Below, piece by piece: positions 1 through 64,000 of a stretch of 64,000 bases of DNA. The DNA lies in contig JAYWIR010000066.1 in the NCBI GenBank assembly GCA_036172245.1, positions 434,001 to 498,000 on the forward strand, read 5' to 3'. Position numbers and translations under genes: made by a program. Below the pieces are notes generated by a model. It saw only the letters and a program-made list of their open reading frames with translations. It had not been told where the DNA came from and searched no databases. The stretch is from Raillietiella orientalis (lineage: Eukaryota). The first letter of the stretch is position 1, and each line of letters opens with the position of its first letter.

Positions 1-1183
1 CTGTGCAAGAACTGCAGTTAGCCGAAAAAGTGGTCAATCCGTTGTTTCGTGTTGGGGGCACTTCGTGAGTAAACGGGAAAATGTTTCGGTGTTTTTTTTT
101 TTTTTTTTTTCCCCCCCTTTTTCCTTTCCTCTGCTTGTTGCCGAGGTGCCGCTCGTGCGTTTACCGTGGCTGGGGGGATGCCGCCGGCGTTCGGCCACCC
201 CCACCCCCCTCCCCCAAGTGAATTCCTTCCTGGCTTCTCCTCTTTTTCGCGTGGTGGTCCACCCGTGGATCGTTTCCGGCGATGCCCGTTTCAAGTTTCT
301 CATGCAAGCCATTCCGTTTGCATTCGGTTTTGATTTTGTCATCGGTTTGGGTGAGGCACATTTTCCGAACGTGTGGGGTACACTCCACAACCAAGCCAAA
401 GAAGACTTGGACCCGGTTTCACTTTCTTGCTGTGCTCATGGAATTCCACTTTCCGTATTTTAATAACACAACCAAAAATCTCCGAGTATTTCTCTGCGCA
501 CAGCATGTTTAATACCAGCTGTGGAAGTAAATGTTCAAGTTTAGACGCCTCTAATTTTACATTTAATTTTGCTCACGTACAATGATTGCTTAGAGTTAAG
601 TGTTACATTGCAAAGAAGTCATAAATGAGATGTATTTTTTTTTTCTTGTATGTTAACACTTATAATTAGTCTAGTTTGTGATTTTGTCTGCTGCGTGCGT
701 GCTGTCACGAGATGTTTATCACACCGAAATGATGTGTACAAAAAAGTCATATTGCTACTTAAAAATTGCCTCATTCTATTAAATCATTTCCTTGCTTAAA
801 CCTGAAAAAAGATGCGTGCCATCTGGTATTGTTTTCCAGCTATGCATCAGCAGCATAGCTAGAAAAATGAGTGCATTTTCTGTTGTGGACATTTCGTTTT
901 TGAAAACAACAGAAGTCTTTGACTCAATGTATACCAGTCTATAATTTCAGATTTAGCAAGGTAATTTATGAAAATCTTTGTAAAATGAAGTCTTTTTGGT
1001 TTTTGAAACAACATGTATGAACATTGGTTGCTCATTAGAAAAGTTTATATCACTGCTAAATTTATTTAGAAATGATTATTTATACAGTTTTATTTTTTTC
1101 CAATTTACTGATGCATTATTTCCCCTTTTTTTTGTTTTTTTTTTGTTTTTTTTTACGTTTCAATCCTAGATCTGACATTGATA

Positions 1184-4100
1184 ATGCTGAAATTAAAAAA
1201 GCGAAAACAGAATAAAAAGAAGAAGGAAGATTTATTTGATCCAGCTGAGTTAGAAAAGTACAGAGAGCAACGTGAAAAAAATCTTGAGAATTCTACTCTT
1301 GAAAGTGAAGAATGGCAACATTTTAGATTGCTCACATCAGGTGTTGATAAAAACTTAAGTGAAACTCAGAAAAATCTTTCTCTCATAAAATCCGGTAGCT
1401 TTTTCCATGTAAAATCACAAGGGCCACTTTCTTTAAATCATGACTCTGAAGCTCCAAAAAAATCATGGATTCAAGATTTTGATTCAGAAGCAGATAAATT
1501 TGGCAGATCTAATGTGACTGAGTCTAGTGTTAAATTAGATAAAAATCATAGTGAGCATAAATTTGAGGCAGACCTAAATTTACAGAATGTAAATGTAAAT
1601 AATGCATCTGAGCATAGTGATTTTTGTGAAGCACCTGATGTTTGCAAAAGTTTAGATTTGTATACTTCATCTGCTGATCCTTTTGATACATCTGTAGTTG
1701 ACCAAATCAGGGAAAAAGCTTTGCATTTGAAAAATCAGCAAGAAGTTTTGAATAATAAAGGTGTTTCTTTTGGAACCAGTGTTATTTCATTGTTAGCAAA
1801 CATCTCTGGAGGTAATGAACAGTGTGTTATCAGTACTGATGAAAAGGAAAATAAAAAGGCTTGTGCAGAGTATGAGAAAGAAATACATCATGAATTCTTC
1901 GTAAGTTCAGTGGTTTCCTTAATTAGCAAGTATACTTGTTGGAAACATTTAATAGATTACACCCCTTTTTAAAAAAATTAATGATTACCTTTATAATTTT
2001 GAGGTGCCATTTAATCATTTTTAACTGAGTGTGGACTAAATAAAACCTGTTTAGTTTTCTCCGAGCTAAACAAATAAGCTGCTTAATTTTGCATTTTAAT
2101 GACATGGTAGCTTTCATGTTTTCAGCACTGTAATGCTATTTTAATGGTTATTATATAGCCACACGCTGGAGTCAGTTCATAAAACACCTAACCTGATTCT
2201 GGTTTAATTCATTGAGAATTGCATATATTTTATTTTGAGAACTTGTTAATTAAAAACTGTCAGATGCTAAATGACGGTTCTGTAATTTTATTGTAAAGAT
2301 ACATGTGATGAATGCTTGATTTCTTAATTGATTCATGTGTTAAAAATTTCCTAGGATAGTATTTTAAAGCATCAGTTTTTGCAATCTTAATTTTTGATAT
2401 AAATGAACCTCAGTGTTGATTGTGTGTTGAATTTCATAATATTGAAAGATGTATGAATCGATGGAATGGAATTGGTTTGAAAGTGCTAGGTTTGAAACTC
2501 TCCTCAACTAAATAATCAGAAACCAAGTGAGGAGAAACTTCTTTGAGCACTCGAATTTTCCTAACTGCTTTCTAATTTTACTAACCGAGTTGCTTCATTA
2601 CTCTTTATATGCTTTTTTTTTTGGTTGCAAATTTGCTCAGTGTTGAAAGCAGAGAATTCTTGTATGAAGCTTGAAACATGATTCTCTAGTTTTAGTTGCA
2701 TGATGTTGATGTAGTGTTATCCCTTTTCATGAATTCATTCCTATGTACTAAGTATGGAAAGAAATACCAGTTCCAAAGTTTTTTTGGGGGTTGCACACTT
2801 CTGTGTTGCCTCTTTTTATTGAGTTTCATAAGTTTGCTGTGTGACCACCAAGAATAAGTAATTTTTTGTTGTTTGCTTGGTTTGTCTTTGCTTAACAATT
2901 CTGAGGAAATAAGTATGATTTTAATCCATATTAGAAATTTAAATTAAGCTTTAATGTGGTACCTACCCAACATAAATGCTTTGAATTATTTTTGGGGTAA
3001 CCATACCTTGCTATGTTGAGCTTCATTGTGATTCTCTACTGCTTTCTGCCCTTTAACTGGAATCATTTAACCTACATTCATAACTCATTTCAAGATAATA
3101 TTGTACCCATTGTTATGCATATCAAAATTGCCCAGAATGTGTGATTATCATTGAATTCGAAGATGTAGCCCTTTGAACAATAGGATTTTTTTTTTTTTTT
3201 TTAATTTGCTGTTTTGTGTAGAAATGTTGAATAGCTCATACAACCTATCAGATTCGAATGCAATTTTGACATTGTTTGTCTAAAATAGTTTGAAGATGTA
3301 CTTGGAGTAAGCCAATTTTTCATTAAAGCAAGTTTTGTGAAAAAACTAGTGGATTTAATAGAGGATAATAAATGCAGTTGTTTCTACTCTAGATGTTTAA
3401 ATGTTGTATTTTAATAGGAATTCTCTTACATATTCATGTAACTGTTCATGATATTTTATGGAAATTTATAATATGGTGTTGCAAATTTCACCTACAGAAT
3501 AATACTGTTTTGCATGTAATCTATAAGATTATTGAGTTCCTTAAAGCCTATTAAAAAATTTTTTAGCAAATTGCTGTCTCGAAATATACATTTCTTTAGT
3601 CATTTCGTGAATATTGGGTGTGATATGTATTAAGGATGACCTTGAAAGACTTAGAATAAATTATCATTAATATTTTTTATTTTTAATAAATGTGTTTTAA
3701 AACTATTTTATCATCCATAATTATTTCATTTACTTTTGTAGGAAACGGATTGCAGACATCAACAGAGTGATACCGTCAAGGAACAGATCTTCCAAAAATC
3801 TGCTGAAGGAAGTCTGGTGAACAGGAAAAACTTTAAGTCTAGACATAGTGTTTCAGACAATGGTGTAGCTTCAAATGTTGAAACTATTGACGAGGAAAAA
3901 AAACAAAATACTCTAAGTAGATTAAGTTCTGATTTGCTCTCAATAACTTCAAAAGGCTCTATCATTGCCAATTCCAAATGTGACAGCATTTATAAAAGTG
4001 CGAGAGCCTTGAATCCTTATGTTTATCCTATTGAGAAGGAGCTTCATGATTCATATGCCCATCCTGATTGCAATTTGCTAGATTTGCAAAAAGATCCATT

Positions 4101-4590
4101 TGATACAAACGAAATAGATGTTTTGTTAGATAAAAATAAGTCTTCATCTGATGGTTTGCATGCATTTACCCACTCCAATGAAAATGACACTATGTTCCAG
4201 GAATCAACTTTGAACAGTGCTCAGAACTACATTGATATCTGCAGAATACTGTCCGATTTAAGTATTGAAACTCAAGTGCAATCAGTAGATCCTTGTAAGG
4301 ATGATATATCTAAGGAAAATATAAATGATGATAGTCAGTTCCAAGTGTGTGATCCTTTTGATACTACTCATGTTTGTCATGTACTCGAAGGGAAAGCTTC
4401 TTTAGTTTGCCTGGAAAAAAAAAAAAGTATTATTACGGATACAGATACCGTATTGGTTTCTTCGTCTCAGTCTGAGCAAGAAAGTGTATCTGATTACAGC
4501 AGACCACCATTTAAATCTGAAGAGGATTTTATTGCTTTTGAAAAGGATCCTTTTGATACATCCAGAATTGAAAAGTTATTAAATGATTAA
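1184..4590 (+). CDS. stnA: Stoned-A (AP-2-binding endocytic protein), first cistron; exons 1184-1900 and 3742-4590, ~521 aa
   Basis: The N-terminus MLKLKKRKQNKKKKEDLFDPAELEKYR and the block EEWQHFRLLTSGVDKNLSETQKNLSLIK resemble insect Stoned-A. Four DPFDT motifs are present. A phase-0 intron (ttc|gtaagt at 1901; ttttgtag|gaa at 3742) joins the two ORF-track ORFs. TAA at 4588-4590. Confidence 0.9.
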
Positions 4591-4630
4591 GCATTGCATT
4601 TGTTGAAGCAGTTAAAGTCGTGAAACAATC

Positions 4631-7600
4631 ATGGCATCTGGAAAAGAGAATCTTAATCCTTTTATGACTTCAGATACAGATGATGAACACAACTTAAATT
4701 ACATTCGTAATTCAACTAATCCATTTTTAGATTTCTTAGATGATCCACAAACTAGTTATGTTTCTGCTTCAAATATGAATCCTGTTGCTCCTAATACGTT
4801 TGTGATAAATGATAAGCTAAATGAAAAAGAATTCCTGGATCCATTGAGTTATGGTGATTATCAGAGTGTGAAAAATTCCGAGTGCAACACCATATATTCG
4901 CAAGAAGAGACCAATAAGAAGAAAAGTAATCTCGAATTGATTTTAAAAACGAAGAATCTGATCACCAGTGTTACTGATGTTCTAGAATTTAATGCAAATT
5001 CTTTAGTTGATAGATATGCTATGGCTAGAACACCTGTGCAATTTAATGACTTAAATGTGTTCCCCGTAAAGAGCACAAAAACTGATGAATTGCATGATGA
5101 AGTTTTATTTACGAATTCAAATCTTACGCAGAGTATGAGCAACGATTCTTACTTACATAAGTCTTCTCATCAAGAACACATTGAAGATGCCAACTTTTCG
5201 GATAGCCCAAATGTGAACGTTGGAAACAAAGATGGGTTTCAAGATGATGAAAAATTAGATAAAATGTTTTCCAAAGAGTGCATTCCAAATTCGTCAGTCT
5301 CTTACGAAACTCCTTTTGTAGTCAATCAGTCGCCATTTCCACTGCATAGTACGGGAGCTGCCTTATTCAGTACAGGAGCTACTATATTTGGTGATGTAGC
5401 AGCAAACAAGGAACCACAAGTAGAAGATCTGCTAGGGGTGGGAATATTTGAAGATTCAACACGAAAAGATTTTAGAGAAACTTCTGCTGATCTCCTTACT
5501 TCTGAAGATTTAATTCTTGATTCCACGCAAGAATTGTTGAATGTGTTTTCTCAACCAAGTGCAACAGCTGGCATTCATAGCTCACCTGATTCAATTATCA
5601 GTGAAGAAAATAGCGAAACAGATGATAATGAGAGCATCAGACACTTCAGTATTCACTCTGAACATGCAGAGGTGGATGACAAATGTGCTGATTCCTGTTT
5701 TGAAGAACAAGATGAGAATGCTTTAGGTAAAGTAATATTTCTAATTGGGAAAGTTAAACAAAGGCCCTCATGATAAGTTTTTCCTCTGAGTAATAATCTC
5801 CTTGTAACAGGGTATTGAAACTTTCAACAGTCATTTTGTAAATACTGACCATTATTGTAAGCTTTATGAAGACAGTTGAATTTCTTGAGTTAACTAGTTG
5901 TATTCTACTCTTCTTCAACAGCATGGGGAGGAAATTTCCAAGAGAACTCTTGCCAGGGTTTTGATGATGATGCTTTTGATGCATTTATAAATTCTGATTT
6001 TCCTTCTGAGCAGAGTAATGTGGAATTGCAAAAGTAAGTTTGAGTAATGGAACTTGTTTATAACTGAAAACTTTTGTTGTTATATATAAAAAAAACTAAT
6101 TGCATTTTAGGTTAGGTATTCATTTGGATGATGATGAGTCGTGCTTGCCAGTACACAGAGATGCCACACTGTGTGAGTTTTCGGAGGCAACTCATGCATT
6201 TTCCAAGGATGAAAAAATTTCCAGCTATGAACCAGTTGTTGCAGACTTTACTGGTAATGGTTGTTTTTACTCGACTTTTATGTTCCAAATTATGAAGATG
6301 GGAAAACATCTGAGCAAAGTTTATGCAGTATGGAAGAAAGGCCACCAACCCCTCTTTTCGATGAGGATATGTCTCACCCATTAGAAAAATTTCCATATTC
6401 ATGCATTCATGTGGATGGTTGGGAAATGTATTTAAGACAACCTTGTAAGAAAAAAATAACAGGACAGAGGTGAATTCAGTTTCATTCTTAGTAGAATCAA
6501 GAAAATTCCGTTTCATAACTTTTGGACATATAAAACAATTTTTGCACCATATGCAGTTTTCTGTTTGTGTTGTTTTATATTGTAAGTGTTGTCAAACTTT
6601 ATGTATTTTGCCAGATTCTGGAGAAAAGTTTTTGTGAAGCTCACAGACAAATTTGTTCTGCAGTTATTTCATGATCGGCGTTGTGAAGAATTGTATCATG
6701 AGTTGCCATTGCAGTCTTCTTATGTACTATCAGATATCGGTAATTTTATTTGTTTAAAGAATCGCTCTCCTATAACCAAATCTTCAAAGGAGCACAACAT
6801 TTTGACCAGTTTGGAAAAATTTTTACTCTGAAGATTCATTATGTTTTTTACAAAGAAAAGCCTGGACTACGTCCTGGGCAAATGTCCAAAGCTGAACGAC
6901 TAACTAGCAAAATCTCGAAGGTTGCTAATTATGCTATACAGGGTGATTATGAGGGAGTGAAGGAATTTGGAAGTGATTTGAAAAAGTTGGGTTTGCCAAT
7001 AGAACATTCACCCCAGGTATTTTTCTGAAAAATGCAAAACCATGCTTGGTTGTATGTGGGTTTTTTTGAGCCCAGCATTTTTTTTTTGATTTATTATTAA
7101 TCTCTGGTCTAATTGTTTACAGATAACTGAACTCCTAAAGCTTGGAACCCAAAATTACTTTGAACTCAGAGAATTAAGCTATGCAATTGAAGATTCTCTT
7201 TTCCACATGAACATTGAAAGCAGCAATGTTGGAAATTATAAAACTGAGGAAGTTCAGTTAACTTGTATGGATGAAGTCTTTATCCATGTTGATAAAGAAG
7301 GCATTACTCGAGAACACTTAGCAAGAGTTCGAATATTTTTATTGGCTTTTCTTTCTGGTAAGTGCCAATGAATCTTTCACTACTCTTACTGAAGGAAATA
7401 AAATTTCGTTATTCTTATGGTTTTGTGCCCAAGATTGGCAATCCTCAATAGGACTAAAAAATTTTATTTCAAGTTTTTTTACTTTTGTTTCGATTTGTTT
7501 TCCATGACTTAATTTGCACTGATGATTTAAAAATTCTGACATTTGAATTTCTACGAAATTTTGGTGTAATTTTCGTTTCCATGTATGGTTTTGTAATTGT

Positions 7601-8849
7601 CTATCCACTTGATTGTATGCTGCATAATGAAGTGTGAAATGGAACACAAGGAATCATTGCGATTTTGATTATGCATTATATTAAATGTTTCCCATGGTAC
7701 ATTACTTCTAGGAATGCCATCTATGGATGTTGGTATTAATGACTTAGTCCGTCAGGGGAAAGAAGTAGTTGGACGCCATGATATTCTACCTGTTGCAACG
7801 GAAGAATGGATTCGTCTTGAAGAAGTAGAATTTCATTCCTGTGTAAAGCAGCAGGAATTCGACCTAAATCGCACAATTAGGTTTGTATAAAAAAGGTTTA
7901 TTATTTATCTATGTATTGTGTATTATTAGGTGTCGACCTCCAGATGCTTGTTATATAGAGCTAATGAGATTTCGGATTAGACCTCCAAGAAATAGAGAAC
8001 TCCCGCTGCAGCTAAAAGCGACATGGAACATTCAAGGAAGAAAGGTAAATTTTGTTTTTACCAATCAGAGTACTGTTACTTTTCTTTAGGTGGAATTGTC
8101 AAGTACAGTGATAGTCCCTGGAGTGATTAGTACCAAAATGGGAATCATTCCATGTGAAGATGTGATGATTAATTTTCCTTTGCCAGAGTGCTGGATATAT
8201 CTTTTCAGAGTCGAAAAACATTTTCGTTACGGTTCAGTGAAATCAGCCCATCGAAGGTGAGTAATTTCTTCTGAAAAAGTCTTAATTAAGTAACGTTTTT
8301 TTTGTTTTTCTGTAGGACGGGAAAAATAAAGGGATTTGAAAGAATTCTTGGAGTTGTGGAAAGTATACAAGAAAGCATTATGGAAACATCATCAGGACAA
8401 GCAAAATATGAACATCACTTTAAGGGGATTGTCTGGCGTATTCCTAGACTTCCAAAGGAAGGTCAAGGTAATTTTAACGTCACATATTGATTTTCGGTAA
8501 TTCATGCATTTTAGGAGCATACACAAGTCACACATTTGTTTGTCGCCTCAACCTCAGTGCATATGATCAAATTCCTGATACATTTGACACAAAATGCCTG
8601 GTGAAATTTACCATGCCTTGGACTACATCTTCCCATTGTGTTATCAGATCTCTGTCTTTAAATCAGTCATCATTACCAGAAAAATTTGTTAAATACTTAG
8701 CACATTATGAGTACAATGTGGATATGGTTGTTGAGCATAGCTCACCAACTGTATCAGATTACCTTGCAGCTACTTTGACTAGTACTCAAGCTCCAATACA
8801 GGAAACATTGGACACCATGCAGTCTTCCACTCATATTGAACATAGTTAA
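4631..8849 (+). CDS. stnB: Stoned-B / stonin (NPF motifs, stonin-homology and mu-homology domain), second cistron; approximate exons 4631-~5731, ~5922-6033, 6111-6253, 6298-6468, 6615-6739, 6790-7016, 7123-7357, 7712-7880, 7930-8044, 8090-8256, 8316-8467, 8515-8849
   Basis: ATG in strong context (acaatcATGg) and two N-terminal NPF motifs. Conserved stonin blocks: PPTPLFDED, GWEMYLRQP.KKKITGQRFWRKV, RPPDACYIELMRFR, AKYEHHFKGIVWRIPRLPKEGQGAY, PEKFVKYLAHYEY. GT-AG introns restore frame from 6111 onward; the first junction(s) at 5726-5922 are ambiguous. Confidence 0.92.
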
Positions 8850-9430
8850 TTTTTATTTATTGAATTAACTACAGCATACCACAGTGAGCAAGTTCCTCTA
8901 GTTAAAATGCTTTATTTATTTTCATGTTGGTGTTTTTGATGTGTTTGAAAATCTTGGCAACTTAGTGCCATGCAGCAGTACCAAAGAAATCATGGAGGCA
9001 ACCATTATTGAACTGTACATAGGTGGATGTGCCACCAGAGTGCAATCTAGTCATGTGTACATAACATCCTCGTTTGGTGATCCTTTATTTTGTGCTAGTC
9101 GTGCTATTCATATCATTATTGGTGTCATTTTGAAAATACGCTACCTGTGCATATGTTTATTTTTTTTAATGTGTTGTAAAGTTTAGATATTATATAATAG
9201 TATTATATATTTACCCAATATAGATGTATATGTCATTAAGTCACTATACTTATTTCTGATGCATGTGGTTTTTTCATAGTGCTTAAAAAATGCTGCCTTG
9301 TGAATATGCAACTTCATTATACTACATGCTAATCATTTTTATTATGTAACCACTGTTGCTTGAAAATATAGGTACATTACATTCATCAAATCTTCCAGAA
9401 GCCGTAGTTCTGTGGCCTTTTTTCTCAAGA

Positions 9431-12400
9431 TTACTGTGAATTCTCATTGATACTTTCCATAGAATCTAATCGATTTTTTTTCCAACGTATTTTTTTAAAG
9501 TATTTTTTGCAGCGTGATTTCTTATCAGCATGGTCATTGAAAGTATTATTTACACAGAAACTATCCTGGAACATAATCGTGAAATAATTTTAAAAGGCAT
9601 AAATTTCAAGTTTTTAAACATGTACAGCTTAAAGATAGGGATGGAAACAATCATTGTTTGTATTTTCAACTTGGTTAACGATGAATTGCAAAACTGTTTT
9701 ATAAATGCTTTGTGGGAAGGCATGAATGAGCTGTGTGGGAAAACAATCTTTTCTGATGGGTCCATAATACCTCACAGTTGGGGTCTCTACATTTGCAGAC
9801 AACTATTCATTATTTGATGAGAAGACTCACTGACTCCAAAGTGCATTAATCCAAATATTTATAACTAACACTTTCAAGAATTTGATCATACACTAACATT
9901 ACTGTTAAATAAATAACCTTTCCAAATATCTCAGAAACAGAATTGATCCCATATGCAATTCTGTAACTTATGTGTATTTGTCAGGTATTCTTAATAATAA
10001 TTTATTTAAATACAAATATGTAACAAGGTTACACATAAGATTAATACTAACATCAACAAACCGATTGTTGAAAGAAAGGAAAAAAACGAACGAAAACAAT
10101 ACACAAGGTTAGTGTAGAATGAGGCCACATTTGCAGATCTGTTCTACATTACAAAACCTCAGAGCAAAAACAACCTAGCAAACAACATGGATGCGCAGAA
10201 TCCCAATTTGTTATAAACCAGATGCTAATTACATTTCTGAAAACTGAAGACATCTTGCAAATATTAGATACATTTATACATCATATACACCACACATACA
10301 CCTGCTCAAGGGTGAAAAATCCATCTGCCACTTTTGTGTACATTTCTCATGATAATAAAGATGCATTTAATGAAATCAATTTACATTTCTATAAGAATCA
10401 TTTATCATGAAACCAGAGTATTTTAGGTCTAAAAGATTAGTACTGATGAGAAGTTGTGGGAAGGCATGAATGAACCATGTGGGAAAACAATCCTTTCTGA
10501 TGGCTCAATAAAACCTCACAGTTGGGGTCTCTACATTCACTGATAACTATTCATTATTTGATGAGTAGACTCATTGACCTCCAATTACTGTAACTTTAAA
10601 AAAGCTTCAGATTCAAGTTTAGTTGAAAAGCAAGGGAAAGAAGACTTTTTTTTGTTGAAATTTCCATTTCAACAAAAAAAAGTCTTCTTTCAGTTTCCTT
10701 CCACACTATTAAAATTAAACATCAGATGTGTTTAAAACAGTCCTCAGTTATTCGAAGAGATTAAGTTACCAATTCTTCTCACTGAAGCAAAACAAAGACG
10801 ATTTTCACCTTTTCCACAGTAAGTAAACATACATCAAAGCGTATGAAAAAGAATCAAAGAGTATTTTTAAGAAACCAGTGAACATTCTGTTCTTTGAGCA
10901 ATGCTTCCTTTGAAGGCTTTATGTTCATATTTGAATCTTTGAATTCCATCATTTTCTATTACTATTTTAGATCACTAGTTACTGAATGCTTCTTGAAAAT
11001 ACTCTTTTTCAGTAACTAGTAATCTAGAAACGTTTCAAAGATGACTGTAATAGAAAATGATGGAATTCAAAGATTCAAATATGAACATAAAAGCCTTCAA
11101 AGGAAGCATTGCTCAAAAAGCTATTCTGACAGAATGTTCACTGGTTTCATGACAGAAATGTGTAATTCATGTGTACAATTATAAAATGTAACAAGGATTT
11201 TAACATGCATGCATGGATTCTAACAAGCTGAATAAATATCCAAAAGCAAACCAGCATGTATCCTGAGGCTTGTGTATTGCTCTGCTGAGAACCATCATCG
11301 TTTCTGCCATCAAACTGAAGTCTGTATCTGTTATGATACAAAGGAGGGCTTTTGACTGAACGGAGATAGATAGCCTTCATACTGATAACCATAACAAAAT
11401 GAGCTTGCGAATATTATTCCTTACTCTGTATCTGGTGAAATCTGTTGCCCATCATCAATGAAACTGTTATGTAACTGACTGATGGGATCTTCATCACCAT
11501 CACTAGATCCACCTGATACACTTGCCTCCAAATCGAAAAAATACTCCTAACAAAAAACATGAAAGATTTGTATCATCATCATACAAAATGAGCATCACCT
11601 TTCTTCTCTTCTTTAATTTGTGATCATGAATGGAAAAAGCAGCATTACGTTCTCTATTTTGGGCAACTGATGAAGAGCATTCTTTTGTGTCATTCTTAAC
11701 TGAACACAGACTCTGAATTCTTTCCTCATTATTGCTTTCAATTCTTTCTGTATTTTTCATATTTGCATCTGTTACTTTGATACATGTAGACTCAAAATTG
11801 CAAACATCATCAAATAAAGTGAAATCTACTTCCATGTCAATCTTCTTATGATCTACTGATTCGCTAAACACTTCACTGTGGCATGTCACATCCTTTCCAG
11901 AATCAGAAGGCAAATCGTTGAGAGCTACATGACTTGTATTCAAACGAGATTTTTGGCACTGCAAGACTGCATCGTCTAATCCCGTCCACAACCCTAAATC
12001 AAATGTCTGCTCAAATAACTCATCTTTGTGTGTTTGTAAACACGTTTTCTGACAAGTTATCTCAATGTTAGGTGAGTTCAAAAGAAAGCTATCTGGAGGA
12101 TGCTTAATGGACACCTGCCCACAATACTGGGATGAATCTGATAAAATCCGAGAAAACAATGTATCTAATGCCTCCCACAATAAATCACTTGAAGTTGATT
12201 CTGTATTTGTTTCTTCATGAATATTAGCTAAAAAAAAAAAATGACTTGTAAATCAACGAAGTTTCAAGCATATAAAGCACTCACTTTGGCTGAAATCATT
12301 GAGCGCACTGCAACTAAAAATGTTATCCTTCATTTCTTCTTGACCAATCAGACTGATAAAATGAACTAAACCTTCTGACTTGATGGAGTGAGAAACAAAG

Positions 12401-15400
12401 AAAGTACACTGAAGTGTATTCTGCCACAATAACCATGATGCCAACTCTGTTTGATGCAGAAGGTCAACTGGCTCTGAAATTCAATAGGTGAGTGCTACAT
12501 CTATTCTCAACAAACACAATCATGGATGTACTCTTTGCTGTTACAGGCATTAGTTCTATGTAATAGCTGTACAAACCAGAAGTTAAGCAGTGTAGCTTTG
12601 CTTCATATAAATGTGCTAAAGAGGCGATTTTTTCTGGAGGTACAAGAAATTTCTGCTTGCATTCCTCAATCATAGCTGCACTGAGCTTGATCATACTAAT
12701 TCGTTCTTTCCTCTCGAACTCTTTAGATGTTATGAATGTGCCTATATCAATATGCTTGAACTGACATGTAGGATGCAATCCTAAAAATGAATCCATATGA
12801 AGTCTTCATGGGTATAAAATTTGGGTGAACACAAAATGTATACCTTCTGGAATCATCCTAGGGTTAAAAGGATATAAACATCTCTGTAATTCCGATGAAT
12901 TGCTGATCATTTGCAAAATGTGCTTGGCATTGCTAACACTCTGATTGTAAATTTGCTCTTCTTTGCCTTCTGTTAAGAGGACCACAATTTTTCCCTTACG
13001 CTTTCTCCCTGTTCTTCCCATTCTTTGTATGAGTCGAATAGGGGAGCGATGTGAATCATAACAAACTATCAAGTCTATTTCTCCTATGTCAAGTCCTTCT
13101 TCTCCAACACAGGTTGATACCAATGTATTGTAGCCACCTTGACGGAATGCTTGCACAACCTTTGCAATATGCATTATAGCCAATTTTATTAGACTTTTGC
13201 CTTACCCTCATTTGTTCCTTCTGAGAAATTCCCTGTACGTTCTTTCCTGAAGAAGCCTGTCCCAAAAAACTCATAGCCTTAACAAGAGGATAATGTTTCT
13301 GCAGAAGTGATGTGATTTCCAACACACTCTCTCTATACTGTAAGGAAAATAGGACATATTACTAATGAACTCAGATTGCATATAGGTTGACTCTTGAGGT
13401 ACTCTTGTATATTTCTGACCTACAAATTATATGCTAAAAAAATCTTACCTGAGAAAAGATCATTACTCTGGTGGATCGTTTTTGGGAATCAACTTCATGA
13501 AAATGATTCAAAACTACCTCTTCTAATTTTTGGAGTTTCGGATGCTTCAATGACATATCAAACTAATGGAAACAATATAATGCTTGAAATAAATCTAGCA
13601 TTATTTGATTTAAAGTAAGGAACCTACTGCATCTCTTTCTTTTGCATTCTGTAAGTGAATAGAAGAATTTGTATCAGAATGAACAGCTGCAGATTCACAT
13701 TGACTATTATTAATCAGATTCCTAAGGTATTCTAAAAGGTCAAAAAGATTGCTGTTTTTTTTTAATTCTGTTTTGAAGCCAGCATTTGCATTACAATAAC
13801 CTGTAATGAAATTTGTTTTATTTTCTTACAATCTAAAAGTGACCACTAAAACATAAACTGCTGACTCACCATTCAAAAAATTATAAAAAGATCGCACTCC
13901 ATGCTGCAGAAGTAAATCCAGTCCATGATATAAAGATATGGCCAATGCAAAGCAATGCTCAATTAATCCAGTTTGGAAGTTAGGAATGAAATTTTTACGG
14001 AAAGTATTGCGGAACCTTAAAAGCTAAATAAAAGAAAGAAACAGCATTTAAAAACAAAATCAAATGGGGAAAAACCTGAAATTTGCTCATTGTTGTTTCA
14101 TCTTTTGTGAATATAACTTTCCAATTCTTTAATTTATGAATATATTCTTGAAGGATCTAAAAAAAGGTATACGTACTTCCATTCATAAAGTGAAAATACT
14201 AACATTATAGTATCTATTTCTAATGTCAATTAATACCCAATTAAGGCTAACAACAACAGTATCCACAGCACGATGATGTACAAATTCCTGAACATCAGGA
14301 GATTCTTCAGAACGAATTTCAATATGAGAGATATGCAAATTAGCAATTACCTACAAATGAAATTCAAAACTGTGAACACATGAAGAATTCAAACTGAATT
14401 TGATACTGCATTCAAATTGTAAATTACAATGCAAATCAATATAACTCAAACATATATGCCAAAGCATAGCTTCACAAAACCATACATATGACTATACATT
14501 TTAAACATATTAAAATCTGTTAGCTCAAAAATCACACAGACCACACAAGCATTAACTTCATAAATCACATGCTTTTGCTCAGCCAAGGTTCTTATTATAT
14601 TACATATATCTCATTACTTTAAAATCAAAGCATACCTTTTGAATGGTTTTTATATCACATCCAGGTGTTGCACTTAATGCTAATATCCGAAACTGATTTT
14701 TATTCCTCGAGAGCTCATTTATAACCTTTGTTTTGAAAAACAGAAAATTTTTATATAAGTAATTACTTTCAATGTTACACAATGAAAAACAATTAATCAT
14801 ATAAAAAACTAATTCATTACTTGACAAAAAGCATAATTTCCTAATGCTTTATGAGCTTCATCGACAACAATGCATTTCACATTTTCAGGAGCTACTGCCT
14901 TTCTTTGAAGATCATTGACCATCACTTGTGGTGTTAAAAAAATTACTCTTCTGGTGTTCCATAAGTTTGTTCTCAATAAAGGTTGCAATGAACCTTGTTT
15001 CGAAAAACACAAAAGTCAGTGAACTGAACAGAGCAGCATACCAGTTAATTCAACAATGTCTACATTGGAAAACCCCATTATGTTGAAGCATGCTTTTATT
15101 TGCTGAGCAACTAGTGGTTTTGAGGGTGCCATGAATATAACTTTGTGATTCGGAAACCACTGGTAATAATTAAACATTACCACAGCAGCAATAAAGGTCT
15201 TTCCTAACCCTATAGAATTTTTCTCTGGTGTATCGATTCACAGCAAAAACTTATACCTGTGGGTAAAACAACGAGAGTATTATGGAATAAAGCTGCTTCA
15301 GTTATCTTCAACTGGAAATCTCGTACTGGATAGTTCGTGGGGTATATCCAGGTTTTACCTTGACCTAAATCAAAACCATTTTCGTACCCTCTTAAATCAC

Positions 15401-15686
15401 TGTGGACTTTGCAGGTATCTTCTAAATGTTCTAGCCCCCTAAAAGCAACATTAATCTTTGCTGAACTCAACACTCTGCCGTCAACTAACTTGGTTTCTGG
15501 CAGAATTCTGTCACTTTTTTCAACAAGTTCCTCATCATCCTTGGATACTTGCTTAAAACTGGTCACACATATGTTACCTTGTTCTGGGTGAGTAGTTGAT
15601 ATGGTGCATTGCTCTTTCCTTGAATTCCAAAACTTATGTAAACTAACTTGCCTGGTACAACTTGACTGCATATGAGGATTTTTCAT
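9431..15686 (-). CDS. FANCM: Fanconi anemia group M DEAH helicase, multi-exon, C-terminally short (no ERCC4/HhH domain seen)
   Basis: Motifs [91 protein letters not shown]. Downstream FANCM-specific blocks SWLLWQ..VSHS and [12 protein letters not shown]. Terminal exon 9565-9431 reads DSFCVNN...ENSQ*. Confidence 0.9.
9710..10584. repeat. Two imperfect direct copies of a ~130 bp unit (9710-9839 and 10454-10584) in the last FANCM intron
   Basis: Both read ttgtgggaaggcatgaatga...gggaaaacaatc...cctcacagttggggtctctacatt...aactattcattatttgatgag.agactca.tga..tccaa, with scattered substitutions. Confidence 0.9.
10636..10691. repeat. Perfect inverted repeat, 26 bp arms and 4 nt loop
   Basis: gaaagaagacttttttttgttgaaat-ttcc-atttcaacaaaaaaaagtcttctttc. 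Confidence 0.95.
10871..11148. repeat. Long imperfect inverted repeat (foldback), ~115 bp of pairing, ~20 nt loop
   Basis: The left arm gaaaccagtgaacattctg...gagcaatgcttcctttgaaggc...ctagttactgaa is the reverse complement of the right arm ttcagtaactag...gccttcaaaggaagcattgctc...cagaatgttcactggtttc, apart from two bulges. Confidence 0.95.
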
Positions 15687-15689
15687 AAA

Positions 15690-16250
15690 CGAATTTCAAA
15701 AAACCGGTTTAAAAATCATTGGCTAGAAATCTTGTATTATATGGTTTGCAGGATAAATCGAGGTTTTAGCCTAAAGCACATCACGGCCACCTTCCGACAA
15801 TCTGCAATTAGCATGGAATTTATAGGCATCTCGTGCACCTTTCAATTTCGTCTCCACCGAAAGGCAACCACTTCAACTAAAAGTTTTTGTTAACAACCCA
15901 TTCGGAAATGAAACGAAACAAGCAGCCATCAAATCCAGTCCACTAAAAGGAGGAACGAAAACGGCAATTCTGCATGCAGCCCAGAAATCAGTTCGTCACA
16001 GTGGGAAAACCAACGAATAAAATGGTAACGTTTTTCTCGGTGGACATTCGACGTCAACGGGAACGTGCAATGCAACGGCCAGCTGTGTTTCCTCATTTCG
16101 TAAACAAACGCTTTCTTCTGAGGATTTCCACTTTCGTGGTGGAAGACGTCAAATGCCCTACGGCCTCCAGAGGAAGTTCTTGTCGAAGCAAGGAAAGTGT
16201 GAGAAGAAATGTAGCAAGGAGCAAAAGGTGAGGGGACTCAACACACTCGA
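15690..16250. promoter_or_regulatory. Putative CpG-rich promoter region of FANCM, possibly shared with the divergent PRDM10
   Basis: CpG density rises visibly just upstream of the FANCM ATG. The next gene is on the opposite strand. No TSS evidence. Confidence 0.35.
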
Positions 16251-17300
16251 TTTTTGAAACCTTTTAAAAGTTTCTTTCCTGCCTTTCGGTAATCTCGAAA
16301 GAAATCCTTCCTAATTCTCCAGTGCCCAATTTAGGAAATTGGGTCTAAAGAATGCTCTTCAGGATCACTGCCGTTACTCATTCCGCTCGTCCGGCAACTG
16401 AATTCGCAGCTCAAACTCTTCCTGTGAAAGGGACACTATGGTTGGCTGAAAACTCGAAGTCTTCTGCACTATCTTGGCATGAAACGCTGCAGAGTGAGCA
16501 TCTCCACAGATCTGCAAACTTCTTTGCATCGGGTTCCTATTTCGTGTGAGCCAGACCCTATCTTCCCACAAAAATCTCCTGCCGGAGTGCGGCGCTTCAT
16601 CTTTGCTGGCATCTCTTCCTAGCTGAAATCCTCATCCTCTCTAATGATCTCAAGTTCCATTCTCAGTGTATTTAAATGTTTCATACTTCGGCTCTGATGA
16701 CATCTGCTTCGGTCGCGGTGACCATAATGAGTCACACTTAAGGACGTGATGCACTTTTGTGAACGAAAATACAGAAACAAACTGATGGCCTTGCATAAAC
16801 TTAACACCTCCCCCCCCCCCTTGTTGCTTCGTCTTCATTGTATTCTCCTTTTCCTTACTTCAATAAAGATATTCTTCCTCCGATAAGAAAAGAAGCAATG
16901 ACATGTCATGAACCCATACGGCGTTAAAACTCTCTCAATTCACAAGCTGAGGCGAGACATATCGAAACAACTTAAAATCTTCGGAAAGAGGTCGTTTCTT
17001 AGGGTATGTCGATAGAATTCTGCAAGAGGAGAAGAGTGTACTTCGGCTTTCTTCGTCCCAAATTCACTGTGACATGGCAATATGTAGATCTGTTTACGGC
17101 AGCGTACATGCAATGCTTTTGGCACAATTTCCGAGGATACATGAAATTTTTTTTCAAATACTTTGCATATCTTCTGAGCTATTCATTATTGCATCATTCT
17201 CGTCTTCGCTGGGTAGATTTGTTTTTTCCATGTACTCGTAGTACACTTCCTTAATTCTCTTTTCGAAATAACTGGACTCTTGCAATGCTTACATAGTTCC
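16250..17300 (-). mobile_element. Highly decayed L1/Tx1-like LINE ORF2 fragment
   Basis: Minus-strand translations give KTKQQGGGG (GGLG-like) followed by LWRCSL...QD, resembling the W-R-S-x-L-P-P-x-x-Q-D block of the copies at 36830 and 40946. Many stops. Confidence 0.4.
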
Positions 17301-20300
17301 TGTAGAACTACAACTGCGTTTGAGTATCCTTTTATAAATACGTTATTTGTGATTGCGTTTGCAATGTTTATATGGAATTCAAATCAAAATTATTAATCAT
17401 GAAAAAGAGGAATTCATGTTATTATTTCATGGTGGTTATTTCCTGTATTAAAATTCTCGTCCGTTGCCACTCCTTTTTGTTCATTTTCTTATGTGACGCT
17501 CGTGACACTGATCACAAGAAAAGTGAAATTCAGGAGGGAATTCATCTTAATTGGTTTCACGAATTTTGGCAAATTCATTGCTTGATTTTTATGTTCCTAA
17601 TGGCCATGAGGGAATGGAAGATTTTCTATGTAATCCCAAGAGAAATGAAATGGATGGAAATGAAATCGATATTGAAAACACATAAAATTGTTTGTTTTTC
17701 AAAACTGGAAATGAAAATAATGAATTTGCACAATATCCAAAATACGCTCAAACATTCAGCTAAAATTTTACATGGAAAATCTTACTGTTTGCTGACAGGT
17801 GCTGAAAGGAATCTTTTAATCTATTTTGAATGCTAGTCATTAAAGTTCTCGTTTGTTTCCATGAAAATAAGAGAAAGCTTATGCTCCTTCAAGATTGCTT
17901 TTACAGATTGTGAACTGAGAAACAAGTAACGCTTTTTAACACTTCTATTTTTGAATTTATTTAATACAGGTATTGTACTTTTCCGAATATGCACATCATA
18001 GCACTGATTAGGAGGAGGTACGGCTATTATTCTTTCGATGTAGTGGTAATCGTGGTTTCATGTTAAAATCTCCTGTGATTATATTGTATGTGATATTTTT
18101 TATTTACAAATGTGATTGAATTTTCTTCCAAAATTGCGAAATCTAAAAAAGTAACATAATTAAGCTGGGTACAGCCATTTGTACTATTCGTACGCTTTTC
18201 CTTCCAAAAGGTCTGTTGGAAAGAAAGCGTATTTGTTGACCTTTTTTGGTATTTATAGTTAGTTAAACTCATATAGCTTGCATAAGAAAAAAAGATTGTT
18301 AGTGAGGTTCTTTTGAAATATCAGAGAAATGCTTTGCTTTGCAGTATTTTGTAAATAGAGAGCTTTTCTAACTGTAATAGTTAAGTATAACTTATGGTTA
18401 ATGAAGCTAAAAAAAAAATTGCTTCCTGCAACACTGTTGGGTTTATAAATCGATGTAGGAAATTTTAGTTTCAATATGATGATAAATCGTTCCAAACATA
18501 CATATCTGTGTAAAATTCGGCGGAATATTGCAAAGTGTGGTAGCATTAGTGTCGAATAAAGATGATTTAAAGAATTCAGCAAGCAATTTCTAACAGAACA
18601 TTCGTTTTAGTTTACCAGATTCAAACAATGTATATAAGCCCACATTTCGTTGGCTGAATATGTAAAGTTCAATAGAAAATTCAGATGAGCATAAGATATA
18701 GGATATGCATATGTCCATGTGAAAGAACATCAGATCTCCATAATTTTTTAATGTTCTAGCAGGTGTGCTTCAACTGAAATTGTAGCATTGTAAAGTTTGA
18801 ATTGCTGCAGTGTTTGCTCAAATGAATTTCAATTCATGCCATCAGTTCCTTCAGATGCAGTATTCAAAAATTAGGGGTTAATTCAATGAGGTAGTTCATA
18901 TGAATAAAAATAAATCGAACTCAAGTGCTAAACCTGAATTTGAAACAATGCAGAATTCTTAAATGTCACAACTGTGGAAAGTACTGTTAATGAATTGCTA
19001 TCCAAGTGACCAAGTGAAATTTTGAAAATGTATGAACATAGATTTTAATAATTACATTTTGTCAATAAAATCAAGACAACATAATCAGATAATGTCAAAA
19101 GTTATTAATGTGTCACAGTCACTGATTTTTCTGATGTACTCAAATAGCTTTAATTTATTTGTAACTATGATTTGTTATTTGTATGGATTTGCAATATGAA
19201 AAAAAACTTTTCCAAGTGTGTAACACAATGTAGCCTGGTTGTCACAAGTTCAGTGGAAGATGATAATTCCAAAGAACACAGTTATTTTGCAGGTGAATAT
19301 GATTCCAGGATTGAGGTATGAAAAGTTAATCTTTTTGAATTGCTCATTTATTTTAACAACTTTAAAATATACTTTTGAAAATATTGTAATTTGAGTCTGC
19401 TCATTGGAAATGTTTGTTGCAACATGCAGCATGCAATATAATTTGATATCCATTTTTATCAAGTGGAATCACTCTTTTTGGTCAAAATGTTAATCCACAT
19501 TAGAAATGGAAAGCTTCTTGACTTTTCTCAAAAGTGCACAAACTTTCATGTTTTGGTGTCTTTATAATTATGCTGTTGGTTTGATTCAGACTGTAAGTAA
19601 TAATATTCTGAAGGAAATCCTGTGTAAAAAGTTAAACACCGAAATTATAATGAGAAATCTGGAACTCGAAATTTTCAATGTCATTTTGAAAAGGCAGTTT
19701 GCGAATTTGGTGGTGCATAAAAATTCATTTTTCCTTTGTGCTGAAACATAAGTGCTGAAACAGTGCAGAAAAACCTTATAGATAATTTTAAGAAATCTTG
19801 AAGTGGAGCTCATTATGATACATATAGTGAGCTATTGTTCTGTTCTGATTGTTAAACCAATCATGTTGAATGCGTATTTAGTTTTTACTAATTATGTGAA
19901 ACATTATTTGCAGCTTATCATTGATTCATGTTGTGCTTTACTAAAGACGTTTTATGCTTCTGGTGATGAATAAACACTTAGGCATGTGTATTTAATACAT
20001 TATGCATACGCATGAAATATATTGGTTACAGGCAATTTGTATTGATAAAGTGTTACTGAAAAGCTAAAAGTCTGGTTTTGAATGATACTATCCATGGGTA
20101 TCCAAATGCTGCTGTGTTTTTGTTTTTTTCCTACATTTCTTTTTCCTATCATGGACAGTTGCTCATTGTTTTTAATTTTCAGTATCTGCGTGATACTGAA
20201 AATTAACATCTGCATGATGTTAATTAGTGTTTTCTTGATTACTGGTTTTCCAGTTTTAGATTAATTATTGTTAAATTTTAGAAACATGTTAGCAATGAAA

Positions 20301-23300
20301 TATTTCATGAATCAGTGCTATCATTTTAAAATACTTCCATATTATACTATGGAGTTCCGTCTAATTTTCAATAAATTTTGCTCACTGACAGAAAATCTGT
20401 ACCATAAGTTTGGCAATTTATAGCAATGTACCGATTATTGAAACTCAACTGTTAATATGCTGCTTCCTCCACTCATTCTCTGGTAGTGTTTGATTTCCAT
20501 ACAGTAGTTAGCCAATTGCATGAAAACTGACAATTCAATGATCAGATTTTGAAACAATCAGGACTTGAAAATTTATTCCCAAATAATGCCTCTAATATGT
20601 TTGTTATGCATCGATACTTTTTGCTATGTTTCTATTTAGGGAATTGGTAACTGGCTGTATTGATGTTTGTAATTTTGTAATTTTTGTAGTTTGAAAGTAA
20701 ATGGTTTCAGGGATTTTAGCCATTAATTAGATTAGCACTTTTATCATGGATAGAAACAAGAAATTGTATTGAGATAATTTCACATAGTTCCAGTAAGGGA
20801 TTTGTTTAGCACAGAGTATATGTAAAGTTTTGCATAAATGCGTATACATTGTGTATATATAGATGTGTGTGAATTTCACCAAAAAGTAGATGTGTTTTAA
20901 GAGGTAATTTCAGGTTTGGAATTTGAAAACCAAACTCCCAAACTTTATTTTTGATTTTTGGCTTTCGTAAATTCTAATTTATTTCTTCTTTGGTTATATG
21001 TGGATTTTTTGCCCACACTTCGTATTTTAGTGATGAAAGCGCACCACTTAATCTGTCTATTTCTTCAGAGCATTATCCAGCCATTATTGTTCCAGTATAT
21101 GTGTTCAGATTTTAAGCATTATACTTTTTTTTTGGTTTTTCACTGGCAAAATTGAATCTGTGCTGCCTTGAAGTGGTATGCAGCTCTGCTGATGCTGACT
21201 CAGGGCCCACATATAAAATACATGATAAAACCAATTTTCGCATTATGTTATGAAACGTTTGCAAATTAAAACTTTCATAAAAAAAATTTAACATCACTTG
21301 CAAATTGAAATTTCTTTGAAGCCTATTATAGTTGTATTTTAAATTAGCACACCACTTGGGTCTTGAGATTATAAAAGATTAATAAAAATGCGGTTTTCAA
21401 CATGCATTTTCTAAAAATGCAACTGTTTGGCATATTGTACAGTCTTCGAAATTTTTCTTTTTTTTTTTCCAATGTGGTGTAAGTTGCATGTGTTTGGTAA
21501 CCACATATTAATAGTACACGAAAAATGATTACATGTGATGTGCACAGTTCCATTTCACACTTTGACTGATGCAAATAATCAATTCTGCTTATATTGTCTG
21601 TTGTACCCAGTATTTAAATTACAAAATAGACCAATGTAAGTAAGATAATCTGTCATTTGCTATTTCATGGTGGTTCCAATGTGCTTGTTGTTTAGATGTG
21701 TTTTTTGGGTGGGTAAGGGGTATGTTTGAAACTTACCATCTCAAATGCCAGGGGAAGATAGAGTCCTCACTTTCTTGTTTTTTTTTATTAGTTATGTTTA
21801 TTTTGTATCACATGACAGGGTCCTTTTTAAATTGTTCTGAACTTTTTTTTCTAGAACTTGGAAGCTTGAATATTATTCCATTTATTAACTGAAAAGATTT
21901 TTTGATGATATTATTAGAACTAAACATGCTTTCATTTATTCTTTAATGTTTGCACAGAGGATTCAACCAGGTGAACACATTCTGCAGTTGATATTTTGTG
22001 TTTCATTTATGATCTCTTATCCCATTGAAAGAAAATTTGAGTAGCATTATATTCATGCATAATGTTTTCATATTTTCTTCGCAGTTCGAAAAATAAGATA
22101 TTTTCCTTTTTAGTTTCTGTTTATTTTGAACCTATCATATCTGCAAATTGGGATTTTCATGGTTACCAGTAAATAATGCTCATGAGGTATATATGTGGTG
22201 TGTGTTTCCTGCTGATGGCAGAAATTGTGCTACCTTTTTTCTGTTGTTGCATTTTATTGCATTGTGTTGTTGGATATTGGTGCAATAGACTATTTATTTT
22301 TTTAAATAATTTTTACACTTCAATAATATTAGAAATTCTGTGTACTTGAAAGCATAACTGGGTTAATGGTTTTACAATATGATTTACTCATTTTTTTAAT
22401 GGAACTATAAACTAGAAAATGAATCCACAAAGTAGTGTTCTTCAAACATGTAAACCATATATTATCTTCTGAGATTCTTGGCGAAATTTTTTAGTCTTTA
22501 GATTGAAGACAAATGTTCTTTAGACCTACTTTTTGTCGTTCATCTTTGTTGTTTTCATGCCATCACATGTTGCAATACATGTTCAGTGACAGTTTAAGTG
22601 TAATAGCAAACAGGACTCTTGCCTCAAGTGCAGATTCCAAAAGAAAAAGTTGTTGATCAATAAAACTCGGTTCATAATTGTAATCTACAATGATTATAAA
22701 TAAAGTTGATGAACAAGAGTAAAAAAGGATAGTGAGGAAAAATGCTTGTTTCTAGGGAGGTTTGAATTTCGAACTAATGAAAACAAAATAAGTTAATATC
22801 GACATAGATTTTAGTCCAAGTCTCTTTTCATTTCAAACTGCAGGTTTCTTAACTAAGCTATCACTAAAACAAGTGAAAAGAATTTAGCTTTTCATTGCAA
22901 GATTTGCATGCATTTGAAACTCATGTGGTGGTTGTGCCTGCAAGATATTAGTTGCCAGTATCTCCAGGAAGCTCTAACAGAATGCATTCTAATAATACTC
23001 AAATGTTTTCATCTGATAAGTCAAACGTTCGAGTCTTGGTATTTTTACAGTTCTCTTACAGCATTCCTCATAGTATTACTTCTGACACAATTATATGCAG
23101 ATATACTGCATTGAATGTAAGAAACCTTCCAAATTTTTAATGAATCAAGAATTTGCTTATTTGGTGTCTGATAATGCTGGAAATCAAATGAAAAAAAATA
23201 CTGCCTTAAAGAATGGAGACATACTTTCAAAGTTCTATCATGACTAAAGAATTTGGTGTAGCTTCATTCAGCAAAATGCATTTCAGATCATAGGAAGAAA

Positions 23301-25111
23301 GGCATTATGATTTCTTATTTCCGTGTATACTTCTTGATTTGGATGTTACAATGCAAAAATTGTGCAGAGAATACATGCCAGAATATGGTTAAACATTCCA
23401 AACTTATCAGAAGTTGTATCTTTTCACCATGGTAATTATCAAACACAAAATAAACTGTCTTTCCTTTTCATTCTTCATACATATCCCTTTTCCAAAATGT
23501 CATAGTTAAATTGAAGTTTCATCCATGGCATTTACAGATTTCATTTTATTAAAGGCTCAAACTAACTGTTAATTTGCCATTATACAAATAGATGAACAAG
23601 TGCTCATTTATGTGCCATTGGCAATGATTAAGATCTTTTTGTAATGTTCGTAGAAATGCACGTAAATGGCATTGCTAACAAGTAGATTTGGATTTCGTAC
23701 TTTATGAACGATTTATTATATATATTGGTTTTGTTAATGGATACTTGACATGTAAGTAGTGGGTGTAGGATGGTATTGAAATTACAGCATACATGTTCAT
23801 GAAATTTTACCTACTCCCTAAATTTTGCCTATTCATTTCATTTTGTGTAATGTTTTTGTCTTTGTTCATTTTATACTGGTGCATGAACTTTTCATAGTTA
23901 GGGGGTGCAGAAACTGTACTGTAACATGCGTATAAAAACCTCTGAAAGCGTATTTTGGAATAAATGTAAAAAAAAAATGACTCCAAGAAAAATGTTCACT
24001 TGTTACAGTATTTATGTATTCATTCAAAAAATCAAAAATTCATTTGATTCTGATTGGATAATTCTTATGTGTATTCAGCAGCAAATTCTTATTTTCTTGC
24101 TGGAACAGAGATGGGATGGATCACGTATTGTATGAGTTGTGTATTTTGGTATCATTTGACTAGGAAAGTTAGTATTATTGTTTCTATAAAGAATTGAGCC
24201 ATTTTCTACGCCATGTGTTCTTTCAGCTACTTAGCAAAATGCAATATGAGTTTATTGAACCTATTAGTCGATATCGCTGTTATAATTACATAGTAGCATT
24301 GATTAATATGTTTAATCCTTTAAAAATAGTTTTCCTTGTAAATTTCAATTTCTTCCATTCGGATTCATTGACAGAGTGGATTTTCTCATTAAATTCCATG
24401 TTTGACGTTAGATACTGGAATTTTCGGTTTATAAGGCCACTTGCAAAATGCCTGATGTTTTTTTTAGTTGCAAATGATATGCACATAACGAAATTCCTGC
24501 AGTCAAGCTAACTGATAATGATCATCAAGAAAAATCATTTGTATATTCAAGTATACATTCAAGTATATACAAGTATACATGGTGAAATCTTTCCCCGAAA
24601 GATTTTTGTTTCATCACGCATGTATGCTTGAATTACATTGTGAACATTGTTTTTTTATTAATGCAGACAATGGAATTATTTTTTTTCAAGAATACATACT
24701 CCCATGTAAGTGTATACTTAAATAAATTGAACAGTGGTGAACTGCTTTTAGCAGTAGCTATACAACACATTCGTGTATTTTTTGACAGGATCCTTCATAA
24801 AAAGTAAATGTGCTTTCTAAAAACCATTTTTCAAATTCTTTTCCACACAAACTTTTCAACAAGGCAACCTGGGCTGAAAGATACGTTGATTTTGTAAAAC
24901 TTTCAGTAGCCAACTCGCATCATCCCAACTAGATGCATCATTTTTGTTTGCTTAGAATGTGTAGAAAAGTATTTTCGAATAAAAGGAACCGTAAAACTCG
25001 ATTTTAGTTTTACTGTTTATCGATAAATCCTGATAGTCTTCGAGAAATTTTGGGAATATATTAGAGTTAAGTCGGTTTGAGCTTATGTTCTTATTCCTAG
25101 GATTTTTCCAG

Positions 25112-28100
25112 ATTTCAAATTCATGTGTCTATGATCCTTGTAACTCATCTCTAGCAAGTCAGTCATCCTCAGTAGTTACTGATTTGTCATATAACTCACT
25201 GGATTCAGAAGTGCATTCATCTGAAGCATTTTCATTGTATAATACATCTCCACAGGCAGTTCCATCATTTGTCCAGTATTTCAACAACAATAGAGAACCC
25301 TTGGGCATTAATGAAAATGGTTTGTTGGTTTTGCATCATTGCTATATTATGCGATTTTTTAGATGAATCCTTGATATCGTTTCAACAAATTCGTTTATCA
25401 GATAACCCTGGTTATCAGACAACTACATATGTACATTCCTCAATTAATTCATCCACCTCCACTGCCTTATCACCCAAAGAGTTTCAGCGAGAATCAAACA
25501 GATATGATTTTGACATTGACGCAAATCTTCAACCTAATTTTCAAACAAGACCTTCTGATTTATGTACTGTGTCATCATTGTCAACTGACTATGAAAATTC
25601 GGAGCGTTATGTTTCATCCTCAACAAACTACTTGGAATCATTCAGTTCAAGCATATCAAAAAATGACGCTGATTCTACTTTCAATGATTGTGAATTGTCA
25701 GAACTAAAGCATTTTGATGAGGTGGGTACCAGTGCAAAGTTCTGAGCAAGTTTGAACTACGAGATATAAATAACAATGTTATATTTGTTTTAGAATGCAG
25801 AATCTGTGCCAACTAAGTTTCCATTGGATTCTGATGATAAAGAAAATGAAGTGGACACCATCACAACAAGTGGACATATATTAAATGAGGAAGAAGTTAA
25901 GGAATTGTTGTCTAGTGTGAATAAATCTGCAGATAATGCCGTAAAATCTCAACTTAAGTTTACACGTGTCAAAAAAATTCAAAATGAGCTCCTGAAAAAG
26001 CGATTGATCAAGCAAACAGCTGATCAAGACAGTGTTGATTTACAAACAGAGGAATCCTCTATCCCAGACTATGAATCATCCAAGCATTCTGCAATCAGTA
26101 ATAACATTTCAGAGTTAACACTGCATTCAGCAATGCTGAAAAAAGAAGGTATGTAATTTGTTTTTTTGTTAAAAGTACTGTAAGCATCCGTGTTTTCTTT
26201 CATCATAATGCTGTAAGGAAGTGAGTGATGCCTTTTTCGTATTTTATTTTCTATTTTTAAATATTGAACACACTTAAGATTTAAAATACCAGTTTGCCAC
26301 TGACAAGGCATCACTTATTAGCATAATCCCATTCTCTATGTAGAACGGTTCTGAAAGCAATCAATGATTGTTATTGTGGTGCTTTTTCAAAGAAAGAAAT
26401 GCATAAGTTATTTGTGTACCTTATTATCTTTGATATGTAGTCTCATTTTTGATAACAAATGTATTTTTTTATCCATAAAATCGTAGCGTAAAATTTTTTT
26501 CGAGATTTCTCCGGAAATCACATAAGCTGTTCCTGTGCTGATTCCCGCTTTCGGAGTTATATATCAGTTGATTTTTTTGAATTGCTTAAATTATTTAACA
26601 AGCATTGTTGGTACGATTTTTTGAGGGGCACTAAATTATAAAATTGAAAGTGAAAAAAATTTTGCTTTCTTGAAGTTGGGATTAGTCAATATACCTTGTG
26701 GTCGTGAAAAAGCGTCAGTGGAAGTTTTGTCATTGCTGCTAACAGGAGTATTTTTAATCAGCGTGTATTCTATTGTGAAAATTCCCTAATGTTTCTAAAC
26801 TACTGTATTCAGTTTTTACAATGGAATCGTAAGGATACATGGTCATGAAACAGGTTTTCAAAAGAGGTTCAAACTTTTGTTTTTGTTTGAGACCAACGAA
26901 TATAATAAAGCATAATTATGATTTGAACTTTAGAAAGTGTGTTTGCATTGTTATTTTTTTATATATGGTATACAAAATCATATCGAGTTGTGCTGTTGGT
27001 AGTTCCATTGTATTTATGTTAATTAGACATGCTAAGAAAGTTTGCTCATGCTTCATTACTAAATGATAATCTATCTATTTGCTTTTCCAAATCTTTAGAA
27101 GTAAAAAGATGACTAATTTGCAAAATGCAATAGTTAACTATTTTAATTTTTGTTTTATTAATGCCCATGAAAAAAGATAAAAATTGATGTAAGTATGTAA
27201 GTATTTCTTAGGTTGAAATTTCAAATTTATCTAGTATCCTCCAAAATAAAGAAACTTGTATTCATGTTTTTAACGTTTTGTATTACAATTTATTTTACAA
27301 TGAATGTTATTTAGATCTTCAGAATGAAAAAAAAATTGAAGCTCTTCAGTCTTTTATTTCCTTACAACAGAATTCGCATCTTGCCATCAAAATCACTGTA
27401 ATTAAAGCTGATGGAACCACAGGTATTGAAAAATTCATTTGAGCTCAATATCACTTTTCATAAGAATATGGAGTGTTTGCTAAAAAAGCTATTCCTCAAA
27501 ACACTCAATTTGGCCCTATTGAAGGTGAGGTAGTGAAGTCTTCAGAAGAGTCTAAAGATGGAGCCTCACCATTCGTTATAACCATTTTGCATCCTGATGG
27601 CAATCATTACAAATTGGACATTTCTGATAAAAGTAAGAGTGCATCTGATTTGAAGTAGACCTACTCCTTTATGCAGCCTTGTTTAATTGGATATTATTTA
27701 TGAGACCAACACAAAATGTTGAAGAACAAAACATTGATGTCATTGAACTTGATAAAAAGTTATACATCCGAAGTATATGTCATATCGATTCTCAACAAGA
27801 ACTTAGATGCATTTACAACCATTCTTATGGAAGCAGATCAGAATTGCCTGTACAACTCGCATGCACTAGTCCACACTGTAAGAATTGAGTAGTGATACCT
27901 CAACAATTTAATGTTGTTCTTAGCTACGGAAAGCTCCAATATATGCTGGTCAGCCACAAATGGAGCAGTGGTGGAATCTTTCAAAAAAGTAATATAAACT
28001 ATTAATGGAATATCACCTTTCCTTTTTTTCCTACTAATTTGTATCTGATTGTATTTTTAATATTTTTTATTTTAGAATAATGAAAACGATGATGAGAACA

Positions 28101-31100
28101 AACAGAACCTTCAGCATGAGCACACCTGTGCGGAATTGCCTTTTGATGAGCATTTGGCATCAAAAAATTCTGATGGATCTCATGAAACAAAAAAGCAATG
28201 TATCACATGCATTCCCTCCCCATCCAAATTAACTGAAACATTATATGCGAAGGAAAAGTCATTGTTAAAGTAAGTGAGTTTTTTTAGAGATAAAAAAATC
28301 TGGAAACGAGAAGTATAAAAACCGATTTCAAGCGAAAATTGATCAAAATTCTTTTGGATTGCTTTCATTATGTACTTTATTCTGTCCTTATTGCATAGAA
28401 AATTTTTGTTTTGACATGAAAAACTAGCATTGCAATTACATATCAGAGACCCATTTAATTAAGTGCTTCAGTCATTATGTGATTTCTATAAATGGACTTT
28501 TTCGGTAACAGTGAAGGAATCGTGTATCAGATTGCCATAAGCTTTGATAACTTCCAGATATTAATCATAATAGATATATTTGTACTGAATTTTTACATCA
28601 AAAGTAGTGCTGTTATTATGATTGGTATTATGATTTTCATCAATTCTTTGCTTCTAGCTTGTCCATGAAAGAGTGGATATGAATTGGTGGTTATTTTGTG
28701 TTGTATCTGGTTCACACATTCTGTATGTTGTGTCAGAAGTTCTTATAATAGCGATTATCGTTACTAGTTTCGCAGTAAAGAATTTTCACAATTCATTTAA
28801 TCAAATAGCTGTGTAAGCATTCTGCAATCACTCCTTGTTTCATATGATTTATTTCTACTGTATCAAGTATTACCTATTGTCTGAAAGGCAACTTGAATTT
28901 TGTGAAAGAACGTAATATTAAGTCTGAGTTACTAGTTTCAAATATTTCAGTGAATATTTTTGTGCCTTTCTAGCTTAGAAACACCATTGGAAACAAATTG
29001 TAGTGTGAATGTTGGTATGCCTTCTAATCATCAAACTTTGGTAAGTATTAGACTGTATTATCCACCAAAAGATCTAAGGCATTTTGTTAGGATTTCGTTG
29101 GTCTCGAAATTTATCATCATAGTAGCAAATTTGACAATCATTATGGTACCAGTGTAATGGATGGAGAAATAGAAAATCCACCAGCAAAGAAATTTAAATG
29201 TTCAATCTGTTATAAGCATTTTTCATCTGGAGAAAGTCTCAAAGTACGTATTTGACAGAAAAAAATCAAGTCTATAGTGATTACATATGTGTGAGTAGAT
29301 TAAAGAATCAACAATTCATTTTTTGATGGGATTTATAGTGTATAGAAAAAAAATCATTGGTATACAAAATTAATGTTATCAGCAGCAGCACTTTACTTGC
29401 TTGTCTGTCATTGAAGAAATGAAAATGTTTAAAATATATAGTGAGGTTATTGGCTCTATGTATTTGTTATGTTTGTTTACTGGATGAGTTTGTTTTGCAG
29501 AAACATGCTCTGGTCCATGGAACAGATGATGCCAAACCACTTCAGTGTACCACTTGTTTTAAGCGTTTCTTGACTAATTCTGCTCTTGCTTGCCATGTGA
29601 AAGTGCATTCAGGTCTACTTTATTCATCAATACAAATGACTGTTTTCCTCTATTTTTAGGAAAGAAAAAAACTTACGAGTGTCCTTTGTGTTTGGATACA
29701 TTTGATTTGATCAGCAAATTGAAAGAGCATGTAGTTAGGCATAAAAAAGATGGATTGTATGGATGTCCAAAATGTGGGAAGGTAAAAACGTTTTGAGGAA
29801 CTATAACTTTAAACACAGTTCTAACATTTTCTAAGATACATGAGTACATAACAATTTTTCTATTTACATCGGTTTTCAGCATGTGATTCGTACAAACGTC
29901 AACAGATACCCAAGATACGCTTTTGCTTTAGATGCTGATATCCATAAAATTATCTAATGTTCAAATCATGTTTATCTGGAACAATGTTTTTTTTTTTTTT
30001 ATGATTGTAATTTAATTTCCTGATGTTGCATTTGATATTATCTTCCTGTCATGTGCTCTCTGTGTTTCACCTTTGATTTTGCAAGTTTTCTCTTCATGGA
30101 TAAGAATTTGTTTCCCTGGTTTAAGTATTCTGAGTATGAGCTATTATTTCATTGGCAATAATCGGAAATAAGAGATTTTTGTTTTTGTTAAATTTTCCTT
30201 CATCTATATCGGAAAGTAATGGTTTAGTGAAAATTTAAATCAGCTTTTCATTAAGAAGAATTTTATCAAGCAACTCTCAGGGAAGTGATTTATTTGTTTC
30301 TCGATTTTTAGAAGATCTCTCATGGAGCACACTTTAATTTTTGTTAGAAATCACTCACCAAGAGACTACCTAATTGCAGCATATTTACTGTTAAGATGAC
30401 AAAATTTCTTAAACCTGAAAATTTATAAAAAGTCGTTTGACCTGATGAGAACTTTGGGTGCATTTAGATTTTAAACAGAACTTGGAATCCAAATAAAGAA
30501 AAAGATATTGGACACATCAAGCTCAATTTTGTTGTTCCAAAGGAATGTTCAGTGTATTTAATGAGTGTCAATCTTTCCAAGATTTTTTTGCATCAGTTGG
30601 TTTTTAAGGATAGCGGATAGCTATAAAATTATCGAATGATGGTTGTATCAGGAAAACATTCAGTTGAAATCTTTCAAAAATCAGTCTAAAACCTCGCATT
30701 GAGCAGCTTATTTGTGTATTTGATATATGAGCAATTTTCTTCACAGGCATTGTTCGTGAAATGAATGCTCCCTTCATTTACTGCAGTGAATTTCATGAAT
30801 TTCGAAAGTACTTTTACATGCTCATTTTCCATATTCAAAAGTCATTCTTCAATGTAAATGATAGAAAATTAAACTGATACAAACCAAGGCAAAAGCCCTG
30901 GTTTGTACTGTCAAGATAACTCCATAAGAAGAATGCTCATTGCTTTTTACAATTTTTTGACGTTGTTCAGATCACATCTCTCACATTGTCACGAAAAGCT
31001 GTGATGAAAACAACTATGGAACGTAGTATGGTAAACAAGAATAAAAAGATGCTTTATTTACTGCATATACAAAACCGTAAAAAGTTACTCAAATGTGAGC

Positions 31101-33185
31101 ATAGAATTAACGAAGAAAATGAAATACATTTATGTTTTAAGTGCAAATATGAAATCCTTGTATGTCAAACACAGGAAATCATAAAAGTAATTTTCAAATC
31201 TACTGTATTTCTGTCTTGTATATGGTAGCATCTTTTTGCTCTGTTGAAAAACTTTATTGATATTCAATTAAACCTGGGAGGCTATTGGGTGGTATCATTT
31301 TACAGTGTAGATGACTTGCCAATGAATTGCATTTACGTTTTTGTAATTGGGTGAAATTCTTGTGTAAATGCAGCAATGTTATGTTTGCATTAGGTTTTTG
31401 ACAACTATTCACGAATTCGGAAGCATATTCGATCTTTCCATAGCAATCGACATTACCCTTGCCCATTTTGCAGCAAGATATTTGTGCAGAGCGATAGACT
31501 AAAAAATCATTTGCTAAGGTATGATTTTTCTTTTTCATGTACATGATTTTTACGCATACAAAAAATGCTTCAGATTTTTCATGTATGCATTCAATTTGAA
31601 TTGTGGAGTAATTTCGAATCTTTAATTCATTCTAATATTCAGGCATTCTGATCATCGAGAATTTTTATGTGCTATTTGTGGGAAACAGTTCAAACGAAAA
31701 GACAAACTGAAAGAACATATGAAAAGACTTCACTCAGCTGAAAAAGAAGCCCAGAGAGAAATCGAGGTCACTAATCTAGAGTTCAAAAGATCACTTAGTA
31801 AGGTAAGTTTTCTTTTTTTGTCGGTTGATTTCAGTAGATGAGCGTATTCCAAGGTGTCGTCATTGGACTATCACAGGTTCATTTACAAGTGCCATTCATG
31901 TTTACTTGGTTTTAAACGCCGTGGCATGTTAGTCAACCATCTTGCTAAACGCCACCCTCATATTCAGCTTGAAAGTGTACCTGAACTCAGTTTACCCATC
32001 CTGAAAACAACTCGCGATTATTACTGTCAGTATTGTGACAAAGTGTACAAGAGTAGTTCCAAGAGAAAAGTTCACATTTTGAAAAATCACCCAGGTGCAG
32101 ATTTGCCACTAAGCAATCGCAAAGTAAAGGTATCAGTTTTAAAACGAATGATTCTATGAACTCCATGATTGCCAGAGCCATATGGAAATCCCGGGCATTC
32201 CCAACCCCTCATTTTCCCAAACAGTTGGCAGTATTTCCTTGCAACCACATGGATGTCAGTGGTGCCATCGTCAGTATGCTTCCCGTGCCAAATTATTACA
32301 GCATCAGAGGAAAAAACATGTGAATTTCTTACCTGAACTTCAACAAGTGGGAAAAATTGTTGTCTAACTACAAATAACCTCTTTGCAAACAGATTCCCCG
32401 TAGTCGGATGAAGCAGGAAGATTTTGATGTCTCTAAAGAAATCCTAAATAATACTAATAGTAACAGTAGCAGTGGTAGTAGTGTAGAAGCACCATCGCTT
32501 AAACTGGACATGCAAGGTGATGATTCTAACAACACATATCCCATTGGGCTGGAAGTAGATCCTAGCTTGCCGATTCTACCAGGTCTGTTGTAAAGTAGAT
32601 CCTTCATGAAATACGTTTATGCTACAGGTTGTTTGTCTCCAGCAAACACTGATTTAGCAGATTTTTCATCAGCACCTAAGTCCAACCCAACAACTAGCTG
32701 TGTTTACAGAGAAAATCCAATTCGTTTTATGGTTTGTAATAGACTCCATGAATGTTGCTTGTATTGTTGTGTTGTAGCTCAACTCTATATCCACACAGGA
32801 TGCTGATTTACTAACCCAAGCTATGTCAGAGTTAACACACTCCTTAGAGTTCAAAACTGTCAGTGTATGTATCAATGGAACAGAGCACTTGTTCCGTGTA
32901 TCGCCTTTGGTGCCTGTTACTGATGTCCTCGAACCATCTGAGCTCACACCTCTTAATGAGGACGATAAAAAAAATTCTTTAGATACACAGTCTTCTTTGC
33001 AAGACAATTTGGACGAAATTGACGATCATTTGTATCAGAATCAGTTAAGGCATATTCTCAGTGATACTGGCTATGAGAATTTAAACCAGGAACTGAGTGA
33101 GCTTCCATCCCAAACTTCCTGCAGCCATGCTGTTTTGTCACTGACTAGAACCACAAATGGAAATATGCCTGCATTCGTGGAGTAG
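25112..33185 (+). CDS. PRDM10: PR/SET-domain C2H2 zinc-finger transcription factor PRDM10 (start codon not fixed; candidate upstream exon ~22982-23038)
   Basis: PR/SET motifs [20 protein letters not shown] and NWILFMRP. Nine C2H2 fingers after splicing, including [22 protein letters not shown] and [25 protein letters not shown]...[38 protein letters not shown], characteristic of PRDM10. Stop TAG ends at 33185. Confidence 0.88.
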
Positions 33186-33399
33186 TCGTATATGTACGGT
33201 CCTCCCATCATGGCCTTCATATACTACACTTATATTATCTTTATTATGTACTGGGGTCTTTGGCAACCTTCTTGTTAATAAAGAGACATGACCACGCATC
33301 CTGTCTGATTGTGAATTGTGTGCTGGTGACTGGAATATGGGCCTGGAATTACGAAAAGTCCTTATCATTAATTGTGATTTGATATTTTAGTTTCTTACA

Positions 33400-36300
33400 A
33401 CAAAGGGCATGTTTACAAATGTGCAGCTCTACCTGAAGGTATGTGCCAGAAGAATTGCATGCCGGCAGCTGTTCCAAAGTGTAGCCAACATAAACACTCC
33501 TGTGTCCAAATTTTCGTGTATAACAAGTTTCCCACGTGAACGAATTCAAATATCGCAAATTTTAGGGACTAGCAATGAGTCGTTTTCCAAAGTTGCTCAA
33601 TGTGGTGCATATATATCTCCCCAAGTGACTAATATTTTATTTCAATTCCCACAATTATTGAAGGAAACCTCAAAGAGATCAACCCTCTACATATTGGATG
33701 AAAACGTAATAGGTTTGTGCACATTGGGTTCATATTTGCAGTTTGATTTTCTCTACAGAAAACATCATCCATCATCTACAGTTGGAAAGTACGAGTTCTG
33801 CTTTAATTTTAATTGCAAGTCCAGGATCCTGTGAATTACCAGCACGTTTACTTCGTTATGCAGAGATACAGATGAAATTATTCGAACCGAAGGGCTCTTT
33901 CACCGACCTGGTCATGGTATGAATTTCCCATTGATAGGATCCGTGTATGAATTTTGGGAGTGGTGGCATGCCCGGGTTCACTTTTTGTTAATAATGCTTT
34001 TGACAAAGAGCGTTGCGCGATTCGGGATCAGATCTTCACTTTCTCAACTCTTAGCTTCATGAAATTCAGTTAGGTTACAAAGTATCGTTTGTTGCCTCGT
34101 CCAAATGTTTCCTGAAAGCCGAGCAAACCCCGTCGCTGCTGGCACGTGTGTCTTGGCATTAGGGGGTTGCAGCAGTTGCGTTTTGCATACGGTTCGGTTG
34201 TTTCACCCTGTGCAAAGATTGAAGATGAAATTCCTCTGTCGCAGAATTGCACTCACAAACATGTTTCTCGTTAAAGCAATTCCAGAATGAGAATTCTCAT
34301 CGCGTCAGTGTCATAGAGGATGACTACATGAATTTTGGCAAGAGATATTATCAGGACTTTATGGATGGGGGCAGCAGGCTCGCCGAGTGGTTTGCTGGAT
34401 TTACTGGTGAATCGGAAGAAGGAGGTATTTACGTATGCTGACGCGACGTGCAGCGAAAAATTCCCCTTTGCATGATTAAAAAAAAAAAAAAAGTCATCTT
34501 GAGTTTTGGCTTAGAATTCGTTATGCACTCCGTGATACTTCTAGGTAAGCAGTGCAAACTTATAGCTGCATGTGCAACAGGAGCACGCAAATACCTTCTA
34601 AACTTGATGATGGTATTGGTAGATGAACCGTATGGGATAAAATTACACCATCTAGAACATTACCTCTTTGTCGAAGATGATTTTCTCCAGGCAAGTGTAT
34701 TTTTTTGTGACATGGTAATTGTGTGGGGTATCTTCCAGACGAACCATTCTTCATATGTTTTGATTAATGCAGGTTTTCATATTGAGTATCTTGATAAACA
34801 GCCCCACTATCGTTTTTTCCCAGTGAGAGCAAGCGGCTACTCGCGCCAGAAACCAAGGAAGAATGTAACGAGTGGAACGGCTTTTGGTTTTGTAACTCCT
34901 TCGTCATGTTTTAGAAGCCGTGCAGTGAAGAATGGTGTTTAAACCTCGTGAAGATACGATCCCGGCCAGAGTTTTTCCAGAAGTTCCACACGTGCATCGA
35001 CTTGGGCAGACTTTTTTTCTTCTCCCGTCAGTTTCTTAAGTCTCCAAATGCACTAGTGATTCCCATGCTGGAGTAAGTGGTGCAGTGCTTCAAGTGTTGG
35101 TTCCAGTGTCGAGCAGGAAGTGGTTCCCAGAGATCGGGCCCAGGCTCATCTGCCGAGGCATCTCCATGCACACCAATTTTCGCGATCTGTCACCGAGCCA
35201 ATTTGTGGACTTATATCTGCACATTGCAGCTTTGAGCGATTTCGAAAGTAGTGCGTTTGTCGAAATTGCCGACGTTTATCAGCTTCCCCATAAAGCATTT
35301 GCCAGCGCGCCGGTTTGCTGAGGGCCAGGAAGACCTCATAAGGCAATGAAGCGCATTTCACGGTTCCCGTTCCATGCGGAGGAAAAAAAACCAGCGGGAG
35401 ATCCGACGAACGTATATAAAAAGAGACTTCTCGGAAGTGTGCGTGTGTGGGCATTTTGGGTATTCCCCTTCTCGTTCGCCAAGGAGACGTTCAAGGGATC
35501 GTTTTCCTTATCGCTGGTTGGTTTCTGCAGCCTTCCACCTAGACACGGTGTTTTTCTTCTTCTTCCTGACATTCCCAGGAAGCCACAAAACTGGCTTGTT
35601 GGCTTTTATAATGCCGTGTCTTCAGAACAAGCGCCTGTTGCCGTCGAAGAACTCCGAAAAGGGCTCGCACGGTGAAGGACGCGGGCGTGAGGTGCCACAC
35701 GGCGGCGGCGGTGCGTCCTTTCTTTGGAAAAACACACGTCGGTACACTCACCGTACGAGTTGCCGACTCCCTTCTCAATGAGGTGGCTTTTCGCCCGGTC
35801 TAATTCCGATGGTGATGCACTTATTGGGGCCACAAGCATGCAGTTGCGACAGTGTGCGGAACCAAGTAGTGAAATGTAGGACGCTGCAGCCCTACGTTTC
35901 GCGCCGTTTCCACGTAAGGCTGTGATTCCACGGAAAAACGGGAGGAGTCCAAAAACTGCATGTCTTGACGTTATGTGACCCGCTTGTGCTCTGGGCTGAC
36001 ACACGAATCCGGCTAAACCATGTTCATGACGATCTAAAGGCTTTTTCACCCCCCCCCCCTCCTCTCTCTCTCCTTTTGGAATGGGGAAACCCCAGCCGCA
36101 GAACCGCGTCTGCTCGGAAAAGGAAGATGTCTAAACGTGATGAGAACGCGAGAGACCCATTCCTCGACTGTGCGCTCTCTTTGCAAGAAGAGTACGGATG
36201 GCCACGCGCCACTGTTATGCATGCCTGGAGGTGCCCAAAGCTGCTGCAAACGAGTGCGCCTGCTGCCTCGTGATTGAATGCGTGTGTACAGGACACAAGG

Positions 36301-36450
36301 GCACTCTTGACCTCTCGAAAAATTCAAGGTCCAAGTGTACAAATCAGCCGGAGGATTCTAGTTTAACGGAGGTGAGATGCACGTGTGCGCGTGCAGTACC
36401 ATTTCACGTTGTACTCAAAGTACGACTCACGCTCGTCGAAAAACGGTCAG
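33400..36450 (-). mobile_element. Long decayed L1/Tx1-like non-LTR retrotransposon (ORF1 knuckle, APE endonuclease and RT remnants)
   Basis: In the expected order on -: LVCSSFGHLQAC (gag knuckle-like, ~36240), LINVGNF...AFGDL (APE-like, ~35280-35040), VNPANHSASLL (NYRPISLL-like, ~34400), MDDVF (YADD-like, ~33770), MQFFWH (~33460). Numerous stops and frameshifts. Confidence 0.55.
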
Positions 36451-36539
36451 TAGCAACGGCCCTTCACGTCGTGAAAAGTGGTATGTTGTTATAAGACCAA
36501 AGGTCACTTTCATGGTATTGAATTGATTTCGGTTTCCAC

Positions 36540-37300
36540 GTGAACGAACCGAGCGAATCCATTGATAATTGGAAACTTTCGATCGGGGGTTCGGATTCCT
36601 GTAGCGGTCCGAGGGAGCCACGGGCGACGAAGGGGAGTTGGCAGGGAGCTACGGTGGAGGACTCCGGGCAGTGCACGAAGGCAAGGGCTTCGTACGTCGG
36701 CTACGTTGAGTCCCTTGGCCCGAGGCAGCGTGGTGGAGGTAGAGCCTGGTTCGCCCGGGAAGGTGACCCGGCTCCGAGCTCAAGGGGATCGAATGGGGTT
36801 CGATCAACCTGTTAGCGATCAGCACGACGCTCTGGAGGAGTGACCTTCCGCCGGACACCCAGGACACCCTCCTGATGTTTTATCATGGAGGAATCCAGAG
36901 CGGGTCCAGGCTCGAGCACTTCACGCGAAGACGGGAAGATGAAGACTGCACGGCATGTGGAGACACAGATACGAGACTTCGCGTCTTGACGTGTCCCACA
37001 TTGCTACATGACTGGCTGATCCTGAAAAGGATCATAGGACTCATCAAGAAGGAAATCGGCATCAGGAACTGTGGACGACTCCATGCCTGGACGTACCGAT
37101 TCATCCTGAAGAGGATTGAAGACGACGCCCGGGACCAAATATCTGGAAATCCACCCTGAAAGCACAACTTGTGATACCCCCAAGGACTTCAAAGTGATGA
37201 AGTGTGGGTATGTTGTATGAATGTGATTGTAGAATGAATGAGATTTAAAAGAAAATAAATTTACCCCACCCCTTGTGGGTTTTGGGGAAAATCGAATGGG
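36540..37300 (+). mobile_element. LINE (L1/Tx1-like) ORF2 3' fragment with zf-RVT-like Cys motif
   Basis: WRSDLPPDTQDTLLMFYHGGIQSGSRLEHF...CTACGDTDTRLRVLTC, homologous to the copy at 40946-41130. Confidence 0.65.
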
Positions 37301-38066
37301 TTCGAGGAAGTCTCTCCCTGTGGATGCCCGACGTGCAGGCGCGAAGCGTTCGCTAAGACAATACCCAAGCCAATTCGAAAGCAGTTTTTTGAGCAAACCG
37401 CTTTCCAATCTAGAATCTATCGAATGATTGTGGTTTCAACATTCCTAAAAAATCTTCAATTCTTTATTTAAGCTGCCAAGTTTTCATAAATGACACAAAT
37501 TTCACCTGGGTTGCCCCAAGGAATCATTTGTATCAAGACACAAAATAAGAATAACTACCATTAAAGTTTAAACGATCCCAAGCTCAAACAACTGAAGATA
37601 AGGAGAATTTGAAACTACTAATTTCTCGATGAGAATGACTTTGTGTTTCTTTTTTTCTTTTTTTTTTAAGAAAAAAGTCTCTTTCACATGCCAAGAAGGT
37701 GTGGCATGTTATCTTTCAGAAGCGTAGAACAAAAGGGAAGCAACAGATCCGAGGATCTCTTCGAAAAGGAAGAACCCTTAAGTAATCTCATTCTAAAAAC
37801 TTTCCCCAACGCGTTCGATTCAGGAGCTTCCGAGCATCATTTTGAGTCGAAGAAGCCGAAGCACGGCCCAAGCATTTGGCAAGCGTGGTGGCGCACTGTC
37901 GGAACGCCTCAAGGCACCACGAAGCTGTGAAGCACTGCAAGACCGATGCTGCACCGCCACGCGGAAAAGTGACGTACACGCCTTCGGCTGAATAAGTATT
38001 TATTAACGTTGGTTTCGAACAGATAAAGAAGTAAGCAAAATGCGGAGCGAAAAAGGAAATGGACGT

Positions 38067-41000
38067 CTAAGAATACATAGTGCTTTCTATCCATTCCTCC
38101 AGCTTGAAGTTTGCAACATTGCGCGCTTGGGGGTCTCTTTCCATGAAAGCCTCTGGAACCAACAACAGTTTTTCGTGTCATCCGATTTTTTAAAGGCGGT
38201 TGCGTACCCATCACCGTCTTGAGTTTCACAGCCATGCATATGAAATCGTCGAAGGTGATAATCCCATCGTGTCTTCCATAACGCATCACCAACACGTTGA
38301 GGACGGGACGGTTCAGGCGATAGCCGGCCGAATTCATCGCTCGGCGCAGCTCGAAACCGTTGAGACCACCTTTGTTCTCAGAATCGTAGATTCGGAACGC
38401 GTTCTGAAAAGGAATGATTACCTCAGCTAAGCACGTGGCCATCAGAGTCAGTGTTTACTTTCCACATCCGGATGCACTTCCAGAGCTTCTTGAACTCCCT
38501 CAGGTTCAGCTTCCCTGACTTGTCCGTATCCATCGTGGCGATCATGCTGCGACAGAGTTCCTTGCTGAATCCCTCAAATTTGAAATCTGCAAGTCGAGCG
38601 CGTCCGCGTGTCGTTCCCGATGACCTCTGTTTGTTCCCACCTACCGGTAGCGTCTTCCACTTCTGGGGGAATCCCGAAAAGAGAAAGCGTTAATCGATAT
38701 GCGGGGGGGAAGGAAAGGATGAATAATCGCAATCGGCTGCTAAGCCTCGTCACACAACATCGAACAGCAAATGCAAAGGTCGCGGGGCATTCGCGGCGCA
38801 GAACTGCAAAGGCACACATCGGCGTTGAGACCTCTTCGGCAAGGCGCACTCCACGCAGAACGTCCAGACGAAGATTTCGTGGTACAGTGCAACCGCGAAC
38901 AGAACCGTGGTACAGAACAAACGGTATTGATTACTGCTTTCTTTGGCCAGTCGTCTCTACGGCTCCAGGAAAAAAAGGGACCGCGTTGCACCCGGCACTC
39001 CAGGCCGGGTGCCACGCAGTCCGTTTTCTTTTTCTTTTTTTCGTCCTTTTCCTAAGTGACCGTCCAAGACCGCGAGGAAGAGCAGCTATTTGCTATAATC
39101 CAATACGGCAAGACGAGCGTGTGTTTCCTGTTAAGAGCTACGCGCGCATACTGCTTGTACGCAAACACAATGGCCAGTGTGTTTTCCACATAGCACACTC
39201 CTCCTCCGCAGGCACGTGTTTGACACGGCATTCTATGATGAGCCTCTAGCAGATAGTGGACAGGTGTATTCGTGTGAACGTTACGTACACACATACACAC
39301 ACACACATACTTTTTTTTTTTTTTTTTTCTAAAAAGAAAAAAAAAAAAAGGACCTTAGCGCTCCCTTTTCTTGTCTTCTACTTCATCCCCTGGTGTGTAT
39401 TCAACGTGATCCCCCGTTTGAAAGAGATTTTTTGTGTGTTCTTCCGTGCACAGGTATTCACCCCCGCATCAATGACGGGGGAGCATGGAAAACACATCGC
39501 ACAAACGGACGGCCGCTGTGAACACGAATCCGTGCTGCGCTCGGACCTTGGGCTGCTCAGAAGCGGAAACACCTTTGAGTCAACGACTTGAATATTCTGA
39601 ACGCATGAGACAGCACGGAACCAAAGCTGTTCTTGCAAACCCCCCTCGAAGTGCTGCCGACTGCTGAAGAGCCGAGGTTTGTTGAATATCAGCAGCGGCG
39701 TTGCATCTCCCCCTCCCCCATCAGAACGATCGTGTTAATCAGGCGAGGCGATGACGTCACGGAGGATGGAAAGATTCGCGGTGGTGGATAAAATGCTGTC
39801 CTAAAGTTCATCAGGTCATCTTTTGGAATACCAATCTGTCCACCGCTCGCAACTATTTGCCCTAACTCTGTGGCTGATAGTGGTGTCGCACGGGATAAAC
39901 CCTTTAACTTCTGGCCCAATTCTGCAGCTCCTTGGTTACGAGCTGCACCATCCTCAGCAAATCTTACTGCTTTCTTAACACAATCAACCACAGCACTTTC
40001 AAAGTCGACTGCCAACTTTAACCGCAGTGGAAAATGAAGCCCTGAAAGTTGAGGACGCTCAATGAAACGAAAGGTTTGGTACAGACTCGAAAAATCCATC
40101 TCCGCCTGGTTCCAAAGAGCTGCATAAAATTAAAAAATGCGAGCCCAAAAGGCAAAAGGAGTGCCAGCGGTCGAGTCGGGCCCAAGAGCAAGCGTGGCTT
40201 CCTGTTCTCCTCGGGCGCTAGGATCCCTGGCCCGAAACCCAGGTTCCACCTACGGAAGCCCTCGGGGAGATCGAGCGGCGCAGCGAACTCAGACCGGCCA
40301 ACTCCTCGCTCCAAGGTCGTCGCGACGCTCTTCAGCCCTGACTGAGGTGGCAACAGAAGCCCTCCTCCACGGCAACCGGCTTGGAACACGAGCCGGTTGC
40401 CGTGGAGGCGCGTGGGGCGACTGACCGTTCGTGCTCCACCGCGCCTTCGCAAGGCTGGTGCACGGAACCGACGACCTCATGGCGCTCACCGCGAGCGACT
40501 GGAACAAAGTGGACCCAACGTGGACACGCATCCAACGTCCCTTGTGAAAATCGTGTCCAAGGAGCAAGGAGCACTCCAAGGTTATCCCGTTGTTTCTCAG
40601 GGTCCCTTGGGAAACCGGACTGTGGATAAACAAGAACAAGATGATGACCATGGAGGAATAAGAACGACCATCGAGTAGCGCGGTTATCCACGCGCGGCGA
40701 GTCCTCGCGTACAAAAGATCGACGGAGGGGAGGGTAACCCACAGGCGCGCGAGCTTTGGCAAGACCAAGATCCTTGGTCTTGCCAAAGCTCTGTGGTCCA
40801 GGGCGAACCCCTAAACAGACAAAGTAAAAATGTCGTCCAGACGCACGTGTGACGTCAAAAGACGTCGCACCGTCCGAAGCGATGGGAAAGATGAGGGGCA
40901 GGCTACGCAACGCCGCCTCGACCCAAAAGCGATAGAAACGGCCCCGTGGAGATCCTCGTTGCCGCCGGGCATTCAGGATTGCCTCTTGATGTTCTACTAC

Positions 41001-44000
41001 AGAGGTATCCTGTGCGGCAAGAGGCTCCAACACTGGACCGGGAACCCATATCAGACCGGTGTCCAGTGTGCGGGGTCGATCGAAGACGACCTGCACAGCT
41101 ACACCTGCCGAACCCTCGTCCGGGATAGGAGAGTGGCCAGAAGGGCGGTGGGGATGAACGGCACGGCCGACGCTGGAGATACTGCGAGCACTCTTCGAAG
41201 ACAAAGATGGCATTCCCCGCTACGACCCCACCGCTGCGGGTGATCGTAGCCTTCTTCCTGAGGAGCATCCTCATCGGAAGGACCAAACTGATACATGGAC
41301 ACGTGTGCAACGACCGGGACATCCTAACAGGACTCCTGAAAAGGGAGATAAACATCCGGGCGTGCGAAAGAGTTCCATCCTGGACTCTCCTGCACTGCCT
41401 CAGGGTCCTCAACTGTGCGGCCCGGACGACATAGTGTGGCATCAGTGCGTTTCGCAACGGTGATTGGTTGCTTGGTGCAGAGTGAATGAATTTTTGAATA
41501 CATTCGACCCATCGCGAGTCGGACCGGGGAAAAGAGGAGGACTTCTGCATCGTCCCCGTCGACCTTCGAGCCCCTAGAAAAAGGGGGCAGGGAATTCCGC
41601 CCCTGACTGCCCCGGAAGCAGCACAAGTCCTCCTCCACGGCTTGGAACACGAGCCGGTTGCCGTGGAGGAAGACTAGTCCACGAGACGGTTCCTGCCCCA
41701 GAAAAACGTGGTGAACCTGCCGAGGTTTGCTGGCGATTTCGTTTCGAACAGCAAAAGTCGGATAGAAGGCGGTTCCGAGCCATCACGCTGCAACCGGAGT
41801 GGACACGCAACTGGCGCATGAAGGTGACACGGTCCACGCGGGAACATTTCCTCAAAGAGAGAGGGGGGGGGGAGGAACACGCGAAGTTCGCGAAGAAGAA
41901 GAAGAATGGGAGCAGGAACGCCCGAGGTTTCTGCTCGCACGGTGCCCAAGAAGAGGAGAACGCACTGACGCGGGAATTCGCGCGAACGGGAGCCTTCGCT
42001 CGCATGACGGGGGGAGGGCCACGGGCGGCCGTTGAGGCCTTTCGCGGATCTCCGGGCCCTCGACACGCGTAGGCTTCTTTCTTTTTTTCTTACTTTCTTT
42101 TACCTTTGGCCAAAGCGACGTCGAGGATCGTCTGCAACTCCTGCCAGTCTATCTCCAGGTCGTCTCCAGCGGCCTTGTTGAAAAGATCGGCGATCAGCTT
42201 GTCGTGTTCCTTTTCGTCCTCGATGGACTTCTCTCTCGCCTAGGTTGGACGGTGGGGAAAGGAGCGTATTCTTCCCGCTCGGAAGGGGGGATTACCCCCT
42301 CTCCTCCTCCCTCACCCCCCTACTCACCCTCTCGTCGACCTCGCCGATGCCAACGTCCTGGTCGTGCTCCCTGCAGGGCGAGAGGAATGGGTGACGGGGT
42401 GGTGAGGCCACCCTCCCGTGACTTACGCCATGGTGTTCTTCTTCTCGGAGAACACGCGCATCAGGAACTCCCCCTCCTCGTTGGGCTCGAAGGTCGACGG
42501 GACGATGCAGTAGGTGCCCGGGGGCAGGCTGAAGCGGCAGCAGACCTCCCGCAGGTTGATGAAGGACGGAGACCGCGCCACTGACGAGTTGTACTTGAAA
42601 AACTCCAGGGGGAGCGGTTTCGGCAGGCGTTCCGGGTCTTTCAGCTGTGGCAGGGGCACGAACCGGAGTGGCCTCCGAGCAAGACCCCCTCCCCCTTTAC
42701 GTGGTAAATCGCAAATCCGATGGTCAGGGTGTCCAGGCCCAGCTTTCGCATCTCGCGACGGTTCTTCTGCATGAGGGCCACGATTACCGTGCACTTCGGG
42801 TCCTCCGTCGAGTCGTCGTCGTCGGGGGACTCCAGCTCGACTCTGTACTGGGGGTTCAGCCAAAACGTGTCTAAACGAGGAGGCACAAGAGTCCCCCTCT
42901 CGACTCCAAACGCGGGGAGGAGGGGAGGAATTCCTCCCCCCGACTTTTCCTCCTTTTACCCAGGTAATTCCTGCACCCTCCTGCGGTGGAATGCGGGACC
43001 CAAGAACCCTCGAAGATGCTGGTCTCCCAACGCTTCTTTCCCGACGTGTCCAGCTCCTGCTCCAGCGAGTCCGGGTTGAGGTTGCAAATCTCGATGCGCT
43101 GGAAGTTGCCGGCGAAGTCCTTGAACGACATCCAGAACTCCCCGTCGCTGTCGAAAACCAGCCCCAGGGATTTTCTCTCGGCCGAGGGGATGAACGTCCA
43201 CTCGGGGGACCTGGCCACACAGCCGGCGTGGATGAAGCGGACCGCGGCAGCGCCCCGCCTTACTCGTCGCTCCAGGCTCCCTTCCACTCGGCCTCGTTCC
43301 CCCACGGGTTCCTGACCCGTACCAGGGGTATCTTCCCCGAGACGCGCGGGGTCTGGATGTCGGCCAGCTTGACGCTGGTGATGCTGTACGCGTGCCCTCG
43401 AATGAGGCCGTTGGGCAGCTGGGCTTCGTACACGTGCGGATCGGGCTTCACGGAAAGGGACGCTTGAGGCAGGGGAGAGAAGAGACAGGACCACGCACAT
43501 CGATAGAGCAGCCCATCAGGGACGAGCGTTCCATGCCCTTCTCCAGAATGGTGAACAGATTGGGCGGCGCCTGATCCAGCTCGTACATCTCCGTTATCCC
43601 GCCTGTGAAATCCTCCATGGCTTCGACGGTAGTTCCCCCCTTCAGGGATTCGTAGGATCCATACAATCTACGAGATCACGTGAAGTAAAAACGCGCGCAC
43701 ACAGCCAGAAGGGTGGTCAGGAAAGATACGCCGCCTGTTATCTCGGAAGCGCCAAACTTGGGAAAGCTTCGGGACGCTTGCGGTTCGGCGTTCCGGAGGA
43801 GGCTGCGAGGGTGGAGCATTCGCCGCCGTGACAACGTGGTGGAGCACGCACGCAACGACAGCAGGACCAGGGAGAAGAAAGAATACGTGTATGTACACGC
43901 ATGCACGCGCGTACGTGCGCAAAGCTCTCCTCCCTTCGTCCTGCCACGCAAGCCGGTCCGAAATCCAAAAGGAGGTTCGGACTGCTCTGGAGGAGCATCG

Positions 44001-47000
44001 CTCGGAACAGACGGGGGTCAGGAGGCACGGAGGAAAATCGCGACGACCGGAAGCGGGGCGGAACGCATCCGAAGTGCCGACGATGGTCTCGCCGACTGGA
44101 GTGGCGTCGCCGTCGGCATCATGGGGCCCACCACGCGACAGCCGTTCGCGGTGGGTGACTGCATATAAGTTTGCACCCCACCCACCCCCCGCGGAGGGCA
44201 GGCGGCGCCGCGGCGGTCCGAAGGCGACGCGCGCCAACTGCACCGACGAGGGCTACCTACTTGGCATAGGCCTTCTCCAGCAACGCCGACCAAAACTCGT
44301 CGTTCTCCGAAGAGCGCAGGAACAGCAGCTCCCCGTGACTGGTCGGGAGACGGTCATCGATGACGACGTCCACCCAGCGGCCGTACTGCCAAAACCTGGA
44401 GGAGCAAACCCGAAGACGCCCCTCGTGGGCGGGGGGCTGAAATGCGCGCAGGGGGCAGACCTGAAATGAAAGATGCCGCAGTAATCCTCGTCTTCGAAGG
44501 TCTGGTCGTCCGGGACGACTTGGTTGAATAGGGTTTTGCTGAGAGTGAGGTTGGCACAAGCAGCCAGCATCCAACAGTCACCTGGAGCACACCGCGTTTT
44601 CACGAATATCCCGACGCATCGTCGGAAAGTCCGAAACTGCCTTTACCCAATTCTCCTTGCTTCACGTCGAACCTCGACGCCCCCGCGATAAAGAACTTCG
44701 GGTTGTCCACGAGTTCCTTGCGTATGAAAAAAAAAAAAAAAAAAAAAAGTGAAGGCAGGAGGGAACAGCGGGTCACTTACTTTGGGCCTCAACCATTCTA
44801 CGCTTCTGGGAACTCTCTTGCTGAAGTAGATAGACTTATCGCAAGCTGGAAACTCTGGATCCTCAAACAAAACCTTCTCCTGGAGGCAGAAGGTTCGAAG
44901 GGTGTTGTAATCCTGAACCTCTCCTTTCAGGCGAAGTCCCGAGGCGCGCTCTCCAAACTACGGCACCACAAGAATTCCCACAGTGACGACTGTGCGGTCA
45001 CTCGGGTGCCTGCGAATCCCAAGCTCCCTGGCGACCGATTTCGCGAGCGCAGCCGTCTGACGGCAGCCGCGATGATGACCGAGACAGCGGCAAGGGGGCG
45101 AGACCGCGTGGGAGCACCGCCGCAGGAGGCCTTCCCCTGTTTTCCGAACGAGCGGCCGCTGGGCCGCGACACTTTCGCGTGGACACAGGAAGAGTGACGA
45201 GGCGGCCTGGACAGAGGAGCACGAAACGAAATCCACCCGGGGCATTTCGCACGGCAACGGAAGAGTCGCAGCAGACGCTACCGTCTGAAGGACTCGCTTC
45301 GTGAAGGCATTTCGGTGGTGCCGCTTGACTTGACCATGACGGCGACACGTTTCGACATGCGCTTCCGGCCGCTCCGTCCGACGGAAGCTGCGGAAAAAGG
45401 AGGGGCGGAAGGGAACGGCAGGGACTTCAAACCGGGCTGCAGATTCGGAAGCAGAGAGAGCCAGCCACCCCGTTTTCCTATTCTCGTCGGGATTTTCGCG
45501 GCGGGAACCACTGGAGGAGGAAAACTCATCCGAGGTTGGAATCACGAAAAAGCTTTACCGACGACACTGCATCTCAGCTCAGTCTCAAGTGCGGTAGGGG
45601 GCTGGAAGGGGGCTTCGAATTCCGCTGCCGTGCCTTGCATATACGAATCTGATCAGTTATTAACTTATAGTGCTCAGCCTTCATCTTTCCCTCTTTCCAT
45701 GATCTCAATGACAAGAACCTTCGAAAGACCGCACAAACACTTAGTTCGCCATAGTCACGGGAAGCCGGACATTTAGCGAATGGACGGGGACGTGTCCAGA
45801 AGCGAAAGAGCACCTCGGGAAGCTTTCGCCCACAAGCTCGCGGCAGCTCTTCAATAAGCTTCGAATGGCAAGTCCACACGGGTGCTCGTGACTTCGCCCA
45901 CGCCAGTTCTTTTCCGCCACTTGACCCTTAACATTCCGGCATCTTTTTCTAACGTAACTGACCAGTAGTGTCCGATAGACACACTAAAATGAAATCAATA
46001 ATGTGGAAAAAAAATTATTGTCATCATATTAGACGAGTCATGAATATTATATTACTATTTATTCAGGAAGGCATTCAGAGCAGATCATTTTTTTAGAGCT
46101 GGTTTTGGAGTGTCCTGGCATATTTTTATCGCCAAATCTTAGGAAAAGTGGAATAGACGCAAATGGATTTCTTCTCCCCGTGGTCGCACGGAATGCTGCA
46201 GTACCAAACATCGGATCCCAACACGCTCTGCCATCTCCGTTGCTCTGTATGCCAACACCAGCGGTCAACAGCAGACCCCCAAATGCTTGTAATCCGAATG
46301 TATCCATTGGTTTCCACTTCTTTCCGAATTCCCTTCCAGCTTCGGAATCGGCATCGTTGCCGAAGGAGAGCGGCGGACACCTTGGTGTTGAGGAAGTTGG
46401 CGCGTCTTCCGGTCGAAAAACAAATGGCCGCTGCCGATAGGGTCCCGAACCTCTCCCTCTGGTGGGGGAGAAACCTGACCAACTCCGACCCTGGTTCCCT
46501 CATGCCGTGGGGCTCTGCTCGTGTTTTCCGGTGCGGCTTCCCGCCGTCCTCTCCCACGTATTCTTCAGCAGACGGATTACCGCGATTATTTTCTTTTCTT
46601 CCTCTTCATTCGCATTTTCGTCACCACCACCGGACTCCGGACGCAGTTTCCGTGAAGCTACTTTCACCATCACAGGCACCATATCTCTGATGAAGTCCGC
46701 ACATCTCAGTAAATATTGATAGAATACATAAAAATCGTAACGGCACGCAACTTTCACATTATTTACTTGTAGGCTTTAACAGGTTCGAACGGGCCAATTT
46801 TTAATTATATCAAACCGTGTCCGATGGACACACCTCAGTCGTTATGCCGTATTTTTGGTAAATTACTAAAATCAAGAAAGCAATGAAAGAATTGGTAAGA
46901 TAATTTTGAAAATCAAGCAAAGAGGGTAAATTGGACAAAGCAATCTCGCAATCAAATGAATACTTTCGATTTTGCATGTAAGTCGAGTTGAAAATGTGCC

Positions 47001-49923
47001 CACCGGACACTACTGGGCTGCCAAAGGTTAATTTCCGCGTGATGGGGCAGGAAAACGCCATAAGCGCAGTGTCGTTTCGCTGAAGTGAAGAATCAAAGGC
47101 ATGCTGTTGGTTTGAAATGGCCGCAACGCTCATCAGCGAAAGAGATGGCCAGAACGAAGATGACACTTGCATTCGAGGGTGCGCCGACCAAAGCATTCAG
47201 TTCGACGCCCTCACGCCGGCCCAGCAGCACTCTGCTGCCCACGGGGGCGGCTGCATGGGGCGGCAGCGCCAGTGCAGGAGGCCACAGCGAGAGGGACGCC
47301 ATCTCCTTTGCCGTCCCCTTCTTGAGGACAGCGGCAAGATGGTCCCGTCTGAGGATTGTAACACAGGAACTCGCCGGCATCCTTACAAGGAGGCAGAGGA
47401 CACCTTCCAGCACACCGTGATCCCTTCCCGAACCCACTCCCCATTTTTTTCGTACACCTCTGCCGCCGAGGCGAACCCCGCCGGCCTGGGCGCCGGTTCT
47501 CGGCAGGTTCCTTTTTGTATATATATATGTGTGTGTGTATGTGTGTTTGTGTGCGTGTGGTCCCTCCACTGACCGACTTGTATGTTTATTTTTATAAATA
47601 AAAGCCCCGGCGTGACCGGGTGTCAAACCAACGCATCCAGCGGGCCCACAGAACCTTTGCAAGAACGAGGAAAGCGAGCAAGGGCATGCTGGACATGCAG
47701 CTTTCTTAACCTCCCCAGAAGGGTAACGTGGCGTCATACACGACACACAGCAGCAGCAGCAGCAGCAGCTAAAACGTGCAGACGCTCCGCCATGGCCCCG
47801 TGTTGCGAGCATGGCAGCTTTGCTGCCAAGTCTTCCGTGTGCCTGAGGTCGCCATGGCGTGCAGATCGGTCGGCTTTGCTTCGTTTCGTGCCCGATCGTG
47901 CCGTGTACGACACCGCGTCACCTTTCACGTTACACATAAAAATCTGCACCCGTGGTCCCTCGCAAGGAAATCCCCACGCAAAATGAAGTGGAAGGGACGC
48001 CGTGAAAGAGGAGAAACGAATCTGCAAGAGTTTCCACACGGTGAATTTCGGCTGAAACGGAAACTCGGAGGCAGAGAGGCGTGCGAGACGACAAACTTTC
48101 AGCTGATGAAAGTTTTTCATGGAATGTTAGACGGCATGAGGCGTCCAGTGCCAACAACCTTGGAAATCCAAATTATCAAGTTGGTTCCGGGAGAACGTTC
48201 CTCCAAAATTTAGGACACGCCAGCTTGTGACACCCAAGCACACGGAACGCCGCTCGCCATGCAAGAATTCGTCCCGTTCTCTGCGGACTTTCATTTCGTC
48301 TGAACTGAATAAAGAAGATCCGAGGTTCCAAGATGTTCCACGAGAGCCTCTAACCGTCCACAGGCGCTGCGAAAGGTGCCCACGTTCCGCCAGCCGCGGT
48401 GGACGGGAAAAAGTGCACCTGTTGCACAAAGGTCACATGCGCCCAATACCGGAGGGCTTCACGTTGTGGATGTGCAAACAACTTATGAAATAATTCGTAA
48501 AGATAATTGCAATTCATTAAGAAAATAAAATGCTTATTATGAAATGGTTACAATTTTAATCGGCGCCCCCTACGTGACACCACGTAACCATTTATGTACC
48601 GAATTTTAACCGATTCTGGGTTGAGAGCGGCCAGCTTCCGAATCCTACCGATTGAAGAGGAGATTCACTGCGTCACGAACACTGCGTCACGTTCCGGAGA
48701 CGCAGCTTTGGTCGAGAACAACCAACCGAACGGACTGCCACCCATCCTGTTCCCTTCGTGGGCAATGAAGGGACCTACTGACCAGGAAAGGTGCCGATAA
48801 AAAAAAGCGCCTGCGGACTTTCCGCTTCAGCTTGGCACCGTGGACCAAGGTGCGAGCATGGCGTTCCAGCGCGGCCAAGTAACACAAACCACCAGCAACC
48901 AACCACCGCAGGCGCAGTGCCCCTCCCATCGGCCACGATACGGACACGGAGCAAAGATGGATCCAAAGGCAAACAGGACGGGGGGACCGACGCTTGGCAG
49001 GGAAACCGTACGCGCACGAACAACTTTCGAACAAGTAAACAAACGCGATGTACAGGGAAGGCCTCAGCTCCCGCAACGGATGAAATGAACGCAAGAACGG
49101 AGTTCCAAACTCCGATTGCATGCTCGGACTGAAAGCGTCCGCATTCAAAAATTCAAAAAACGGCGTTCGTACCTTGTAGACGCTGCGGCCCTCATTTTTG
49201 ATGTTGCCAAAACGCCGACCTGGATACATGGGTCTCAGGAACGGGAATTTGTAGGTAAAGTCTTCAATGAGTCTCCCAGTTAACAGGGAAAGGCCTCCGC
49301 CTTGTCCGGAGCCAATGAGCTGGCTTGCGAGAGTCGCCACCCCAGTGCCAACCAACTGTTGCGCCAAAGATTTTTTGACATTGGGATCGCCAATGATGTC
49401 TTGACTGTCGTCCTGAGTGCTCAGCACTTGTTGAGCTAGAGCCGATATAATGGCCTGACCAGGTGTTCCCGCTTTTTGACCGAATATTCCCTGGGCGATG
49501 TTGGCCAAGAGGTTGTTGCTTTTCCCGTCCTTTTTCTCTTGTCCTTGGTTCGACTTGTTCAAGTAGTCGGAGAGCATCCCGACGAAAGGGGTCATCTTTC
49601 CGATAAAGTCGCCCATCCCACCTGCATTGGAAGCTCCCGGGTTCGGGTTGTAACCGGGCGGAGGGTAGTAGCCTCCGGGTGCTGGGCCGTAACCGGGAGC
49701 TGGGCCGTAGCCAGGCGCCGGGGCATAGCCTGGTGCCGGGCCGTAACCTGGCGCTGGAGCATAGCCTGGTGCCGGGCCGTAACCAGGCCCCGGGGCATAA
49801 CCGGGTGCTGGCCCATAATTAGCGGCGGGAGGGTACCCGGGAGCCGGTGGCTGGCTAGGTGCTCTGCTGCCATCGTCGACAAAGGCTCCAATGATGTCAC
49901 CGATGCCAGCTCCCTTGGGATCC
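38067..49923 (-). CDS. Classical calpain (CalpA/CalpB type): Pro/Gly/Tyr-rich N-terminus, CysPc, domain III, penta-EF hand. Exons 49923-49173, 44957-44781, 44716-44647, 44581-44461, 44395-44261, 43667-43499, 43445-43264, 43210-42960, 42870-42701, 42644-42427, 42370-42328, 42239-42104, 38586-38459, 38403-38208, 38152-38067; initiator exon upstream not identified
   Basis: Intact catalytic triad: QGELGDCW, GHAYS, RNPWG. Also [52 protein letters not shown] and EF-hands DTDKSGKL and DSENKGGL. All junctions are GT-AG and frame-consistent. Ends [10 protein letters not shown]. Confidence 0.95.
39794..40030 (-). pseudogene. Fragment resembling a phage tail tape-measure protein (TP901-family / PhageMin_Tail core) inside a calpain intron
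   Basis: [21 protein letters not shown]...[40 protein letters not shown] matches the recalled pattern AIDFESAMADV.KVV.F...LSR.IPLSA.ELAQIAASGGQLGI....L..F. Locally lower GC than the flanking LINE DNA. Confidence 0.75.
40100..42060 (+). mobile_element. Two adjacent decayed L1/Tx1-like LINE ORF2 fragments in a calpain intron (antisense to calpain)
   Basis: [30 protein letters not shown]...[14 protein letters not shown]. The segment near 40340-40410 recurs near 41603-41669. KERGGG (GGLG-like) at ~41860. Confidence 0.6.
45949..47031 (-). mobile_element. Internally deleted piggyBac-like DNA transposon relic
   Basis: Inverted repeats ccagtagtgtccgatagacaca (45962-45983) and tgtgcccaccggacactactgg (46995-47016), 19/22 match. 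TTAA at 47028-47031 and CTAA at 45949-45952. Internal repeat gtgtccgatggacaca at ~46817. On -: an acidic stretch, a frameshifted KP...DYK-HLG/AVDR (DYN..MGGVD-like) and terminal CSEC. Confidence 0.55.
47900..48500 (+). mobile_element. Decayed LINE ORF2 fragment
   Basis: RLKRKLGG (GGLG-like) followed downstream by RCERCP. Weak. Confidence 0.35.
49675..49818 (-). repeat. Coding 18-bp tandem repeat (~8 units) encoding [12 protein letters not shown] in the calpain N-terminus
   Basis: In frame with [57 protein letters not shown]. Confidence 0.85.
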
Positions 49924-51021
49924 CTATGTCAAGTACCACAATGACGAAACCGCAGAGAATGGCCCTGCTTTCTTTTTTTGTTTTTCTTTAAAGACAAGAA
50001 CATCAAAAAAATTTCACTTGAAATGCTTATATTTTTAAAAGAGCTGACATGGCATGGAGTAAAACGGGGAAAAGAAAGAAGGAAGGAAAAAAAAAAAAAA
50101 ATCCCGACTAAGAACAAGCCCGTTTCGACAGAACGTGAGAAGGAACATCAGGCTGGAATTCAGTAAGAAAAGCGACATTTCGCAGGATCAAAGATTGCAC
50201 GAGATGGGTGCTCTCGGTATGAAAATCAGCATCAGCAGCGCAGAGGCGCGCCCGACTTTTCATGCAACTGAAGCTCAAGCATCATTCATCTCCCGTCTGC
50301 CGTAACCCTTTTGGCTTTCCTTTCATTTTCTACAGGGCGACGTTTCTACAAAGTCACAAAGACAAGGCCTTGGGTCGCTTACCAACACACAGCGATGATG
50401 ATCGTGCACGCGTGCACGTGCACACGATCCTCCTGCTTCCACGCATCTTCCGCTTATGGATTCATTTTTCGAGAGTCCCGGTCTCAACCGAAAAAGCTCC
50501 CCAGAGAAAGCTTTTCCGGTTATTCACGATTCGAAACGCATAATCCTAATGTTTGATTACAATGTACATTTTTTCTACAGGTCAATCGAAAGCTGAAATA
50601 CACGAACACGTAAACGTACGGTCGTGTACGTCTAGAAATGTATTTCGTTTCTCTCTCTCTCTCTTTCTTCCTTCTTCCTACGTGACCTCGCCCCAAATCA
50701 CCCATTTCTAACGAATCAATCACACTGCACCAACTACAGAATCAACCGTACATTTAAAAACCCCAATCTGAAATTTCATCTGACGACAGCCCGTTGCCAA
50801 CGGCGAGAAGAAAGCAACGCAAAAACAAAAACAAACGATGGATACCACTAGGGTAATTGTCTTGCAGATCTGTTCTGCAGGTGATCACATCCAGCATCTG
50901 GAACAGAGTTGTCATGACGCGATGCGAGCACTGCTGCGATAGCGAGATGAATTGAGCGGAAGAGCATACTGAGGTATCCTCGTGATGGAACGCGCGCCAA
51001 GGGATGCCGGCGGAAAATCTC

Positions 51022-51055
<34 letters not shown>

Positions 51056-51349
51056 CTGCGTGTGTGTGTGTGTATATTACAAAGTAAGCACGATAAGTAC
51101 GTAAGTGTAGCGATGAAACCTTGAACAGCACGCAAATAGGTTCGAACGAATCGACGAACCGCGCCTACGTGGGCAAAGGGAAAACAAATGATTTCCTGCA
51201 CCAAGGAAGGAGCTTCAGATTATAATGCGGAAATCGATTCGAGAAACAAAAACCACACCAGCTCGTCAATCATACTCCCCCAACGAAATCAACAAGACAC
51301 CTGAAAGTGAGTAATGAACGAGTCCTGTCCTGCCCGAAACCCTTCGAAA

Positions 51350-52300
51350 CGAAGACAAGGGAAAGTACCGAAATGGCCATCCCGTAAGTCCGAACGAGTA
51401 ACCTGGATACCAATCATCCTACTCGATGGATGCTCCGATCCCACAAGAAGAACACTCTGTGGCAAACTGAACGGAACGAGAGGGCTCTTCCAAAAATCGG
51501 TGGGCGTATTGGAATCTCTCAACGCGTGTCCGCCAAGCAAGCGGTGCACACCTTCGTTCTCGCCTAGAAGAAATGATAAACACCTTGGTGTGGTAAGTAC
51601 GATAATTTATCTGTGGTGGAACGACTGCAATACAGGACCTGGTCCGTCGTACTTGATGGCAGAGGAACAAGAAAGCGCAATTTCTGAAATCTGTCGGGCG
51701 CACGGAAGAACGCTGGAACATTCCACCCTCTATACACTCCACGCAAACACTTTCCCTGGATCCTCAATTCCTTCGATGGACTTCGGGCACACAGAATCAC
51801 CCGAAGTGATCGTGGAAAGGAGGAGGAAGGTGCAGTACCGGCGAAGGCCTCGTCTGGGAAGGAGCAAGAGAAGAGCGGCTGAAGGCACGGCTTGAAGGTT
51901 CTCTGCTGGTGGACAGCAAGGCATCCCGCGGTTCTTCGATTCACACCGCAAATCCACGCAGCTTCATCTGCACGCTCCGTCTCAAAAAACGACAGAAAGG
52001 CACAACAGGAAAAAAAGGAAGGCCACTTGCGAATCGGGAGAAACCCGTGCCCTGACGACAACTGTCATCGTAAGAGTGCTGGGCAAACTGAATGAAGGTC
52101 AAGGCATGGTATGAAATTCCTGACCGGAGGGCATAGCTGAACTCCAGCCGAGACCACCGGAAATGGTGCGTTTCGATTCACGAGACTAATACGAAACCAC
52201 CACATAATGCCCTGATTTATGCGGTCGGAAAACCACGGAAACGCCGCAGCAGGTCATTTGGAGTCATCCTCAGCTGAAGAGAAACACGTCCAGTTACTGA
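51350..52300 (+). mobile_element. Decayed LINE reverse-transcriptase fragment
   Basis: GKLNG...DKHLGVV (KYLG-like)...HGRTL, in the order expected at the end of RT. Weak. Confidence 0.35.
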
Positions 52301-53051
52301 AACTCCAGCTCAAGAGTGTGCAAGCAAACTTCACAATTCCCTAAAAAATGACAAAGGCATAAGTTTTCATGTTCCTATTCTAATCTAAGGCGATCGTTAT
52401 TTTTCCTTTTTTTTGTTTTTTTTTTTTTTTTACTGTTTACGGGAAAGAAGGGTTCCAATCAGGAAAAACACACACACAAGTGGAACACCATCACTGCAAA
52501 ACCAACAGCACTTTCGGGGCTCTAGCGAACTGCTTGTGAAAACATGGAAATCGGAAAACATCCCAAAGGATAAAATAAATAACACGCTGCGCGAGGATCG
52601 ATTTATTTTTTCCACATCCTGGTATGTACGCTTGCCGATGGAGACGAGAGACATGTGAACTACGCAAACTATGAAAGGCGACACTGTGCAAAAAAAAAAA
52701 AAAAATCGTTGCCTGCAACATGATAAACACGAAGCAAACACTAAAATGAAATCCTCTGTGTAATTCTTACTGGAAAGTAAAAAAAAAAAAAAAGGAAACA
52801 TTGCATCACGTATTCTCTATGGTCCCCTTTCTTTATCCCCCCCGAGTACGTGGGAGTTCTTCACCATAATGGACTGCCACCGTACACCCTGAACACGACA
52901 TCGGAGGAAGATCAGGGAACGAGGATCCAGAACACTGGTGAAAGGGAGAAATGCCGAGTTTCCGCTCAGCAACATACCAGGATTGGAATCAGGGAACACT
53001 TTGGGGTTCCGCAGGTTGCCAAGGATTGCTTTCTGGGAATGGAAAAGAGGG

Positions 53052-53082
<31 letters not shown>

Positions 53083-56000
53083 AAGGAAGGAAGGAAAGAA
53101 AAGGGAACAGTCGCAAACTGGGCTCGGATTCTTCGAGCGATCGTCAAAAGGATGAGCCTCCCCCCCGCTGAGATGATCCTCTATTCCTAGGCGTGTGCCC
53201 TGACTTTTTTTTAATTTTTGCGAATGGCTTACGCGGACACAACAAATTTTCGCTTGGCAGGCAAACAGCAGCGAATGCACACGGGAAAATCGAATTTCGT
53301 CCCGCATCCGATGGTCCTCGCGGTGAATTCTCGGGATGCACACGCTGATTAAATATCCCTTGCACGGTGGATGATCACAAGATCGTGTATCAAGACGCCG
53401 CCGCTTGCCTCCGCAACGTCTGGCAGCTCTGCGGTGTTCCCCCCCCCCCCTCCCCGCTCGCGCTTCGGTATCAGTTTTCGCTCAAATTACAGCCGGCTGA
53501 TGGATTCCCAACGAGGAAGCGATGCTCATCTTCGCGTCGGAAGACATCGAATTGGTGTTTCGGGTATTCTGGTGCTCGAATTTTCTTTTTCTTTTTTTTT
53601 TTTTTTCTTTTTTTACCCGTAAAGTAAGAGTTTTGGTTCCGAGTTCCAGTGTGCGTGTCCTACGACTGTAAAACACGAAAAAAAAAAAGAAAAAAAGATA
53701 TAATACAAGAGTACACGTGAGGAATTGTTTTCAACTGCACTTCTCATTTATTCGGCATTATTCGTTTCGTCTTGAAAAAGAATTTCCTTGATCAGCTTCC
53801 AAGCATGTGGTTTTCATCTTTAACGTGGCTACCGTGTATCACGAGGGATAATCTGAATCGACACGGACCTTTCTTTTTTTCTTCTTCTTCTTCTTAAAAG
53901 GAAAAAAAAAAAAAAAAACATGCACAATACACCGAATAAAAAGAAATTTGAAAGAAAAAAAAAAAAAAAGAAGCGGTTCTTAAGCCAAGATGTGTACAAA
54001 AAGATACGGAAAAACCGCAAGTTTGGACTCACACCGATAGTGACCCAGCTGACCAGGGGATATCCGAATTCCCATCCAAAGATCGGATTCGAAATTCGGT
54101 GTGGAAGGCTCGGAATGCTTGGCCGAGGCTGCTTTTCCTTGGCACACGGGAAAACCGGCAAATTCCGTGCTGTGGGTTTTCGTGGGTGGAATTTCCCCCC
54201 CACCCCCACCCCCCACCCCACGTCTCACGAACAGGGTCCGGTTTCGATTTTTCTTTTTTGGCTTTTGCAACTTTGAGAAAGCACCGCAACCTGCGAGGGC
54301 AACCCTTTTTTTTTTTGCCTTTGTCCTGCCGAGGTGTGTACCAGTACGAAAACACTTTCGCGCCCACGATGGTGCGTATTTGGGAACCCACTTTGCGAAC
54401 AAGGAGGTGTGGACAGTATGTACAATTTTACGATTAAAGTCAGCAAACGTAGCAAACCCACCAACAAAATTACTTTCTCAGTTACGCAAATTACGGACTT
54501 TCATTAGGGCGCCTTTTCGCCAAAAAAAAAAAAAAGCGGAGGAGAAGGGGGGGGGGGAGGGCACTTGAAAACGATACTTTACGGGTTGCCCCTCTCTCAT
54601 TTCTATTTCCTTCCCATTTTCGTTTACGGACTGCACATTTGAAGCATCCTGGTCGATGCTCGAATTGGTTCGTGAATATTGACGACCGTAAGCAGCAGTC
54701 TTTCGGCTCGATGCTGCTCATTGCATGCAGCAATTACGGGGAGGAAAAACAAGAAAAAAAAAGAATGAAAGTAAGAAGGGGAGGGGGGAAAAAAAAAAAA
54801 AAAAAAATCAAAAAAGGCACACAAGAACACCCCGGCCTCACGGGAAGGTTCTCAAGGACCTCGTGCGGACTTTTGTCTGGAATCTCTGAAGTGGAAATGG
54901 CAATCCTTGCACGTAGGAAATAACAAATCCTCATCTATATTTAGTACCCCACGATTTAGGCACGAGACCGATCCCCACGGAGGAGGGAGGAGGCTTCATT
55001 AGCAATAGGCATCCTCTCCGAACGGGGGAGGGGGAGGGGATGCAAAAAACAAAAAAAGGAAAAAAAAAAGGGGGGGGGAAACAGCTTTCGCAAGAAGAAA
55101 CGTGTTGCCAGTTGAACTTTAGAATTTCTCCTGTTCGAAACAAACCCTTCTACGAACACTCGGAAATTGAAGTTCAACGGCACACACCGCTTCGACTTTC
55201 AGGTAGGCAACTCCGCCCTCTTACGATGCGACATCAACCGAAGGATGCGGGAGCCAAGGGGAAAAAAAGAAAAAAAAAGGCAGTAGGGGGGAGGACGGGG
55301 AGGGAAAAAAAAGTAGGGCTGCTGCTGGTGCGCACAAACTCACTGTATTTTCTTCGCAAGCTTTCCCAACGAATTAAAGAAATCACCCATCACTGCAACG
55401 ACGAAAATCGCACCACTCCGACGGATCTGCTATAGCACGGGGAGAGCGCGCAGGGTTCCCCCTATGCGCGGCTACGGACGGAATGCTCTCACGTGCGGCC
55501 ATCGAGAGAGGCGGGCGAGCTTCGTTCCTATACGTGCGTACACTCCCACTCGCAAGTCCATCCCAGCAGCAGCAGCAGCAGCGGCAGTGGACGTGCGTGG
55601 AGTCCACCCACCAACAACAACCAACCAACTTGGCACAAAGAGCTGCCGCCGTGGCCGCTCGTGCGAGCACCACCAACAACGCACGGTGCCCCCCCTGCCA
55701 ACCTTGCAAAGGGAAGCAGCCCCCCCCCCCGTGCCACCCCACCACGGAGTGCAAGAAAGGGACCAATCGTAATGGCAAGCGCGAAAAAACGGGGGGGGGG
55801 GAAAGGGGGGGGGGAACGTCCAGGTAACGGTTCTACTTGGTTGGCTAACCTTCCCCATAGGAACTTTTGATATTCCTTTTTGGTTCTGATGTGTACTGGA
55901 ATCAGAAACTCACCTGCAGTTTTTTCACACACAGTTTGCAAGCACACACCACCAAACAAATGGCTTACAAGCTCGATGACTGCAAAGAAATTCTCTTTAT

Positions 56001-56145
56001 TTCAAATCTCTTCAGCAGAAAATTACAATGCTGATAAGTGGGGCACCTTCTCACAAAAACAAAGTTTGTTCCAAACATACAACAACCACATGAAGGATTA
56101 TTTGATTCTAACGTTCGGAGAAACACATTCTCATGCATAAAGGAA

Positions 56146-57078
56146 TCACTGTGCACATATCCATTCTTTGACTGATTGCAGTCCTTGTCCAGTGCTTGCA
56201 CTAATTTCCAAGTAGGACAGCCTATCACTCTTATTCCTTAGGAGAGCTTCCAAATGGAAAGAATATTTTACCAGATTGATCTGTCTCGAGTCAGCAGCAT
56301 CAGTTTTATTCAAAACAATCAAAATCTAAAAACATTAGGTTGTTATTTCCAATAATGAAAAAACTCACTTTTCTATGAACAAGCTCTTTGTGTAATAATA
56401 TGTTGTATAATAATGCTAAAGATGAGCTGATCTGATGGGAATTTGAGCAATCAATCAAAAACATTAACTTTTCACAAAGCGCATAATAGTTTGACCAAAT
56501 GGGAACCATTTCACCTCCAACTTCAAAGAGCTGAATGTTCTAAAAATTTCAAACTTCATTTAAATCAATGTGAAATTTCTCATCAGCAAAATGATTTGTC
56601 CTGGATGTTTCTTCAGTCTGCCTACTTTGAAACATACACAAAAAAGCATTCACAATGTTATCACAAGGCTGTGAAATAAAAAGGAATTGAATTTTTTTAT
56701 CTTCTCATGTTTCCCATACTTCTTGGGATTAGCAGTGAACTAATGAATACAAAATTACAATGTACAAATTGTTTCATAAAAAGAATGTTTCGCCATGTCA
56801 AAAATTATCGTTTCCATCGAAGAAAAAGTAATCAAATTCGCCAATAATTTGCTAAACTGTTTGTTTTGTGCAATATTTTGTAAGATCAAACTCACTATTG
56901 GGTTCTGATCATTCTTAACATAAACGATATTTGTTCCCACGGTTGGCATCAGCTCATCATCATAGCCTTTTTGCAACGACTGAGGATTGAAAAATCGTTG
57001 TAATCTCCTCAACAACAACGTTTTACCGGTGCCTTTTGCTCCTAAACATAATATTTTGAATGGCTTCGATTCATTCAT
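56146..57078 (-). CDS. ARL16: ARF-like small GTPase 16; exons 57078-56896, 56539-56369, 56324-56146
   Basis: P-loop LCLGAKGTGKTLLLRRLQ, PTVGTN, atypical G3 EVGGEMVPIWSNYY (ARL16-like), LIVLNKTD, EISASTGQGL..V.EW*. GT-AG introns, all phase 0. Confidence 0.8.
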
Positions 57079-59569
57079 TTCATATACGCCAATTCGCCCA
57101 AATTTCATTTGCATCCTCAGAAATGCCAAATACAGAATTCCAAAAGTGAGAAACAAGAGTACTTGTATAAAACAAGACAGCAATTCTCAAATAGCCCTCC
57201 CGTTCTAAAGTTATTTCTTCGAAACGGCTTTCGCGCCCCTTGAGTATTCGGGTTTCATACATCATTAGATCAACACCATTAGATGCGTACATTCTTTTGA
57301 TTGTTTGTCTTTTGAGAAGAACGCACACCTGGGCTGCAACACCGTTTTTATGACAGCTAGTTTTCTCGTCCCTAACCAACCAATACTGCACACTCCAGTT
57401 GCCTTCTGCTTAAAATTTCAGCTGATGATATGCGAAAATGATGAAATGATCAACGAAATCCTTATGCTCGTTGCCAAATATTTCTTATATGGCATTCCTT
57501 AGGCATCGAAAGGAAAATACTTGGACAATAAACTTGCTGGAAACTCGTTAAAATGTAATTTGCATATTGTTTCGAATTTTTTATTTCGGTAAATTTCGGT
57601 AAATTTTACGAACTCTTAAATCAATAATAAAGGAAAACGTGACAAGGAAGAACATTCTTATAGATCAGAATAATTGTTTCCACTTATAAAAATCATTAAT
57701 AAAGAAAACTTTGGTTATTTGAAAAATCTCATAATCAAAACAAATTGATCATTTAGTAACTCCGGTTCTTGCTAAAATTTCATTAAGGTCCAATCATTGA
57801 AACAACCATTACTGATTCATTTCACGAAAGTAGCAAACCAATTACAAAACGAAAGCAAACTATATTTCAGTATAACATGCTTTCCAAATCCTTAGAGGGT
57901 TCAAGCAGTTGATTGCCGGCACATTAATACAAAAAGCTTTCTATTGAAGCAGTCAAACAACAGTTTGGAGTTTTACAGAAAAAGCAAGCTAGTGGTATAT
58001 CCTGATTGAAAAAGTTATAGTTTCAAAGTACTCAGTCTCATTCGAATCATAATCATTGCCAAACGTTAGAAATCTAAAATCTTGGTCGCTTTGACTAGAA
58101 AATATCTTACTTGAAAAAAGGAATCCTAAGCAAAGAAGTTTTATACTTTTTTGATTGTCTGATTTGATAAATCCAACACATTTTTAAAGAAAATTTTTCA
58201 GAAATACCCTGAACACACATAGACATAGGATTCATAAATTTGCAACATTGCACAGCAGAAAATGAGAATGGACTGGCATTTAAATCCTCCACGAATCAGA
58301 AGTTTCTAAGCCAGTACATGAGAACAGATTGGACTGAAAATCCTTCTCAACCAACGTCTTCCCTGATAACAAAACCATTATTATTATTTTCTGAAATTAT
58401 GAACTCCGTCACATAGCATGAAGTTACATAATTAAAAATGTTGAAATGCTTTCAAGTCTTCTAAGATGTTCTCTGGTGTGTTTTAAATCCATTAAGGCAT
58501 CCCTAGGCTGAGTGTTGCGTTCCTCTAATGTGGTTTATTGGCTAGATATTTAGAACGCGACATGTGAGCTCTCATGCCTTTATTCATGATACAGAAACGA
58601 AGTACAAACGTTGGGATTAAATCAGTTCCCACATGCCTCGGACGTCTGAAAACAAGCTTTTCGACGTCTCACTTTAAATGTTTCAGGGTTTCTTAATTTG
58701 TTTGCATTTCCTATCAGAATGAGAGCCTTCTCCCAGCTGGTGTCAAGAAAGTTGGAACTCATCCTCACTTCTTGTAATCGGAATATCCACATGAGCACCA
58801 GAAGCGGACTTTTGTTGCTGTATGAAATATAAACTTTTGGAATCGGCAAAAGAAAAATGAGCACTGCATGTGATATTCGATTTCAACCGGAAGGAAAACT
58901 TCCACCTGAAAAATGAAGCACCTGTATAGACTAGCCCAAGTCAATCGTTGAATCAGTTGGAGAATATATAGTTGACTTTGAAGTCTGGTGTGCCTTAAAC
59001 ATATGCTAGAAGGAAAGCAAGAAATGGCCAAAGCGACTGAGAGTACAAATGCATTCTTTGTTATTCGGGGGTTCCCTCTGTCCTGAGTTTGAGGTTTGTA
59101 CGATTAACATACCTTTTCGAAGAAAGCAAAGCGTACCCCTCACGGGTGAATTCTCTCCCTTCGAGGGTTTGGCAATTCCAAGAACCGGCGCCAATCGAAA
59201 TCCCAAATGTCGAAATCTCCGAAGATAATCAAACCCACACACACATGTATACATATATGTACATAATTTTAAACATTTGTGATTATAGATAAATATAGAA
59301 ATTTATTTTAACATCCATATTTGTTAATATTCATTAACATGCATATTATTGATGTAATTAATAATGTGCACTGATATGTGATTGATATATATAAAAGTGC
59401 ATAAAAGCTAACTATGTATGCTTCTTATATACATTAACATATATAATAAATATATATTACAGCAATATGCAAATATCGAATTATATAAAATAAGAAATAG
59501 CAATTGGCAATTAAAAATAGTGGAAAAAAATTGGAAAATCAAAGAAATGCAAAAAATAAAAAAATAAAT

Positions 59570-60260
59570 TTGACATAGGGAAGGCCATGCTCTGCATAGG
59601 ACTGCATAGGACAAGCTCCTCGAGCTGCTTTCTTACAAATGGGAACTTCCTGCACTTTGCGGACTGCAGGGCTGCAAGAATTAATCGGCATCCTATGAGA
59701 GGAGCTGCTGTAAGGAAAGCTGATCGCTGATGTCATCACTGTGGCTTGTGGAAGAGTCGTTGACTCACGTAACGAGTCACTGCTTGAGGCACCCTTGTCT
59801 GCACGCGGCCATGCATGACGCGACTGTGCACGAGATCAAAACAGCCAGAAGGAAGCTGGCGTGGGAGGATCAGCGCGTCCCTGGTCTTGCTTGAACTCGG
59901 AGGCCAGGCCACAAGATGGCGGTTCCGGGCGGAGCTCGGCCCTTTGAGAAGGGAGAGGGAGCCTTCCGCATCGCCAGGAACGAGGAAGCGCCCAAACACC
60001 GACATGTGTTGTCAACTAGCAATCCGAGAAAGGAATCCATGTCAATATATCTATATATGGCCATCGTCACTGGACCTCTGCAACCCCGGCAGCGAAGCCG
60101 TCCTCCGAGCTCTGGCTGTCCCGCGGGCGTGCCACGGGACGCATAAGAAGGAGCTCGTGGTTGCCTCGTGCATTCGCCACGCGCAGCATCTGCTGGAGGA
60201 CACGCCGGCTTGGGCGACTAAGGCCGAGACCACCTCACGGGACCACCTGGTCACGTCCGG
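59570..60260 (+). mobile_element. Decayed LINE ORF2 fragment (post-RT region)
   Basis: WKSR*LT*RVT (W..R.LS...R-like) and LVLLELGG (GGLG-like). Confidence 0.4.
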
Positions 60261-62270
60261 AGCTCCCGCTTGGTACAAGGGGGGAAAAGACAATTTGGTA
60301 ACGCAGTTCCCAAAGCCAAAAAAAAAACAGGGAGCAAAAGAAGTTGAGTGCGTGTTGATCCGCAGGTTGTTTGCTAGGGCAGTCGGAAGAGGAAGGGAAG
60401 GGGACAACAAATAAATAAATAAATGAATAGAGGAGGGGAGGGAGGGCGGGGATAGGGGGTCTTTGGCCTGAGACGCCTTTTCTTGCTCAGTGACGGTGCA
60501 GAATGGCGGCCATCTCCAACCCGACTTCTTCCCGGTGAGGGCAGACGTCCTCATACAGGCGGCTGCCGCTCTGCTTCAAAACCCCGAAAGGTCGTGAAAA
60601 ATAAACACATCCGCCTATTTCACGCAGAATAATGCACGAATTTATTCAAGTATGCATAGTTATTCATATTTATTAACGCGCATATTGTTAACACCAATAT
60701 TGCTGGAATATTTCACATATATTTAGTAAGATTCATTGGCATACGTTTTGTTAATGTGATAATTCATGGATCGATGATATATTGTTGGCATATAAATTAG
60801 ATATTATAAAAATTAATACATGCTCTCATATTTATATGAAGATTAATACATGGTTTCACATATATCATGAAGATTATTAGCGAATAAATATATTTGCTTA
60901 TTATATGTATTGATGTATAGATCATACACACATTTACGTATATGTACATACTTATATTCATACTTATATATTTACATTATCTATGACAAGCATACATGTT
61001 TTTTATAATGTTTAATATATATACCAATAATATATAATCAGCAATCCTTGAATTACAGTCGTGGATTCGTGTCAATGAATCTTAATAAATGTATCTGTTC
61101 CAGTAACATTACTGCTAATAAGGTGTGCCTTAATAAAGATGAATAACTACAAATATTAGAATAAATTTATGCATGAATCTGCGTGGAAGAAGCACACATG
61201 TTTATTCTGTGTGATCGTTCGGGATTTCGATCGGCACCGGGAGGCTGCCCTGCGGGTGGCGCCTCCCTCCGCTGCGAGCTCGTGGAGATGATGGCGGCGC
61301 GGATGCAACCGCCCATCGTCGCGAGCTCTGCGCCAGCCGAGAGTCCGCCGCCCTCGAAGAATCTCCGCAGCAGGTCCTTGGCAGTGTCCTCCTGGTGCGG
61401 GAGCGATTCGATCGCCCCGTGCCTGAGGCAGTTCGCAGATGCGGCCCCCCGCGAAACGGGGCGTCGGCGCTCGCTGGTCGCACTGCACAGGACCCGGTTC
61501 AGGGACAGCAGGACATCCAGCTGCTTCCACGTCAGGGGCAACGCCAACGTCTCCACGCACGCAGGGCAGGGGACCACAACTTCTTCTGGGGACGCATTCG
61601 GCAGTCCTTGCCACCGAAAGAGTCTCTTCGCCCGTCAACGGGGAGTGGCGGCGTTCACCAACTCGCTCGTCTTGCAGCCGTCCAGGAATTTCGTCTCCCC
61701 TCCCCGCAGTGATGCAAAGGAAACTCCCACCACGCCCTCTGGTGGGCGACCGTCGCTGCTTGCCCTGAAGGCAGGCAGTGCCGCGGCAAGGGGCGTGGCG
61801 GCCAGGCGGGCCCGCTTCTCGCCGTCGTGCAGGGCCTATCCAGGCGGAAGGACGAGAGGAAGACGCAGGGACCGAAGTTCGTCCGGGAGAATTCCCGAAG
61901 TGAAAGCCTGGGTCACAACCTCATCCTGTCCCCGGTCATTGGAGTTCAGTGGGGCGATTGAATGAGTTGACTCCGCGGGGAGCCAAATCCGTAGCGGCAG
62001 CAGCGGTAGAAGTCCTTCGCTGCCGGCGCTGCGCCGAAGGGTGGAGGCCCCACGGGGCAGCCCGCAATTGGGCACCGAGCGCCAGGAAGTGGGCCTGCAG
62101 CCCGATTTTCTCCAGAGTCAGGATGCTCAAGCCGGAATGCAGCCTACAGGAAGTCACAATGAGTCAAACAGATTGTGCTATCCCTCCTAACAGAACTTCC
62201 ATGACCAGAAAGGAAAGTGGAAGATGGGGAAGAGCCTCCCCTTTTTATTTGCATCACTGTAGCTGCTAAC
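60260..62270 (-). mobile_element. LINE 3' fragment, copy 1 (zf-RVT region), interrupted by the inner MITE
   Basis: Clear nucleotide homology to 62830-63870 (e.g. ttcaccaactcgctcgtcttgcagccgtccagga in both). LPLTWKQLDVLL...NCLRHGAIESLPH. Confidence 0.7.
60567..61239. mobile_element. Inner AT-rich Mutator-like MITE with 9-bp target-site duplication
   Basis: TSD ggcggctgc (60558-60566) / ggaggctgc (61240-61248). Termini cgctctgcttcaaaaccccgaaag and cgttcgggatttcgatcggcaccg are degenerate inverted repeats. The paralogous LINE copy shows the empty site (taggcggctgccatgc at ~63115). Confidence 0.75.
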
Positions 62271-62829
62271 TTTGAAAATGAAGCAGGGGTGGTGGATTAT
62301 GGGCAAATTGCTTAAGATATGTAATAAACATATGTGTTTATTTATTATAATCTTTAAATACATATATGTCAATATATATACACAAATGTTTGTATTAATA
62401 TATATAATAAAGATATGTATTTATTTTAAGATGTTTCGGGATTTCGGTGCTCGGGATTTTAATGGCCCGCCGTAGAAGCTCAACAGGTCACTGCCGATGC
62501 TATGGTTACAATCGACGGTTTCTTGGGCATACACTTATCTCTTGACGTTATCTTTAGGCTTCAAAAGGTGATCTTCGTCAGGTCCTCGCCTTCCAGGAAC
62601 AATCCCATCCTGCATCTGTGAAACCAGTCCAGGAGCCCATCTTTCATTTTCAAAGTCAATGATGGAACAGGTTCTGGTAGGCATGGAGGCACCCCTGAGA
62701 ATACGAAATCAGCACACTATCAGTGTCCACTGTCCTTCTGCAACTCACTCCTGATCTCCCTCCGAGCGTGAAGTCCGCTGCAATGTCGTGCTGCTGCTGT
62801 TCATTCGCTTTCTTGGTAAGGTGATACCG

Positions 62830-63870
62830 AGACGTTTATCCAAAAAAAAAGGATGCTCCACTCAATACAAAAGATGTGAAAAGAAAAAAAATAGATGCTC
62901 ATTGGGGGTGACCACTAGCACGCAGGCGGCTTCTAAGGAAGTAGAGAACAAGAACGAGGGGACAATAAATAAGCAAATAAACAGATCGGGTGGGTAGAGT
63001 CAGGGGGGTCTTTGATTTTACTCGTTCCTTTCTTTCTAGAAGCGGCTGTATGTGGTGACGATTTCCCTGGTGACTTCTTTTGTCAGGTAAGGCCACCTTG
63101 CAGTCGTCCTTATGTAGGCGGCTGCCATGCTGGTGGCATCCCTTCACTGCAAACGTTGGTTGCGATCACAGCGCCCATCTTTCCGTGATAACCCCGCGCC
63201 GCAGCAATTTCGCAACGGAGGTGTCCTGCGGATGGCGAAGAGCCAGGGCGGGTCTCCGCCACAAGTTCTGCAGGGGGCTGAAGACCGAAGGGAGGTGCAG
63301 GAACGATTCCATCGCCCTGCATCTAAAACAGTTCGGGAAGGCGACCCCCCCAGAAAGCAGGTGGCCGCGCTGAATGAACTGCAGAAACAGCAGAACATCC
63401 CGTTTCCACCGTAGAGGTAGCACGGTAGTGTCTACTCACGAGGGAGGAGGTACTATGAGTTCTTCCGGAGGCATATTGAGTAGGTCACTGCATCGAAGGA
63501 GTCCCTTCGCCCGAAAACGAGGAGTGGTGGTTTTCACCAACTCGCTCGTCTTGCAGCCGTCCAGGAGCTTTTCGACTCCTGCAATGTTGCAGGAAAACTC
63601 CCACCCTGCCGGTTGGCTGCTGTCATTGCTTGCCTTGAGAGCAGACAGTGCTGCGGCTATCTGTGACCGCTGCGTCCAGCCCTGCAGGAGGTCTTCCAGC
63701 GGTCTGCAGCGGTCGCAGTTCCTCTGGTCACACTTACAAAGTGGCACCCCAGGACTTCAAAACCCACAGCTGCCAGGGGTTCCAGTTTTGGTGTGAGCTA
63801 CCAGAAGTGAGGATAGGTGCCTCACGGGGTAGCCGAGATCCAGTCATTCTATGGCGGCTGCATAGAATGT
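62830..63870 (-). mobile_element. LINE 3' fragment, copy 2 (zf-RVT region)
   Basis: LPLRWKRDVLL...RGHLLSGG..FPNCFRCRAMESFLHL...LQNLWRR. Homologous to copy 1. Confidence 0.7.
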
Positions 63871-64000
63871 AAGGTGGTGTAGCATGTTGTCTTGTTCGTT
63901 CCTGTTAACGTGTTTTATTAAGGGTGACTCGTGTAACGATACTCGAAGGTATCCACCATTCTTTAAGATGTATGTCGAACATACTCTCCATCCCAGCTGC

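Follow-up and report, generated by a model that had tools for sequence, protein, structure and literature searches.

A probable non-functional Wolbachia insert, composed of tape-measure and transposase fragments, in a calpain intron of Raillietiella orientalis

The calpain gene and the intron holding the insert

The window analyzed here is a stretch of 64,000 nucleotides from Raillietiella orientalis. An arthropod calpain-A/B gene occupies positions 38070..44957 on the minus strand, where named arthropod calpain-A/B proteins aligned by tblastn to 12 coding segments running from 44957 down to 38070. Of 26 frames tested, 5 carried Pfam calpain domains, all on the minus strand: Peptidase_C2 (three frames), Calpain_III and EF-hand. 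The conserved calpain exon is 77–84% identical to insect calpain-A/B. Over the whole gene the identity is 53–60%, alike for Hymenoptera, a flea, a collembolan and a scorpion, with no close relative among the named matches.

The sequence of interest lies in one intron of this gene, at 38587..42103 on the minus strand (3517 nt, GT...AG, phase 1). The preceding exon ends at 42104, directly before GTAAAAG; TTGCAG leads up to the next exon, which begins at 38586, and the phase-1 junction restores a D codon. These boundaries agree with an earlier note on this DNA, which had placed a stop-free stretch in a 3.5 kb calpain intron between 42104 and 38586. Orthologues aligned by tblastn to the flanking exons at 42221–42111 and 38572/38587–38456, and a permissive search with the linker regions of nine orthologues found no coding exon within the 3517-nt intron. 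Neither the Rfam scan nor the tRNA scan of the window gave a match.

A Wolbachia-derived block of about 400 bp is located inside the intron at about 39794–40191. Nucleotide searches gave matches in 26 of 60 Wolbachia genomes, all inside window positions 39794–40181. The rest of the window, compared with five Wolbachia genomes, showed no match apart from a poly-T run; a 27-nt perfect Wolbachia match at 51024–51050 and 53055–53081 was rejected as this poly-T/poly-A run. In the assembly the insert has non-Wolbachia sequence on either side, between the calpain exons ending at 42104 and starting at 38586, its contiguity with the host flanks resting on one assembly. GC content is 0.45–0.47 over 39800–40099 versus 0.605–0.67 over 40100–40499, and the fragment is thus lower in GC than the adjoining DNA, as had been noticed. 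Sequence comparison resolves the block into what we take to be two unrelated donor pieces lying head to head, a 250 bp tape-measure piece on the minus strand and an IS66 transposase piece of about 150–165 bp on the plus strand.

The tape-measure piece

The larger piece, at 39794..40043 on the minus strand, was assigned to a phage WO (TP901-family) tail tape-measure gene by blastn and Smith–Waterman alignment to wStri, by TIGR01760, by a WO HMM and by a tree. Nucleotide homology to the wStri copy, as determined by blastn and Smith–Waterman alignment, covers 250 nt from 40043 to 39794 and is sharp at both ends. The fragment had been delimited previously as 39794–40030, of which the start is retained while the end moves to 40043. 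It consists of 82 codons without a stop, carries one 3-nt in-frame insertion (an extra Cys codon) and corresponds to approximately amino acids 100–182 of the 732-aa WOVitA protein (KX522565 gwv_1111). The stop-free minus-strand peptide quoted in the earlier note was found where it had been placed, inside a 146-codon frame at 39689..40129.

The resemblance to TP901-family and phage WO tape measures that had been proposed for this peptide was confirmed by profile and protein searches. TIGR01760 (tape_meas_TP901) matched with 32.0 bits against a cut-off of 28.8 (E 6.5e-8, profile positions 12–79 of 349). PF10145 reached 16.6 bits, below its gathering score of 33.2, because only profile positions 2–38 of 201 are present; of the PhageMin_Tail and tree checks proposed earlier, the Pfam model thus fell short while the tree nests the fragment in WO, as described below. 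An HMM made from 11 WO-clade proteins matched one of 2477 six-frame window pieces (E 1.6e-26, spanning amino acids 30–111 of the 146-codon frame), the runner-up being at E 0.79. Searching 50,697 phage records with tblastn returned 133 matching records. The best three were WOVitA/WOVitB (66.7% identity, residues 4–78, E 7e-25), followed by other WO records at 50–57% and then P2-like phages at 39–46%. All seven PHROG families matched were tape-measure families (best E 2.1e-8).

The rest of a WO tail module was looked for in the form of chaperones gpG/GT upstream and gpU/X/D downstream of the tape measure, and none of the other six WO tail-module proteins matched the window (best E 0.088). The 82 matching codons compare with about 700–800 aa in WO, and the piece is best regarded as a gene fragment, not a member gene of the TP901 family. 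Relative to the WOVitA tape measure, with which it shares 64–67% amino acid and 77–78% nucleotide identity over the homologous region and falls in the same clade, the insert has about 11% of the gene, is without the neighboring tail genes and has replacements at clade-invariant residues. With so little of the gene and with invariant residues replaced, it cannot serve as a tape measure.

The IS66 piece and the junction

The second piece, at 40030..40181 on the plus strand, is a fragment of a Wolbachia IS66-family transposase comprising its leucine-zipper N-terminus, with one in-frame stop. Comparison of window positions 32001–52000 with five genomes by blastn matched 40030–40136 to genome G003 at 753 kb, with 74% identity over 107 nt (E 9.5e-11), and IS66 DNA matches reached E values as low as 3e-15. 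By tblastn, 40030–40158 on the plus strand aligned with amino acids 35–77 of a 460-aa transposase (58% over 43 aa, E 6.3e-9), the in-frame stop sitting in the window sequence. Local alignments start at 40014 or 40030 and end at 40181–40192. The reference open reading frame, L093:1399-2781, matched DDE_Tnp_IS66 (PF03050) with E 2.2e-30 and NF033517 with 277.5 bits. Positions 40066–40221 on the plus strand gave no Pfam match, and neither catalytic model, DDE_Tnp_IS66 or NF033517, was detected there, since the piece covers amino acids 35–77 and lies upstream of the NF033517 range (amino acids 82–459 of the reference).

IS66 copies are multiple in G007, G051, G044 and other Wolbachia genomes and are 72–78% identical to the window. 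Their N-terminal leucine-zipper region is recognizably homologous to the insert, which differs from them in having about 10% of the transposase and in being without the zinc finger, the DDE domain and the IS ends. Lacking the DDE domain and IS ends and carrying a stop, the piece cannot be mobile. Its recognition also changes the reading of the adjoining sequence. The earlier note had suggested capture beside LINE fragments starting at ~40100; the first ~150 nt given that label belong to the IS66 transposase N-terminus (about 40030–40181), which leaves capture next to a LINE unsupported.

Both alignments reach into a junction zone at 40014..40043, so that the breakpoint between the two Wolbachia-derived pieces can be placed only to within that zone. 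Near 40013–40039 there is a possible pair of compensating 1-nt indels, an ambiguous observation, as this zone overlaps the IS66 alignment. The tape-measure/IS66 junction was found in none of the 60 Wolbachia genomes searched, where no match covered both pieces; the composite could therefore date from the donor or from integration. The composite makeup of the insert is new here, whereas nuclear Wolbachia insertion itself is a well-known kind of transfer.

Donor lineage

HMMER searches with the tape-measure fragment gave 142 matches at E ≤ 1e-3 among 1.84 billion representatives, mostly of tape-measure length and with 33–54% identity. The best representative was P0001 (61% identity), a 182-aa entry labelled Trichonephila clavata that is 69% identical to WOVitA. 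Word-indexed protein searches with the fragment returned no match. When one genome per prokaryote species was scanned by alignment, 95 relatives were confirmed; the 27 best of the 80 loci kept comprised 24 from Wolbachia, two from Candidatus Mesenet and one from a 'Rickettsiales' MAG, with a maximum of 65% amino acid identity. A pattern scan of genome contigs yielded 386 stretches, none of which was confirmed.

Several candidates from these searches were set aside. P0002 (7 matched stretches) and P0006 (5) are repeat proteins of the OmpA-like type whose resemblance is due to chance. P0053 is of WOMel type, 57% identical to P0001 and 60% identical to the window fragment over 47 aa. Since both sequences stop close to one residue, a single ancestral insertion was considered for the two; it was rejected on the type of P0053, on these identities and on its unrelated flanks.

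In a tree of 89 rows and 78 columns, few columns for a fragment with a long branch, the fragment fell in a 9-row clade with WOVitA, WOVitB, four wStri copies, a Cantharis Wolbachia and P0001 (UFBoot 99/SH-aLRT 98). This clade is nested in a 13-row set (98/83) of Wolbachia rows, phage WO records and P0001, and an earlier 65-row tree agrees (SH-aLRT 91). Across the whole 250 nt, the best nucleotide identity among the 60 Wolbachia genomes was 78%; on this comparison none of the sampled Wolbachia represents the donor lineage.

Identities of this order, 78% for nucleotides and 65–67% for amino acids at best, would be explained if the donor had been another intracellular bacterium, for example one of the Anaplasmataceae/Rickettsiales, with a WO-like prophage and IS66, and Candidatus Mesenet and the Rickettsiales MAG do have related tape-measure genes. 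The fragment is nested within Wolbachia diversity, however, and not outside it, the two Mesenet copies are placed elsewhere in the 89-row tree, and relaxed constraint accounts for the long branch. We consider such a donor very unlikely. The locus is instead very probably a non-functional nuclear Wolbachia insert ('nuwt') of ~400 bp, composite in makeup, within the intron of an arthropod calpain-A/B gene. A short nuclear insertion from an endosymbiont prophage, as had been proposed from the letters alone, is the best-supported reading, given the predominance of Wolbachia among the best loci and the position in the tree.

Decay of the fragment and age of the insert

The terminal branch of the fragment in the 89-row tree is 0.51 against a median of 0.085. 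A set of 31 codons does not vary among 11 WO genes; the fragment differs there by 13 replacements and 9 silent changes, giving a branch-specific pN of 0.18 and pS of 0.42, with a ratio of 0.44 rather than 1. Changes from AT to GC outnumber those from GC to AT by 13 to 6, and GC3 is 35% versus 18–24% in WO. On these counts, constraint on the fragment has been strongly relaxed over a span of roughly 0.2 substitutions per site.

Pairwise dN/dS against WO genes is 0.24–0.31 (0.15–0.33 among intact WO genes), and differences from WOVitA are distributed 12/12/32 by codon position. A reading of little decay since insertion, drawn from these two results, was overturned by the branch-specific test on invariant codons. 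The pairwise ratios and the branch ratio of 0.44 do indicate that part of the divergence arose under constraint, which counts against pure neutral drift. Part of the silent divergence may predate the transfer, and the constrained divergence may have arisen in the unsampled donor or, less likely, in the host.

Taken together, the 78% identity, the 13 replacements, the 3-nt insertion and the rise in GC3 from 22% to 35% suggest that the insert is old and in decay, not a fresh transfer, and that its donor is unsampled. Neutral rates of the Drosophila type are about 0.01 per site per million years, from which the age of the insert would be, by rough inference, of the order of 10–20 million years.

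The same features bear on the possibility of an assembly artefact, in which a chimeric read or contig join put symbiont DNA into a host contig. Symbiont reads are frequent in arthropod sequencing data, which makes such a join conceivable. Nevertheless, a contaminating read would be expected to resemble an intact, AT-rich symbiont gene. The block here is only about 400 bp long with non-Wolbachia sequence on both sides within one intron, its divergence from every one of the 60 Wolbachia genomes searched is 22% or more, and its GC3 has moved toward the local host composition. It also has the features of a pseudogene, namely the stop, the 3-nt insertion and the 13 replacements at invariant codons. 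We regard an artefact as less likely still than a donor other than Wolbachia.

The open frame and possible co-option

The 146-codon stop-to-stop frame that holds the tape-measure piece (39689..40129, minus strand) is not a gene. Its ends are non-homologous read-through, and amino acids 30–111 alone match the WO HMM. The simulated probability of finding no stop was 0.19–0.35 at 15–25% substitution. Stretches of 146 or more codons without a stop number 31 in 35001–50000 and are common in the GC-rich zone. Given this chance of survival and the comparable frames nearby, the open frame is no evidence of function.

The tape-measure piece could instead have been exonised or otherwise co-opted, for example as an alternative cassette exon in the variable linker that joins calpain domain III to the EF-hand domain. 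The piece shares the orientation of calpain, and its frame is compatible with the splice phase, entering and leaving in phase 1. On the edge of the insert, at 40041, lies an acceptor-like site, CTCAACTTTCAG, and 47 AG...GT pairs yield stop-free in-frame cassettes. In addition, the roughly 50-aa linker that orthologues have between the two exons was not found in the window, and the branch pN/pS of 0.44 is below 1. Phase compatibility, however, has a 1-in-3 chance, any open frame would be expected to offer many AG/GT pairs, and the candidate donor sites are weak by eye. An open frame survived by chance in 19–35% of simulations. Residues invariant in all WO proteins have been freely replaced, nothing similar beyond ordinary tape-measure proteins was found among the 1.84 billion representatives, and the silent excess in pN/pS is inflated by AT-to-GC pressure on AT-rich third positions. 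Co-option is given a lower probability than an artefact. In its most specific form, the piece would act as an alternative in-frame cassette exon and give calpain a linker of phage origin between domain III and the penta-EF-hand domain. This form would explain the kept open frame and the sub-neutral pN/pS and would mean that a segment of a phage structural protein is expressed within an animal protease, and it is the least probable of the readings weighed here. No function is indicated for the nuclear Wolbachia insert, which is probably functionless.

Origin and comparison with known transfers

Under the most likely mechanism, DNA would have been released from a Wolbachia in the germline that had both a WO prophage and copies of IS66. 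This DNA could then have been captured as a double-strand break in a chromosome was repaired, with the two pieces being ligated together at capture unless the donor locus had already been rearranged by an IS. Neutral drift afterwards would have left the replacements at invariant residues, the 3-nt insertion, the stop in the transposase and the shift of GC toward the surroundings.

A comparable process is known for NUMTs, organelle DNA captured at double-strand breaks. Like the present insert, these are short, non-functional and intronic, are made of non-contiguous donor pieces and have been proposed to arise by end-joining capture. The donor here differs in being an endosymbiont with prophage and IS, not an organelle.

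Nuclear Wolbachia transfers were reportedly surveyed by Dunning Hotopp et al. in 2007. According to two reports, Wolbachia-to-host transfers are detected in about 20–33% of arthropod genome projects (PMC4299567, PMC3798261). Nuwts are described from arthropods and nematodes, examples being Drosophila ananassae, Brugia malayi and ant HGT loci (PMC4299567, PMC3849323, PMC3798261, PMC13320244). For ants, Wolbachia is named as the source of 79% of 497 HGT loci, with transposases among the transferred Wolbachia genes and >30% divergence from the nearest Wolbachia match noted (PMC13320244). The top literature matches make no mention of a tape-measure fragment, which describes those matches and is not a claim of absence.

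The insert shares with nuwts that Wolbachia DNA is embedded among host genes, that prophage and transposase genes are represented, and that the DNA is non-coding and in decay, with divergence from all donors sampled. Its very small size (about 400 bp) sets it apart from them, as do its composite makeup, from two unlinked donor loci placed in opposite orientation, and its position, in the assembly, within the intron of a conserved housekeeping-type gene.

As read here, the insert would be a small molecular fossil of a past Wolbachia infection, recording a WOVitA-type phage WO lineage and an IS66 element absent from the sampled Wolbachia. If it proved common to related species, it would set a minimum age for the Wolbachia association. 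It leaves the understanding of how such transfers happen unchanged. Very short composite symbiont inserts of this kind may hide in the introns of conserved genes, which is relevant to contamination filters and to surveys of horizontal transfer.

GC-rich sequence adjoining the insert

The insert is adjoined by GC-rich (56–67%) intronic sequence at 40192..41700, which has no Pfam domain and no Wolbachia match. Reverse transcriptase or endonuclease Pfam domains were found in none of six minus-strand frames (E ≤ 0.01) and none of ten plus-strand frames (E ≤ 10) within 40021–42089; the plus-strand test comprised 12 frames, of which the other two lie at 38584–39591. Neither such a domain nor repeat copies of the kind expected of a LINE were found in this flank. 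One Atlas cluster with zf-RVT was returned for 40815–41243 on the plus strand with a score of 0.95 and a recognition value of 2134, below the threshold of 2300, and a second Atlas query of the flank gave no match. As a weak lead, 40192..41700 may be a decayed retroelement. Comparison of the intron with the window itself revealed a 32-nt perfect direct repeat, at 40377–40408 and 41638–41669, within a 76-nt repeat at 79%; beyond the 76-nt repeat the matches were short and of low complexity, and no transposable-element family could be defined from them.

Prophage WO copies and transposases in Wolbachia and phage WO sequences

In the Wolbachia genome from Laodelphax striatellus (G001), the tape-measure piece of the calpain intron (39794-40043, minus strand) has at least eight DNA-level matches, belonging to at least three sequence types, which implies that many WO prophage copies or fragments are carried by this single genome. 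The tail module of deposited WO records has transposase genes as immediate neighbours or within it. In WOVitB (HQ906666), a shortened tape-measure CDS is followed immediately by an ISSod13 transposase, and in WOVitA a transposase is located upstream of gpG. Given this arrangement, it is plausible that the donor tape-measure gene was disrupted by an insertion sequence.

Related tape-measure sequences elsewhere

Two proteins similar to the window fragment were considered. P0053 is a 146-residue ORF from a Logan contig of 1313 bp. About 55 of its residues correspond to the WOMel-type tape-measure core, and the sequence on both sides is unrelated and junk-like. The point where the homology stops differs by no more than about two codons from that in the window fragment (...DLFNFTE in P0053 vs ...DLMNFRT). 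P0053 may represent a separate insert, nuclear or decayed, in a different organism.

P0001 (GFQ65504.1; 182 residues, on a contig of 26,948 bp) is annotated as a 'tail tape measure protein' of the spider Trichonephila clavata. It consists of a WO-type N-terminus with 69% identity to WOVitA, and derives either from a symbiont contig within the spider assembly or from another nuclear insert.

The calpain intron and its surroundings

Calpain orthologues possess a variable linker of about 50 residues between the exons that flank the intron at 38587-42103 (e.g. residues 620-671 of the orthologue P0236). No counterpart of this linker was detectable within the window; therefore, the gene may be without a linker, or may encode it in a micro-exon that has diverged past recognition.

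The GC content changes sharply, from 33.8% in positions 1-35000 to 54.1% over the calpain region (35001-50000). For the long plus-strand frames at 1112-1969, 3742-4587 and 4616-5770, the Pfam search gave only one weak match, to DUF4931_N, which was under the cut-off. The GC-rich part of the calpain intron (40192-41700) contains a direct repeat of 76 nt (40336-40408 and 41601-41669; 79% identity), the two copies of which are spaced 1261 nt apart. Its core is a perfect 32-nt repeat, CGGCTTGGAACACGAGCCGGTTGCCGTGGAGG, that includes a hairpin-like palindrome.
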